A stretch of DNA of 37,530 nt from an uncultured Candidatus Saccharibacteria bacterium. GTDB lineage: Bacteria; Patescibacteriota; Minisyncoccia; Sungbacterales; SURF-37. Under the pieces are notes generated by a model that was not told the origin of the DNA, did no database searches, and saw only the letters and a list, made by a program, of their open reading frames with translations. Positions 1-37,530 of this stretch are shown in pieces (within the stretch, counting starts at the first letter, position 1; every line of letters begins with the position of its first letter). The translations under genes were made by a program, and so were the position numbers. Where the stretch lies: contig CAYIQX010000002.1 in assembly GCA_964365675.1 (NCBI GenBank), positions 1-37,530 of the forward strand. Direction: 5' to 3'.

Positions 1-121
1 TTGCGGGATCTCGGCCTTCATCCTCGGAGACGGGGCGTTTGCCTTTGGCAAAGCGCCTCGCGTCTGGCCCCGAGAGCCGCGAGGTATTCGGCGCGGGCGG
101 TAATAAAGTTACCGGCAATCG

Positions 122-143
122 AAAAGCGGCCCGGAGGGCCGCC
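122..143 (-). terminator. Rho-independent terminator after the M23/LysM peptidase gene
   Basis: On the minus strand, a GCGGCCC-TCC-GGGCCGC hairpin (126-142) is followed by TTTT (125-122). It lies about 35 nt past the stop codon at 179-181. Confidence 0.55.
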
Positions 144-178
144 TATAATTGTTGATTCCTGCTTCTTGCTTCGTGCTT

Positions 179-1360
179 CTAAAGCGGATTCCGTGCTCCC
201 CGTACCTCAAAGTGAACATGGCATCCGGTAGAGTTGCCCGATGAGCCAAGGAGTCCAATGGTCTCGCCTTGGCGCACACTCTGACCCGGAACTGCGACAA
301 TCTCTTTCAAATGCGCATAAAGGGTCTGGGTGTTGTTGGGATGCGAGATGACAATGTAACGCCCGTATCCTCCATTCCAGCCGCTGGAACGAGCCGCCAA
401 GACCTGTCCATCGGCCGAGGCGAGTATGGACTGGCCGCAGGAGTTGGCGAGATCCACACCATTGTATCCATGAATACCTCGCGAACGGCGCCCGCCGATA
501 ACCGGCCGGACGTAGTATCCGTCAAACACGGGTAAGTTCGCGAATGCGCGCGGTGCGGGGAGAGAGGAAGAGATGGGTGCGGCCTCACGAAGCTCACCGT
601 TCGGGATGATGAGCGAGGCGCCGAGGAGGAGGTGCTCGTCCGGCGCCAATCCGTTGAATTTCAAAATATCGTCGATGGCAGCGTTATATTTCTTGGCAAT
701 GGAGGCAATCGTCTCGCCCTTTTTCACCTCATGCTTCACCCCCGATACGGGCAGGATGATGATCTGATCGCCCGTCTTCAAGGAACGCACATTGGCAATG
801 TTGTTGGCCCAAAGAATGGTGTTGACCGATACGTCAAAGGACTTGGCTATGCCGGCAAGCGTATCGCCGGGCCGGATCGTATACAGGAAGATCTGCCCGG
901 CCGGCGTCACATCATTGGCGACCGTCCCCACGGGATTTAATGGCGCTATGAGGGCGTTCTCCTGAATAACGGGGAGGCCGCCTGAGTCGTTCTCGTCATC
1001 CCCTCCGCTCGGGGGACGGTTTTCGGCCCCGAGAGCAGAAGCGGCGGCCGCGGTCCCTGTTCGCGGCACGAATGCCGGCAAGCCGTCCTCCACTTCGGAA
1101 GGAACGGCATTAAAAAAACGCGCCAGCATCGAGAAGAACCCCGCGTGCGAAGATCGAGGCAGGAGGAGTACGCTTAGCGCCAGAAAAGCAGCCAATCCAA
1201 CGGCAAAACCCCCCTTAAAAGTCAAAAGCTTCTCTGGAGAAAGAAGCGTTTTCGATCGATTTAGCTCGATTTTCTGGTCCCTGACCCCTAGCGGGAAAAC
1301 GGCGGACTCTGAAGGGCCAGGCAGGCGTTCGGTATAAATAGCAGGATCTTTCCGGGGCAA
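179..1360 (-). CDS. Secreted or membrane-anchored M23 (LytM-type) metallopeptidase with two LysM domains
   Basis: There is an N-terminal hydrophobic anchor (GGFAVGLAAFLALSVLLLP). Two LysM-like units are present (YTIRPGDTLAGIAKSF...ILP and HEVKKGETIASIAKKY...IIP). The C-terminal M23 signature is GVDLA...GYGRYIVISHPNNTQTLYAHL...GSSGNSTGCHVHFEV. The longest ORF starts at TTG 1360. An in-frame TTG at 1225 (MTFKGGFAV...) would give a more natural signal peptide, so the start is uncertain. Confidence 0.9.
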   Translation of the reverse strand: MPRKDPAIYTERLPGPSESAVFPLGVRDQKIELNRSKTLLSPEKLLTFKGGFAVGLAAFLALSVLLLPRSSHAGFFSMLARFFNAVPSEVEDGLPAFVPRTGTAAAASALGAENRPPSGGDDENDSGGLPVIQENALIAPLNPVGTVANDVTPAGQIFLYTIRPGDTLAGIAKSFDVSVNTILWANNIANVRSLKTGDQIIILPVSGVKHEVKKGETIASIAKKYNAAIDDILKFNGLAPDEHLLLGASLIIPNGELREAAPISSSLPAPRAFANLPVFDGYYVRPVIGGRRSRGIHGYNGVDLANSCGQSILASADGQVLAARSSGWNGGYGRYIVISHPNNTQTLYAHLKEIVAVPGQSVRQGETIGLLGSSGNSTGCHVHFEVRGARNPL

Positions 1361-1452
1361 CAGGACGATATAGGGGCCCAGAAAAGCAAGATATTACGCG
1401 ACTTTTACCGATCTTGGCGGAAAAAGGATATGCCTTTTCCAGCCGTTCCACC

Positions 1453-1481
1453 AGTATATCCTGCCCCGGCCGCCGGGACAA
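1453..1481 (-). promoter_or_regulatory. Candidate sigma-70 promoter for the M23 peptidase gene
   Basis: On the minus strand: TTGTCC (1481-1476), a 17-nt spacer, TATACT (1458-1453). The -35 is imperfect and the call rests on the motif alone. Confidence 0.3.
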
Positions 1482-1598
1482 TCCGCCCTGTACACAGCAC
1501 TCGCTATCGGTCGAGAGCGTTCCACTAGCGCCGGATTGGTGGGGAAGGCCTTTTTTGCTAGGATACGGCCACTCATGCCGGAAAAAAAGGAAAATCCC

Positions 1599-4500
1599 AT
1601 GCTGGCCGGGCTTAATGAACGCCAACAAGAAGCCATTCTTACCATCGAGGGGCCGGTGTTGGTCATTGCCGGACCCGGGTCGGGGAAAACCAGGGCCCTC
1701 ACCCACCGCATCGCGTTTCTTTTGGCTTCCGGAATACCGGCGCGGCGTATTCTCGCGCTCACGTTCACCAATAAGGCCGCAGAAGAGATGCGCGAACGAG
1801 TTGGGAAGCTCCTCCGGAACCATCCTTCGTCTTTGCCGTTCACCCCGTCAGCGGCCTCGCTGCTAACGGGGTTCATCGGCACATTCCATAGTTTTGCCGC
1901 CTTCCTCCTCCGTCACGAAGCCGCCAAGATCGGCTATCGCCGCGAGTTCACTATTTACGACGAGGATGACCGCATGGCGCTCCTTAAGGAACTCATGAAA
2001 GAGCTTTCCATACCCAAACACATCTCGGCCACGGCCGCGGCCGCGGTAATTTCCGACCTGAAGTCCGGCCTCATCGCTCCGGACGAATACGAAGGCCGGA
2101 ATGCCGCCGATCCCTTCGGCCGGGCTGTCGCGAAAATTTACGAAACATACCAAGAGCGCCTGCGTTTTTCCAATGCAATGGATTTTGACGATCTCATTTT
2201 CCATGCCGTCCGGCTCCTCCGCGACCAGCCCGCGGTCCGCGAACGGTGGCAGAAACGCTTCTCCCACATCCATGTGGACGAATATCAGGATACCTCTTTG
2301 AGCCAGTACGAGTTCGTCCGTCTGCTGGCTAGAGAGCATAGGAACCTTTTTGCCATCGGGGACGATGCGCAATGCCTCCCCCCCGGAACATTGATCCATA
2401 CTCCAAACGGCAAGAAGCCGATTGAACGCATTACCGTCGGCGATCAGGTGATTTCAGCTGCCGGCTTCGGGAAAGCCATGATCTCAAGGGTTACCCGGGT
2501 TCACCGCCGTGAAGGTAGCGAGCCGCTCATCCACGTCACGACCAGAACAAACAAGCGGCTAACTCTTACCACCGGCCACATGGTGTTCGCAAAGCTCACC
2601 GTTGATCCAAACCTCTACTACATCTATCTCATGGAGCGGATCGATAAGGGGTTTCGTATCGGACACACCCGGGGAGTGCGTGGGGGCACCAGAAATGGAA
2701 TGCGGGTACTGGTGAACGGGTTGCAGATCCGAGCGAACCAGGAGGCGGCTGACAAAATATGGATTCTCAAAGCCGTACGCACCAGAGAAGAAGCCGTCCT
2801 GCACGAACAGCTCTTTGCGTTCAAGTACGGCGTACCGACTACAGTTTTTTACGACAAGGGGCGGAACATTTCCCTTAGCCAAAAATCAATCAATCTCCTT
2901 TTCTCGGCTATTGACAGCCGGGCAGGCGCTCGGCAGATTTTTAAGGATCTCCGACTCTCCCCGGGACATCCCCACCACCGACCGAAGGGCGTAACACGCG
3001 CCGTAGCGCATGCGCCAATTCGGCACCGAGCGGTCATAGATGTCTGCTACTTCGGCGGGAGCCAACCCTCAGAGCGATACCCGTGGCATGATCACCGAAT
3101 TTCTCTCGTTAGTGCATCACCTGCCCTTGAGGAGCGACTGCGGGGTCTTGGCCAGTGGTCCATTCGGGAAGCAAAGGCGGGAAGTAAATCATGGCGCATC
3201 GAAACCGCACGGAAAGATTACCACGAATGCCGCGAGTTCGTCCGGACGCTCGCCGCCACCGGCAACCTCGAAATACACGAGAAGGCCCGTCTCACCGCGG
3301 ACGAGGGTAACTTTGACCTTATGCCTGCATCCAACCTCCAGCCCGGCATGGTGATTCCCATTCTCTCCGAAAAGGGAATCCAGCAAGAATTAATCGAGAC
3401 GATTGAAGAAAAACCATACACCGGGCCGCTCTACGATCTTTCCGTCGAGAACACCCACAACTACGCGGCGAACGGCATCATCGCGCATAACTCCATTTAT
3501 TCCTGGCGCCAAGCCGACTATCGCAACATTTTGAACTTTGAGCGCGACTGGCCGGAAGCCAAAGTCATTCTCCTCGAAGAAAATTACCGTTCCACCCCGG
3601 AGATCCTGCATGCGGCCAACACCCTCATCGCCAAAAATCAGGATCAAAAACCGAAATCCCTATGGACAAAAAATCCCTCGGGCGGGCGACCCGAAGTGCG
3701 CGCGCATGAACATGAACGGGCCGAGGCCGGATTCATCGCCGGTGAAATTTTTTCGCTCCGCCGGCAAGGGTATGCGTGGCGCGAGTGCGCGGTGCTCTAC
3801 CGCACCAACGCGCAATCCCGCGCCATCGAAGAGGCGCTCATTGAGTACGGCATCCCCTATACCATCATCGGCGGCATCCGCTTTTTCGCGCGGCGCGAGG
3901 TAAAAGACCTCGTCGCCTATCTCCGCTACCTGACCAATCCTGACGATACGCTCGCGTTGAAGCGCATCATTAATGTTCCGACGCGCGGCATCGGGCCGAA
4001 AACCTTTCTAAAATATCTTTCAAAGGAAACACGAGGCCTGCTGATAAAGGACCGGCGAAGCATTGCCGCGTTTGACACGGCCATCACGCGGCTTGGCGGG
4101 GCCTTGGGAGAAAAAACTCTGGCCGAATTCCTCCGGTTTCTCATCAAAACCATCCGCTACGAAGAATACCTGGCCGACAGCCGCGACGGCGAATCGCGCA
4201 TTGAGAACATACGAGAGCTCGTATCGGTAGCGCGGAAATACGACGCGCTCCCGACTCGGGAGGCCATCGTGCGGCTCCTGGAAGAAGTGGCGCTCCTTTC
4301 GGCCGATGATGAGGTGAAGACCGGGGATGAGCGCGTGCGCCTCATGACGCTCCACGCCGCCAAGGGCCTTGAGTTCTCCGCCGTATTCATGACCGGCCTC
4401 GAAGAGGGACTGTTGCCGCATGCCAAATCCATTACCGGGAGCCGGGCCGAGCTTGAAGAGGAGCGACGCCTGGCCTATGTCGGCATGACGCGCGCCAAGG

Positions 4501-4652
4501 AGCGACTGTATCTGACCTGGGCCATCACCCGTACGCTTTTCGGCGAGCGCGAGGTCAACATGCCGTCGCGGTTCTTACGAGAACTGCCCTCCGAGATGGT
4601 TGAAGGGAATTTCAACCCAGACGAGGAATTGATCATCGTTGATGAGTCATGA
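1599..4652 (+). CDS. uvrD: UvrD/PcrA-family SF1 DNA helicase, interrupted by an intein
   Basis: Motifs seen: Walker A AGPGSGKT, DEYQDT, motif III GDDAQ/SIYSWRQA split by the insert, YRSTPEIL, LYRTNAQSR, MTLHAAKGLEF and YVGMTRAKERLYL. The ORF opens at TTG 1536. ATG 1599 (MLAGLNERQQEAI) is preceded by AAAGGA and matches the usual UvrD N-terminus; ATG 1575 is an alternative start. Confidence 0.93.
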   Translation: MLAGLNERQQEAILTIEGPVLVIAGPGSGKTRALTHRIAFLLASGIPARRILALTFTNKAAEEMRERVGKLLRNHPSSLPFTPSAASLLTGFIGTFHSFAAFLLRHEAAKIGYRREFTIYDEDDRMALLKELMKELSIPKHISATAAAAVISDLKSGLIAPDEYEGRNAADPFGRAVAKIYETYQERLRFSNAMDFDDLIFHAVRLLRDQPAVRERWQKRFSHIHVDEYQDTSLSQYEFVRLLAREHRNLFAIGDDAQCLPPGTLIHTPNGKKPIERITVGDQVISAAGFGKAMISRVTRVHRREGSEPLIHVTTRTNKRLTLTTGHMVFAKLTVDPNLYYIYLMERIDKGFRIGHTRGVRGGTRNGMRVLVNGLQIRANQEAADKIWILKAVRTREEAVLHEQLFAFKYGVPTTVFYDKGRNISLSQKSINLLFSAIDSRAGARQIFKDLRLSPGHPHHRPKGVTRAVAHAPIRHRAVIDVCYFGGSQPSERYPWHDHRISLVSASPALEERLRGLGQWSIREAKAGSKSWRIETARKDYHECREFVRTLAATGNLEIHEKARLTADEGNFDLMPASNLQPGMVIPILSEKGIQQELIETIEEKPYTGPLYDLSVENTHNYAANGIIAHNSIYSWRQADYRNILNFERDWPEAKVILLEENYRSTPEILHAANTLIAKNQDQKPKSLWTKNPSGGRPEVRAHEHERAEAGFIAGEIFSLRRQGYAWRECAVLYRTNAQSRAIEEALIEYGIPYTIIGGIRFFARREVKDLVAYLRYLTNPDDTLALKRIINVPTRGIGPKTFLKYLSKETRGLLIKDRRSIAAFDTAITRLGGALGEKTLAEFLRFLIKTIRYEEYLADSRDGESRIENIRELVSVARKYDALPTREAIVRLLEEVALLSADDEVKTGDERVRLMTLHAAKGLEFSAVFMTGLEEGLLPHAKSITGSRAELEEERRLAYVGMTRAKERLYLTWAITRTLFGEREVNMPSRFLRELPSEMVEGNFNPDEELIIVDES
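2373..3491 (+). mobile_element. Intein (373 aa) inserted in helicase motif III of UvrD
   Basis: The insert starts with Cys (CLPPGTLIHTPNG, block A). Block B is TLTTGHMVF. It ends ...NGIIAHN, followed by the +1 Ser. Removing 2373-3491 restores GDDAQ-SIYSWRQA in frame. A central region of roughly 230 aa lies between the splicing blocks. Confidence 0.9.
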
Positions 4653-5467
4653 TTCACGATTCACGGAAACGTCTGGGCCAGCACTTCCTTGTCTCACCGG
4701 ACGTGCTGAAAAAAATAATTGCCGCAGCCGAGCTTTCCCCAAATGATACGGTACTCGAGATTGGACCGGGCGCCGGAGCGCTCACCCGCGCGCTGGCGCG
4801 CCATGCCGGCCAGGTCATCGCCGTAGAAAAAGACGAGCGCCTTTGCCGCGAGCTTGAGGCAGAGTTTGGACGCGAACGCATTTCCAATGTCCGGCTGGCT
4901 TGCGGTGATATTTTGAAAATCCCATTGGCCGATCTCGGCTTGCCCCGAAGTTACCGGGTCATCGCCAATATTCCTTACTATCTGACAAGTCGCCTGATCC
5001 GCCGGCTCCTGGAAGGCGAGCGGCTACCGAGCGACGCGTTCCTCATGGTGCAAAAAGAGGTCGCGCTTCGTATTACAGCAAGACCTCCGGACATGAATCT
5101 CCTCGGCTTGTCAATTCAGATATATGGCGCGCCCGAAATTCTTTTTTTCGTTTCGAGAAGCGCTTTCTCACCCCCGCCCGAAGTGGAATCGGCCTTCATC
5201 GCCATCCGGGATATCCGCCCCCTTGAGAGCCGCCACAACGCCCCAGCCGGAGTACTTTTCCGCATTGCCCGGGCGGCATTCCAGGGGAAGCGAAAAACCA
5301 TCGAAAATTCCTTAAGCCACAACCTGAAGATTCCCAAAGCCCTACTGGCGGAAACCATTTCTTGGCGCTATTTGCTTAAAAAAAGGCCGGAAGAGCTGGA
5401 AATAAGGGAGTGGGAGCTGATAAGCCGCAGTCTCATGGCTTATTTTCCAGAGAGCATCTCCGATTAA
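4649..5467 (+). CDS. rsmA: 16S rRNA (adenine1518/1519-N6)-dimethyltransferase RsmA/KsgA
   Basis: LGQHFLVSPDVLKKI...VLEIGPGAGALTRAL (SAM-binding motif) and ANIPYYLTS are present. The ATGA start/stop overlaps uvrD. Confidence 0.93.
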   Translation: MIHDSRKRLGQHFLVSPDVLKKIIAAAELSPNDTVLEIGPGAGALTRALARHAGQVIAVEKDERLCRELEAEFGRERISNVRLACGDILKIPLADLGLPRSYRVIANIPYYLTSRLIRRLLEGERLPSDAFLMVQKEVALRITARPPDMNLLGLSIQIYGAPEILFFVSRSAFSPPPEVESAFIAIRDIRPLESRHNAPAGVLFRIARAAFQGKRKTIENSLSHNLKIPKALLAETISWRYLLKKRPEELEIREWELISRSLMAYFPESISD

Positions 5468-5540
5468 GCCCCGCGGCAGTAAAAAGGCGTGAAACAGTAT
5501 CCAGTTATTAACAGTATTTTCGCAGGTTTTCCCGCGTGAA

Positions 5541-5549
5541 TGCTACACT
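5541..5549 (+). promoter_or_regulatory. Candidate extended -10 promoter (TGcTACACT) in front of the T4SS-like operon
   Basis: TGC+TACACT lies at 5541-5549. The ATG at 5556 is 7 nt past the -10, which would make the first gene leaderless. No Shine-Dalgarno is visible. This is a motif-only call. Confidence 0.25.
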
Positions 5550-5555
5550 TACGCC

Positions 5556-6560
5556 ATGGGCATACTGGCCCAGGGCGTTTTTGCCTTGAGACGCAAGAAA
5601 AAAATCCTTGTCGCGGTTTTAGTATTGCTCGGCACGGCGGGCGTGCTGATTTTACTGTCCCAGAAATACCGTCCCGCGACCGTCCCCTCAGCGCTCCGGA
5701 CCAAAGACCCGGCCTTGGCCCATAAGATCGCGGCCGAGGCGGCGAAAGACAGTGACCAAGACGGTCTCAAAGATTGGGAGGAAGCGATCTGGCAGACCAA
5801 CATGCACAAAGCCGACAGCGATGGCGATGGCACGCCGGATGGCGAGGAAGTCGCCCAAAACCGTGACCCGCGCCTCGCCGGTCCGAACGATACACATACG
5901 GCCTCCCCTGAAACCGGTGGTATAGAAACGGATAAACCTACGCCGGAAAACTTGACCGCGCAGGTGGGGGCGCGGATCGCAACTGATGTTCTCTCGAACA
6001 TCAACCAAGGAGGCGTTGGATCCGAAGAACTGATAAATGAATACGCCGGAGATCTTGCGGCGGTGCAGGTGCTTGATGGCGCAGAGGTTTTTTCAGCACG
6101 CGCTCTTGCGCCCGCGAAGGACAACGATCTTCTCACTACCGTAAAATTTCTCTCTGCAATCGAGGAGGTATGGCAGAAATATTTCAAAGCCGGCCAGCCC
6201 TCCGACCTTGAGGTATTTTTCAACGCGTTCGAGAACGGCGACGGCTCAACCGCTCCGGCGGAACTTGAGCACTATATCACCGGTTATGGCGAGGCCATCC
6301 GCGTCATCCGGACAACGCCGGTCCCGAAGGACCTTCAAAAAACCGCTCTTGAGTTCCTGAACTATCTTTCCCGCATCCGCCGCTCGGCCGAGCTCATGAA
6401 AAACTTTCAGTCCGACCCCCTCTCGGCCATGCTCGCGGTCCGCGAGCGCCTGGCGCTGAATCAGGAGTTCGGTGATTTCATTCAACGGACGATAGCGGAA
6501 GCGGAAAAAATTATCAGCAAAGGGGTTTCCGAATTACAACCACAGTCCGCGAAAAAATGA
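5556..6560 (+). CDS. Membrane-anchored protein with thrombospondin-type-3-like Ca-binding repeats (T4SS-like operon gene 1)
   Basis: There is an N-terminal TM (ILVAVLVLLGTAGVLILL). Repeats DSDQDGLKDWEE and DSDGDGTPDGEE are present. The rest is helical with no family I recognise. Confidence 0.7.
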   Translation: MGILAQGVFALRRKKKILVAVLVLLGTAGVLILLSQKYRPATVPSALRTKDPALAHKIAAEAAKDSDQDGLKDWEEAIWQTNMHKADSDGDGTPDGEEVAQNRDPRLAGPNDTHTASPETGGIETDKPTPENLTAQVGARIATDVLSNINQGGVGSEELINEYAGDLAAVQVLDGAEVFSARALAPAKDNDLLTTVKFLSAIEEVWQKYFKAGQPSDLEVFFNAFENGDGSTAPAELEHYITGYGEAIRVIRTTPVPKDLQKTALEFLNYLSRIRRSAELMKNFQSDPLSAMLAVRERLALNQEFGDFIQRTIAEAEKIISKGVSELQPQSAKK

Positions 6561-6561
6561 C

Positions 6562-7590
6562 ATGAAATGGCTTCCCAAAACCATTCTTCATCAAGCGGTA
6601 GTTATCCTACTCTCCTTTGCAATTATTGGACCGGTTGCAATACCGTTCTTACCGCTTATAGCGCGCGCCGAAAGCGAGTTCGATGCGGAGCAAGAAGCGG
6701 AACTCGATCCTTCACTGGTCGAAGAGCCCGAAGAAGAAGGCGACATAACCAAAAAGCCGAATCCTATAGGCTGTTTAAGCAATCTGGCGGCCGCTGCGGC
6801 TACTGCAGGCGGCTGGTTCACGGGTGGACTTGCGGTACTAGATCTCACCAACCTTGCCTCCACCATCTATGGCTGTGTCCAAACAGCGCTGGGAGCAGTA
6901 TCCGGCACTGTTACCTCCGGCGGCGTCGGCTACCTGGTCTCAAAGTCAAAAGCCGATGCGATTGCAACTACGCTTCTGAAAACCACCATCAACGTCGTGC
7001 GGGACATGATCATCCGCTGGATCCTGACGGGACGATTCGAGGGGCCGGTATTTTCTGCAAGCTTCGCCATTGATGTCCGCCGCGCCGCCGAAAACGCTTC
7101 CCGAGCTATTTTGCAGGAAGTAACCTCACTCCCTATTTGTGCGGGCCTGCCCTCTCCGCCGCCCCAGGCATTCTTCAACGTGCGGCTGAGGGATCTCTCC
7201 TGTTCGTTCAACGACCTGGAGCGATTTCGGAAAGGCGAAATCTTCGATTACGACCTTCTCGCGCTCAGCGAGGCGGAAGAAAACGATTATTGGAACCGGA
7301 CCATGTTCATTCTTGATCAAAAACTTATCGCCGAAGCGGCGGCCCGGGAATCATTCACTGAAGATTACCGTGCCGGCCGGGGATTCCTTTGCATACGGGA
7401 CGAGAAGGGCAGGTGCACCACTCCGGGCAGTGCCGTGGGAGAACTGGTAATGGACCAGGTCATTCGCGGCCCGCGAGAAGAGGGAACGGTGGCTCAAACC
7501 ACCCAGCAGGCCATTGGCGCCATCATTGATACGGCCATCCGCGTGGTCATTGAAAAGGGACTGGGCGGCGTATTTGGACCAAGTAGATGA
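6562..7590 (+). CDS. Cys-containing secreted or membrane protein, function unknown (operon gene 2)
   Basis: There is an N-terminal TM/signal, then an acidic stretch and a Gly/Ala-rich segment. Six Cys residues are present. The gap to the upstream gene is 1 nt, and an ATGA overlap links it to the downstream gene. Confidence 0.7.
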   Translation: MKWLPKTILHQAVVILLSFAIIGPVAIPFLPLIARAESEFDAEQEAELDPSLVEEPEEEGDITKKPNPIGCLSNLAAAAATAGGWFTGGLAVLDLTNLASTIYGCVQTALGAVSGTVTSGGVGYLVSKSKADAIATTLLKTTINVVRDMIIRWILTGRFEGPVFSASFAIDVRRAAENASRAILQEVTSLPICAGLPSPPPQAFFNVRLRDLSCSFNDLERFRKGEIFDYDLLALSEAEENDYWNRTMFILDQKLIAEAAARESFTEDYRAGRGFLCIRDEKGRCTTPGSAVGELVMDQVIRGPREEGTVAQTTQQAIGAIIDTAIRVVIEKGLGGVFGPSR

Positions 7591-9194
7591 TCCATTTATC
7601 CAAAACTAGGAAATTTGCCATGGCTGCTCCCCTGTTCTTCGTGGGGGCGTTGATAATTCTGCTGACCGCTCTACCTCAGGTTGGCCAAGCACTCACCGCA
7701 GAAGAAATTGAACAACTTGATCGGGCGGCAAGCACAGCTGATGAGCGCACACCCGAACAAAGGGCTGCGGCAAAAGAGGTCCTGGACGCCACTACCAAGA
7801 CCGGAGGAACAAGCAGTGAGAAAACCGCTGGCTGTGGTTGGCTGTCGGGCCCTGGCTGCTTTTTCACTAATTTTTTGGATCTCATCTCGGATATTGGAAT
7901 CCAATTCCTCGTGCGCCTCGCCGGATTCTTTTTCGACTACTCGATGCAGTATGCCCTGACCGACATCCGGGAAACGGAATTTGTCTCGCTTGGTTTCAGG
8001 ATCACGCTTGGCGTCGCCAACATGTTCTTCGTGCTCATCCTCCTTTGGATCGCCATCGCCACCATCTTCGATTTTGAGCCCTACACGGCGCGCTCCCTTC
8101 TGCTCAAGCTCATCATGGCGGCCCTCTTCATCAACTTCAGCCTGCCCATAGGCGCGGCATTCATTAATCTTGGCAATGGAGTTGCACGGGTTTTCTATGA
8201 ACGCTGTTGTCCCGACGGCAAAGCGGCCAAAAAATTCATCCAAATATCGAAATTCCAGATTCTCAAGGACACTACCCCTGGGCTTGGTGCCGGAGCAGAA
8301 CTCTTAAAACTTGAAGAACCGCAAAGCATCCCCGCCACTTTCCGAGGATCCATTTCCTCGGCGTTATGGAAAATCATCCTCTCGCCCTTCCTTATTTTCG
8401 TCCTTTTTGCCGGCGCCATCTTCGTATTTCTCCGCCAAATACACCTCGCCTTTCTCTTGGTGCTCGGCCCCCTTGCTTTTCTTTCCATGATCCTGCCGGC
8501 TACGCAGCGCTTCTATACCGGCTGGTGGGAGCGCCTCATAAAGTGGTCTTTCTTTTTGCCGGCTTTTACATTTTTCCTTTTCCTTGCGCTGGAAACCGGA
8601 GGAAATCTCCTCACGGTTTCCTACCGCTCGCCGGGGGCCGACAAGGGCATCCCGTTCTTCTTCCAATACTTCATGGTGTTAGCGCTCCTCCTGGGCTCAT
8701 TAACCGCTGCAAACCAGATGTCGTTCCACGGCGCCGCAACCGTGTTGGGCTGGGGAAAAAGCATGGCCAAGGGGACTCGCGGGTGGGCGAAGCGGAAGGG
8801 GTGGAAATACGCCGCCGGCTTGGTTACCGGTCCTGCAGTAGCGAAGGTTCCGGGTGGACGCTACTTAATGCGCCTCCCGGGGATACGCCAGGCGATGGTC
8901 GCAACGACCCAAAAAGGACGCGGTATCGCAAAGAAAGAGATGGAATTTTACTCGAAACTCGGCGACAGCGATCTTATCCCGACCTTACAGGGCATGCGTG
9001 GCGGGCTTGCCAAACAGGTGCTCCAATCGCTCCCGGGAAAACGGTATCACAGCGCCAAGGCAGAACATAAGCCAAGATATGAAGAACTTTACAAAAAATT
9101 TGGCATGGACCTCCCGAAGAAGAAAACAACTGAAGAACGGCTCGATGATGCGGAAGGAGACATTGAGGGTATTAAAAGCGAAGCGCCATCTTAA
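7587..9194 (+). CDS. Polytopic membrane protein, VirB6/TrbL-like
   Basis: A signal/TM is followed by at least 6 hydrophobic helices (e.g. VANMFFVLILLWIAIATIF, LIMAALFINFSLPIGAAFI, ILSPFLIFVLFAGAIFVFL) and a Lys-rich cytoplasmic tail. The gene sits next to PrgI and VirB4 genes. The family call comes from topology and context, not from a conserved motif. Confidence 0.55.
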   Translation: MIHLSKTRKFAMAAPLFFVGALIILLTALPQVGQALTAEEIEQLDRAASTADERTPEQRAAAKEVLDATTKTGGTSSEKTAGCGWLSGPGCFFTNFLDLISDIGIQFLVRLAGFFFDYSMQYALTDIRETEFVSLGFRITLGVANMFFVLILLWIAIATIFDFEPYTARSLLLKLIMAALFINFSLPIGAAFINLGNGVARVFYERCCPDGKAAKKFIQISKFQILKDTTPGLGAGAELLKLEEPQSIPATFRGSISSALWKIILSPFLIFVLFAGAIFVFLRQIHLAFLLVLGPLAFLSMILPATQRFYTGWWERLIKWSFFLPAFTFFLFLALETGGNLLTVSYRSPGADKGIPFFFQYFMVLALLLGSLTAANQMSFHGAATVLGWGKSMAKGTRGWAKRKGWKYAAGLVTGPAVAKVPGGRYLMRLPGIRQAMVATTQKGRGIAKKEMEFYSKLGDSDLIPTLQGMRGGLAKQVLQSLPGKRYHSAKAEHKPRYEELYKKFGMDLPKKKTTEERLDDAEGDIEGIKSEAPS

Positions 9195-9208
9195 GCTTAT
9201 CTTTCGCA

Positions 9209-10366
9209 ATGGGTATGGAGACCGCTTCTAGTGTCCAGCAAATCATAGGGAAGAAGTTCGAATTCTTCCCCGATGACCTTAAGTCCGTGGTGGGGACTAC
9301 ACCACTTGCAAATATTATTTTCCAGGTAGGAAGGGACCACGGCCTGGCTATCGATAAAATCGGTTACTTGAGCGAAGTCGTCGGCGATTTTTTGGCCGGA
9401 GATATTGAGGCAAAGGACATCATACCGACCATCCAGGACCGTCTTTCTCTCTCGATAGAAAAGAGTAGAGAGATTGCAAAGGGGATCAACCGCCTCGTAT
9501 TTAGACCTCTCAGGGAAAAACTACGCGGATTATCCGAAAGACCATCAAGTGCAACGCCAGTGCCGCCGGCCGTATCGCCCACAATGCCGCCTCCATCATT
9601 CAGAGTTACGCCGCCGCCCCAGGTCCCGAAATCGCAACCGCTTGAAATTTCTAAACCCGAAACGTCTCGAAGGCCCGAGCCGCTTATTATCCGCCCGCTC
9701 CCCTCCTCCCGACCAGTTTACGAGACCCCAAGATCAACATCGGCAAAAACCGCCGGAGAAAACAAATGGCCGATCAGTGATATCAACGGAGGTACTCCGC
9801 CGAAACCTTCTGTTCCCCTCTCTGTCCCCATCACCGGAACAGCGCCTCGCACGGCCGAGAAGCCGGCGGTTGTACCGACGCCCGTGGAGCATCTCCCAAT
9901 GCCGATGCCCGCCGGAGCATCCGCACCCGTCATTAGACCATTCGGGGTTCACCCACCCCCACCAGCGTCAAAAACAGAAATGCTGTCACAACCGCCTTCG
10001 CCCCCCCAGAAAACTGAACTTCAAAAACCCCCGCCGCCCGCGGCGGCATACAATCGCGTCAAGGAGCAGGTTGAAAAGGAACTGGCGGCATTCAGGTCCA
10101 TACCCGCCCCTGAAAAGCCGCCCGAAGCAAAGCCATTGCCAGTGACTACCAAAGAGCTACTCCGGCAGGAAATCGAAAAATTCAGGACCCCGCCCCCATC
10201 TCCGACAGCCGGCGGGCCGCCGCAGAGACCCGAAGTCCCCAGCACCGAGGCATCCCCGCCGAAAGAACCAGCATCCGCGCCGCTGAAACTTCCCTCGCAG
10301 AAGATTCCCAAACCATCGGCGCCCGAAAAGTACACCACCGATCCATACAAGGAACTGCCGGAGTGA
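9209..10366 (+). CDS. Protein with a ~110-aa helical N-domain and a ~270-aa proline-rich tail (operon gene 4)
   Basis: ATG start. The tail is dominated by P/S/T/A/K/E (PPAVSPTMPPPSFRVTPPPQVPK...). No TM segment is visible. The alternative-frame ORFs are Arg-rich shadows. Confidence 0.65.
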   Translation: MGMETASSVQQIIGKKFEFFPDDLKSVVGTTPLANIIFQVGRDHGLAIDKIGYLSEVVGDFLAGDIEAKDIIPTIQDRLSLSIEKSREIAKGINRLVFRPLREKLRGLSERPSSATPVPPAVSPTMPPPSFRVTPPPQVPKSQPLEISKPETSRRPEPLIIRPLPSSRPVYETPRSTSAKTAGENKWPISDINGGTPPKPSVPLSVPITGTAPRTAEKPAVVPTPVEHLPMPMPAGASAPVIRPFGVHPPPPASKTEMLSQPPSPPQKTELQKPPPPAAAYNRVKEQVEKELAAFRSIPAPEKPPEAKPLPVTTKELLRQEIEKFRTPPPSPTAGGPPQRPEVPSTEASPPKEPASAPLKLPSQKIPKPSAPEKYTTDPYKELPE

Positions 10367-10383
10367 TCCGGGAAGACCGTACC

Positions 10384-10803
10384 ATGCAGCAATTTCAGGT
10401 TCCCCAATTCATCAACATCGAGGACCGCATCATTGGGCCGCTGACGCTTAAGCAGTTTCTGTATCTTCTTGGTGCGGCGGCGATCGGCATAGTGGGATGG
10501 TCATTCCTCCATTTCATTCTTTTTGTCCTTATACCGCTGCCGTTTGCCGGTCTCTTTATCGCGATGGCATTCGTAAAGATCAGTGGGCGCCCTCTTCCCG
10601 AAATTTTTTTTGCCGCAGTCAATTATTACCTCCGGCCGCGACTATACCTCTGGCGAAAAATTCCTGAAAAGAAAAAAATCGCCGCTGTCCCCGCGGCCAA
10701 GGAAGACCTGCTCCTTGCCGGCGTACCGAAATTTTCAAGCTCAAAACTCAACGACCTGGCCTGGAGTTTAGATATCAAGGAACGCCTCGGTAAAGAAAAC
10801 TGA
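10384..10803 (+). CDS. PrgI-family (VirB3-like) T4SS membrane protein
   Basis: MQQFQVPQFINIEDRIIGPLTLKQFLYLLGAAAIG is followed by two TM helices, the characteristic PrgI N-terminus. GTG 10363, overlapping the upstream stop, is an alternative start. Confidence 0.75.
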   Translation: MQQFQVPQFINIEDRIIGPLTLKQFLYLLGAAAIGIVGWSFLHFILFVLIPLPFAGLFIAMAFVKISGRPLPEIFFAAVNYYLRPRLYLWRKIPEKKKIAAVPAAKEDLLLAGVPKFSSSKLNDLAWSLDIKERLGKEN

Positions 10804-10805
10804 TC

Positions 10806-11492
10806 ATGTTCGTCGATAACGCCTCAAAAAAAGCCGCATCTACCGCCGCATCGCAGGAATTTCTGCCCATTGATGCCATACGCGATAACATCGTTCTCCT
10901 GAAGGGGGGCGGGGCACGAGCCGTACTTATGGTCTCCTCGCTCAATTTTGCCCTGAAATCGGAAGAGGAACAGGATGCGCTCGTTTTCCAGTATGAGAAC
11001 TTCCTGAACGCGCTCGACTTCCCCTTGCAACTCATCGTTCAGTCGCGCCATCTGAACATCCGCCCCTATCTCGACATCCTCGTCGAGCGCCGAAAGGAGG
11101 AAACGAACGATCTTCTAAAAATACAGATTGGGGAATACGCCGATTTTGTGAAATCTTTCGTGGAAATGACGAACATCGTGACCAAAACATTTTATGCGGT
11201 CGTCCCGTTCGTCCCATCGGTGGCTGAGCGAAGCAGCGGTTTCCTAAAGGGACTCAGTTTGATGTTCGGCAAATCGGCAAAGCCAGGCGCAAAAGAAGAC
11301 GAGAGCTTCGTCCAGCTGCGGAATCAACTTCTCCAGCGGGTAGACGCAGTCAGCGCCGGCCTTCGCCGCCTGGGCCTTAGAGTCGCTCCGCTCAACACCG
11401 AGGAACTGGTGGAGCTTTTCTACGGCCTGTATAACCCTTCCGAATCACAGCAGATCCGCGAGGACGAGCGTAAGGAAAAAGCAACGATATGA
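10806..11492 (+). CDS. VirB4 N-terminal-domain-like protein (separate ORF)
   Basis: The pattern FLPIDAIRDNIVLLKGGGARAVLMVSSLNFALKSEEEQDALVFQYENFLNAL resembles the N-terminal (CagE/TrbE/VirB-type) region of VirB4 ATPases. It ends in an ATGA overlap with the ATPase ORF. Confidence 0.6.
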   Translation: MFVDNASKKAASTAASQEFLPIDAIRDNIVLLKGGGARAVLMVSSLNFALKSEEEQDALVFQYENFLNALDFPLQLIVQSRHLNIRPYLDILVERRKEETNDLLKIQIGEYADFVKSFVEMTNIVTKTFYAVVPFVPSVAERSSGFLKGLSLMFGKSAKPGAKEDESFVQLRNQLLQRVDAVSAGLRRLGLRVAPLNTEELVELFYGLYNPSESQQIREDERKEKATI

Positions 11493-13339
11493 TACGGATA
11501 CCTTTTTTTGGCGGACAAAAAGGGAGCGCGCCGGAAATACTCTCCGTTTTCCCCGAGCAGATTTACCGGTCGGGCGTAGCCACGCTCCGTGATGTTATTG
11601 CGCCCGCCGCGCTTGAGATCAACCCAAGCTTCCTCCGCCTCGGAGAAAAGTTCGTGCGCACGCTCTTTGTTTTTTCCTACCCCCGCTATCTGAACACCAA
11701 CTGGTTTAGTCCCGTCATCAACCTCGACAAGGTATTCGATATCTCGTTTTTTATTCACCCCGTGGAAACATCAGTCGTACTCTCACAGCTCCGAAAACAA
11801 GTGGCGCGGGTGCAGTCACAGATCTCCATGCGCGAGGAAAAAGGACTGGTGCGGGACCCCATCCTTGATACCGCCTACCGCGATCTCGAAGAACTCCGTG
11901 ATAAACTCCAGCAAGCGCGAGAACGTCTCTTTAACTTTGGCCTCTACCTCTCCGTGTACGGCGCTTCCCTTGAAGAGCTCGACAAGGCCGAAGCGGAGAT
12001 CCGGACCATGCTCGAAGCGCGGTTGGTATACCTGAAGCCCGCGCTCTTCCAGCAGGAAGAGGGCTTTACTTCATCCCTGCCTCTCAACCTCGACCGCCTG
12101 CAGGTGCACAATTACCTGAACTCCGGCCCCATCTCCTCGACGTTCCCCTTTGTCTCTTTTGACTTAACCTCGAACCGCGGCATTCTCTACGGCATAAACC
12201 GGCATAATAACTCTCTCGTACTTTTCGACCGCTTCTCCCTTCCGAACGCTAATTCCGTGACGTTCGCGACGTCAGGCGCCGGCAAGAGCTATGCCACAAA
12301 GCTTGAGATACTGCGCTCCCTTATGTTCGGCGTGGACGTCATCGTCATTGACCCGGAGCGTGAATATCAGTATCTCGCCGAGGCGACCGGCGGCGCATTT
12401 TTCAACATTTCCCTCACTTCGCCAAACCATATAAACCCCTTCGACCTGCCCATTCCGCGGGAAGACGAATCGCCCTCGGACGTGCTCCGCTCGAACATTA
12501 TCAACCTCGTTGGATTTTTCCGGATACTTTTGGGCGGGCTCACGCCGCAGGAGGACGCCCTTCTTGACCGCGCCATTGCCGAAACATACGCGGCGCGCGA
12601 CATCACTCCGGATACCGATTTTGCGTCCGCCGTACCGCCCACGCTTTCGGACCTTGAACTGGTGCTCGCGGCCACGGAGGGCGGTGAAGATCTTGCGGTA
12701 CGACTGAAAAAATATACCGGGGGCACCTGGGCCGGCTTCATCAACCAGCAGACCAACCTGGACGTAAAAAACCGCCTGGTCGTTTTCTCGGTGCGCGACA
12801 TGGAAGAGGAGCTCCGGCCGGTCGCTATGTACATGGTGCTCCACTATATCTGGAATCTCGTCCGTTCCGAACTGAAAAAACGCATCCTGGTCGTAGATGA
12901 GGCCTGGTGGTTGATGCGCTATGAGGACGGCGCCTCATTCCTGTATGGCATCGCCAAGCGCGCCCGGAAGTACTACCTCGGCCTCTCCACTATCACCCAG
13001 GACGTGGCCGACTTTATGGGCTCACCCTACGGCAAGCCGCTGGTAACCAACTCCTCGATGCAGCTACTCCTCCGGCAGTCGCCGGCGACGATCAAGACGG
13101 TCGTTGAAACCTTCAACCTCACCGATGAGGAAAAGTTCCTTCTCCTAGAATCAGAGGTGGGGGAAGGAATATTTTTCGCCGGACTAAAACACGTGGCCAT
13201 TAAAGTCATTGCCTCCTACACCGAAGACCAGGTCATTACCTCTGACCCATCGCAGCTACTGCTTATTAAGAAGTCCAAGGAAGAATTCGCAAAGGTCCAT
13301 AGCTCTGATGCGGTCGAACAGCCGGCTAGCCATGGATGA
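11489..13339 (+). CDS. virB4: VirB4/TraC-family T4SS ATPase
   Basis: Walker A FATSGAGKSYATK and Walker B RILVVDEAWWLM are present. STITQDVADF and the size and layout are typical of monoderm VirB4 homologues. Confidence 0.9.
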   Translation: MIRIPFFGGQKGSAPEILSVFPEQIYRSGVATLRDVIAPAALEINPSFLRLGEKFVRTLFVFSYPRYLNTNWFSPVINLDKVFDISFFIHPVETSVVLSQLRKQVARVQSQISMREEKGLVRDPILDTAYRDLEELRDKLQQARERLFNFGLYLSVYGASLEELDKAEAEIRTMLEARLVYLKPALFQQEEGFTSSLPLNLDRLQVHNYLNSGPISSTFPFVSFDLTSNRGILYGINRHNNSLVLFDRFSLPNANSVTFATSGAGKSYATKLEILRSLMFGVDVIVIDPEREYQYLAEATGGAFFNISLTSPNHINPFDLPIPREDESPSDVLRSNIINLVGFFRILLGGLTPQEDALLDRAIAETYAARDITPDTDFASAVPPTLSDLELVLAATEGGEDLAVRLKKYTGGTWAGFINQQTNLDVKNRLVVFSVRDMEEELRPVAMYMVLHYIWNLVRSELKKRILVVDEAWWLMRYEDGASFLYGIAKRARKYYLGLSTITQDVADFMGSPYGKPLVTNSSMQLLLRQSPATIKTVVETFNLTDEEKFLLLESEVGEGIFFAGLKHVAIKVIASYTEDQVITSDPSQLLLIKKSKEEFAKVHSSDAVEQPASHG

Positions 13340-13835
13340 CGATAGACAAGTAAAAGATACCGCGCGGCGTATTCAGTGGCGAGAAGCCATCGCGCCGCGT
13401 CTCCAGCCGATCGTCACTCGTGTGGCCGGAGCGATCGCCGAGCGACTGAACCGCGAGATCGAAGCTGGCCATGATGCTTCCGTGTTTATCTTTGCGCTTT
13501 GGCTAGCCATCCTAAAGGACGGACTCCTGGATTGGGGCCTCAACCTTATCGGCATCGGCCTTATTCCGATCGTTGGGCAAATACCGGGATGGCTTGTGTC
13601 GGGCATCCTCTACTATTTCCTTTGGGGGAAGGGCTGGTTCCGAAGGACAAAGATCCGTGTCGGTTACTGGGTGCTTGCCCTTTTCTTCGACAACCTGCCC
13701 GGCTTTGAGGAGCTCCCGCTTACGACCATCGAGGTCTGCCTTGCCTGGTGGATGATCCGGCATCGCGCCCGACAGGCAGAGACGGAACTGCGGGCCCATG
13801 AGCAGAAAATGCGTGCTACACTAGAAGCGGGCTAA
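13332..13835 (+). CDS. Small multi-pass membrane protein, unknown function (operon gene 8)
   Basis: ATG 13332 overlaps the virB4 stop (ATGGATGA). There are 3-4 hydrophobic helices (VFIFALWLAILKDGLL, IGIGLIPIVGQIPGWLVSGILYYFLW, VGYWVLALFF, IEVCLAWWMI). The track ORF from 13209 lies inside virB4 and is not credible. Confidence 0.65.
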   Translation: MDDDRQVKDTARRIQWREAIAPRLQPIVTRVAGAIAERLNREIEAGHDASVFIFALWLAILKDGLLDWGLNLIGIGLIPIVGQIPGWLVSGILYYFLWGKGWFRRTKIRVGYWVLALFFDNLPGFEELPLTTIEVCLAWWMIRHRARQAETELRAHEQKMRATLEAG

Positions 13836-13839
13836 TAAA

Positions 13840-15126
13840 ATGACTGCCTCTATACAAAACACACTTCTCCTGCTCCCCGCTGCTGTCCTGACTTTGACTA
13901 TTTCGACTGCGTTCCTGCCCGCGGGCGCCGCGGTAACGCCGATATTCACGCTCCTTGTTTCCCCGGAACTCCCCGTGACCGGCGAACGGGTCACTATTTC
14001 CTCGCTCGCCACGAATTTTACCGCCTCTACGACCGTCTTCACCTGGTTCCGCGAGGACGTAGCCGTGCCCATTGCATCTGGCAAGGGTTTGTCAAAAATA
14101 TCCCTTACCTCGACTCCCCAGGCCAACGGCGCGATGCGAATTCGCCTTGAAGTTGATCCTGGAACGGGCTTCACGCGCAAGAGTGAAACCACTACTATCC
14201 TCGTTCTCCCCTCCAGCGCCGTCAGCGGGGGAGCTGCCGACGAGCAACCCGTCGAAGACTTCACCCTCGAGGCCTCAAGTATAAACCCAGACGCCGGGGA
14301 GACAGTAACCCTTGAAGTGGTCACGTTTGCTTTTGACCGGGCTGTCGCTTCATACCGCTGGTACACTGATGGCGTTCTCCAGCGCGATGCCAGCGGCCGC
14401 GGACGCTCCCGATTTAGTATGCAGGCGGGGAGCGAAGGGACCGCGAAAAATATCCGCATCGAAGTCACTCTGCCGAACGGCAACGTACGCGCCAAAAGCA
14501 CTGTCATCCAAACACTGTCTGCACCCCTCTATTGGTGGACTGATACGGTCGTTCCGTACTGGTACAAAGGTAAGGCCCTCCCCGTCGTCGGCTCCACGGT
14601 GACCATCTTTGCCCTGCCCAACATACGAAATTCGTCCAACGTCTCCCACCAGTGGCGCACGAACGGCTCAGTCGACGTGAGCGCATCGGGAACGGCCAAG
14701 CCAACCTTCTCTTTGCGTCTTAACTTCCCCGTGGCCGAAGAGATCGAGGTCAGCATGCGGGACTCCCTCGGTACGTTTGCCAAAACAGCACGCGTGGAGA
14801 TCGAGCCGGTTCTCCCGAGCGTAGGAGTATACGAGCTTCGGCCGCTCTCGGGGGTGGCATTCGAGCGGTCGCTCAAGGAATTTTCCGCCCCGGCCGGGGA
14901 ACCGTACGACTTTCTTGCTACCCCGTTCTTCTTCCCCCAAGGTCAGTCGCCCCGGTATACATGGACCCTGAACGGTGAACCGATCTCCGGGACATTCACC
15001 AATCCGTGGCGTTTCACGCTGGAGAGCGATCCCGGAGAAACGTCAGTAAACGATCTCCGTCTTGAAGTCGCCGGAGCGCGAAATGCCCAACGCGCGGCAA
15101 GTAACGTCCGCATTAATCTTCGCTAA
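13840..15126 (+). CDS. Secreted protein with four beta-sandwich (Ig/PKD-like) repeats
   Basis: A signal-like N-terminus is present (LLLLPAAVLTLTISTAFLPAGAA). Four units of about 95 aa share the pattern P..GE.VT......, aromatic-x-W-x-x-[DN]G, ...F.L (TWFREDV, YRWYTDGV, HQWRTNGS, YTWTLNGE). Confidence 0.72.
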   Translation: MTASIQNTLLLLPAAVLTLTISTAFLPAGAAVTPIFTLLVSPELPVTGERVTISSLATNFTASTTVFTWFREDVAVPIASGKGLSKISLTSTPQANGAMRIRLEVDPGTGFTRKSETTTILVLPSSAVSGGAADEQPVEDFTLEASSINPDAGETVTLEVVTFAFDRAVASYRWYTDGVLQRDASGRGRSRFSMQAGSEGTAKNIRIEVTLPNGNVRAKSTVIQTLSAPLYWWTDTVVPYWYKGKALPVVGSTVTIFALPNIRNSSNVSHQWRTNGSVDVSASGTAKPTFSLRLNFPVAEEIEVSMRDSLGTFAKTARVEIEPVLPSVGVYELRPLSGVAFERSLKEFSAPAGEPYDFLATPFFFPQGQSPRYTWTLNGEPISGTFTNPWRFTLESDPGETSVNDLRLEVAGARNAQRAASNVRINLR

Positions 15127-15695
15127 TGAAACTTTCTCCTCTTCTTCAAACAGTTGGTACCTCGATCATCCTTTGTACGGCCATTATAGCGCTCGCGTCA
15201 TTGGTGCCGGCCGCATACGCGGCAGACGACCATCCCACGGTCAGAGCCGACGGCACGAGAGAGGGGGGAGGAGGAGAAGGGAGCGGCGGCGGAGGAACAA
15301 AAGATGGTGGCGGAGGTCAAAAAAATCCTGATGTGGCGGGATATCTTACTCAAGTTTACCGCTGGTTCCTTGGATTTATCGGTATTGCCGCTCTCTTCGC
15401 CCTCGTGACCGGCGGCGTACTTTGGATGGCCTCGGGCACGAGCGTCACCGACGTGGGGCGGGCCAAACGGTGGATATCAAATGCCATTTGGGGCATCGTG
15501 CTCGCCGCCGCATCGTTTCTCCTTTTAAAAACTATCAACCCGGAACTCGTCGGGGGATTTGATATCAACGCGGTGATAGACCGGGCAGTGCGCGCTAAAT
15601 TGCAAAAGCCATCGCCGGATACCATCACCCCGGGGCCAAATGTAATCCCGCGAAAGCCCGACCCCGGCGGAGTAAACACGTCAGTCGGAAACTAA
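15126..15695 (+). CDS. VirB2/TrbC-like T4SS pilin candidate
   Basis: There is a signal peptide ending AYA|ADD, then a Gly-rich spacer (GGGGEGSGGGGTKDGGGG). A two-helix hairpin follows (FLGFIGIAALFALVTGGVLWM - basic loop GRAKRW - ISNAIWGIVLAAASFLLL), then a tail of about 50 aa. The TAATG overlaps the upstream gene. Confidence 0.6.
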   Translation: MKLSPLLQTVGTSIILCTAIIALASLVPAAYAADDHPTVRADGTREGGGGEGSGGGGTKDGGGGQKNPDVAGYLTQVYRWFLGFIGIAALFALVTGGVLWMASGTSVTDVGRAKRWISNAIWGIVLAAASFLLLKTINPELVGGFDINAVIDRAVRAKLQKPSPDTITPGPNVIPRKPDPGGVNTSVGN

Positions 15696-15699
15696 ATCC

Positions 15700-16857
15700 A
15701 TGAGCCGCAAGACCTCCATTGCCATCGCCGTCCTCCTGCTGGTAAGCATTGGTGTTGCCGTGTTCTTCTTTTTTGGTTCTCCGGGCAGTCCGTCTGACCA
15801 GCCGCGCTTTGGGAATCTTCCCATTATCGGCGGCCGTGCCCCGCTTCCTCTTCCTCTTCCTCCGCCGCCCGCAAACGGTATACGGCCGGAAGAGGTAGGG
15901 GCACGGCTCCGTCAAATCATTGACAAAAACATACTCGCACCAACCCTCTCCGGGGACCAAAAATCCATCTACTTTGTAGATCGCGCCACCGGCCATCTCA
16001 TGGCAAGTGACTTAGACGGGAATACCGAGACCGCCCTCGCCAACCTTACCGTACTCGAGGCGTTTGAAGGATTCTGGTCGCCGCTGAAAACAAAAATAGC
16101 GCTTTTTTATCACGAGAGCGGCATGGTGAAAAAATTCATAGAGGAAGTAGCCACGGGCACCCCTTCGCGCTTCCTCTCTTCGGATGTTCAAGCGTTTGCC
16201 TGGTCGCCGGACGGGAAAAGCATGGTCTACCTTCTTCGCCAGAATGCGCAAATGAATCTCGTCATTGCCGACCAGCTGAACCGTTCGAGCCGTGTTGTTT
16301 TCTCCACGCCGGTGCCGGACTTCACCCTCCGGTGGATCTCGACAAATACCATACTGCTTGTTTCAAAGCCGTCAGGACTCGCGCCATCGCTCCTCATGCG
16401 TTTTGATGTCGCCGCCCGCCGGGCCGATCCGATCCTCGCGGGCGGGCGGGGGGTCATCACCCTGCCGCTTCCGGACGGTAGCGGATTCGTATTCTCCCAG
16501 TCGTCCGAGCGCGGCGAGGCCCAGCCGCTTATGCTCTACACGTTCAAGGATGCCAAGATCACGCCGCTTAATATAGTCACCCTCGCCGAGAAATGCGCGT
16601 CAGCCCCGGATTCCAAGAACATCTATTGCGGTGTTCCGACCGGCACCATCCGCATTCCATCGCCGGATGAGTGGTACCGTGGCGCGGTTTCTTTTTCCGA
16701 TTCCATCGCCACCATTGATCTCTCTGCCGGCAGTACCCGCGTGCTTCTCGAGAACGGACCCGACCTTGACGTGGTCTCGCCGTTCACGAGCGCCGATGAG
16801 CGTTTCCTTTTCTTTCAGGACAAAAAAACCGGCGCGCTTTGGCGGCTGACGCTATAA
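15700..16857 (+). CDS. Membrane-anchored TolB-like beta-propeller protein (last operon gene)
   Basis: There is an N-terminal TM and a PLPLPLPPPP linker. Repeated propeller-blade-like motifs are present (FAWSPDGKSMVYL, LPDGSGFVFS, SADERFLFF). Confidence 0.7.
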   Translation: MSRKTSIAIAVLLLVSIGVAVFFFFGSPGSPSDQPRFGNLPIIGGRAPLPLPLPPPPANGIRPEEVGARLRQIIDKNILAPTLSGDQKSIYFVDRATGHLMASDLDGNTETALANLTVLEAFEGFWSPLKTKIALFYHESGMVKKFIEEVATGTPSRFLSSDVQAFAWSPDGKSMVYLLRQNAQMNLVIADQLNRSSRVVFSTPVPDFTLRWISTNTILLVSKPSGLAPSLLMRFDVAARRADPILAGGRGVITLPLPDGSGFVFSQSSERGEAQPLMLYTFKDAKITPLNIVTLAEKCASAPDSKNIYCGVPTGTIRIPSPDEWYRGAVSFSDSIATIDLSAGSTRVLLENGPDLDVVSPFTSADERFLFFQDKKTGALWRLTL

Positions 16858-16865
16858 GGACGGAT

Positions 16866-16918
16866 AAAAAAAGCTCCGGAATCCAGAACCTTGACGTCAG
16901 GTTGCTGGACCCGGAGCT
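16866..16918 (-). terminator. Rho-independent terminator of the SPFH module; the hairpin also closes the convergent T4SS-like operon
   Basis: AGCTCCGG (16872-16879) pairs with CCGGAGCT (16911-16918), and an inner CCAGAACC/GGTTGCTGG stem is present. On the minus strand the hairpin is followed by TTTTTTT (16872-16866). Confidence 0.6.
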
Positions 16919-17026
16919 GATGAGAGGATCAACTTGGACGGTGCGGTACCGCGCGCCCAGCAACCCTCGTTTATACCCCACGAGGATGGGCTGGATGTCC
17001 GAGACCGGGAGCGAAAAGTGCGAACT

Positions 17027-17461
17027 TCAGGGGCAGGGACTACTGGACGGCCACACCCAGAGACGCACCACGCCCTGGCCCGTGCGATCGAGAGCCAGGG
17101 AAACCGGATCGCTGAGGCCGAACTTGCCGCGGGCGGGTTTTTCGCCGCCATCGGCGAACCTGATACGAGTTTCCTTGATGTCGGGTCCTCCCAGCGAGTA
17201 GCACCACAGGCCCGGGATGAGATGCTCGATCCTGACCCACTCCCGGCCGTTCAGCTGGATGTCGTAACGAATCGGAGCCCGAGCTGGTAGGGTGCCTGAC
17301 GAGGAAACACCGGGCAGGCTCCTCGCTGGAGCCGGCGTGTCCGTGCCTGAACCGAGCCACGCCACCAGAAACCAGACACCGAACAAGCCCATGAGCACGT
17401 AGGTGACGGCCCATATCCTGCCCCGCGCTGTGCTGAGATTCGGCTTGGGCAAATGCGCCAT
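17027..17461 (-). CDS. Single-pass membrane protein, possible NfeD-like partner of the SPFH protein
   Basis: ATG 17461 is preceded by GGAGG (17475-17471), which lies inside the last codons of the upstream SPFH gene. The layout is an N-terminal TM (IWAVTYVLMGLFGVWFLVAWL), a P/S linker, then a beta-rich domain of about 85 aa. Third codon positions are strongly G/C. The NfeD analogy is inference only. Confidence 0.65.
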   Translation of the reverse strand: MAHLPKPNLSTARGRIWAVTYVLMGLFGVWFLVAWLGSGTDTPAPARSLPGVSSSGTLPARAPIRYDIQLNGREWVRIEHLIPGLWCYSLGGPDIKETRIRFADGGEKPARGKFGLSDPVSLALDRTGQGVVRLWVWPSSSPCP

Positions 17462-17467
17462 GCCGCT

Positions 17468-18412
17468 TCACCTCCCTGTGATCTTGGCAAGAATTTCGGT
17501 GAGCAGTCCCCGAAGCTGTGGGGAGACGTCGAATCTGAACTGCTGTGTGGCTTTCGGCGCTTTGCTTCGCTCTGATTGGATGAGCTCTACGGCCTGATCC
17601 TGGGTCATGAGACCGTCCGCTGTGAGCGCATCGATGCGCGCGGCGATGTGCGTCAGCTCAGTGGTTTCCGCTTCCCGCTGAAGCTCTTCCTGCCGAATTT
17701 TCTCGTACTCATCCTGGACGCTCTTTGGCAGAACAAGCTCGCCGATCAGAACCGTTATGACGTCCACGCCCCAATCGGTTGCCTGCTCGTCTGCCAGCCA
17801 TTGAAGCTCCTCGCGGAGCTCATCGAGCTGATCGTTCACTTCGGCATCGGTGTACCGGCGTATGCCATCCCGGAGAACCTGCTGAGCGAGCTCTACCAAA
17901 CTCTTCTCAATGACCCCTTCGGTGATGGAGAGGCTCTGCGCGGGGTTTGCCACGCGGTACCGGATGACCGACTTTGGCACCGTGATCGGGACGCGGTTCC
18001 GAGAAAGGACCGAGAACGCCGCGACCTCAAGCGCCTTCTCGCGGCAGTCGATCACATCGCTGTCCATGAACGGCCGCGGTAAAAGCCAGTTCAGGCCTTC
18101 CGGTAACTCGAAATGCGCCTCGTGGATTACGACCCGCTCCCCCTGCGTTGGGGTGGTGCGAGCCCTTCTCGCTTGCGCCGGCGCCGGGGTGGGGACGGCG
18201 ACCCCGACTTCCTTTAGCTTCATCATGCGCTTGCCGAGAAAGCTCGGAACCGCACGATGACCAATCGGTATGGCGTGCAGGCCCGCGCCGCCTACGTAGA
18301 CAAACGTAAGGAGCGCAAGGGGCCAGCGGTATGCCTCTGCAGAGACCGCTACAACAACGAGCGCGCCGAGAGCCGCGATCAGGATGCCAAGTACCAGCCG
18401 ATAAACACGCAT
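17468..18412 (-). CDS. SPFH/band-7 (stomatin/prohibitin-like) membrane protein
   Basis: N-terminal TM helices are followed by the SPFH pattern (GLNWLLPRPFMDSDVIDCREKALEV...VPITVPKSVIRYRVANP...DWGVDVITVLIGELVLPKSVQDEYE) and a coiled-coil tail. ATG 18412 is preceded by AGGAGG. ATG 18430 is the longest start. Confidence 0.85.
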   Translation of the reverse strand: MRVYRLVLGILIAALGALVVVAVSAEAYRWPLALLTFVYVGGAGLHAIPIGHRAVPSFLGKRMMKLKEVGVAVPTPAPAQARRARTTPTQGERVVIHEAHFELPEGLNWLLPRPFMDSDVIDCREKALEVAAFSVLSRNRVPITVPKSVIRYRVANPAQSLSITEGVIEKSLVELAQQVLRDGIRRYTDAEVNDQLDELREELQWLADEQATDWGVDVITVLIGELVLPKSVQDEYEKIRQEELQREAETTELTHIAARIDALTADGLMTQDQAVELIQSERSKAPKATQQFRFDVSPQLRGLLTEILAKITGR

Positions 18413-18482
18413 ACTGCCTCCTCTCTGCATCGAGTAAACTCCGTGGATTTGAAGGATTCTTAGTCAAGGTGCTCGCACGAAA

Positions 18483-18511
18483 ATTATACATAGTTTACAT
18501 TAGAAAGTCAA
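18483..18511 (-). promoter_or_regulatory. Sigma-70 promoter of the SPFH module
   Basis: On the minus strand: TTGACT (18511-18506), a 17-nt spacer, TATAAT (18488-18483). It lies about 55-70 nt upstream of the SPFH start. Confidence 0.55.
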
Positions 18512-18553
18512 ACGCGCCGTAGCGGCGGCCTTGAAGCGACAAATAAAAAAATT

Positions 18554-19000
18554 CTACGGATACGGTTTAATAACGACGCGGCGGGAGTCGCCCTCGCCGA
18601 TGGACTGGGTGATGATGTCCGGATATTCGGCCAGCGCCATATGGACGATGCGCCGCTCAAAGGGCGGCATCGGCGCAAGCGCAAGCTCGGTGCGGTACAG
18701 GCGCACCCGCTTGGCTATACTCTTGGCTTCGCTTTTCAGTTCGTCGAGGTGATGCAGACGATAGCCGTTGACGTCGAGAAAAAATCCCGCGCTCTCGGGG
18801 CCCTCGCGTTCAGCGATCCGTTTCAGGAGATACTCAAGCGCCCAGAGATTCTGGGCGCGGGCTCCGATGAGCAGTCGGGCATCATCCGTAATGACGTTCA
18901 GATAGGGGATGGAGATCTCGGCGATGGTCCGTTCCTCAACGTCAGCCCGCACGCCCATCTTTTGCAGGATCTGATTGATGTGTTCGCTGACCGCGCTCAT
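18554..19000 (-). CDS. jag: Jag/KhpB-type RNA-binding protein (KH + R3H)
   Basis: HINQILQKMGVRADVEE..., YLLKRIAE and the C-terminal R3H-like ERRIVHMALAEYPDIITQSIGEGDSRRVVIKP are present. The gene sits in the conserved position downstream of yidC. Confidence 0.85.
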   Translation of the reverse strand: MSAVSEHINQILQKMGVRADVEERTIAEISIPYLNVITDDARLLIGARAQNLWALEYLLKRIAEREGPESAGFFLDVNGYRLHHLDELKSEAKSIAKRVRLYRTELALAPMPPFERRIVHMALAEYPDIITQSIGEGDSRRVVIKPYP

Positions 19001-19712
19001 AGGACATGCGCCACTCAATAAAACGTTGCTGGAGTATAGCAAGCAGATTGAATATTGTCCAGTAAAACGCGAGGGCTGACGGTAGCGACCAGGAGATGGC
19101 GGCGATGATGACCGGGAAGACATAGCGCGTTTGCCACTGCAGCATGGCGCTAAAGTCGGCGCCCCCCGCGGCGGGAGTGGCCAGCTGGGGCTGCGGAGTG
19201 AAATATCCTTGGAGGAACTGCGACACGCCGGCGGCGATGGCCAGCGGGATACTTGCTTGGGTAAGATTGAGGAGACCAAAGGCAACGGGATTAAAAATCT
19301 CGAACGGCGGCAGGAACGAATACAGAAGCGAACGGTCGGTCAGCGAAAGGCCTTTCCAGAAAAGGCGATAGAGGCCGATGAGCACCGGCAATTGGATGAG
19401 TAGCGGCAGACAACCCGAAAGGGGGTTCACGCCCTCGGCCCGGTAGAGTGCCATCGTCTCCTTGGCCTGCGCTTCCTTATCGCTCTTGAAACGCTGCTGG
19501 ATCTCTCGAAGCCGCGGCTGGATCCTCGTCATGGCGCGCTGGGAGCGAATGGTCTGGCTGATGGCCGGATGGAGAACGAGACGCACGATCAGCGTCAGCA
19601 TGATAATAGCAAGCCCCAGATCGTGATAGGGAAGGAGGAGGTAGATCCCCACGAGGCCGTTGAGAAGCGGCCGGTAAATAATTTCGTTGTAGAGAAGCGA
19701 AAGAAAACTCAT
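18942..19712 (-). CDS. yidC: Membrane protein insertase YidC (short, monoderm type)
   Basis: MTRIQPRLREIQQRFKSDKEAQAKETMALYRAEGVNPLSGCLPLLIQLPVLIGLY is present. ATG 19712 overlaps the yidD stop (ATGA). The 5' extension in the track ORF overlaps yidD and is rejected. Confidence 0.9.
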   Translation of the reverse strand: MSFLSLLYNEIIYRPLLNGLVGIYLLLPYHDLGLAIIMLTLIVRLVLHPAISQTIRSQRAMTRIQPRLREIQQRFKSDKEAQAKETMALYRAEGVNPLSGCLPLLIQLPVLIGLYRLFWKGLSLTDRSLLYSFLPPFEIFNPVAFGLLNLTQASIPLAIAAGVSQFLQGYFTPQPQLATPAAGGADFSAMLQWQTRYVFPVIIAAISWSLPSALAFYWTIFNLLAILQQRFIEWRMSYERGQRTHQSDPAKDGRAG

Positions 19713-19936
19713 GGCAAGGGATCGTATCCGCCCGAAGACCAGGGATTGCAGCGCATAAGGCGCCCAAGAAGGAACATAAAACCGCGTACTAGTCCATATT
19801 GACGGAGCGCCTCCAGCCCATACCCTGAACAGGTAGGAGAAAATCGGCAGCCGCCCGGGACGATGGAGAACTGATGGAAAAGCGGAGCAATAAGGAGACG
19901 ATAGATCTGAATACAATGGATGGATAGAGTATTCAT
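19709..19936 (-). CDS. yidD: Membrane protein insertion efficiency factor YidD
   Basis: IQIYRLLIAPL...GGCRFSPTCSGYGLEALRQYG...RLMRCNPW is present. An ATGA overlap links it to rnpA. Confidence 0.9.
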   Translation of the reverse strand: MNTLSIHCIQIYRLLIAPLFHQFSIVPGGCRFSPTCSGYGLEALRQYGLVRGFMFLLGRLMRCNPWSSGGYDPLP

Positions 19937-20295
19937 GGCCGCCGGAGAAAATGTTCTAGTTGCCGCGAGAGTTCAAGGGCCGCGACATTCCGCGCACGGT
20001 CCGAAAGGCGGAGTACCGCGGGGTCTATATAAACAACCGCCGTGATGGGGAGCGGCTCCCGCCGCCACTGCCGCCGGAACGCCTCGGTCATCTGTCGGCG
20101 CATGCGGTTGCGGACCGTACTCTTTTTAGAAACCGTTTTCGGGACGACGAAAAGCACTCGTGCGTCTGCCGAGCTCCGGGCGCGGGTCCAGACGACCCGC
20201 CCGAGGTCAATCTTGGCACGACGGCCATGACGAAGTGTCCCCGCAACATCCTGCCGCCCCTTGAACCGAAAGGTCCGACGGGATTTGCCGCTCAT
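19933..20295 (-). CDS. rnpA: RNase P protein component
   Basis: This is a basic 120-aa protein ([25 protein letters not shown]) lying between rpmH and yidD. An ATGA overlap links it to rpmH. Confidence 0.85.
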
Positions 20296-20426
20296 ACGGT
20301 CAGCCGGCGGCGGCCCTTGGCGCGACGGCGTGCGAGGGTGCGGCGGCCGCCGGGCGTGCGGCTCCGCTTCCGGAAACCGTGAACGCGCTGACGCTTTCGC
20401 CGTTTGGGCTGGTAGGTTCGCTTCAT
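20292..20426 (-). CDS. rpmH: 50S ribosomal protein L34 (not in the ORF track because it is under 60 aa)
   Basis: Hand translation of the minus strand gives [44 protein letters not shown], 44 aa. AAGAGG lies about 10 nt upstream. Confidence 0.95.
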
Positions 20427-20656
20427 AATCTAGTTGCCTCTTGCTTTAAAATCCAGGAAACCGTATCCCATAGTATATCCTCCCTCCCGACCGGCGCAAC
20501 TCATTTTCCCGCCGCTCTATCGTCTCCACAGATTATGAACATGTTGTAAACAAAGCACCTCCTTTTGTGCATTTCGCCCACACCGGTATAGTGAGCATAC
20601 TTTAACCCAGCATTGAAAAAGCACTCACTCTCTCAAGGTATCGCACCCAAACCAAC

Positions 20657-22039
20657 ATGATGAGCCGGGAAGAGATCTGGAAAAACGTTCTTGCCGAGAT
20701 AGAGCTCACCACCTCGCGGGCAAGTTTCATCACGTGGTTCCAAGAAACAACTATCGCTGATATTGCCGAGGGCGTCGTAACCGTTTCCGTGCCCAACGGT
20801 TTCGCGAAAAACTGGCTCCAAGACAAATACCACAAGCTGATCCTCCGTTGCCTCCGGGGACTCCTCGGCGATACCCGCGAAGTGGCCTATGTGGTGGGGG
20901 CACTCGACCGGCCACTCTCCCAGATGCGCCCGAAGGTCCGCTCCATACCCAAACCAATGTTCATGGAGCCGCAGGAGCGCTTGGAACTAAAGGACGGCAC
21001 GGCTGATCCCGAAAGCGGGTTGAACCCCCGCTACCTTTTTGAGAATTTTGTCGTGGGGTCCTTCAACGAGCTACCCCATGTGGCCGCGCAGGCGGTATTG
21101 AAAAACCCCGGACTTACCTACAACCCGCTCTTCATCTACGGCGGGGTTGGCCTCGGTAAGACTCACCTCATCCAGGCGATCGGCAATGAGCTCTTGCAAC
21201 GGTGTCCGGGAACCAAGGTCCGTTACATCCCTTCAGAAAAATTCATGGGTGAGATTGTGGACGCCATTAATACCAGGACGATGAACCAATTGAAGGAGCG
21301 GTACCGGAGCGTAGATCTTCTGATTATGGACGACATCCAGTTCATTGCCCGCACCGAAAAAATGCAGGAAGAATTCTTTCATGCTTTCAATGCGCTCTAC
21401 GAGCGGAACAAGCAGATAGTCATTTCCTCCGACAAGCCGCCCGCGGCTATTCCGACGCTGGAGTCACGCCTCCGCTCGCGCTTCGAGGGCGGTATGATCG
21501 CCGACATCGGCGCGCCGGACTTCGAGACGCGTCTTGCTATTCTGAAAACGAAACTCCGGATAAAAAATCTTACCCTGCCGGACGACATAGTCGAATACGT
21601 TGCCGAGACTATTACGTCCAACATCCGGGAGCTCGAAGGCGCTCTCAACCGCCTAATTCTCCGTACCACCATGACCGCCTCGCCTCCAAACATTGATGAG
21701 GCTAAGCGCATCCTGGCCCAGGTATCCGCCGCACCCAAGCGCTTCGTATCGCCAAAGAAAATTATCCGCACCGTTTCCGAATTTTACGATGTTACAGAAA
21801 AAGAGCTAGTAAACCGTAGCCGGAAAAAGGAAATTGTAAAACCGCGTCAAATAGCCATGTATCTCCTCCGGGAGGAGTTGAAGTGTTCCTTCCCTTTTAT
21901 TGGGGAAAGGCTTGGGAAGAAGGACCATACCACTGCTATCCACGCGTATAAAAAAATAACCGCCGCCCTCCCTACACATCCCGAACTTGATAATGAATTA
22001 AAAACCCTGAAGGAAAAAATCTATTCTCCCCCCATGTAG
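20657..22039 (+). CDS. dnaA: Chromosomal replication initiator DnaA
   Basis: Walker A GGVGLGKTHL, DLLIMDDIQF, the sensor/box VII region, and the C-terminal DNA-binding motif IAMYLLRE...IGERLGKKDHTTAIHAYKKI are present. Confidence 0.97.
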   Translation: MMSREEIWKNVLAEIELTTSRASFITWFQETTIADIAEGVVTVSVPNGFAKNWLQDKYHKLILRCLRGLLGDTREVAYVVGALDRPLSQMRPKVRSIPKPMFMEPQERLELKDGTADPESGLNPRYLFENFVVGSFNELPHVAAQAVLKNPGLTYNPLFIYGGVGLGKTHLIQAIGNELLQRCPGTKVRYIPSEKFMGEIVDAINTRTMNQLKERYRSVDLLIMDDIQFIARTEKMQEEFFHAFNALYERNKQIVISSDKPPAAIPTLESRLRSRFEGGMIADIGAPDFETRLAILKTKLRIKNLTLPDDIVEYVAETITSNIRELEGALNRLILRTTMTASPPNIDEAKRILAQVSAAPKRFVSPKKIIRTVSEFYDVTEKELVNRSRKKEIVKPRQIAMYLLREELKCSFPFIGERLGKKDHTTAIHAYKKITAALPTHPELDNELKTLKEKIYSPPM

Positions 22040-22230
22040 AGAGGGGATTGGTTGTGAATAATAAAGGGAGAAGTTCTATACATAAATATCCTTCTTTTTT
22101 CCTTTTTAATTTATCCACAAACTACTAATAGATATTTCTCATAAGAAAGTATTAAAAAGGAGAATAAAACCAGTATTAATTATTCAATCCCCAGTTTATT
22201 CTTTTTAATAATAGTAATAATAAATAAAGT
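22040..22230. other. Probable oriC: AT-rich unwinding region with DnaA boxes between dnaA and dnaN
   Basis: This 191-nt spacer is very AT-rich in an otherwise GC-rich window. It contains a perfect TTATCCACA and a one-mismatch box TGTGAATAA (22053-22061), plus long A/T runs at 22190-22230. Confidence 0.7.
22111..22119 (+). promoter_or_regulatory. Consensus DnaA box TTATCCACA
   Basis: This is an exact 9/9 match to the canonical DnaA box. Confidence 0.8.
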
Positions 22231-23331
22231 ATGAAAATAGTTTGTACTACGGATAAATTAAAAAATGCGGTCATTACGGTGGAGCGTTTTACTGGGCGTC
22301 ACATTACCCTTCCAATTCTTTCTCATATTCTTTGCCGGGTAGAAGAAAAAAAGATTTCTTTTATTGCAACCAACCTTGAAGTTGGTGTTGAATATCACCT
22401 TACGGGGAAAATACAAAAAACCGGGGTGGTTACTATCCCCGCAAAGCCGTTTTCTCAACTTCTCTCATCCATCCGCGATGAGACAATTATATTAGAAGGA
22501 AAACAACACCACCTTATTCTTCACACTCCCACATCCGATATTAATATTCTTGGGTTAAACCCGTCCGATTTCCCTTCACTCCCGGTGATTAAAAAAGAAT
22601 ATTCATTCATCCTAGCGGCGGAATCGCTGGTAGCCGCACTTCAGCAGGTTGTGCCGGCGGCGGCGGTTTCAGATCTAAAACCAGAACTTTCAGGTATACT
22701 CTTCTCTATCGGTCCGGATTCAATAGTTCTCGCGGCCACAGATTCATTCCGGCTCGCTGAAAAGACAATTAATATCTCTGACGGCTTAAAAGAGCGCAGA
22801 GAGTGTATTGTGCCTCTTCGGACAGCACAGGAACTCATCCGTACGCTTTCTTTAGACTCGAGTGAAGGCGTTCGTATTAGTATTGGTGAACATCAAGTGA
22901 TATTTGAGTGGGGGGTTACCCGGGTCTTGTCGCGGCTTATTGATGGTGCCTACCCGCCGTATCAGAACATTATTCCGGCCGCCTATGAGACGACGCTTCT
23001 GGTGAATCGGGATGATTTTTTAAAAAAGATACGCTTGGCGGCGGTTTTCTCAAGCCGATTGAATGATGTAACCCTTCGTTTTTCACCGACCGAGCTTGAG
23101 GTGGCGACCACGAATGCGGAGACCGGCGGGACCACCAGCCGGATAAGCGCGAAAGGGCGCGGCGCTTCCAACTCAACCGTATTCAACTACCGCTATCTTT
23201 CCGACGGCCTCGAGGCCGCAGGGGGGGAGAATATTATTTTAAATCTAAACGGCGTCTCCGGCCCCACGCTTATCCAAAATCCGAGCGACAACTCTTACCG
23301 TTATCTCGTGATGCCGATCCGAGCGGTCTAG
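22231..23331 (+). CDS. dnaN: DNA polymerase III beta sliding clamp
   Basis: The gene sits directly after dnaA and encodes 366 aa. The pattern is typical of the family: ...ILSHILC...ATNLEVG..., ATDSFRLAE, RLIDGAYPPYQNIIP, and the C-terminal YLVMPIR. Confidence 0.93.
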   Translation: MKIVCTTDKLKNAVITVERFTGRHITLPILSHILCRVEEKKISFIATNLEVGVEYHLTGKIQKTGVVTIPAKPFSQLLSSIRDETIILEGKQHHLILHTPTSDINILGLNPSDFPSLPVIKKEYSFILAAESLVAALQQVVPAAAVSDLKPELSGILFSIGPDSIVLAATDSFRLAEKTINISDGLKERRECIVPLRTAQELIRTLSLDSSEGVRISIGEHQVIFEWGVTRVLSRLIDGAYPPYQNIIPAAYETTLLVNRDDFLKKIRLAAVFSSRLNDVTLRFSPTELEVATTNAETGGTTSRISAKGRGASNSTVFNYRYLSDGLEAAGGENIILNLNGVSGPTLIQNPSDNSYRYLVMPIRAV

Positions 23332-23336
23332 GTGGT

Positions 23337-25853
23337 CTACGGAAAGGAAACGATAGCGCTCCCGATATTGCCGACCTGATCGTAGGCGCGCACCTCAACG
23401 GATCGCGGAGCGCCTTCGTCCCGCGTAACGGTGAATTCTAGCGAGGGCGACGGACGGCTTCGGGATTCTAAAATTCGGTTTCCGTCAAACAGGGCTACTT
23501 CCTTAAGACCATAGGGCGCATCCACCGATACTTTTAAGACGATCGAATTCTCGGTTGGTGATCTTTTTTCAACGGTCAGCCGTGGCCCGCGGTTGGGTGT
23601 GTGTACGTCGTCATAGGCGCTTGGAATTGTGGCGGGATTTTGCGGCTGGAAGCCGGATGCGGCCATCCATCGTTGGAATGCCGCTTCCCAGCTCGGGTAT
23701 TGGTGGTCGTTCGATGGGTCAGTGGGTGGGGGGCCAGCGGGGTTGCGCTGGTCTATCCAGTGGAGAGGGTCATGGGGGGTACCAAATGCAATGTCACGGC
23801 GTGACTCGGGCGGCGTGAGGTCGGTTGCGAGTTTCCCCGATACGGCGTCGACGGTAACGATCGTGTCGCCCTGCCACACGCCCTTCAGCACCGGTTTGGT
23901 CACTTCGCGGGGCGGGGCCGATGGAAAATCCTCCCGCGGGAACTGGGCCAGCGCGAATTCCATGAAGGCGTGCCATGCCGGAGCCGCGGCCATGACGCCC
24001 GACCCTTTCTGTTGCATGGGCGTATTGTCGTTATTCCCCGCCCATACGCCGACTGCGACGGAGGGAGTGTAGCCGATCGCCCAGGCATCACGGAAGTCCT
24101 GGGTTGTTCCGGTTTTTGCGGCGACTCGCCGGTCGGAAAAGTAGAGCGAGGAGCGCGGTTGGAACACGGGTATTCGCGCCTCGTTGTCGGAAAGTACGTC
24201 GTTCATGATCCGCGCGATCTCGGCATCAATAGCCGGCCGCGGCTCGGCGCGGGATTCCTCCAGCACTCTTCCGTTCGCCGTTTTAACAGAAAGGACCGCG
24301 GTTATCGGGTTTCTAATACCATCATTGGCGAACACTCCAAATGCGCTCGTCATCTCTAGGAGACTTACCTCGGCTCCGCCGAGGACCAGCGACAGACCGT
24401 AGCGGGAGCTATCTTTAAGCGTGGTAATGCCGAGATCCTGTGCGGTGCGCATGGAATCCTCGATACCGGCAAGATACAGTAGTTTCACCGAGGGCACGTT
24501 CAGGGATTGGGCAATGGCTTGACGCACCGTGACCGGCCCGCGGAACGACTCGTCATAGTTTTGTGGGTGGTAGCAGTCCTTCGGGTCAACGCCCGAACCG
24601 GGATGGGGTATGCCGTCGGGAGTACAGCGCGAATTGAATTCGGTCGGGACATCAAAGAGAACGGTTTCCGGCTGGAATCCCTTTTTGAACGCCGTGGCGT
24701 AGACGAAGGGCTTGAATGCCGAACCCGGCTGGCGGAGCGCGGTCGTGACGTTGAAATTTCCGTCGTGCTCTACATCGAAATAGTCGTGGGACCCGACCAT
24801 GGAAAGGATCTGCCCAGATTTCGGTTCTATGGCGGCGAGGGCCATATTCCCCGCCCGGATGAGTTTTTGGTTTTTTGTAGCATACTCGCTGACGATCTTT
24901 TCGGCTTCTTCTTGGAATCTCCAGTCGAGCGTGGTCGTGACGAGTAGACCGCCTTCGCTCACCTCCTCTTCGCCGTAGCGTTCGATGAGGTGATCCCGTA
25001 TGTACATGACGAAATGCGGCGCGCGAATGTTCTTGGCCGCAGGCAAAAATTTGACGGGTTCGGCGCGGGTCGCGGCCGCCTCAGCGGGCGTGAGGTAGCC
25101 AAGTCTTTCCATGCGTTCAAGAATGCGATCAGCGCGGCGTATAAGTTCGTCTTTATGCTGGCCGTAGGGCGAGAAATAGGTCGGCGCGACCGGTAGCGCG
25201 GCGAGTAGCGAGGCCTCACGAACCGAAAGGTCGCGGGCGCGTTTGCCGAGGAACGTCTGTGCTGCGGCTTCTATGCCGTAGGCGTTCGAGCCGTAGGGGA
25301 TCTGGTTTAGGTAGAGGTCGAATATCTGCTCTTTGGGTAGCCGCGCCTCGAGCAGCATTGAGTACATAGCCTCCCGGATCTTTCGGCGGATAGTCCGCTC
25401 GTGGCCGAGGAGGGAATTCTTTACGAGTTGCTGGGTGATGGTAGAGCCACCCTGGCGGAAGTCCTGGGTCATGACGTCCGTGATGAGGGCGCGGAGGATA
25501 CCCTTCAGGTCAATGCCGGCATGGCGGTAGAAATTTGCGTCTTCAATGGCAATGGTGGCATTTTTCACCGCAGCCGGGATCTCGGCGAACGGAATAACGG
25601 TCCGTTTTTCTTCGCCGTGGATCTCATAGAGCAGCACCCCGCCGGTCCGATCGTATATCTTCGTCGACTGCACGACGCGGCGGGCGTAGAGGTCGTGCAG
25701 GGAGGGAAGGTTCCGAAGTGTGATGGCCGTAGCGGTTCCGCCGATGAGTATGCCGGCGAGAGCGATAAAAAAAGCGAGTTTGAGGAGCCGCCGGGGAGCA
25801 GAAGTGCGGGGCGAAGAACGTTTTCGAAAATCTCGCACGATAGGGGGGAGCAT
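23337..25853 (-). CDS. Bifunctional class A penicillin-binding protein (GT51 glycosyltransferase + transpeptidase) with a C-terminal Ig-like extension
   Basis: The GT51 motifs are IAIEDANFYRHAGID, GGSTITQQLVKN and RKIREA. The transpeptidase motifs are PGSAFKP (SxxK) and KTGTT. An N-terminal TM anchor is present. Confidence 0.93.
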   Translation of the reverse strand: MLPPIVRDFRKRSSPRTSAPRRLLKLAFFIALAGILIGGTATAITLRNLPSLHDLYARRVVQSTKIYDRTGGVLLYEIHGEEKRTVIPFAEIPAAVKNATIAIEDANFYRHAGIDLKGILRALITDVMTQDFRQGGSTITQQLVKNSLLGHERTIRRKIREAMYSMLLEARLPKEQIFDLYLNQIPYGSNAYGIEAAAQTFLGKRARDLSVREASLLAALPVAPTYFSPYGQHKDELIRRADRILERMERLGYLTPAEAAATRAEPVKFLPAAKNIRAPHFVMYIRDHLIERYGEEEVSEGGLLVTTTLDWRFQEEAEKIVSEYATKNQKLIRAGNMALAAIEPKSGQILSMVGSHDYFDVEHDGNFNVTTALRQPGSAFKPFVYATAFKKGFQPETVLFDVPTEFNSRCTPDGIPHPGSGVDPKDCYHPQNYDESFRGPVTVRQAIAQSLNVPSVKLLYLAGIEDSMRTAQDLGITTLKDSSRYGLSLVLGGAEVSLLEMTSAFGVFANDGIRNPITAVLSVKTANGRVLEESRAEPRPAIDAEIARIMNDVLSDNEARIPVFQPRSSLYFSDRRVAAKTGTTQDFRDAWAIGYTPSVAVGVWAGNNDNTPMQQKGSGVMAAAPAWHAFMEFALAQFPREDFPSAPPREVTKPVLKGVWQGDTIVTVDAVSGKLATDLTPPESRRDIAFGTPHDPLHWIDQRNPAGPPPTDPSNDHQYPSWEAAFQRWMAASGFQPQNPATIPSAYDDVHTPNRGPRLTVEKRSPTENSIVLKVSVDAPYGLKEVALFDGNRILESRSRPSPSLEFTVTRDEGAPRSVEVRAYDQVGNIGSAIVSFP

Positions 25854-25876
25854 AGCATCATTGAGCCCTCATTGGA

Positions 25877-27103
25877 ATGGATCTGTCTTCGTGGTATCGT
25901 CGCCGTATGTCTCGTCGCGGGGGGATAAAAAATTTATTCTCGTTTGTTCAGGAGCGGAGCGCGGAGATTTTCAGCAGTGAAGGCCTTAGGCGAAAGCTCG
26001 CCGCAAGAAAGAATCTCCGGGTGAAGCTTGGCATTGATCCTACTACCCCGGATTTGCATCTCGGCCATGTGGTGCCACTCCGGATGCTGAAGGCCTTTCA
26101 GGATGCCGGCCATCGGGCCGTACTTATTATCGGCGACTTTACCGGTCGGGTCGGCGATCCGTCCGGGAAGACCGCTACGCGCCGTCAGCTCAGCGCGGCC
26201 GAAGCCAGGGCGAACGAACGCACGTACCGAGTTCAGATCGGCCGCATTCTCGATCTTCGCCGGACCGAGGTGCGACACAATAGCGAATGGTTCAATCGCA
26301 TGACCCTCGCTGATTTCCTCGAGCTTTTAACAAAATTTCCGCTCAAGGGGGCCTGGGAGCGCGAGGATTTCCAGAAGCGGCTCTCCCGTGGGAAACCGGT
26401 GCAACTACACGAAGCCATGTATCACGTACTCCAGGCCTACGATTCGGTGATGGTGCGGGCTGATGTCGAGTTGGGTTCCCTTGACCAGAAATTGAACCTG
26501 CTGGCCGGGCGTGCGCTACAGGAAAAACTTGGGCGCATCTCCCAGGATGTGGTGCTGCTCCCGTATCTTATCGGCCTGGATGGCCGCCAGAAGATGTCCA
26601 AGACCGCGGGGAATACCATCAATCTTGGCGATGCCGCGCTTGATATGTTCGGGAAGGTTATGGCCATTACCGATCCGCTGATCCTGCAATATGCCGAACT
26701 TGCCGCGTGGTTCTCGCCCGCCGACGTGGCATCGCTCCGTCGTCGTCTCCGCACGAAGGAAAACCCGAGAGATGTGAAGCTCGATGTGGCAGAGGCGACC
26801 GTCGGGCTTTACTACCCCCGCAAAGAAGCCAGGCGTGCTCGCGAGGGGTTTTTGAGAACTTTTTCCCGGCGTGAAACGCCGCGAGGCGCACTGACTAGTA
26901 TCATTCGCCCCGGTTCCTACTCCGGGCTACAACTAGTGGCAGCGCTCGGGGGCGACCCCTCTCGCTCTGCGGCGCGTCGTCTCCTTGCCGGCGGGGCCGT
27001 AGAAGTTGACGGCAACATTTTAGAAGACCCCCGACAAACCATAGAGGTCAGGCCGGGCAGCACGATCCGGATCGGGAAAAAAAAGTTTTTCCGAGTGCGT
27101 TGA
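25877..27103 (+). CDS. tyrS: Tyrosine--tRNA ligase
   Basis: The HIGH motif is DLHLGH, with GDFTGRVGDPSGK and KMSKS (KMSKT). A C-terminal S4-like domain is present. ATG 25907 is a plausible alternative start. Confidence 0.92.
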   Translation: MDLSSWYRRRMSRRGGIKNLFSFVQERSAEIFSSEGLRRKLAARKNLRVKLGIDPTTPDLHLGHVVPLRMLKAFQDAGHRAVLIIGDFTGRVGDPSGKTATRRQLSAAEARANERTYRVQIGRILDLRRTEVRHNSEWFNRMTLADFLELLTKFPLKGAWEREDFQKRLSRGKPVQLHEAMYHVLQAYDSVMVRADVELGSLDQKLNLLAGRALQEKLGRISQDVVLLPYLIGLDGRQKMSKTAGNTINLGDAALDMFGKVMAITDPLILQYAELAAWFSPADVASLRRRLRTKENPRDVKLDVAEATVGLYYPRKEARRAREGFLRTFSRRETPRGALTSIIRPGSYSGLQLVAALGGDPSRSAARRLLAGGAVEVDGNILEDPRQTIEVRPGSTIRIGKKKFFRVR

Positions 27104-27130
27104 GCCTCGATGCGTTCGCGCCAGCAACCG

Positions 27131-27160
27131 AAAAGCCCCGGCGGTATCGCCGGGGCTTTT
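27131..27160. terminator. Bidirectional rho-independent terminator (serves tyrS on + and ruvC/acidic ORF on -)
   Basis: GCCCCGGCG (27135-27143), loop GTAT, CGCCGGGGC (27148-27156). The hairpin is flanked by AAAA (27131-27134) and TTTT (27157-27160). Confidence 0.8.
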
Positions 27161-27162
27161 GA

Positions 27163-27309
27163 TCACACATCTGCAGGGTCATCGTCGCTTGCGACCTCGA
27201 GTCCGTCTGCTTCTTCCTCGGGCTCGGTGAGGATGTCGCCCTCGCCATCTACTTCGCCTTCATCCTCCTGGTCTATGATCAGGGCCGATTCGTCTATCAA
27301 GAACGTCAT
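27163..27309 (-). CDS. Candidate 48-aa highly acidic small protein
   Basis: Hand translation gives MTFLIDESALIIDQEDEGEVDGEGDILTEPEEEADGLEVASDDDPADV. Third codon positions are G/C-rich. The stop codon sits immediately before the terminator hairpin. No clear Shine-Dalgarno is visible. The ORF is absent from the track because it is under 60 aa. Confidence 0.4.
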   Translation of the reverse strand: MTFLIDESALIIDQEDEGEVDGEGDILTEPEEEADGLEVASDDDPADV

Positions 27310-27380
27310 AACAGGATCAACGCAGTGTTATGTGTAGTTCGACCTTTTAGTTTCTTAACGGTTCGATGTATATTCCAGGA

Positions 27381-27866
27381 TCAGGCGACCCGCCTCGTAT
27401 AGAGCGCGGTCAGCGCGATGGCAATGGCGTCGATCGCATCATCTCCCTTGGGGAGTACAGCCTTCGGTAGGAGGGCTTGCACTCCGCGATAGACCTGCAT
27501 TTTGTCAGCCCGCCCGTATCCTGTTACCGCAAGTTTCACCGTCAGCGGCGCGTATTCCCAAATGCTAGGGACGAGGCCGCGGGCTGTCAAGAGGATTATC
27601 CCCCGCGCTTCAGAAACCGCAAGCGCGGTTTTGGTGTTGCGGGAGAAGTACAATTTTTCGACGGCCACGGCCGACGGCCGGTCGCGCCGGAGGCGTTGAT
27701 CAATGGCCTCGGCAAGGGCCAAGAGACGATCGGCCGGAGCTTGTCCGCCCGGGATGGTAATAGTCTCGGCCGAGAGCAGTTCAGGAGTGGGCCCGCCGCC
27801 ACGCACGAGTGCATAGCCGATGCGGGTGGTACCGGGATCAATGCCAGCGATGAGGGGTGGGATCAT
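27381..27866 (-). CDS. ruvC: Holliday junction resolvase RuvC
   Basis: IAGIDPGTTRIGYALV (catalytic Asp), VAVEKLYF and DDAIDAIAIAL are present. An ATGA overlap links it to yebC. Confidence 0.92.
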   Translation of the reverse strand: MIPPLIAGIDPGTTRIGYALVRGGGPTPELLSAETITIPGGQAPADRLLALAEAIDQRLRRDRPSAVAVEKLYFSRNTKTALAVSEARGIILLTARGLVPSIWEYAPLTVKLAVTGYGRADKMQVYRGVQALLPKAVLPKGDDAIDAIAIALTALYTRRVA

Positions 27867-28591
27867 GAGGCGAAATCGATATTCGTGGAAACGGTGGTTA
27901 CGTCAGGGTGCTTTTCAAGAGCGTCTTGAAGGATTTCGGCCCGTTTCAGGTCCTCGGGCGTTAGCGCGAGCGCGGTCTTGGAGATCATCGCGGTGGCACT
28001 CCCGATCGTTTTTAGGCCGTGGCGAGCCATGGCTGCCTGGAATGATTCAACGGACTCCACGGGGATGAGCGCTACGAGCCCGTCAGGGTCGGTTTCGATG
28101 TCAACCGCACCGGCATCAATGAGGATAAGCGTTATGCGGTCTCGCGCTTCGGCATCGGGGAGGGGAAGGGTTATGAGCGCACGACGCTCGAACATCCAAG
28201 CAACGCTCCCCGCTCCGGCGAGTTTTCCTCCGAACTTGGAGAGGACGGCCCGCATCTCGCTTGCCGTGCGGTTGGCGTTATCCGTAATGGCGTGGATAAG
28301 ATAGGCGCTGCCGCCCGGGCCGTAGGCCTCGTATTTGCGCGAGACCAGGGTGTCCTTGTCCAGGGTCCCCCTAGCACGGCTGACGGCGCGTTCAATATTT
28401 TCTTTCGGCAGTCCCGCGTCCTGGGCCTGCTCCATCGCAGTACGGAGTTTTGCGTTGGTAGCGGGGTCAGGCGCGCCCTCCCGGCCGGCAATAGTGATGA
28501 GGCGCGAGAGTTTAGAAAAGAGAGCGCTCCGCTTGGCGTCCGTTCCGGCTTTTTTGTGTTTTACCTGCGCCCAGCGGGAATGTCCGGCCAT
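27863..28591 (-). CDS. yebC: YebC/PmpR-family transcriptional regulator
   Basis: MAGHSRWAQVKHKKAGTDAKRSALFSKLSRLITIAGREG... is the hallmark N-terminus of the family. Confidence 0.93.
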   Translation of the reverse strand: MAGHSRWAQVKHKKAGTDAKRSALFSKLSRLITIAGREGAPDPATNAKLRTAMEQAQDAGLPKENIERAVSRARGTLDKDTLVSRKYEAYGPGGSAYLIHAITDNANRTASEMRAVLSKFGGKLAGAGSVAWMFERRALITLPLPDAEARDRITLILIDAGAVDIETDPDGLVALIPVESVESFQAAMARHGLKTIGSATAMISKTALALTPEDLKRAEILQDALEKHPDVTTVSTNIDFAS

Positions 28592-28660
28592 GGGGGGTAA
28601 AATCGCAAATTACAATTCCCAAACTACAAACTTTTTGTGATTCGGCGCTTGGAGTTTATA

Positions 28661-29206
28661 CTACTTCGGTTCTGGAGATGCAGTTGGGGGCGCCGCTCCT
28701 TCAACCGGGCGCTGCTGCCGGGAGTATTGGAGAATGAGGTCTTTAGCGCGGTTGAAGTCGGTAACAGCCGATACGGTGAACTCGCCCGCGCCGGCCGTCT
28801 GGATTTTTATATTCCCGAACTGCATCATCGTGGCGAAGAAACCCGGGATCTCTACCGTGACGTTCTGGATACGATCAAGCGACATTTCCGAAATTTCCCT
28901 GCGGAAAAGGGTTTTTTGTTCGACGTCAATAATGCGCTCGCTTGTGATGATCCAGACGTCAAGATAGTACTCCAGCCAGCGTATGAGCATATAGACGAGC
29001 AGGCCGGCGAAGTACAGCGCGAGGAAAAAATCCGCTACCGGTTCAATAGTCGGGGAGGAAAAAAGTGGGAGATACACGCGTACGGCAATGAAGGCGATAG
29101 GCGGGGCGAGGAGGAGCAGGAAAAACGTCAGTGTCGGGCCGGCAAAAACTATCCAGTGCCGCCGCATGGTCAGGAGGATTTTTTCCGTCGGGGCGAGCGT
29201 GAGCAT
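28661..29206 (-). CDS. Membrane protein with bacterial PH (bPH_2, YdbS/YdbT-like) domain
   Basis: Two N-terminal TM helices are followed by DVWIITSERIIDVEQKTLFRREISEMSLDRIQNVTVEIPGFFATMMQFGNIKIQTAG. Confidence 0.72.
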   Translation of the reverse strand: MLTLAPTEKILLTMRRHWIVFAGPTLTFFLLLLAPPIAFIAVRVYLPLFSSPTIEPVADFFLALYFAGLLVYMLIRWLEYYLDVWIITSERIIDVEQKTLFRREISEMSLDRIQNVTVEIPGFFATMMQFGNIKIQTAGAGEFTVSAVTDFNRAKDLILQYSRQQRPVEGAAPPTASPEPK

Positions 29207-29210
29207 GCGG

Positions 29211-29408
29211 CTATCGGGGGATGCGTAAGAGCGAGACCAGTGCTAGCCCGAGAAATATCAATGCCAGGGTTGCATAGACCGGGATGACAATTTTCGGCGC
29301 GGTCCAGCCCGGCAGGGTGTAGTGGAGGAGGTGATAGATGACGGCCGCGCTGAAAAAAATATCCGCCGCGATGAAGGCAAAGAAAAACGAGAGAAGCGCT
29401 ACGAACAT
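29211..29408 (-). CDS. 65-aa two-TM membrane protein
   Basis: ATG 29408 lies 1 nt after the ruvB stop. The sequence begins MFVALLSFFFAFIAADIFFSAAVIY...IVIPVYATLALIFLGLALVSLL. The longer track ORF overlaps ruvB and is rejected. Confidence 0.55.
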   Translation of the reverse strand: MFVALLSFFFAFIAADIFFSAAVIYHLLHYTLPGWTAPKIVIPVYATLALIFLGLALVSLLRIPR

Positions 29409-29409
29409 A

Positions 29410-30420
29410 TTAGGCGTCGATAAGCCGCGGCTGATCCGGATAATCAGCGCCGAGATGTGCGAAGGCGAGGCGCGTGGCGACGCGGCCTCGGGCGGTGCGT
29501 TCCAGAAGTCCCAACTGCATGAGGTAGGGTTCGTAGACCTCCTCAATGGTGTCTTCTTCTTCTGCGGTTGCCGCGGCAAGGGCAGAGAGACCCACGGGTC
29601 CGCCCTGGAATTTTCTCACAATGGTCTCAAGGATGCGGCGGTCCGTTGGTTCAAGCCCCTGGGCGTCTATCTCAAGCAGGCGAAGGGCGGAGCGCGCCGC
29701 CTCGGCAGTTACGTGCCCGGTGCCGTGGACCGCGGCATAATCGCGTACGCGCTTCAGGAGGCGATTGGCTACGCGGGGGGTCGAGCGCGCGGCAGAGGCG
29801 GTAAGTTCGATGGCCTCTTTGTCGGCATGAATGCGCAGGAGCGTTGATGAGCGAGTAAGGATTTCCTCGATGTCCCGGGTTGAGTAGAAATCCAGTCGGA
29901 ACGTAACGCCGAAGCGGGAGCGCAGGGGCCCCGAGAGCATGCCGACGCGGGTGGTGGCCGCAATAAGCGTGAAAGGCGGGAGCTCGAGCTGGATGGTCCG
30001 GGCCGAGGGGCCTTTGCCGATAATAATATCAAGGGTCCGCGACTCCATGGCCGGGTAGAGTACCTCTTCGATGAGCTTATTCATCCGGTGCGCTTCATCA
30101 ATAAAAAGAATATCTCCGGGAAGAAGATTGGTCAGGATGGAAGCAAGATCGCCCACCCGTTCTATAGCCGGCCCCGAGGTGATGCGGATGTTCGTATTTA
30201 GTTCCCGGGCAATGAGATGCGCCAAGGACGTTTTGCCAAGTCCCGGCGGGCCGTAGAGGAGAACGTGCTCGATGGGTTCATTGCGCTGGCGCGCGGCGGC
30301 AATAAGGATCTTCAAATTGTCCTTGACGATGGTCTGGCCAATAAATTCATCCCAACGCTGCGGGCGGAGTGCCTGATCAAGGGCGGTATCTTCGTGTTTT
30401 TGTTTTGGCTCGGTTTCCAT
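29410..30420 (-). CDS. ruvB: Holliday junction branch-migration ATPase RuvB
   Basis: [12 protein letters not shown], Walker [10 protein letters not shown], Walker [10 protein letters not shown], and the sensor/[15 protein letters not shown] region are present. The track start 30441 is TTG. ATG 30420 (METEPKQ...) with AAGGGA upstream is preferred. Confidence 0.95.
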
Positions 30421-30470
30421 AGTTCCCTTGGTAGCGGACAAAAGGCCTGCCTACGGCAAAATAGGTTGAT

Positions 30471-30499
30471 TTGACAACCTCCCTTTATATTGATATAAT
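30471..30499 (+). promoter_or_regulatory. Perfect-consensus sigma-70 promoter with no downstream plus-strand CDS
   Basis: TTGACA (30471-30476), an exactly 17-nt spacer, TATAAT (30494-30499), read directly from the sequence. Confidence 0.65.
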
Positions 30500-30505
30500 T
30501 ACGCC

Positions 30506-30721
30506 AATACGGCATGCAGGAGGGCTTGCGGCCCTCTTTCTCGTTGCCTCCCCTGGCTGTGGGCAATTCAGGTTGATTCGCGTTGGCCTGAATGGGGACT
30601 TTCTTTATACCCGATACCCCGGTTCCCGTCTCGCACGGATCCAACGGGGGTACTCGAATCGTAAGTCCTGACCTCCGCGCTCCCAAGCCGGAGAATTGCC
30701 CACAGCCAGGGGAGGCAACGA
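30506..30721 (+). ncRNA. Candidate structured non-coding RNA of unknown class (3' end undetermined)
   Basis: The predicted transcript start is about 7 nt after the -10. A GC hairpin lies at 30520-30536. A 29-bp perfect stem then closes a 123-nt interior that contains several further complementary segments. No credible ORF is present. The strand assignment rests on the promoter only. Confidence 0.4.
30541..30721. repeat. 29-bp perfect inverted repeat separated by 123 nt
   Basis: TCGTTGCCTCCCCTGGCTGTGGGCAATTC (30541-30569) is the exact reverse complement of GAATTGCCCACAGCCAGGGGAGGCAACGA (30693-30721). Confidence 0.95.
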
Positions 30722-30782
30722 CCTAGGGGTTGGGGGACAACCACGAACCACAACCTAGAACTTGCAACCGATAACCCATAAA

Positions 30783-32447
30783 CTATCCACTTCCCACCAC
30801 CCGCTCGACCTCGGGCAGATCGGTTATTCCCGCGAGCACTTTCAAAATGCCGTCCTGGCGCATGGATATCTGGCCCTGGGTCTTGGCCGCCGCTTTTATT
30901 TCCACCTCGGACGGACTCTTAAACATTAGCTGTTCGATCGTGTCATCCACCAGGATTATTTCAAAAACGCCGACGCGTCCCCTATAGCCCGTGCTATTAC
31001 ATTCGGGGCATCCCACCGCTTTCCATAGTGAGAGTGGTTCTTTTATTTGAGGTCTTGTCGCCTGCGACGGCATGGCGGCGAGGTCAGCTTCCAGTACTTT
31101 TCGCTCTTCCGGCGCGGCCGCGTATTCTTGACGGCATTTGATGCAAAGTTTTCGGACCAGGCGCTGGGCCATGGCGACGTTGATGGCCGGAGCCATGATC
31201 GCGGGGTTTACCCCGAGATCGAGAAGCCGCGGGATAGTGCCGGCGGCGTCATTGGTGTGGAGGGTGGAGAACACGAGGTGTCCGGTAAGCGCGGCGTGCA
31301 TCGCGGTTTTCGCCGTCTCGAGATCGCGTATTTCACCGACTAAAATAACATCCGGGTCCTGACGGAGAATGGAGCGCAGGCCAGAGGCGAAATCGTATCC
31401 TGATGTCGCTTCCACCTGCGTCTGCTCGATGCCGGTCAGGCGGTATTCTATCGGGTCCTCCAGGGTGATTATTTTTACCCCGGGCTTATGCGCCTCATGG
31501 ACAAAGGCATAGAGCGTCGTGGTTTTGCCTGAACCGGTGGGGCCAGTGGTCAGGATCATGCCGTTCGGCTTCGCAAGCTCCCCGGCCATGGCCTTTTCGG
31601 TCCACGTCTGCATGCCGAGGCCCCGGAACGTGATGGCAATGGCCTTTGGGTTCAGCACCCGGAGCACGATGTTCTCGCCGTACGGCCCGGGGAGCGTAGA
31701 GGAACGCACTTCCATATCCGCGCCGTCTATCTTTATCGTGAATCGTCCGTCCTGGCCGCGGGTCTGGACGTTCAGCTTCATCTCCGATATCAGTTTGATG
31801 CGCGAGAGCAAAAATTTATAGCTTGCCGGTGGGAGTCCGGAAACATCGGAGAGCACGCCGTCCAGCCGGTAGCGGAGACGCACGACCTCGGCTTGCGGCT
31901 CGAAGTGGATGTCGGACGCATCCACCTCCAGCGCGCCGGCCAGGATTATCTCCAGAATATCCGTGGCCCGTTTGGTCTCGACCCCCTTTAACAGTTCCGC
32001 GATATCAGCCATGGTTTTTACCTGGGAACGGAACTGCCCGAGGCGTTCGGAGGAAACATCAACTTCCCCGGTGATGGTGCGAGCTCTCCGCGCGATGTTG
32101 GCATACGCCGCCCAGACCTTTTCCAGACCCGCGCGGGAAACCATGAACAAGTCAACAGTATAGCGCCGGCGCTGGAGGTCTTCGAATATTGCTTTGGTCT
32201 TCGGCTGGTCGGGGTTTCGGAGCGCAACCTCGAGGCGCTTGCCGATTTTTTGGATCACGGCCATCTCCCCGGCGCGCGCTTCCTCCTCCGATACCAACGC
32301 GAGGGCATCCACGTTCACGGGTATCGTCGAAAGGTCGGCATAGGGAAGGCGGTACTTTTCGGAAAGCAGTTTTACGGTATCTTCCTCCTCCTTGCGGCGG
32401 AGTTTGGCGAGATGCTCTTCCTGTTTTTCCTCCTCAAAGGCAACCAT
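30783..32447 (-). CDS. pilB: Type IV pilus / type II secretion assembly ATPase (PilB/GspE family)
   Basis: An N-terminal GSPII_E_N-like domain is present. The motifs are Walker A TGPTGSGKTTT, DPIEY, VGEIRD (Asp box), GHLVFSTLHTN (His box), and the tetracysteine CIKC...CPECNSTGYRGRVGVFE. Confidence 0.93.
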   Translation of the reverse strand: MVAFEEEKQEEHLAKLRRKEEEDTVKLLSEKYRLPYADLSTIPVNVDALALVSEEEARAGEMAVIQKIGKRLEVALRNPDQPKTKAIFEDLQRRRYTVDLFMVSRAGLEKVWAAYANIARRARTITGEVDVSSERLGQFRSQVKTMADIAELLKGVETKRATDILEIILAGALEVDASDIHFEPQAEVVRLRYRLDGVLSDVSGLPPASYKFLLSRIKLISEMKLNVQTRGQDGRFTIKIDGADMEVRSSTLPGPYGENIVLRVLNPKAIAITFRGLGMQTWTEKAMAGELAKPNGMILTTGPTGSGKTTTLYAFVHEAHKPGVKIITLEDPIEYRLTGIEQTQVEATSGYDFASGLRSILRQDPDVILVGEIRDLETAKTAMHAALTGHLVFSTLHTNDAAGTIPRLLDLGVNPAIMAPAINVAMAQRLVRKLCIKCRQEYAAAPEERKVLEADLAAMPSQATRPQIKEPLSLWKAVGCPECNSTGYRGRVGVFEIILVDDTIEQLMFKSPSEVEIKAAAKTQGQISMRQDGILKVLAGITDLPEVERVVGSG

Positions 32448-32530
32448 GCGCGAGCGCGAATATGTGAACCGGGGCGGGCGTCAAAACCGTATATTGGTCA
32501 AGAAAGACGTCATGCTGAACACTATGCTTT

Positions 32531-33652
32531 TCATTCTACCGTATCGGAGGTGGGGAGCAATTGGCGTAAATATTCCTCCGCCGCGGCAAAAGACGGAAAC
32601 GAGCGTTCCAGCACCTGCCGGGGGGCCGCGAGTTCGGCCGCGTTCTCCCACGCGGCCCGCACGGCGCTATCGGTGGGGTCCTGCCATAAAAGTACATAGG
32701 TAATTGCCCGGGGGAACGTCTTTCGGATCCGCTCGAGCACGCTTGCTCCCGCCGAGGGGATAGTGGCGGTTTTGGTGAAATCCTCGGCGGTGAGGAATAC
32801 CCAGAGCGTCCCCGTTCTTTCCTCGAAGCGGGATCGGGCCAGCGCCCTTCCGGCGAGTTGTATTTCATCAAGCGAAGGCCGGAACAGGGAAAGTTTCCGC
32901 AATGCATCGGGCGAGGCGCCGAGCGCTCGAAGTTCGCCGGCAAGCCGGAAGGCCGACGCGCTCGTCCGCTCGGGTTGGAACTCATCGGTCGCCGCCCCGA
33001 GCGCGGCAAAAAGCGCGCTTGCCCGTTCGGGGTCGTCGGCGGGTACGGCTAATGCCGAGAGGAGGTCGTAGGTAAGTTCCGCGAGCGTCGGCGGTTCCGA
33101 CGAGCCGGCATCGGGCAGAAGGTTTAGTTCACCATAGCGCTGATTGGCGGGGGACGTATCAATATTGAGGATCGGTTTTTCGTGCAAGAGCTCCGGCGTG
33201 CGGCGGATGCTGGCGCTCAGCGCCTCAAGGGACGGCGCGCCCATGGTGATGACGAGGTCATAACGCAATCCACCCCAGCGAAATTCGACATCCTCGCGGC
33301 GGATGCGGCCGGTCGGGGAGAGGATGATATCCAGGCGATTCTCGCCGCGCTCGTATTTCAGCTCCTTGATCGGGGAACGCGTGAGGTCGAAAGAAAGGAT
33401 GAACTCCCGGAGCGGTTCCTCGTCGCCCGCGAGCATATTCCATGGCACGAGCGATCGCTCCGCGGGGGCGGCGGCAAACACGCTGGTTATTTTTCCGATG
33501 GCCCGAAGACCGGAGACAAGCGCAATGGCCGAGCCCATCACGTCAAGGGTCGGCTTCTCCGGCAAGACCACCGCCAGCGTTTGGCTGGAGGCGACGCGCT
33601 TGGCCGCGTCGGCCAGCGATACGCTCTTTGGGGTGGACGGGGGATTTTGCAT
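32531..33652 (-). CDS. DHH/DHHA1-like (NrnA-like) protein with degenerate catalytic motifs
   Basis: The layout parallels NrnA: LAVVLPEKPTLDVMGSAIAL sits where HxxPDGDAxGS is expected, and ILNIDTSPANQRYG sits where IDHH is expected, followed by a helical linker and a C-terminal domain. The family call is by pattern only. Confidence 0.55.
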   Translation of the reverse strand: MQNPPSTPKSVSLADAAKRVASSQTLAVVLPEKPTLDVMGSAIALVSGLRAIGKITSVFAAAPAERSLVPWNMLAGDEEPLREFILSFDLTRSPIKELKYERGENRLDIILSPTGRIRREDVEFRWGGLRYDLVITMGAPSLEALSASIRRTPELLHEKPILNIDTSPANQRYGELNLLPDAGSSEPPTLAELTYDLLSALAVPADDPERASALFAALGAATDEFQPERTSASAFRLAGELRALGASPDALRKLSLFRPSLDEIQLAGRALARSRFEERTGTLWVFLTAEDFTKTATIPSAGASVLERIRKTFPRAITYVLLWQDPTDSAVRAAWENAAELAAPRQVLERSFPSFAAAEEYLRQLLPTSDTVE

Positions 33653-33728
33653 GTTATTCCACTATTGGTAGCGCGGGGCCTTTGTAAGTCAACGTGATAT
33701 GTGCATAAGAGTGGGTTTTTAGTTGAGG

Positions 33729-33757
33729 TTGACAGGTTTAAATAGTTTATGTATACT
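33729..33757 (+). promoter_or_regulatory. Sigma-70 promoter for the 179-aa secreted protein gene
   Basis: TTGACA (33729-33734), a 17-nt spacer, TATACT (33752-33757). AGGAG lies 9-11 nt before ATG 33827. Confidence 0.55.
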
Positions 33758-33826
33758 GGGGTTAGTAGGTTTTTGCGCTGTTTCTCGGTTTTACTACGCC
33801 ACGCGTAGAGAGAGGAGAAGAGTATC

Positions 33827-34366
33827 ATGCGCAGACTGGCTTCGCTCGTTCTCATCGTTCTTCTGGTGAGTGGCATCGTTTTGGTGCCACCACCGCCGGT
33901 GGCCGAAGCCAACGGCGCCGCTGTAAACGCGGCGCTTGGCCTCGCGGCGTTCGCGGTCCTCGCCGTCGTGGTTAACGCCCTCACGCCGAAGCCGACGCAG
34001 GCGGCGGTTGTGGTGTACCCGCCGCCGCAACCGGTCGTGTCCGGTCCGGCGACCTACCCGTCCCCCCCGCCCCCGCCATTCGCTCCCCCGGCGACCGGTA
34101 CCGCGCCGGCGCCTGCGCAGACGGTTTACCCCGCGGCTATCCAGGGCGGTCTCACCGTGGGGAATTCCGTCGGTTCCCCCATCGATGTGTTCGTGAACGG
34201 CCAGTTGGTTCGTGCTGGCATGCCGCATGGGGAGGCCATAACGTTCAACATCCGCGGCAACGGGATAGTGCTGGCGCGCCTGCCGGAAGGCAGGTTTGCC
34301 CAGAAACAGTTCTGGACGGGCCAGCGGGAAGCGGTCATCTTCTCGGCATACGACTTCCCGCAGTAG
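33827..34366 (+). CDS. Secreted or membrane protein with a proline-rich linker and a ~80-aa C-terminal beta domain
   Basis: A signal/TM is present (LASLVLIVLLVSGIVLV), then a second hydrophobic helix and a PPPQPVVSGPATYPSPPPPPFAPP linker. The gene has its own promoter, RBS and terminator. The larger antisense ORF 33794-34549 is rejected. Confidence 0.65.
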   Translation: MRRLASLVLIVLLVSGIVLVPPPPVAEANGAAVNAALGLAAFAVLAVVVNALTPKPTQAAVVVYPPPQPVVSGPATYPSPPPPPFAPPATGTAPAPAQTVYPAAIQGGLTVGNSVGSPIDVFVNGQLVRAGMPHGEAITFNIRGNGIVLARLPEGRFAQKQFWTGQREAVIFSAYDFPQ

Positions 34367-34385
34367 CGGGGCGGGTAAGATCAGA

Positions 34386-34435
34386 CCCGAAGTATCAACG
34401 CGCAAAACGTTTGCGCGAAGATACTCCGGGTTTTT
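34386..34435 (+). terminator. Rho-independent terminator after the 179-aa protein gene
   Basis: The long hairpin is CCCGAAGTATC..CGCGCAAA-ACG-TTTGCGCG..GATACTCCGGG (34386-34430, one mismatch), followed by TTTTT (34431-34435). Confidence 0.65.
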
Positions 34436-34438
34436 CTC

Positions 34439-34957
34439 ATGGAACGAATCTGCTACCGTTACCTCATGCCGACATTCGTGTGCAAAAATGCCGCCGGAAC
34501 AAAACAGTTCGCCCGCCGCACTATTCAAAAACTTCTCGGAGTCGGTCATCGGCCCCTCGTCATTGCCCTTTCAGGAGAGCTCGGTAGCGGCAAGACCACG
34601 TTCGTCCAGGGGCTGGCGGGTGCTCTCGGCATCCGCCAGAGGGCCCAGAGCCCGACCTTTGTGCTCGTTAAGCGGTATCGGCTCGGCCGGCGCGCCGCGC
34701 CGTACCGTCATTTCATCCACGTGGATGCGTACCGGTTGCGGGGCGTTGGCGAAACGCGGGCGATCGGCCTTACGCACACCATCCGCGATCGCGATGCTAT
34801 CGTGGTCATTGAATGGGCGGAGCGGATAAAAAACCTTATTTCTAAAGGTGCGGCTTGGATTCGCTTTGAGCATATGAAGAAAAACGTCAGGGCTATATCG
34901 TTTGACGTTATTGGGGCGAAGGTCGGACGGCGAGGAACAAAGGCGAGCCACCTTTAG
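34439..34957 (+). CDS. tsaE: tRNA t6A37 biosynthesis ATPase TsaE (YjeE)
   Basis: ALSGELGSGKTTFVQGLAGALGI, SPTFVLVKRY, HVDAYRL and VIEWAE are present. ATG 34466 is a plausible alternative start, because ATG 34439 abuts the upstream terminator. Confidence 0.88.
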   Translation: MERICYRYLMPTFVCKNAAGTKQFARRTIQKLLGVGHRPLVIALSGELGSGKTTFVQGLAGALGIRQRAQSPTFVLVKRYRLGRRAAPYRHFIHVDAYRLRGVGETRAIGLTHTIRDRDAIVVIEWAERIKNLISKGAAWIRFEHMKKNVRAISFDVIGAKVGRRGTKASHL

Positions 34958-34965
34958 CGTTCAGT

Positions 34966-35006
34966 TTTCGTCTTTCGTCTTTTAGCTTTCGGCTTTCGTC
35001 TTACTC
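34966..35006 (+). repeat. Tandem heptamer tract (TTTCGTC consensus, about 5.5 units) immediately upstream of polA
   Basis: The units are TTTCGTC, TTTCGTC, TTTTAGC, TTTCGGC, TTTCGTC, TTACTC, followed directly by ATG 35007. Confidence 0.85.
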
Positions 35007-37530
35007 ATGAAACGCCTCGTTCTCATTGATTCGCACGCCGTCATCCACCGCGCCTTTCACGCGCTCCCGCTACTGACCAGTCCGGCCGGTGAGCCGGTTC
35101 AGGCGGTCTACGGATTTGCTTCCATTCTTTTAAAACTGCTTCGCGAGCTGAAGCCGGACTATGTGGTGGCCGCGTTCGATCATGAAGGGCCGACGTTCCG
35201 GCATGTCGCCTTCGAGCGCTACAAAGCCACCCGTGTCAAAGCTCCGGATGCCCTCTACCAGCAGATACCGCTGGTGAAGGAACTGGTTAGCGCGTTCGGC
35301 ATCCCGGTCATAGAAAAGGCCGGGTATGAGGCCGACGACCTTATCGGCACCATTGCCGCCGATGTGCGAAAGCACCACCCCCGTATAGAGGTCATTATTG
35401 CCACCGGAGATCTCGACACGCTCCAGTTGGTGGACGAGCGGACAAAAGTTTTTACCATGCGAAAAGGCGTTGCTGACACGGTACTGTACGATACGCTCGC
35501 GGTTCATGAGCGCTACGGTCTTTCTCCGCATCAGCTCACTGACTACAAAGGCCTTCGCGGCGATCCGTCCGACAACATTCCCGGCGTGAAAGGCATCGGC
35601 GAAAAAACGGCGACCGAGCTTCTTGCCCGGCACAGTTCCATTGAACAGCTTTACCGCGCCCTCAAGAAGGGGGAAGTGCTCGCCAAGCCAGGCATCATTG
35701 CCGCGTTGAAGGCGCACGAAGCCGACGCGCTTTTTTCAAAAACTCTTGCGACGATAGACCGCAACGTCCCCGTCAACTTTGTCCTCGCGTCGGCCCGGGT
35801 GCGGAGGTCCGGGACCGTACAGGAGTCAAGCCGGGCCATACTCGAGCGCTTTGGGTTCGAGAGCTTGCTGAAACGGATGGGTGAAGACGGCAAGGTCGTG
35901 TCAGTTGCGCCACCAGCATCTTTGGGCGAGAAAAAGAGTCCTATACAACTCGGCCGCGCTCGAACGCTCCAGAGTATTGACCGGCGCGGCCCGGCGGTTC
36001 TCCTTATTGATGAAGAGCGATCTCGGATTCTGGTTGCGCTTTCCGAGTATCGGGTCTACGAAGTGCCGCTTGCGGCTGCCGCGGGCAAAGGGGCCGCTCG
36101 GTGGTTTCGCCAAAAACCGCCCACGTATCTTTTCGGAGGAAAGTCAGCGATTCGTCTGGGCCTGCAGTTTGACCCGGTTTTTACGCGTGACCTTGCACTC
36201 CTGTGGTACCTGCTTGAGCCAGGGCGCCGTAGTTATGAGGCAAACGCGCTTATTGCGCAGGAGCTCCGCAATGCCTCGCCCCCGATTGATATCGTCGAGG
36301 CCGCCGGCTGTCTTTTCGCCATCGCTCCGGGGGTTGAGGTAAGGGTAAAGAAGGAGGAACTTTTGGGCGTGTATGAAGGCATCGAGGCGCCCCTTTTGCC
36401 TATCCTCGTCGCCATGGAAGATCGGGGCATCGGATTTGATTCAAGACCCCTGAAGGCCCTTTCAAAAAAAATGACTGCCGAACTCGGTACCCTTGAGAAA
36501 AAAATTCATGAGGCCGCCGGCGGGCCGTTTAGCATCAACTCGCCCCGCCAGCTTGGGGCGGTCATTTTTGAGAAGCTGGGTTTGGCGACAAAGGGCATCC
36601 GCAAGACCGAGCGATCCGGCGCGCTTTCAACGAACGAGGCAGAGCTTATAAAGCTGAAACATTTGCATCCTATTGTTGCCTATGTCCTCCGCTATCGGGA
36701 ACTGTACAAGCTGAAATCCACCTATGTTGACGCCCTGCCGGACCTTGCCCGTAAGGGCCAGCGCATCCATACCACCTGGAATCAGATGGGTACGGCCACG
36801 GGCCGCCTTTCCTCCTCCAATCCGAATCTTCAGAATATTCCCATTCGCAGTGCTTTCGGCAAGGAGATCCGGAAAGCATTTACGGCGGGGAAGGGTAATC
36901 TCCTCGTCACGTTCGACTACTCCCAGCTCGAGCTCCGTATCGCCGCGGATATGGCCGGGGATGAGAAAATGATGGATGCGTTCCGCCGCGGCCTGGATAT
37001 TCATCGGCTGACCGCCGCCGAGGTGAATAACGTGCCGCTGGAACAGGTAACCCCCGAGCTTCGCCAGAAAGCTAAGACCCTGAATTTCGGCGTACTCTAC
37101 GGCATGGGGGCGCGGGCGTTTGCGGAGTCGGCCGGCGTGACCCGCGATGAGGCCGAACATTTCATTGAGGAGTATTTCCATGACTTTGCGGGCATCGCCC
37201 ACCTTATCGCCCGGACGAAAGCGAGCGCGCATGAGCAGGGTTTCACCAAAACCGCCTTCGGCCGGAAACGCTTTTTCCCGGATCTTGCCCTGACCAATTT
37301 CCGACTTCAGCGCGAAGCCGAGCGCATGGCCGTGAATCACCCCATTCAGGGGACCGAGGCGGATATCATGAAAAAAGCGATGATCGAGGTGGAGGCCTTT
37401 ACCCGACAGACCGGGCTGGCATCCGATGTGGGGATGCTTTTGCAGATCCATGACGAGTTGATGTTTGAAGTTAAGGAGGAGCGTGTCGAGAGTGTGGTCC
37501 CCGAGATACGCCGCATCATGGAAAGTATCT
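35007..37530 (+). CDS. polA: DNA polymerase I (5'-nuclease + polymerase domains), 3'-truncated by the window end
   Basis: Hand translation is open from ATG 35007 to the last base. The 5'-nuclease motifs are LIDSHAVIHRAFHAL, YEADDLIGT and GDPSDNIPGVKGIGEKTA. Polymerase motif A is FDYSQLELRI, motif B is RQKAKTLNFGVLYG, and motif C is LLQIHDEL. The ORF is missing from the track because it has no stop. The track's minus-strand ORFs here are antisense shadows. Confidence 0.95.
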   Translation, partial: MKRLVLIDSHAVIHRAFHALPLLTSPAGEPVQAVYGFASILLKLLRELKPDYVVAAFDHEGPTFRHVAFERYKATRVKAPDALYQQIPLVKELVSAFGIPVIEKAGYEADDLIGTIAADVRKHHPRIEVIIATGDLDTLQLVDERTKVFTMRKGVADTVLYDTLAVHERYGLSPHQLTDYKGLRGDPSDNIPGVKGIGEKTATELLARHSSIEQLYRALKKGEVLAKPGIIAALKAHEADALFSKTLATIDRNVPVNFVLASARVRRSGTVQESSRAILERFGFESLLKRMGEDGKVVSVAPPASLGEKKSPIQLGRARTLQSIDRRGPAVLLIDEERSRILVALSEYRVYEVPLAAAAGKGAARWFRQKPPTYLFGGKSAIRLGLQFDPVFTRDLALLWYLLEPGRRSYEANALIAQELRNASPPIDIVEAAGCLFAIAPGVEVRVKKEELLGVYEGIEAPLLPILVAMEDRGIGFDSRPLKALSKKMTAELGTLEKKIHEAAGGPFSINSPRQLGAVIFEKLGLATKGIRKTERSGALSTNEAELIKLKHLHPIVAYVLRYRELYKLKSTYVDALPDLARKGQRIHTTWNQMGTATGRLSSSNPNLQNIPIRSAFGKEIRKAFTAGKGNLLVTFDYSQLELRIAADMAGDEKMMDAFRRGLDIHRLTAAEVNNVPLEQVTPELRQKAKTLNFGVLYGMGARAFAESAGVTRDEAEHFIEEYFHDFAGIAHLIARTKASAHEQGFTKTAFGRKRFFPDLALTNFRLQREAERMAVNHPIQGTEADIMKKAMIEVEAFTRQTGLASDVGMLLQIHDELMFEVKEERVESVVPEIRRIMESI

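Follow-up and report, generated by a model that had tools for sequence, protein, structure and literature searches.

The eleven same-strand open reading frames (ORFs) that fill positions 5556-16857 (+ strand) of the 37.5-kb stretch of DNA analysed here (the window) raise the question of what kind of machine they encode, whether it is a mobile or a resident one, and what the genes without assignable function contribute to it. An earlier note had read them as a single operon of close-packed ORFs encoding a monoderm-type T4SS core (VirB6-like, PrgI/VirB3, VirB4 and a VirB2-like pilin) next to six ORFs of no assignable function, as a resident machine, not a conjugative element, and as a candidate under-described system. 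Profile searches support the proposed core, and synteny, the housekeeping flanks and the absence of mobility genes support residency. The claim of an under-described system was not sustained, since this architecture has already been published: a relaxase-less T4SS with TrsD, PrgI, VirB6, VirB4 and VirB2 pilins, encoded beside dnaA, dnaN, ksgA and rnpA, was described in Patescibacteria in 2023-2025 (PMC12102498, PMC10633639, PMC12857230). The locus is very probably a Patescibacteria-clade T4SS.

The spacing between neighbouring ORFs ranges from -8 to +14 nt. Junction letters were read directly for the overlaps ATGA at 7587 and 11489 and ATGGATGA at 13332; a TAATG junction occurs at 15126 and a further overlap, GTGA, at 10363, in agreement with the coordinates and junction strings on which the operon had been proposed (Table 1). 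On one side of the cluster lies ksgA and on the other the yidC-rnpA-dnaA-dnaN/oriC block. The flanking genes recognised by profile searches are a UvrD with an intein and ksgA upstream, and SPFH, jag, yidC, rnpA, dnaA and dnaN downstream, with a perfect DnaA box at 22111 inside the AT-rich dnaA-dnaN spacer, so the housekeeping neighbourhood near dnaA/oriC suggested earlier was recovered as well.

Table 1. Genes of the T4SS cluster and a nearby peptidase gene, with their positions in the window.
Feature	Position	Strand	Assignment
g1	5556..6560	+	Type II membrane-anchored extracellular protein with TSP3 calcium-binding loops
g2	6562..7590	+	Secreted helical protein with conserved cysteines
g3	7587..9194	+	Polytopic VirB6/TrbL-family membrane protein, hydrophilic C-terminal tail
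g4	9209..10366	+	Cytoplasmic protein, no TM segment
g5	10363..10803	+	PrgI/VirB3-family small membrane protein
g6	10806..11492	+	TrsD-like, detached N-terminal domain of VirB4 (228 aa)
g7	11489..13339	+	VirB4 ATPase body, CD1110 / MPF-FATA type
g8	13332..13835	+	Small polytopic membrane protein, invariant Asp and Pro
g9	13840..15126	+	Exported protein with an N-terminal signal/anchor helix and then four tandem Ig-like beta-sandwich domains
g10	15126..15695	+	VirB2-type T4SS pilin
g11	15700..16857	+	Extracellular TolB-like (PD40) beta-propeller with a membrane anchor and a Pro-rich linker before it
LysM + M23 peptidase	179..1360	-	Peptidase_M23 (E = 5e-28), LysM (E = 1.6e-22)

The VirB4 ATPase is divided between two genes. 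The body, g7, retains both Walker motifs intact, A (SGAGKS) and B (VVDEAW), matches NF045971 (E = 2.1e-102; 343.7 bits, cut-off 325; profile positions 179-733) as well as the Pfam families P-loop_TraG, AAA_10 and CagE_TrbE_VirB, and recovers the VirB4 C-terminal domain in PDB 4AG5 (E = 1.5e-44). The preceding gene, g6, matches the NCBIfam models VirB4_plasma (E = 1.5e-8, profile positions 94-210), TrsD (E = 6e-4) and CD1110 (profile positions 23-104). An unsplit VirB4 from a Clostridium perfringens plasmid (783 aa) aligns through its residues 24-140 with residues 17-122 of g6 (E = 4e-7) and through its residues 207-754 with g7 (32% identity), which demonstrates the split directly. Among the best 80 genomic relatives of the window VirB4 (hereafter, the related loci) the g6 family is a separate ORF in 72. 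The earlier tally of four T4SS components and six unknowns omitted this detached VirB4 domain.

The start codon of g5 is either GTG at 10363 or ATG at 10384; the protein matches PF12666 (PrgI; E = 1.1e-9; 39.2 bits, cut-off 27) and its family is present in 64/80 related loci. The g3 protein has at least five hydrophobic segments and on its own gives a weak match to TcpE and none to TrbL in Pfam; at the level of the family, found in 42/80 loci, PF04610 (TrbL/VirB6) is matched by 10 of the 34 members from syntenic loci (best E = 1.1e-6). In the pilin g10, a signal peptide (AYA/AD) and an N-terminal region rich in Gly precede a hydrophobic hairpin of two helices (aa 75-135); a TINPE motif and a tail of about 50 aa complete the protein. 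Its match to PF18895 (T4SS_pilin; E = 9.1e-6, 26.1 bits) lies just under the cut-off of 26.6; the family matches PF18895 in 31 of 32 members (best E = 8e-14) and TrbC/VirB2 in 6 of 32, and the NCBIfam Mbov_0395 pilin-like model is matched with E = 1.3e-3. Neither a VirB8-like protein nor a dedicated VirB1-like hydrolase was recognised. The LysM + M23 peptidase, a homologue of which lies directly beside ksgA and T4SS genes in at least nine related loci, could possibly be a cell-wall hydrolase partner analogous to VirB1, its membership in the system being uncertain; virB4-associated VirB1-like proteins with M23/LysM have been noted in Paceibacteria (PMC12102498).

The closest known system is the Patescibacteria-clade T4SS (Quinonero-Coronel et al. 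2025, PMC12102498), including SEML1_0006-0019 of S. epibionticum (Wang et al. 2023, PMC10633639). Common to this system and the window are TrsD, PrgI/VirB3 and then an MPF-FATA-type VirB4, a VirB6 homologue upstream of VirB4 and a VirB2-like pilin (PF18895) downstream, a chromosomal location beside ksgA, rnpA, dnaA and dnaN, and the lack of a relaxase or T4CP in the cluster. They differ in that the window has one pilin, in contrast with the pilin arrays of Saccharimonadia and Microgenomatia, lacks the peptidase and lysozyme genes located 3' of virB4 in S. epibionticum, and adds a fixed six-gene set (g1, g2, g4, g8, g9, g11) not found in the main text of PMC12102498 or in the consulted portion of its tables.

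The Patescibacteria-clade T4SS descends from monoderm conjugation systems of the MPF-FATA class. The conjugative T4SSs of this type (pGO1/pSK41 trs, pIP501 tra, pCF10 prg and CTn2/CD1110; example NZ_CP143494.1, a C. perfringens plasmid) share with the window the PrgI-(TrsD)-VirB4 core order and a VirB6-like polytopic protein, with 28-38% identity in VirB4, and an outer-membrane core complex is absent from both. Conversely, VirB4 is usually a single protein in these systems and a VirB2 pilin is missing from them, whereas the window encodes a split VirB4 and a pilin; they also possess MobC, a relaxase, a VirD4-like T4CP and an SLT/CHAP hydrolase, and the window is devoid of mobility genes. On the C. 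perfringens plasmid with a related VirB4, MobC, relaxase, VirD4-like T4CP and SLT hydrolase surround PrgI-VirB4, and none of them occurs in the window.

The best 80 VirB4 relatives are all from Patescibacteria MAGs, with identities of 57-90% and Ca. Sungiibacteriota as the closest named one; the best plasmid VirB4s, from monoderms, reach at most 38% identity to g7, and no relative was found on viral contigs. Placed by identity ranking, the window VirB4 would belong to the Patescibacteria clade. The gene order recurs in relatives, as the earlier note had proposed to check: ksgA-1-2-3-4-5-6-7-8-9-pilin-11 ... yidC-rnpA-dnaA-dnaN is found with all 11 families in 6 of the 32 loci with enough flank, 10 of the 11 families are present in 9 of these 32, and the complete order occupies the same chromosomal site in at least six other species. 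Further, of the 49 loci whose contig extends 9 kb or more downstream, 38 have dnaA within reach. That these families keep their order in other species-level Patescibacteria genomes indicates that the arrangement is not due to chance, and the combination of a constant housekeeping site with divergent sequences points to vertical descent.

The six accessory genes are co-inherited with the T4SS core at this fixed site, from ksgA to oriC. The g1 family, present in 18/80 related loci and invariably as the first gene after ksgA, combines a TM helix (about aa 14-38) and thrombospondin-type-3 DxDxDG loops with a helical C-terminal domain. Its match to TSP3_bac (E = 1.7e-4) is under the Pfam cut-off, calcium-loop proteins are the sole matches of its profile in the PDB, and the family alignment (A7, n = 19) shows the motif DSDxDGLxDWEE...PDTDGDG as well as conservation of a VP...DP helical domain. 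In g2, ARA(36) marks the end of a probable signal peptide. This protein has no Pfam or NCBIfam match, and its 32 homologues are all hypothetical proteins from Sungbacteria-like sources. A36, C193, C214, W153 and G157 are invariant; homologues encoded by the related loci vary in length between 275 and 1700 aa, none with Pfam domains. The AF2 model is helical and of low confidence (pLDDT 56), and both Foldseek and the PDB profile search were empty.

In g4, a disordered linker, rich in Pro and variable, joins a helical N-terminal domain of about 110 aa to the C-terminal motif D-x-Y-(R/K)-E-(P/L)-(I/P)-E (DPYKELPE in the window copy; alignment A1); both the domain and the motif are conserved. It has no Pfam or PDB match; the family lies directly 5' of PrgI in 52/80 related loci, and the equivalent position bears no annotation in the Table S3 example of PMC12102498. 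No Pfam or PDB match was obtained for g8 either (alignment A6, n = 25), whose family is found in 25 related loci, mostly right behind virB4. The AF2 model of g9 (pLDDT 81.7) contains a helix at 9-24 and four beta domains; in Foldseek against the PDB it resembles generic multi-Ig adhesion molecules (E ~1e-10), with no T4SS subunit among the best 50 matches listed. A weak Ig_3 match was detected in Pfam, and the family occurs in 25/80 loci. The g11 protein matches PD40 in Pfam and most of its 64 homologues carry PF07676; the family, present in about 34/80 loci, finds TolB propellers as the best solved structures (E = 3e-10), and the g11 propeller is homologous to the TolB PD40 propeller of Tol-Pal. 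Since a membrane anchor and a Pro-rich linker take the place of the TolB N-terminal domain in g11, since Pal, TolA, TolQ and TolR are all missing, and since the source organism is presumably a monoderm, g11 shares the TolB fold and not the Tol-Pal system. Thus, searches in Pfam, NCBIfam, PDB profiles and Foldseek gave no known T4SS subunit among the six, and their lack of assignable function, as first described, persists.

The descent of the core genes from monoderm conjugation systems brings up the alternative of a conjugative or mobilising element, or a decayed ICE/IME, with its relaxase, coupling protein and integrase outside the window. According to PMC12102498, VirD4-like homologues exist elsewhere in most Patescibacteria genomes, which would suit such an element; relaxases, however, are rare (103/3,035 genomes; PMC12102498). 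The main window ORFs (at least 120 aa) gave no match to relaxase, VirD4/TraG, VirB11 or integrase families, as the earlier note had stated, the absence of a coupling protein applying to the 37.5-kb window alone. The window has no tRNA and no att-like or flanking repeats beyond short chance matches, and no strong break in GC content. In the related loci with that much contig, no mobility genes lie within 10 kb on either side of virB4. Adjacent mobility genes, or well-characterised T4SS subunits among the unknown ORFs, would have overturned the reading of the earlier note by its own account; neither was found in this material. None of the 11 tightly coupled ORFs is disrupted and the Walker motifs are preserved, which indicates that the operon is not decayed. 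With the vertical descent deduced above, such an element is highly improbable.

Two further alternatives retain a resident machine but assign it another cargo, and both are considered unlikely. As a DNA- or nucleotide-import apparatus, with the T4SS employed in the manner of ComB or Ced, it would supply host DNA to a nucleotide auxotroph: Patescibacteria lack de novo nucleotide synthesis, and reviewers count their T4SS among the candidate routes of uptake, ComB of H. pylori being the precedent (PMC11665869). Import requires neither relaxase nor T4CP, both absent from the locus, and g7 weakly matches the archaeal DNA-import ATPases CedB (E = 5e-7) and CedD (E = 7e-3) in NCBIfam; these matches, however, are far under the curated cut-offs (28.6 vs 700 bits) and restricted to the P-loop region, and profile searches detected no ComEC, ComEA or DNA-binding component in the operon. 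In S. epibionticum competence relies on type IV pili and ComEC and is dispensable, whereas the T4SS is essential (PMC12857230), which separates the T4SS from classical transformation while other import routes remain compatible. An effector translocator injecting proteins into a bacterial or archaeal host, to manipulate or kill it, has been speculated on by other authors (PMC11665869, PMC10633639). Bordetella Ptl and Brucella VirB, diderm effector T4SSs with VirB2 and VirB4, function without a T4CP and move Sec-exported substrates (PMC12102498), and g2, g9 and g10 carry predicted signal peptides and could be periplasm-like intermediates. Nevertheless, those systems have VirB7/9/10 outer-membrane cores, VirB5, VirB8 and VirB11, none detected in the window by profile/Foldseek searches, and profile searches recognised no toxin, enzyme or effector-like domain in or beside the operon. 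From species to species the secreted proteins are conserved together with the machine, as is more readily expected of structural parts than of effectors with fast turnover, with the caveat that g2 varies greatly in size.

The preferred reading, which taken as a whole is moderately probable, is a resident origin-proximal T4SS that forms a pilus or conduit and acts in host contact, not in conjugation. The g6/g7 VirB4 hexamer would dock on g5 and g3 at the cytoplasmic membrane and pull the signal-peptide-processed pilin out of the membrane without a coupling protein or relaxase, and the extracted pilin would polymerise into a pilus or a short conduit across the monoderm wall. Judging from topology, fold class and synteny, g1, g2, g9 and g11 may build, or sit on, the part of the machine that crosses the wall and contacts the host, g8 may be an additional membrane subunit, and g4 may act as a cytoplasmic adaptor, docking by means of the conserved peptide at its C-terminus. 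Pilus assembly in F-type systems relies on a VirB4 homologue alone and needs no VirB11, and VirD4 is dispensable for T-pilus biogenesis; to our knowledge, no pilus built by a Patescibacteria T4SS has been seen so far. In methanogen-associated Patescibacteria, T4SS pilins belong to the unknown genes with the highest expression (PMC10936435). The Saccharibacteria homologue of the locus, pilins included, is essential for epibiotic growth and comEC is dispensable (PMC10633639, PMC12857230), an essentiality known from one Saccharibacterium with a differing accessory gene set.

The copy in the window is the form that this T4SS takes in a Sungbacteria-like member of the class Paceibacteria, and its six accessory genes prove to be conserved, lineage-specific parts of a known system. 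The machine would serve the host-dependent (episymbiotic) life of these organisms, in contacting the host cell and moving material to or from it.

The eleven-gene operon of this Sungbacteria-like genome is a Paceibacteria example of the T4SS already known from Patescibacteria, and not a new system. In a survey of 3,035 Patescibacteria genomes, a monophyletic VirB4 clade nested in the MPF-FATA conjugation class was described, with TrsD as the commonest companion and PrgI/VirB3, VirB6 and VirB2-like pilins encoded near virB4; relaxases occurred in only 103 of these genomes, homologues of the coupling protein (VirD4 type) were mostly distant from virB4, and the usual neighbourhood in Paceibacteria and Microgenomatia comprised dnaA, dnaN, rnpA, ksgA and rpmH (Quinonero-Coronel et al., 2025; PMC12102498). 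A homologous Saccharibacteria cluster without recognisable coupling and relaxase proteins was reported to be essential, including its pilins, for epibiotic growth, a requirement for host-dependent growth for which the evidence comes solely from S. epibionticum Tn-seq (Wang et al., 2023; PMC10633639). In addition, the unknown genes expressed at the highest levels in Patescibacteria associated with methanogens included T4SS pilins (PMC10936435), and a 2025 review placed these systems in the T4SS superfamily as a distinct newcomer (PMC12857230). The window resembles the Patescibacteria clade in gene content, with a monoderm-type VirB4 and, near virB4, a TrsD-like protein, PrgI/VirB3, VirB6 and a VirB2-like pilin, as well as in the absence of relaxase and coupling protein from the cluster and in its chromosomal site near dnaA, dnaN, ksgA and rnpA. 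In view of the published descriptions, the reading proposed in the earlier note (a T4SS-like operon with neither protein and with half its genes unassignable) was right in substance, but its suggestion of an under-described system does not stand, as this kind of system had already been published (PMC12102498, PMC10633639).

The operon layout agrees with that claimed from the sequence: eleven + strand ORFs extend from 5556 to 16857, with neighbours that overlap or lie at most 14 nt apart, and the junction strings cited at the starts of g3, g7, g8 and g10 were located, together with a further overlap at g5 (see table). The gap between ksgA and g1 is 88 nt, and a GC-rich hairpin lies 3' of g11, the last gene of the operon. 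Promoter-like sites were found at chance level, sigma-70 rules being possibly inapplicable in this phylum, and the terminator scan was uninformative.

Genes of the T4SS operon and neighbouring features, with their coordinates in the window
Feature	Position	Strand	Remarks
LysM + M23 peptidase	179-1360	-	
UvrD/PcrA-type helicase	1536-4652	+	Hint and intein-splicing domains at ~aa 278-652
g1, TSP3 protein	5556-6560	+	
g2, Cys-containing protein	6562-7590	+	
g3, VirB6/TrbL-like	7587-9194	+	ATGA at 7587
g4, Pro-rich protein	9209-10366	+	DPYKELPE at ~10340-10363
g5, PrgI/VirB3	10363-10803	+	GTGA at 10363
g6, TrsD-like	10806-11492	+	
g7, VirB4 body	11489-13339	+	ATGA at 11489
g8, membrane protein	13332-13835	+	ATGGATGA at 13332
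g9, four-Ig protein	13840-15126	+	
g10, VirB2-type pilin	15126-15695	+	TAATG at 15126
g11, propeller	15700-16857	+	
SPFH/Band-7 protein	17027-18430	-	
dnaA-dnaN spacer	22040-22230		~29% GC vs window mean of ~57%
DnaA box, one mismatch	22053		
DnaA box, perfect	22111		TTATCCACA
PilB-like T2SSE ATPase	30783-32447	-	Pfam, E = 4.9e-114

The operon is flanked at 5' by genes encoding a LysM-M23 peptidase, an intein-interrupted UvrD/PcrA helicase and KsgA, and at 3', on the - strand, by genes for an SPFH protein, jag, yidC and rnpA, beyond which follow dnaA, dnaN, a class A PBP, TyrRS, ruvC, yebC, ruvB and a PilB-like ATPase. The spacer between dnaA and dnaN, which contains both DnaA boxes, is likely the oriC unwinding region. 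The distance from the end of the operon is ~3.8 kb to dnaA and ~5 kb to this likely oriC. Throughout the window, GC skew mirrors the coding strand (C-rich on either side of the origin) and a clean replication-strand switch is absent; thus, the origin was placed by the AT-rich spacer and the DnaA box, not by skew.

Other features of the flanks deserve mention. The splicing domains of the UvrD/PcrA helicase are located between its N- and C-terminal helicase halves, and its stop codon overlaps the ksgA start. After the SPFH protein comes a hydrophobic ORF of 144 aa, which may be an NfeD-like partner, and this pair, placed between the T4SS operon and jag/yidC, occupies the same position in only a few relatives. 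The PilB-like ATPase is probably part of the type IV pilus apparatus that is typical of Patescibacteria; the ORFs downstream of it, to ~34500, showed no Pfam match. The LysM-M23 peptidase, 4 kb upstream of the operon, has a homologue directly beside ksgA and T4SS genes in at least nine related loci, and it may act as the cell-wall hydrolase of the T4SS or else simply as a division enzyme.

Among the core components, g7 matched NF045971 (VirB4 of the monoderm CD1110 family) with E = 2.1e-102 and 343.7 bits against a cut-off of 325, as well as PDB 4AG5, the solved VirB4 C-terminal domain (E = 1.5e-44), and Walker A and B motifs were seen in its translation; judged by its sequence, g7 is a VirB4 ATPase of the CD1110/MPF-FATA type. 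The profile match of g7 begins at position 179 of 752, and g6 matched the N-terminal part of VirB4 models (VirB4_plasma, E = 1.5e-8; TrsD, E = 6e-4). When aligned to the unsplit VirB4 (783 aa) encoded on a Clostridium perfringens plasmid, residues 17-122 of g6 correspond to residues 24-140 and residues 27-565 of g7 to residues 207-754, evidencing that VirB4 is split into two translationally coupled ORFs, of which g6 supplies the missing N-terminal domain. A separate g6 ORF beside virB4 is kept in 72 of the 80 best related loci and, therefore, the split is not a sequencing frameshift. The g5 product scored 39.2 bits against PF12666 (PrgI/VirB3; cut-off of 27). The polytopic g3 protein had no TrbL match by itself, and its assignment as a putative VirB6 homologue is indirect, through the 10 of 34 syntenic family members that match PF04610 (best E = 1.1e-6). 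In the case of g10, a signal peptide and a two-helix hairpin are arranged as in VirB2, and although its own score against PF18895 was just under the cut-off (26.1 vs 26.6 bits, E = 9e-6), 31 of the 32 members of its family match this model and 6 of 32 match TrbC. The pilin family ranges in size from 109 to 983 aa in related loci (e.g., L064:4149-6971, L049:3996-6947), the VirB2 hairpin being often joined to much extra sequence, and many of these loci contain two to three tandem copies (arrays in L043 and L048, for example); the pilin of the window is single and short.

The six remaining ORFs, considered unassignable in the earlier note, matched no characterised T4SS subunit in profile searches or, for g2 and g9, with Foldseek. 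The g11 product is a membrane-anchored PD40 propeller and the best solved relatives of its family profile are TolB propellers (E = 3e-10). Participation of g11 in a Tol-Pal system was discarded: the propeller alone matches TolB, and no Tol or Pal family match occurred in the window ORFs scanned. The AF2 model of g9 (pLDDT 81.7) contains an N-terminal helix and four Ig-like beta-sandwich domains. A VirB9- or PrgC-like identity was considered for g9 and dropped because its best Foldseek matches were to multi-Ig adhesion proteins of a generic kind and to complement or macroglobulin domains, and none of the best 50 listed was a T4SS subunit. The g1 product, anchored in type II orientation, combines calcium loops of the thrombospondin type with a helical domain that is conserved; in a profile search of solved structures in PDB the calcium-binding loops alone found a match.

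The g2 product is a signal-peptide protein with invariant cysteines, and its relatives span 275 to 1700 aa. A VirB5-like tip protein is a conjectural identity for g2. The AF2 model of g2, built with 31 sequences, reached a pLDDT of only 56, Foldseek gave no match below E = 0.78 against PDB, a profile search of PDB sequences gave none, and no real Pfam domain was detected in ten larger homologues. Compared with 342 aa in the window, the homologues from Azambacteria-like loci reach 1500-1700 aa (L014:1141-5673, L017:1196-5761, L026:1036-6138), g2 being a secreted component of hypervariable size. The g8 gene encodes a small polytopic membrane protein with invariant Asp and Pro residues. In the g4 protein, which has no TM segment, a conserved N-terminal domain (~110 aa) is connected through a variable, Pro-rich linker to a C-terminal motif, D-x-Y-(R/K)-E-(P/L)-(I/P)-E, conserved in the family alignment (A1). 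Placed after a linker of very variable length, this peptide looks like a short linear docking motif, and g4 is encoded directly upstream of PrgI in 52 of the best 80 loci. For both g4 and g8, PDB profile searches and per-member Pfam scans produced scattered chance matches only. In the example genome of Table S3 in the published survey, the gene positions that separate VirB6 from VirB3 and VirB4 from VirB2 carry no annotation, and its main text and a part of its supplementary tables make no mention of propeller, PD40/TolB or TSP3 proteins (PMC12102498).

VirB4 relatives were searched in one genome per species (185,579 species) and the best 80 loci were kept, all from Patescibacteria-type MAGs with 57-90% identity, an identity ranking and not a phylogenetic test, which fits the Patescibacteria clade. 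A few of the 80 records are titled otherwise (for example, "uncultured Gammaproteobacteria"), which was taken as auto-labelling. The closest named VirB4 relative among them was Candidatus Sungiibacteriota, and others include Azam-, Portnoy-, Yanofsky-, Nealson-, Jorgensen- and Kuenenbacteria; the named homologues of g2, g9 and g11 are also from Sungbacteria. The best plasmid-borne VirB4s, of monoderm origin, showed at most 38% identity, and a look-up of the exact VirB4 sequence matched no public contig. An iterative profile search served to label the ORFs of all loci, and the order ksgA-1-2-3-4-5-6-7-8-9-pilin-11 ... (jag)-yidC-rnpA-dnaA-dnaN was found to be widely recurrent. Of the 32 loci that have sufficient flanking sequence, six, each from a different species, contain all eleven families in the same order, confirming the recurrence that had been proposed as a check, and nine contain ten of the eleven in order; of the 49 loci that extend 9 kb or more downstream, 38 have dnaA within reach. 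In other lineages of Paceibacteria the core 3-4-5-6-7-pilin is retained, with unlabelled large ORFs and pilin arrays replacing 1, 2, 9 and 11, and the extracellular accessory set is therefore modular and lineage-specific.

On the Clostridium perfringens plasmid (contrast locus L081) the genes around virB4 encode PrgI, MobC, a relaxase, an SLT hydrolase and, two genes upstream of PrgI, a coupling protein of VirD4 type, a conjugative context that the window lacks. Indeed, relaxase, VirD4/TraG, VirB11 and integrase were absent, as previously claimed, from the main window ORFs (at least 120 aa) scanned with Pfam and from the ten operon ORFs scanned with NCBIfam, and no coupling protein, VirD4 or TcpA/FtsK-like, was present in the window or evident within 10 kb of virB4 in related loci. 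As for oriT-like signs, the 37.5 kb contained no notable repeat and the ORFs scanned no relaxase family match. The window has no tRNA and no att-like flanking direct repeats beyond chance matches of 16-27 nt, GC content shows no strong break (0.53-0.59 in the operon, 0.56-0.61 in the flanks) and no relatives were found on viral contigs. Conjugation is thus an unlikely function of the operon, and the locus is best read, from its composition and context, as a resident, vertically inherited machine.

Import of DNA or nucleotides and export of effectors are both live explanations for the operon's T4SS. A 2024 perspective, which considered the role of these systems completely unknown, speculated on effector delivery or nucleotide/DNA uptake (PMC11665869). 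The subunit set of DNA-import T4SS (archaeal Ced or H. pylori ComB) was looked for in the operon and not found; CedB and CedD reached 28.6 and 15.1 bits against cut-offs of 700 and 600, respectively, both through the P-loop only. Homologues of VirB7, VirB8, VirB9 and VirB10 were not detected among the operon ORFs with Pfam and NCBIfam, nor did any operon ORF give a sequence match to VirB8-like (NTF2-fold) or VirB1-like (SLT/CHAP) subunits; g9 is Ig-like and not NTF2, and the g2 model is of low confidence.

In the mechanism proposed here for the resident machine, the g6/g7 ATPase would dock on g5 and g3, extract processed pilin from the membrane and polymerise a pilus or short conduit. F-type systems polymerise pili with VirB4 alone, and T-pilus assembly proceeds without VirD4. 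The exported g1, g2, g9 and g11 would supply wall-spanning or host-contact parts, with g8 as an additional subunit in the membrane and g4 as an adaptor in the cytoplasm; the whole would serve host interaction in an episymbiotic lifestyle. It is possible, though we regard it as rather doubtful, that the six accessory genes encode genuine lineage-specific structural subunits of the Paceibacteria T4SS and that the 11-gene module is a distinct architectural subtype for acquisition of host material and not for conjugation, in which the extracellular g1, g2, g9 and g11 together with g8 and the single pilin would form a wall-spanning, host-contacting apparatus replacing the outer-membrane core, VirB5 tip and adhesins, with g4 as a new adaptor docking on VirB4/TrsD via its D-x-Y-x-E peptide.

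No T4SS before that of Patescibacteria had been found essential for the bacterium carrying it (PMC12857230, PMC11665869). The value of the window resides in a clean and complete example from Paceibacteria, the largest class, and in its conserved accessory subunits, a fixed set (g11, g9, g1, g2, g8, and g4) co-inherited with the core across many species. For the envelope-spanning and host-contact parts that the machine is missing, these six proteins offer concrete candidates, and they lend themselves to co-folding, to labelling in cryo-ET and to genetics in a manipulable Paceibacteria host pair.

Follow-up and report, generated by a model that had tools for sequence, protein, structure and literature searches.

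A candidate stand-alone structured RNA gene between pilB and ruvB, apparently specific to Parcubacteria

The region described here lies within a 37,530-nucleotide stretch of DNA that was analyzed as a whole (hereafter the window), and it separates two genes that are both read from the minus strand, as an earlier reading made from the DNA letters alone (the sequence-only reading) had also concluded. One gene encodes RuvB and the other an ATPase of the PilB/GspE type, and between them the plus strand carries a promoter followed by the sequence of a predicted structured RNA. The RNA gene is divergent from ruvB and convergent with the pilB-like gene. The probable ATG of ruvB is at position 30432, approximately 38 nt from the -35 box of the RNA gene, and a promoter scan together with manual reading of the window recognized no separate ruvB promoter on the minus strand. 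The features are as follows, where P1 to P4 denote the helices of the predicted RNA.

29410-30441, minus strand: ruvB (Pfam RuvB_N, AAA_lid_4 and RuvB_C)
30471-30499, plus strand: sigma-70 consensus promoter of the RNA gene
30518-30541, plus strand: 5' leader hairpin
30541-30721, plus strand: core structured RNA of about 181 nt, predicted to consist of closing helix P1 and a four-way junction (P2, P3 and P4)
30541-30569, plus strand: 5' strand of P1, with the conserved top GGGCAAUU
30568-30591, plus strand: hairpin P2
30594-30669, plus strand: long arm P3
30673-30693, plus strand: hairpin P4
30693-30721, plus strand: 3' strand of P1, with the conserved top AAUUGCCC
30723-30757, plus strand: downstream imperfect hairpin, without a U-run and not conserved
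30783-32447, minus strand: pilB-like type IV pilus/T2SS ATPase gene (Pfam T2SSE, E = 4.9e-114)

The promoter agrees exactly with the consensus, and the TTGACA-17-TATAAT arrangement that the sequence-only reading had placed on the plus strand is present: the -35 box TTGACA (30471-30476) and the -10 box TATAAT (30494-30499) are separated by a 17-nt spacer, and a TG stands just before the -10 box. It is the sole 12/12 match in the 37.5-kb window, and when up to one mismatch is allowed there are three matches in the window as compared to 0.05 expected from shuffled sequences. Near-consensus promoters found elsewhere in the window stand before ordinary genes with Shine-Dalgarno sequences, and therefore the organism appears to use promoters of this kind. 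Judged from the promoter, transcription would start at approximately 30505-30507, and the RNA would be strongly expressed.

In its predicted fold, the core RNA is closed by a long helix, P1, that joins its two ends and carries the junction from which P2, P3 and P4 project, with one to three unpaired nucleotides in each junction strand. It scores 173 bits against our covariance model R1, with the whole length of the model covered, and the minimum free energy of the region, a calculation suggested by the sequence-only reading, is -134.6 kcal/mol (z = -7.7). The inverted repeat described in that reading (30541-30569 with 30693-30721) was recovered as two arms of 29 nt that are 100% complementary and enclose 123 nt; 100 shuffles produced no match of this kind, and the window holds no second copy. 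As a plain inverted repeat P1 comprises 29 bp, and in the fold that is compatible with the junction it comprises 27 bp (30541-30567). Hairpin P2, whose loop is variable, has 10 bp in this copy, with pairing conserved in the first 5 bp (UCAGG/CCUGA). The long arm begins with P3a (GGGGACUU/AAGUCCU), where the closing G-U pair at the base is invariant or nearly so (GGGGAUUUU/AAAAUCCU), and it continues through an internal loop into P3b (30612-30620/30647-30656), which contains a conserved tandem G-U of the UGGU/ACUG type. The apex of the arm (30622-30645) is variable and accepts insertions of up to approximately 80 nt in homologues. P4 has the sequence CUCCG-C-GCU-CCCA-AGC-CGGAG with its CCCA loop at 30682-30685, and C-rich loops (CCCA or CCA) appear repeatedly among the subtypes of the RNA. 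Three further pairings had previously been proposed within the repeat. Two of them (30595-30601/30663-30669 and 30615-30620/30647-30652) hold, as both belong to the conserved helix P3, whereas the crossing pairing of 30575-30580 with 30655-30660 is complementary in sequence without comparative support, its 5' segment lying within the non-conserved distal part and loop of P2.

At least 51 other genomes of Parcubacteria/Patescibacteria have a homologue at this position. The RuvB relatives around which loci were collected place the window among the Parcubacteria-type Patescibacteria. With nhmmer the element was located in 14 more genomes, immediately upstream of ruvB and read from the opposite strand; covariance model R1 produced full-length matches in 48 further genomes, and a second model, R2, added 3. 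The lineages with matches include Sungbacteria, Giovannonibacteria, Spechtbacteria, Zambryskibacteria and further Paceibacteria. A pattern that describes the P4 hairpin, when run over 185,579 species genomes, matched 25 contigs once each, every contig from a different MAG, and all 25 belong to the CPR by their record titles (Sungbacteria, Parcubacteria and the automatically labeled 'Saccharibacteria'). A scan of 596 Gb with a 20-mer from the stem yielded one true relative, the CPR MAG L002; two other matches, in Holophaga and Gemmatimonadota, were dismissed as chance, as they lie inside coding sequence and a 20-mer should match about once by chance in so much sequence. The RNA of L002, the closest relative, is 96% identical to that of the window by BLASTN and its RuvB is 93% identical, the flanks do not align, and the exact TTGACA-17-TATAAT promoter, the small hairpin and the whole element are all retained. 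The order of pilB, the RNA on the opposite strand and ruvB is also preserved: pilB precedes the RNA in 18 of the 20 loci inspected in one check and in 12 of 14 in another, the exceptions being loci in which the best open reading frame is another gene or in which the locus or contig stops first. The same gene order is kept at the loci that were found by pattern, i.e. without RuvB as bait. Kaiserbacteria-type loci are missed by the models, and at the same place a near-consensus promoter stands before an RNA that has a long P1. This RNA contains GCAAUU in its P1, a long arm and a CUUUC-loop-GAAAG hairpin and is without P2, forming a three-way junction whose helices also covary and whose 5' junction strand is approximately 1 nt long.

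The promoter is conserved together with the RNA. Exact TTGACA-N17-TATAAT occurs once per locus and always on the RNA strand in 41 loci, a set that includes a few duplicates of the same contig, and wherever coordinates were compared the conserved promoter lies between the start of ruvB and the RNA. Across the homologues, between 5 and 293 nt separate the -10 box from P1. Members of the Giovannonibacteria type have a gap of 5-24 nt here (5-9 nt in three of them), so that their transcript would begin at or near P1. Sungbacteria-type members have leaders of up to 293 nt, with one or two terminator-like hairpins and U-runs between the promoter and P1, and in most of them the leader includes a GGAGGG...CCCUC hairpin with a U-run that is absent from Giovannonibacteria-type homologues. 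The window copy belongs to the Sungbacteria type. Its leader hairpin, (A)GGAGGGC-loop-GCCCUC followed by UUUCU, contains the GC hairpin GAGGGC-TTGCG-GCCCTC that had been noticed at 30520-30536, with TTTCT after it; it resembles a terminator or attenuator, or it could be a 5' stabilizer. Much of the transcription could stop at the leader hairpins of Sungbacteria-type members before the RNA is reached.

Comparison of the homologues provides the main evidence for the fold. When 15 copies were aligned with MAFFT and analyzed with RNAalifold, four helices were obtained, with compensatory changes in 34 of 58 pairs, and folds computed for single homologues have an identical architecture despite their differing stem sequences. 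In a larger alignment of 44 sequences, which was fitted to the model and hence leans towards structure, although the independent MAFFT/RNAalifold result agrees with it, 93.6% of cells are paired (71.8% in shuffles), both sides change in 48 of 58 pairs, and the covariation score is 0.623, as compared to 0.213 for shuffled alignments and 0.10-0.16 when the partners are slid; none of 500 shuffles reaches the observed values for pairing and covariation. The helices are maintained to a degree that exceeds the shuffled and slid controls, as is expected of a conserved structured noncoding RNA, and their evolution by compensatory base-pair changes suggests that selection acts on the RNA structure. Such changes affect 22 of the 24 modeled pairs in P1, all 5 modeled pairs in P2 and 7 of the 8 pairs in P4. 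Counted from the A-U pair at its top and leaving out two conserved U-A pairs, P1 has a median span of 26 bp (mostly 21-30 bp) with few mismatches, and the RNA as a whole measures 163-259 nt, approximately 180 nt in most homologues. As a side observation, the promoter of the RNA gene is among the best in the region and the fold is under clear purifying selection.

The same alignment indicates which strand is selected. Among its paired cells there are 305 G-U or U-G combinations and 51 A-C or C-A combinations, and since G-U pairs become mismatches on the minus strand, the selected fold is that of the plus-strand RNA, which is antisense to ruvB and pilB. Several wobble pairs are themselves conserved: the P3 pair 107-345 is G-U in 40 of the 44 sequences, and the P3 pairs 142-323 and 143-322 are U-G and G-U, respectively, in most sequences. 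Model R1 scores the plus strand of the window copy at 173 bits as compared to 49 bits for the minus strand.

The sequence-only reading had recognized no signature of RNase P RNA, tmRNA, SRP RNA, 6S RNA or tRNA in the element and had proposed an Rfam/Infernal scan, and searches with Rfam 15 and ARAGORN bear it out. No family matched at the gathering threshold anywhere in the window, and ARAGORN identified 0 tRNA or tmRNA genes there. In the related loci, no Rfam match was obtained at the position corresponding to the RNA (30 loci scanned), nothing was found in 20 loci at the gathering threshold, and at E <=10 nothing consistent, and neither 6S nor SRP RNA, appeared in 10 homologous loci. When the threshold was relaxed to E <=10 for a 501-nt region of the window, only VA RNA (23.8 bits, E = 0.11) and drum (14.1 bits, E = 4.7) emerged, and both were rejected as chance matches, the gathering score for VA being 62 bits. 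Adenovirus VA RNA resembles the element in having a long terminal stem and a branched center, but the alignment contains many non-canonical pairs and the biology is unrelated, so that a long hairpin appears to have been matched by chance.

Other identities were also rejected. SRP RNA (4.5S, ffs), which is recognized by a conserved helix 8 with a GNAR tetraloop and symmetric/asymmetric loops at its apex, does not fit, as there is no Rfam SRP match and variation, insertions included, is greatest at the apex of the long arm; neither ffh nor ffs was detected in Parcubacteria by Nelson & Stegen 2015 (PMC4508563). For RNase P RNA, 5S rRNA, a tRNA-like or Y RNA, a hammerhead and a K-turn, we reasoned that the signature motifs are absent or that the molecule differs in topology or in the order of its helices. 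A mimic of the anti-Shine-Dalgarno sequence (CCUCC in P4 and P1) is not conserved in Giovannonibacteria-type members, a Holliday-junction mimic tied to ruvB is contradicted by the Kaiserbacteria-type relatives, which have only a three-way junction, and a pseudoknot between the CCCA loop and UGGG lacks covariation, UGGG being absent in the Giovannonibacteria type. The RNA is new as a family, matching none of 4227 Rfam families and failing the tests for each family considered. The literature on CPR/Parcubacteria noncoding RNAs that we searched, a scope outside which most subscription journals fall, does not describe it.

Some known RNAs nevertheless share parts of its design. Bacterial Y RNA (YrlA) has a long stem, formed by its 5' and 3' ends, that bears a multi-helix module, and it is of similar size. 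The element resembles YrlA in all three respects; it differs in that there is no Rfam match, the stem is without a bulged Ro-type site, and the immediate neighbors are pilB and ruvB and not rsr. The closest likeness in kind is to the orphan noncoding RNAs of the Weinberg/Breaker type (the raiA motif, OLE, Bacteroidales-1 and Chlorobi-1), which are likewise stand-alone genes with no downstream open reading frame on their own strand, having their own promoter, a terminator-like end and a covarying multi-helix fold within a single large lineage, and whose gene context gives no clue to function. It is set apart from them by the lack of any sequence or structure match in Rfam 15, its confinement to Parcubacteria, its unusually long near-perfect closing helix and its strict linkage to pilB and ruvB.

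An element that always lies between convergent pilB and divergent ruvB, with a promoter that is approximately 30-40 nt from the start of ruvB at every locus and with no separate ruvB promoter recognized, might mainly be a transcription-boundary module that acts in cis, its RNA having no function of its own; the giant hairpin would then terminate transcription in both directions or offer a site to RNase III, and the outward promoter would tune or insulate ruvB and pilB by antisense or interference. A U-run directly follows P1 in approximately half of the homologues (e.g. L002, L010, L011, L014 and L033), and AT-rich members carry an A-run before P1 as well as a U-run after it, on account of which P1 looks like a bidirectional terminator. 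Moreover, a perfect duplex of at least 27 bp is a good RNase III substrate. Long bidirectional terminators and rRNA-type processing stalks are comparable to P1, as they too form long near-perfect helices from sequences flanking an RNA, and the U-run after the helix in many members and the A-run before it in some recall such terminators; as compared to rRNA-type stalks, however, the RNA enclosed here is neither rRNA nor tRNA, and a stalk role is a prediction. Neither a terminator nor an antisense target would require its interior to be conserved, yet compensatory changes preserve P2, P3 and P4, and distant lineages have conserved junction nucleotides in common. The excess of G-U over A-C pairs (305 versus 51) argues for selection on the plus-strand fold and not on the strand that is sense to pilB and ruvB, and half of the homologues are without a U-run after P1, including the window copy, in which none is present. 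We therefore regard a purely cis-acting module as unlikely. The antisense or RNase III-type processing element offered in the sequence-only reading may survive as a side role of the long helix, but it leaves the covarying internal hairpins and the strand-specific G-U pairs unexplained.

A different function for the RNA itself would be that of a parcubacterial equivalent of 6S RNA, i.e. a rod-shaped, abundant RNA that binds the sigma-70 holoenzyme as a mimic of an open promoter and holds it inactive. The element shares with 6S RNA (ssrS) a size of approximately 180 nt, a strong housekeeping promoter of its own matching the consensus, a rod with a non-helical center, lineage-wide occurrence as one copy per genome and conservation of shape; in the window, the central non-helical region that P1 and P3 flank spans 24 and 23 nt on the two strands. 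Rfam found no 6S RNA in any sequence examined. The shape of 6S RNAs is conserved rather than their sequence, and divergent lineages have evaded the general model before. Against this stand the absence of any match to the Rfam 6S models (RF00013 and its lineage-specific relatives), even at E <=10, and the architecture of the center, which is not an open bubble but a closed junction, four-way or three-way, of hairpins that covary, with compensatory changes preserving P2 and P4. Some lineages dispense with P2: the Kaiserbacteria type is without it and, with a 5' junction strand of approximately 1 nt, has no template strand for a product RNA. P1, furthermore, is a near-perfect A-form helix of approximately 27 bp without regular bulges, and it is such bulges that reportedly allow 6S helices to mimic B-form DNA (Chen et al. 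2017, Mol Cell). We consider a 6S-like role quite improbable.

The third option of the sequence-only reading, a mobile insertion of the MITE kind bounded by 29-bp terminal inverted repeats, is suggested by the perfect repeat around 123 nt and by a related long-stem element that one genome carries at another site (L020, 6189-6354), but it is scarcely credible and was refuted by that reading's own copy-number test, as the element is present once in the window and once on each of the 25 pattern-matched contigs, keeps to one locus in more than 50 genomes whose RuvB proteins share only about 60-93% identity with that of the window, has arms that evolve by compensatory changes, with the inner ends conserved and the outer ends variable (the reverse of transposon terminal inverted repeats), is absent from phage, plasmid and IMG/VR viral collections, and showed no noticeable flanking duplication when the flanks in the window and in L002 were read.

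We lean instead towards the novel structured RNA that the sequence-only reading had listed among its options, and judge it reasonably probable that the locus contains an independent gene for a stand-alone, end-clamped noncoding RNA, probably protein-binding, of a family apparently specific to Parcubacteria (Patescibacteria/CPR). This reading is supported by the conserved promoter, the bias towards plus-strand G-U pairs and the lack of an Rfam match, and by the search for further copies that had been proposed, which yielded syntenic single copies with compensatory changes. Under this model, RNA polymerase would start from the promoter at 30471-30499 and read the plus strand, with ruvB behind it and the 3' end of pilB ahead. 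In the lineage of the window a short leader with its GC hairpin would be made first, followed by the core of approximately 181 nt (30541-30721), the ends of which would pair to form the approximately 27-bp P1 that carries the four-way junction. P1 would lock the 5' and 3' ends together and in this way protect them against exonucleases. It may also serve as the intrinsic terminator, and because of the A-run before it and the U-run after it in AT-rich members, it would be bidirectional there and also halt the convergent pilB transcript. In addition, the helix may double as a processing stalk of the RNase III type and so rid the RNA of its variable leaders and trailers.

The surface that is conserved among the homologues, which would be the functional part of the molecule, takes in GGCAAUU/AAUUGCC at the top of P1, the junction with AAU-GGGG, the C-rich loop of P4 and, in P3, the internal loop together with the tandem G-U. 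By analogy, the conserved junction is probably a protein-binding surface, and the molecule most probably acts in trans as an RNP, the platform serving to assemble a housekeeping particle. A bolder form of this proposal, which we put forward tentatively and hold to be somewhat short of probable, is that the RNA is the first class of housekeeping-type RNA to be specific to Parcubacteria/CPR: it would be abundant, with clamped ends and a junction of four helices in most lineages and three in the Kaiserbacteria type, and it would form an RNP with a lineage-specific partner and perform a core cellular task. If so, this task might make up for machinery that is reportedly missing from the reduced genomes, in which ffh and ffs were reported undetected (PMC4508563).

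Parcubacteria constitute a very large and almost uncultured branch with tiny genomes, and much of their biology is unexplained. Metatranscriptomics, pull-downs and structural studies now have a concrete target in this RNA, a candidate new RNP, and the alignment assembled here is ready for use as a covariance model in the annotation of CPR genomes. A noncoding RNA that is kept at one locus in Sungbacteria, Giovannonibacteria, Spechtbacteria and Zambryskibacteria, and in altered form in Kaiserbacteria, likely matters to the cell. The main and Kaiserbacteria types are bridged by the loci L061, L055, L072 and L033, which have in common an AGGAC...UAUCCU internal-loop helix in P3.

In Kaiserbacteria-type genomes, the position between pilB and ruvB is the site of a variant of the structured RNA, which was located at seven loci:

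L037, 2729-2871, minus strand: variant RNA
L039, 2697-2820, minus strand: variant RNA
L041, 2661-2791, minus strand: variant RNA
L042, 158-282, minus strand: variant RNA
L043, 2742-2874, minus strand: variant RNA
L044, 2734-2876, minus strand: variant RNA
L050, 2683-2816, minus strand: variant RNA

Where a promoter was found at these loci, it has the sequence TTGACA-16-TATAYT and precedes the RNA. The closing helix P1 is long and includes GCAAUU, AGGAC...UAUCCU forms a helix within the long arm, and there is also a hairpin of the form CUUUC-loop-GAAAG. Helix P2 is missing, and the variant therefore forms a three-way junction; neither of the covariance models built from the RNA's homologues (R1 and R2) matches it.

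Leaders of the Sungbacteria-type RNA, the subtype found in the window, contain a conserved hairpin, A(A/G)GGAGGG-loop-CCCUC, that is followed by a U-run and is positioned between the consensus promoter and P1 (window 30518-30541). The same hairpin occurs at L002, L005, L007, L008, L012, L015, L023, L025, L086, L090 and L098, among other loci, and at L090 the leader carries a second terminator-like hairpin. Leader length ranges from 5 to 293 nt among members. The 5' arm resembles a Shine-Dalgarno sequence. The hairpin might act in attenuation or stabilise the 5' end, or it might be a tiny transcript in its own right.

A second long-stem element is located between yebC and ruvC in one Spechtbacteria MAG (L020, 6189-6354, plus strand). 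Its P1 comprises 27 bp (top, CUACAAGCAAUU/AAUUGCUUGUAG), its interior is multibranched, and it scores 26.7 bits with model R2; this element may be a paralogue of the pilB-ruvB RNA.

The remaining features identified in the window are as follows:

1536-4652, plus strand: UvrD/Rep-type helicase, 1038 aa, intein-interrupted (Pfam)
11489-13339, plus strand: VirB4/TraG-like ATPase
18942-23331: yidC (minus), dnaA (plus), dnaN (plus)
27381-30441, minus strand: ruvB, a 181-aa bPH_2-domain protein gene, yebC and ruvC, in that order
33729-34366, plus strand: near-consensus promoter TTGACA-17-TATACT, Shine-Dalgarno sequence, ATG at 33827

The RNA's -35 box lies only ~38 nt from the probable ruvB start codon (30432-30471), and no minus-strand promoter for ruvB was recognised. 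Transcription of ruvB may begin at a promoter overlapping that of the RNA, or ruvB may be reached by transcripts that read through the RNA gene in the antisense direction. Pfam searches of the window revealed no ruvA adjoining ruvB.

Neither tRNA genes nor Rfam families reaching the gathering threshold occur anywhere in the 37.5-kb window (1-37530). In the helicase, the Intein_splicing and Hint Pfam matches fall between the N- and C-terminal helicase domains. The ATPase is encoded within a series of plus-strand ORFs (5556-16857), most of which lack a Pfam match; this region possibly represents a gene block for type IV secretion or a pilus-related function. The promoter, Shine-Dalgarno sequence and ATG suggest that the plus-strand ORF at 33827-34366, whose N-terminus is signal-peptide-like, is the real gene there; the overlapping minus-strand ORF (33794-34549) has no Pfam match. 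Judging by the positions of yidC, dnaA and dnaN, the region of the chromosomal replication origin would lie ~10 kb away from the RNA gene; the yidC-dnaA spacer measures 740 bp.
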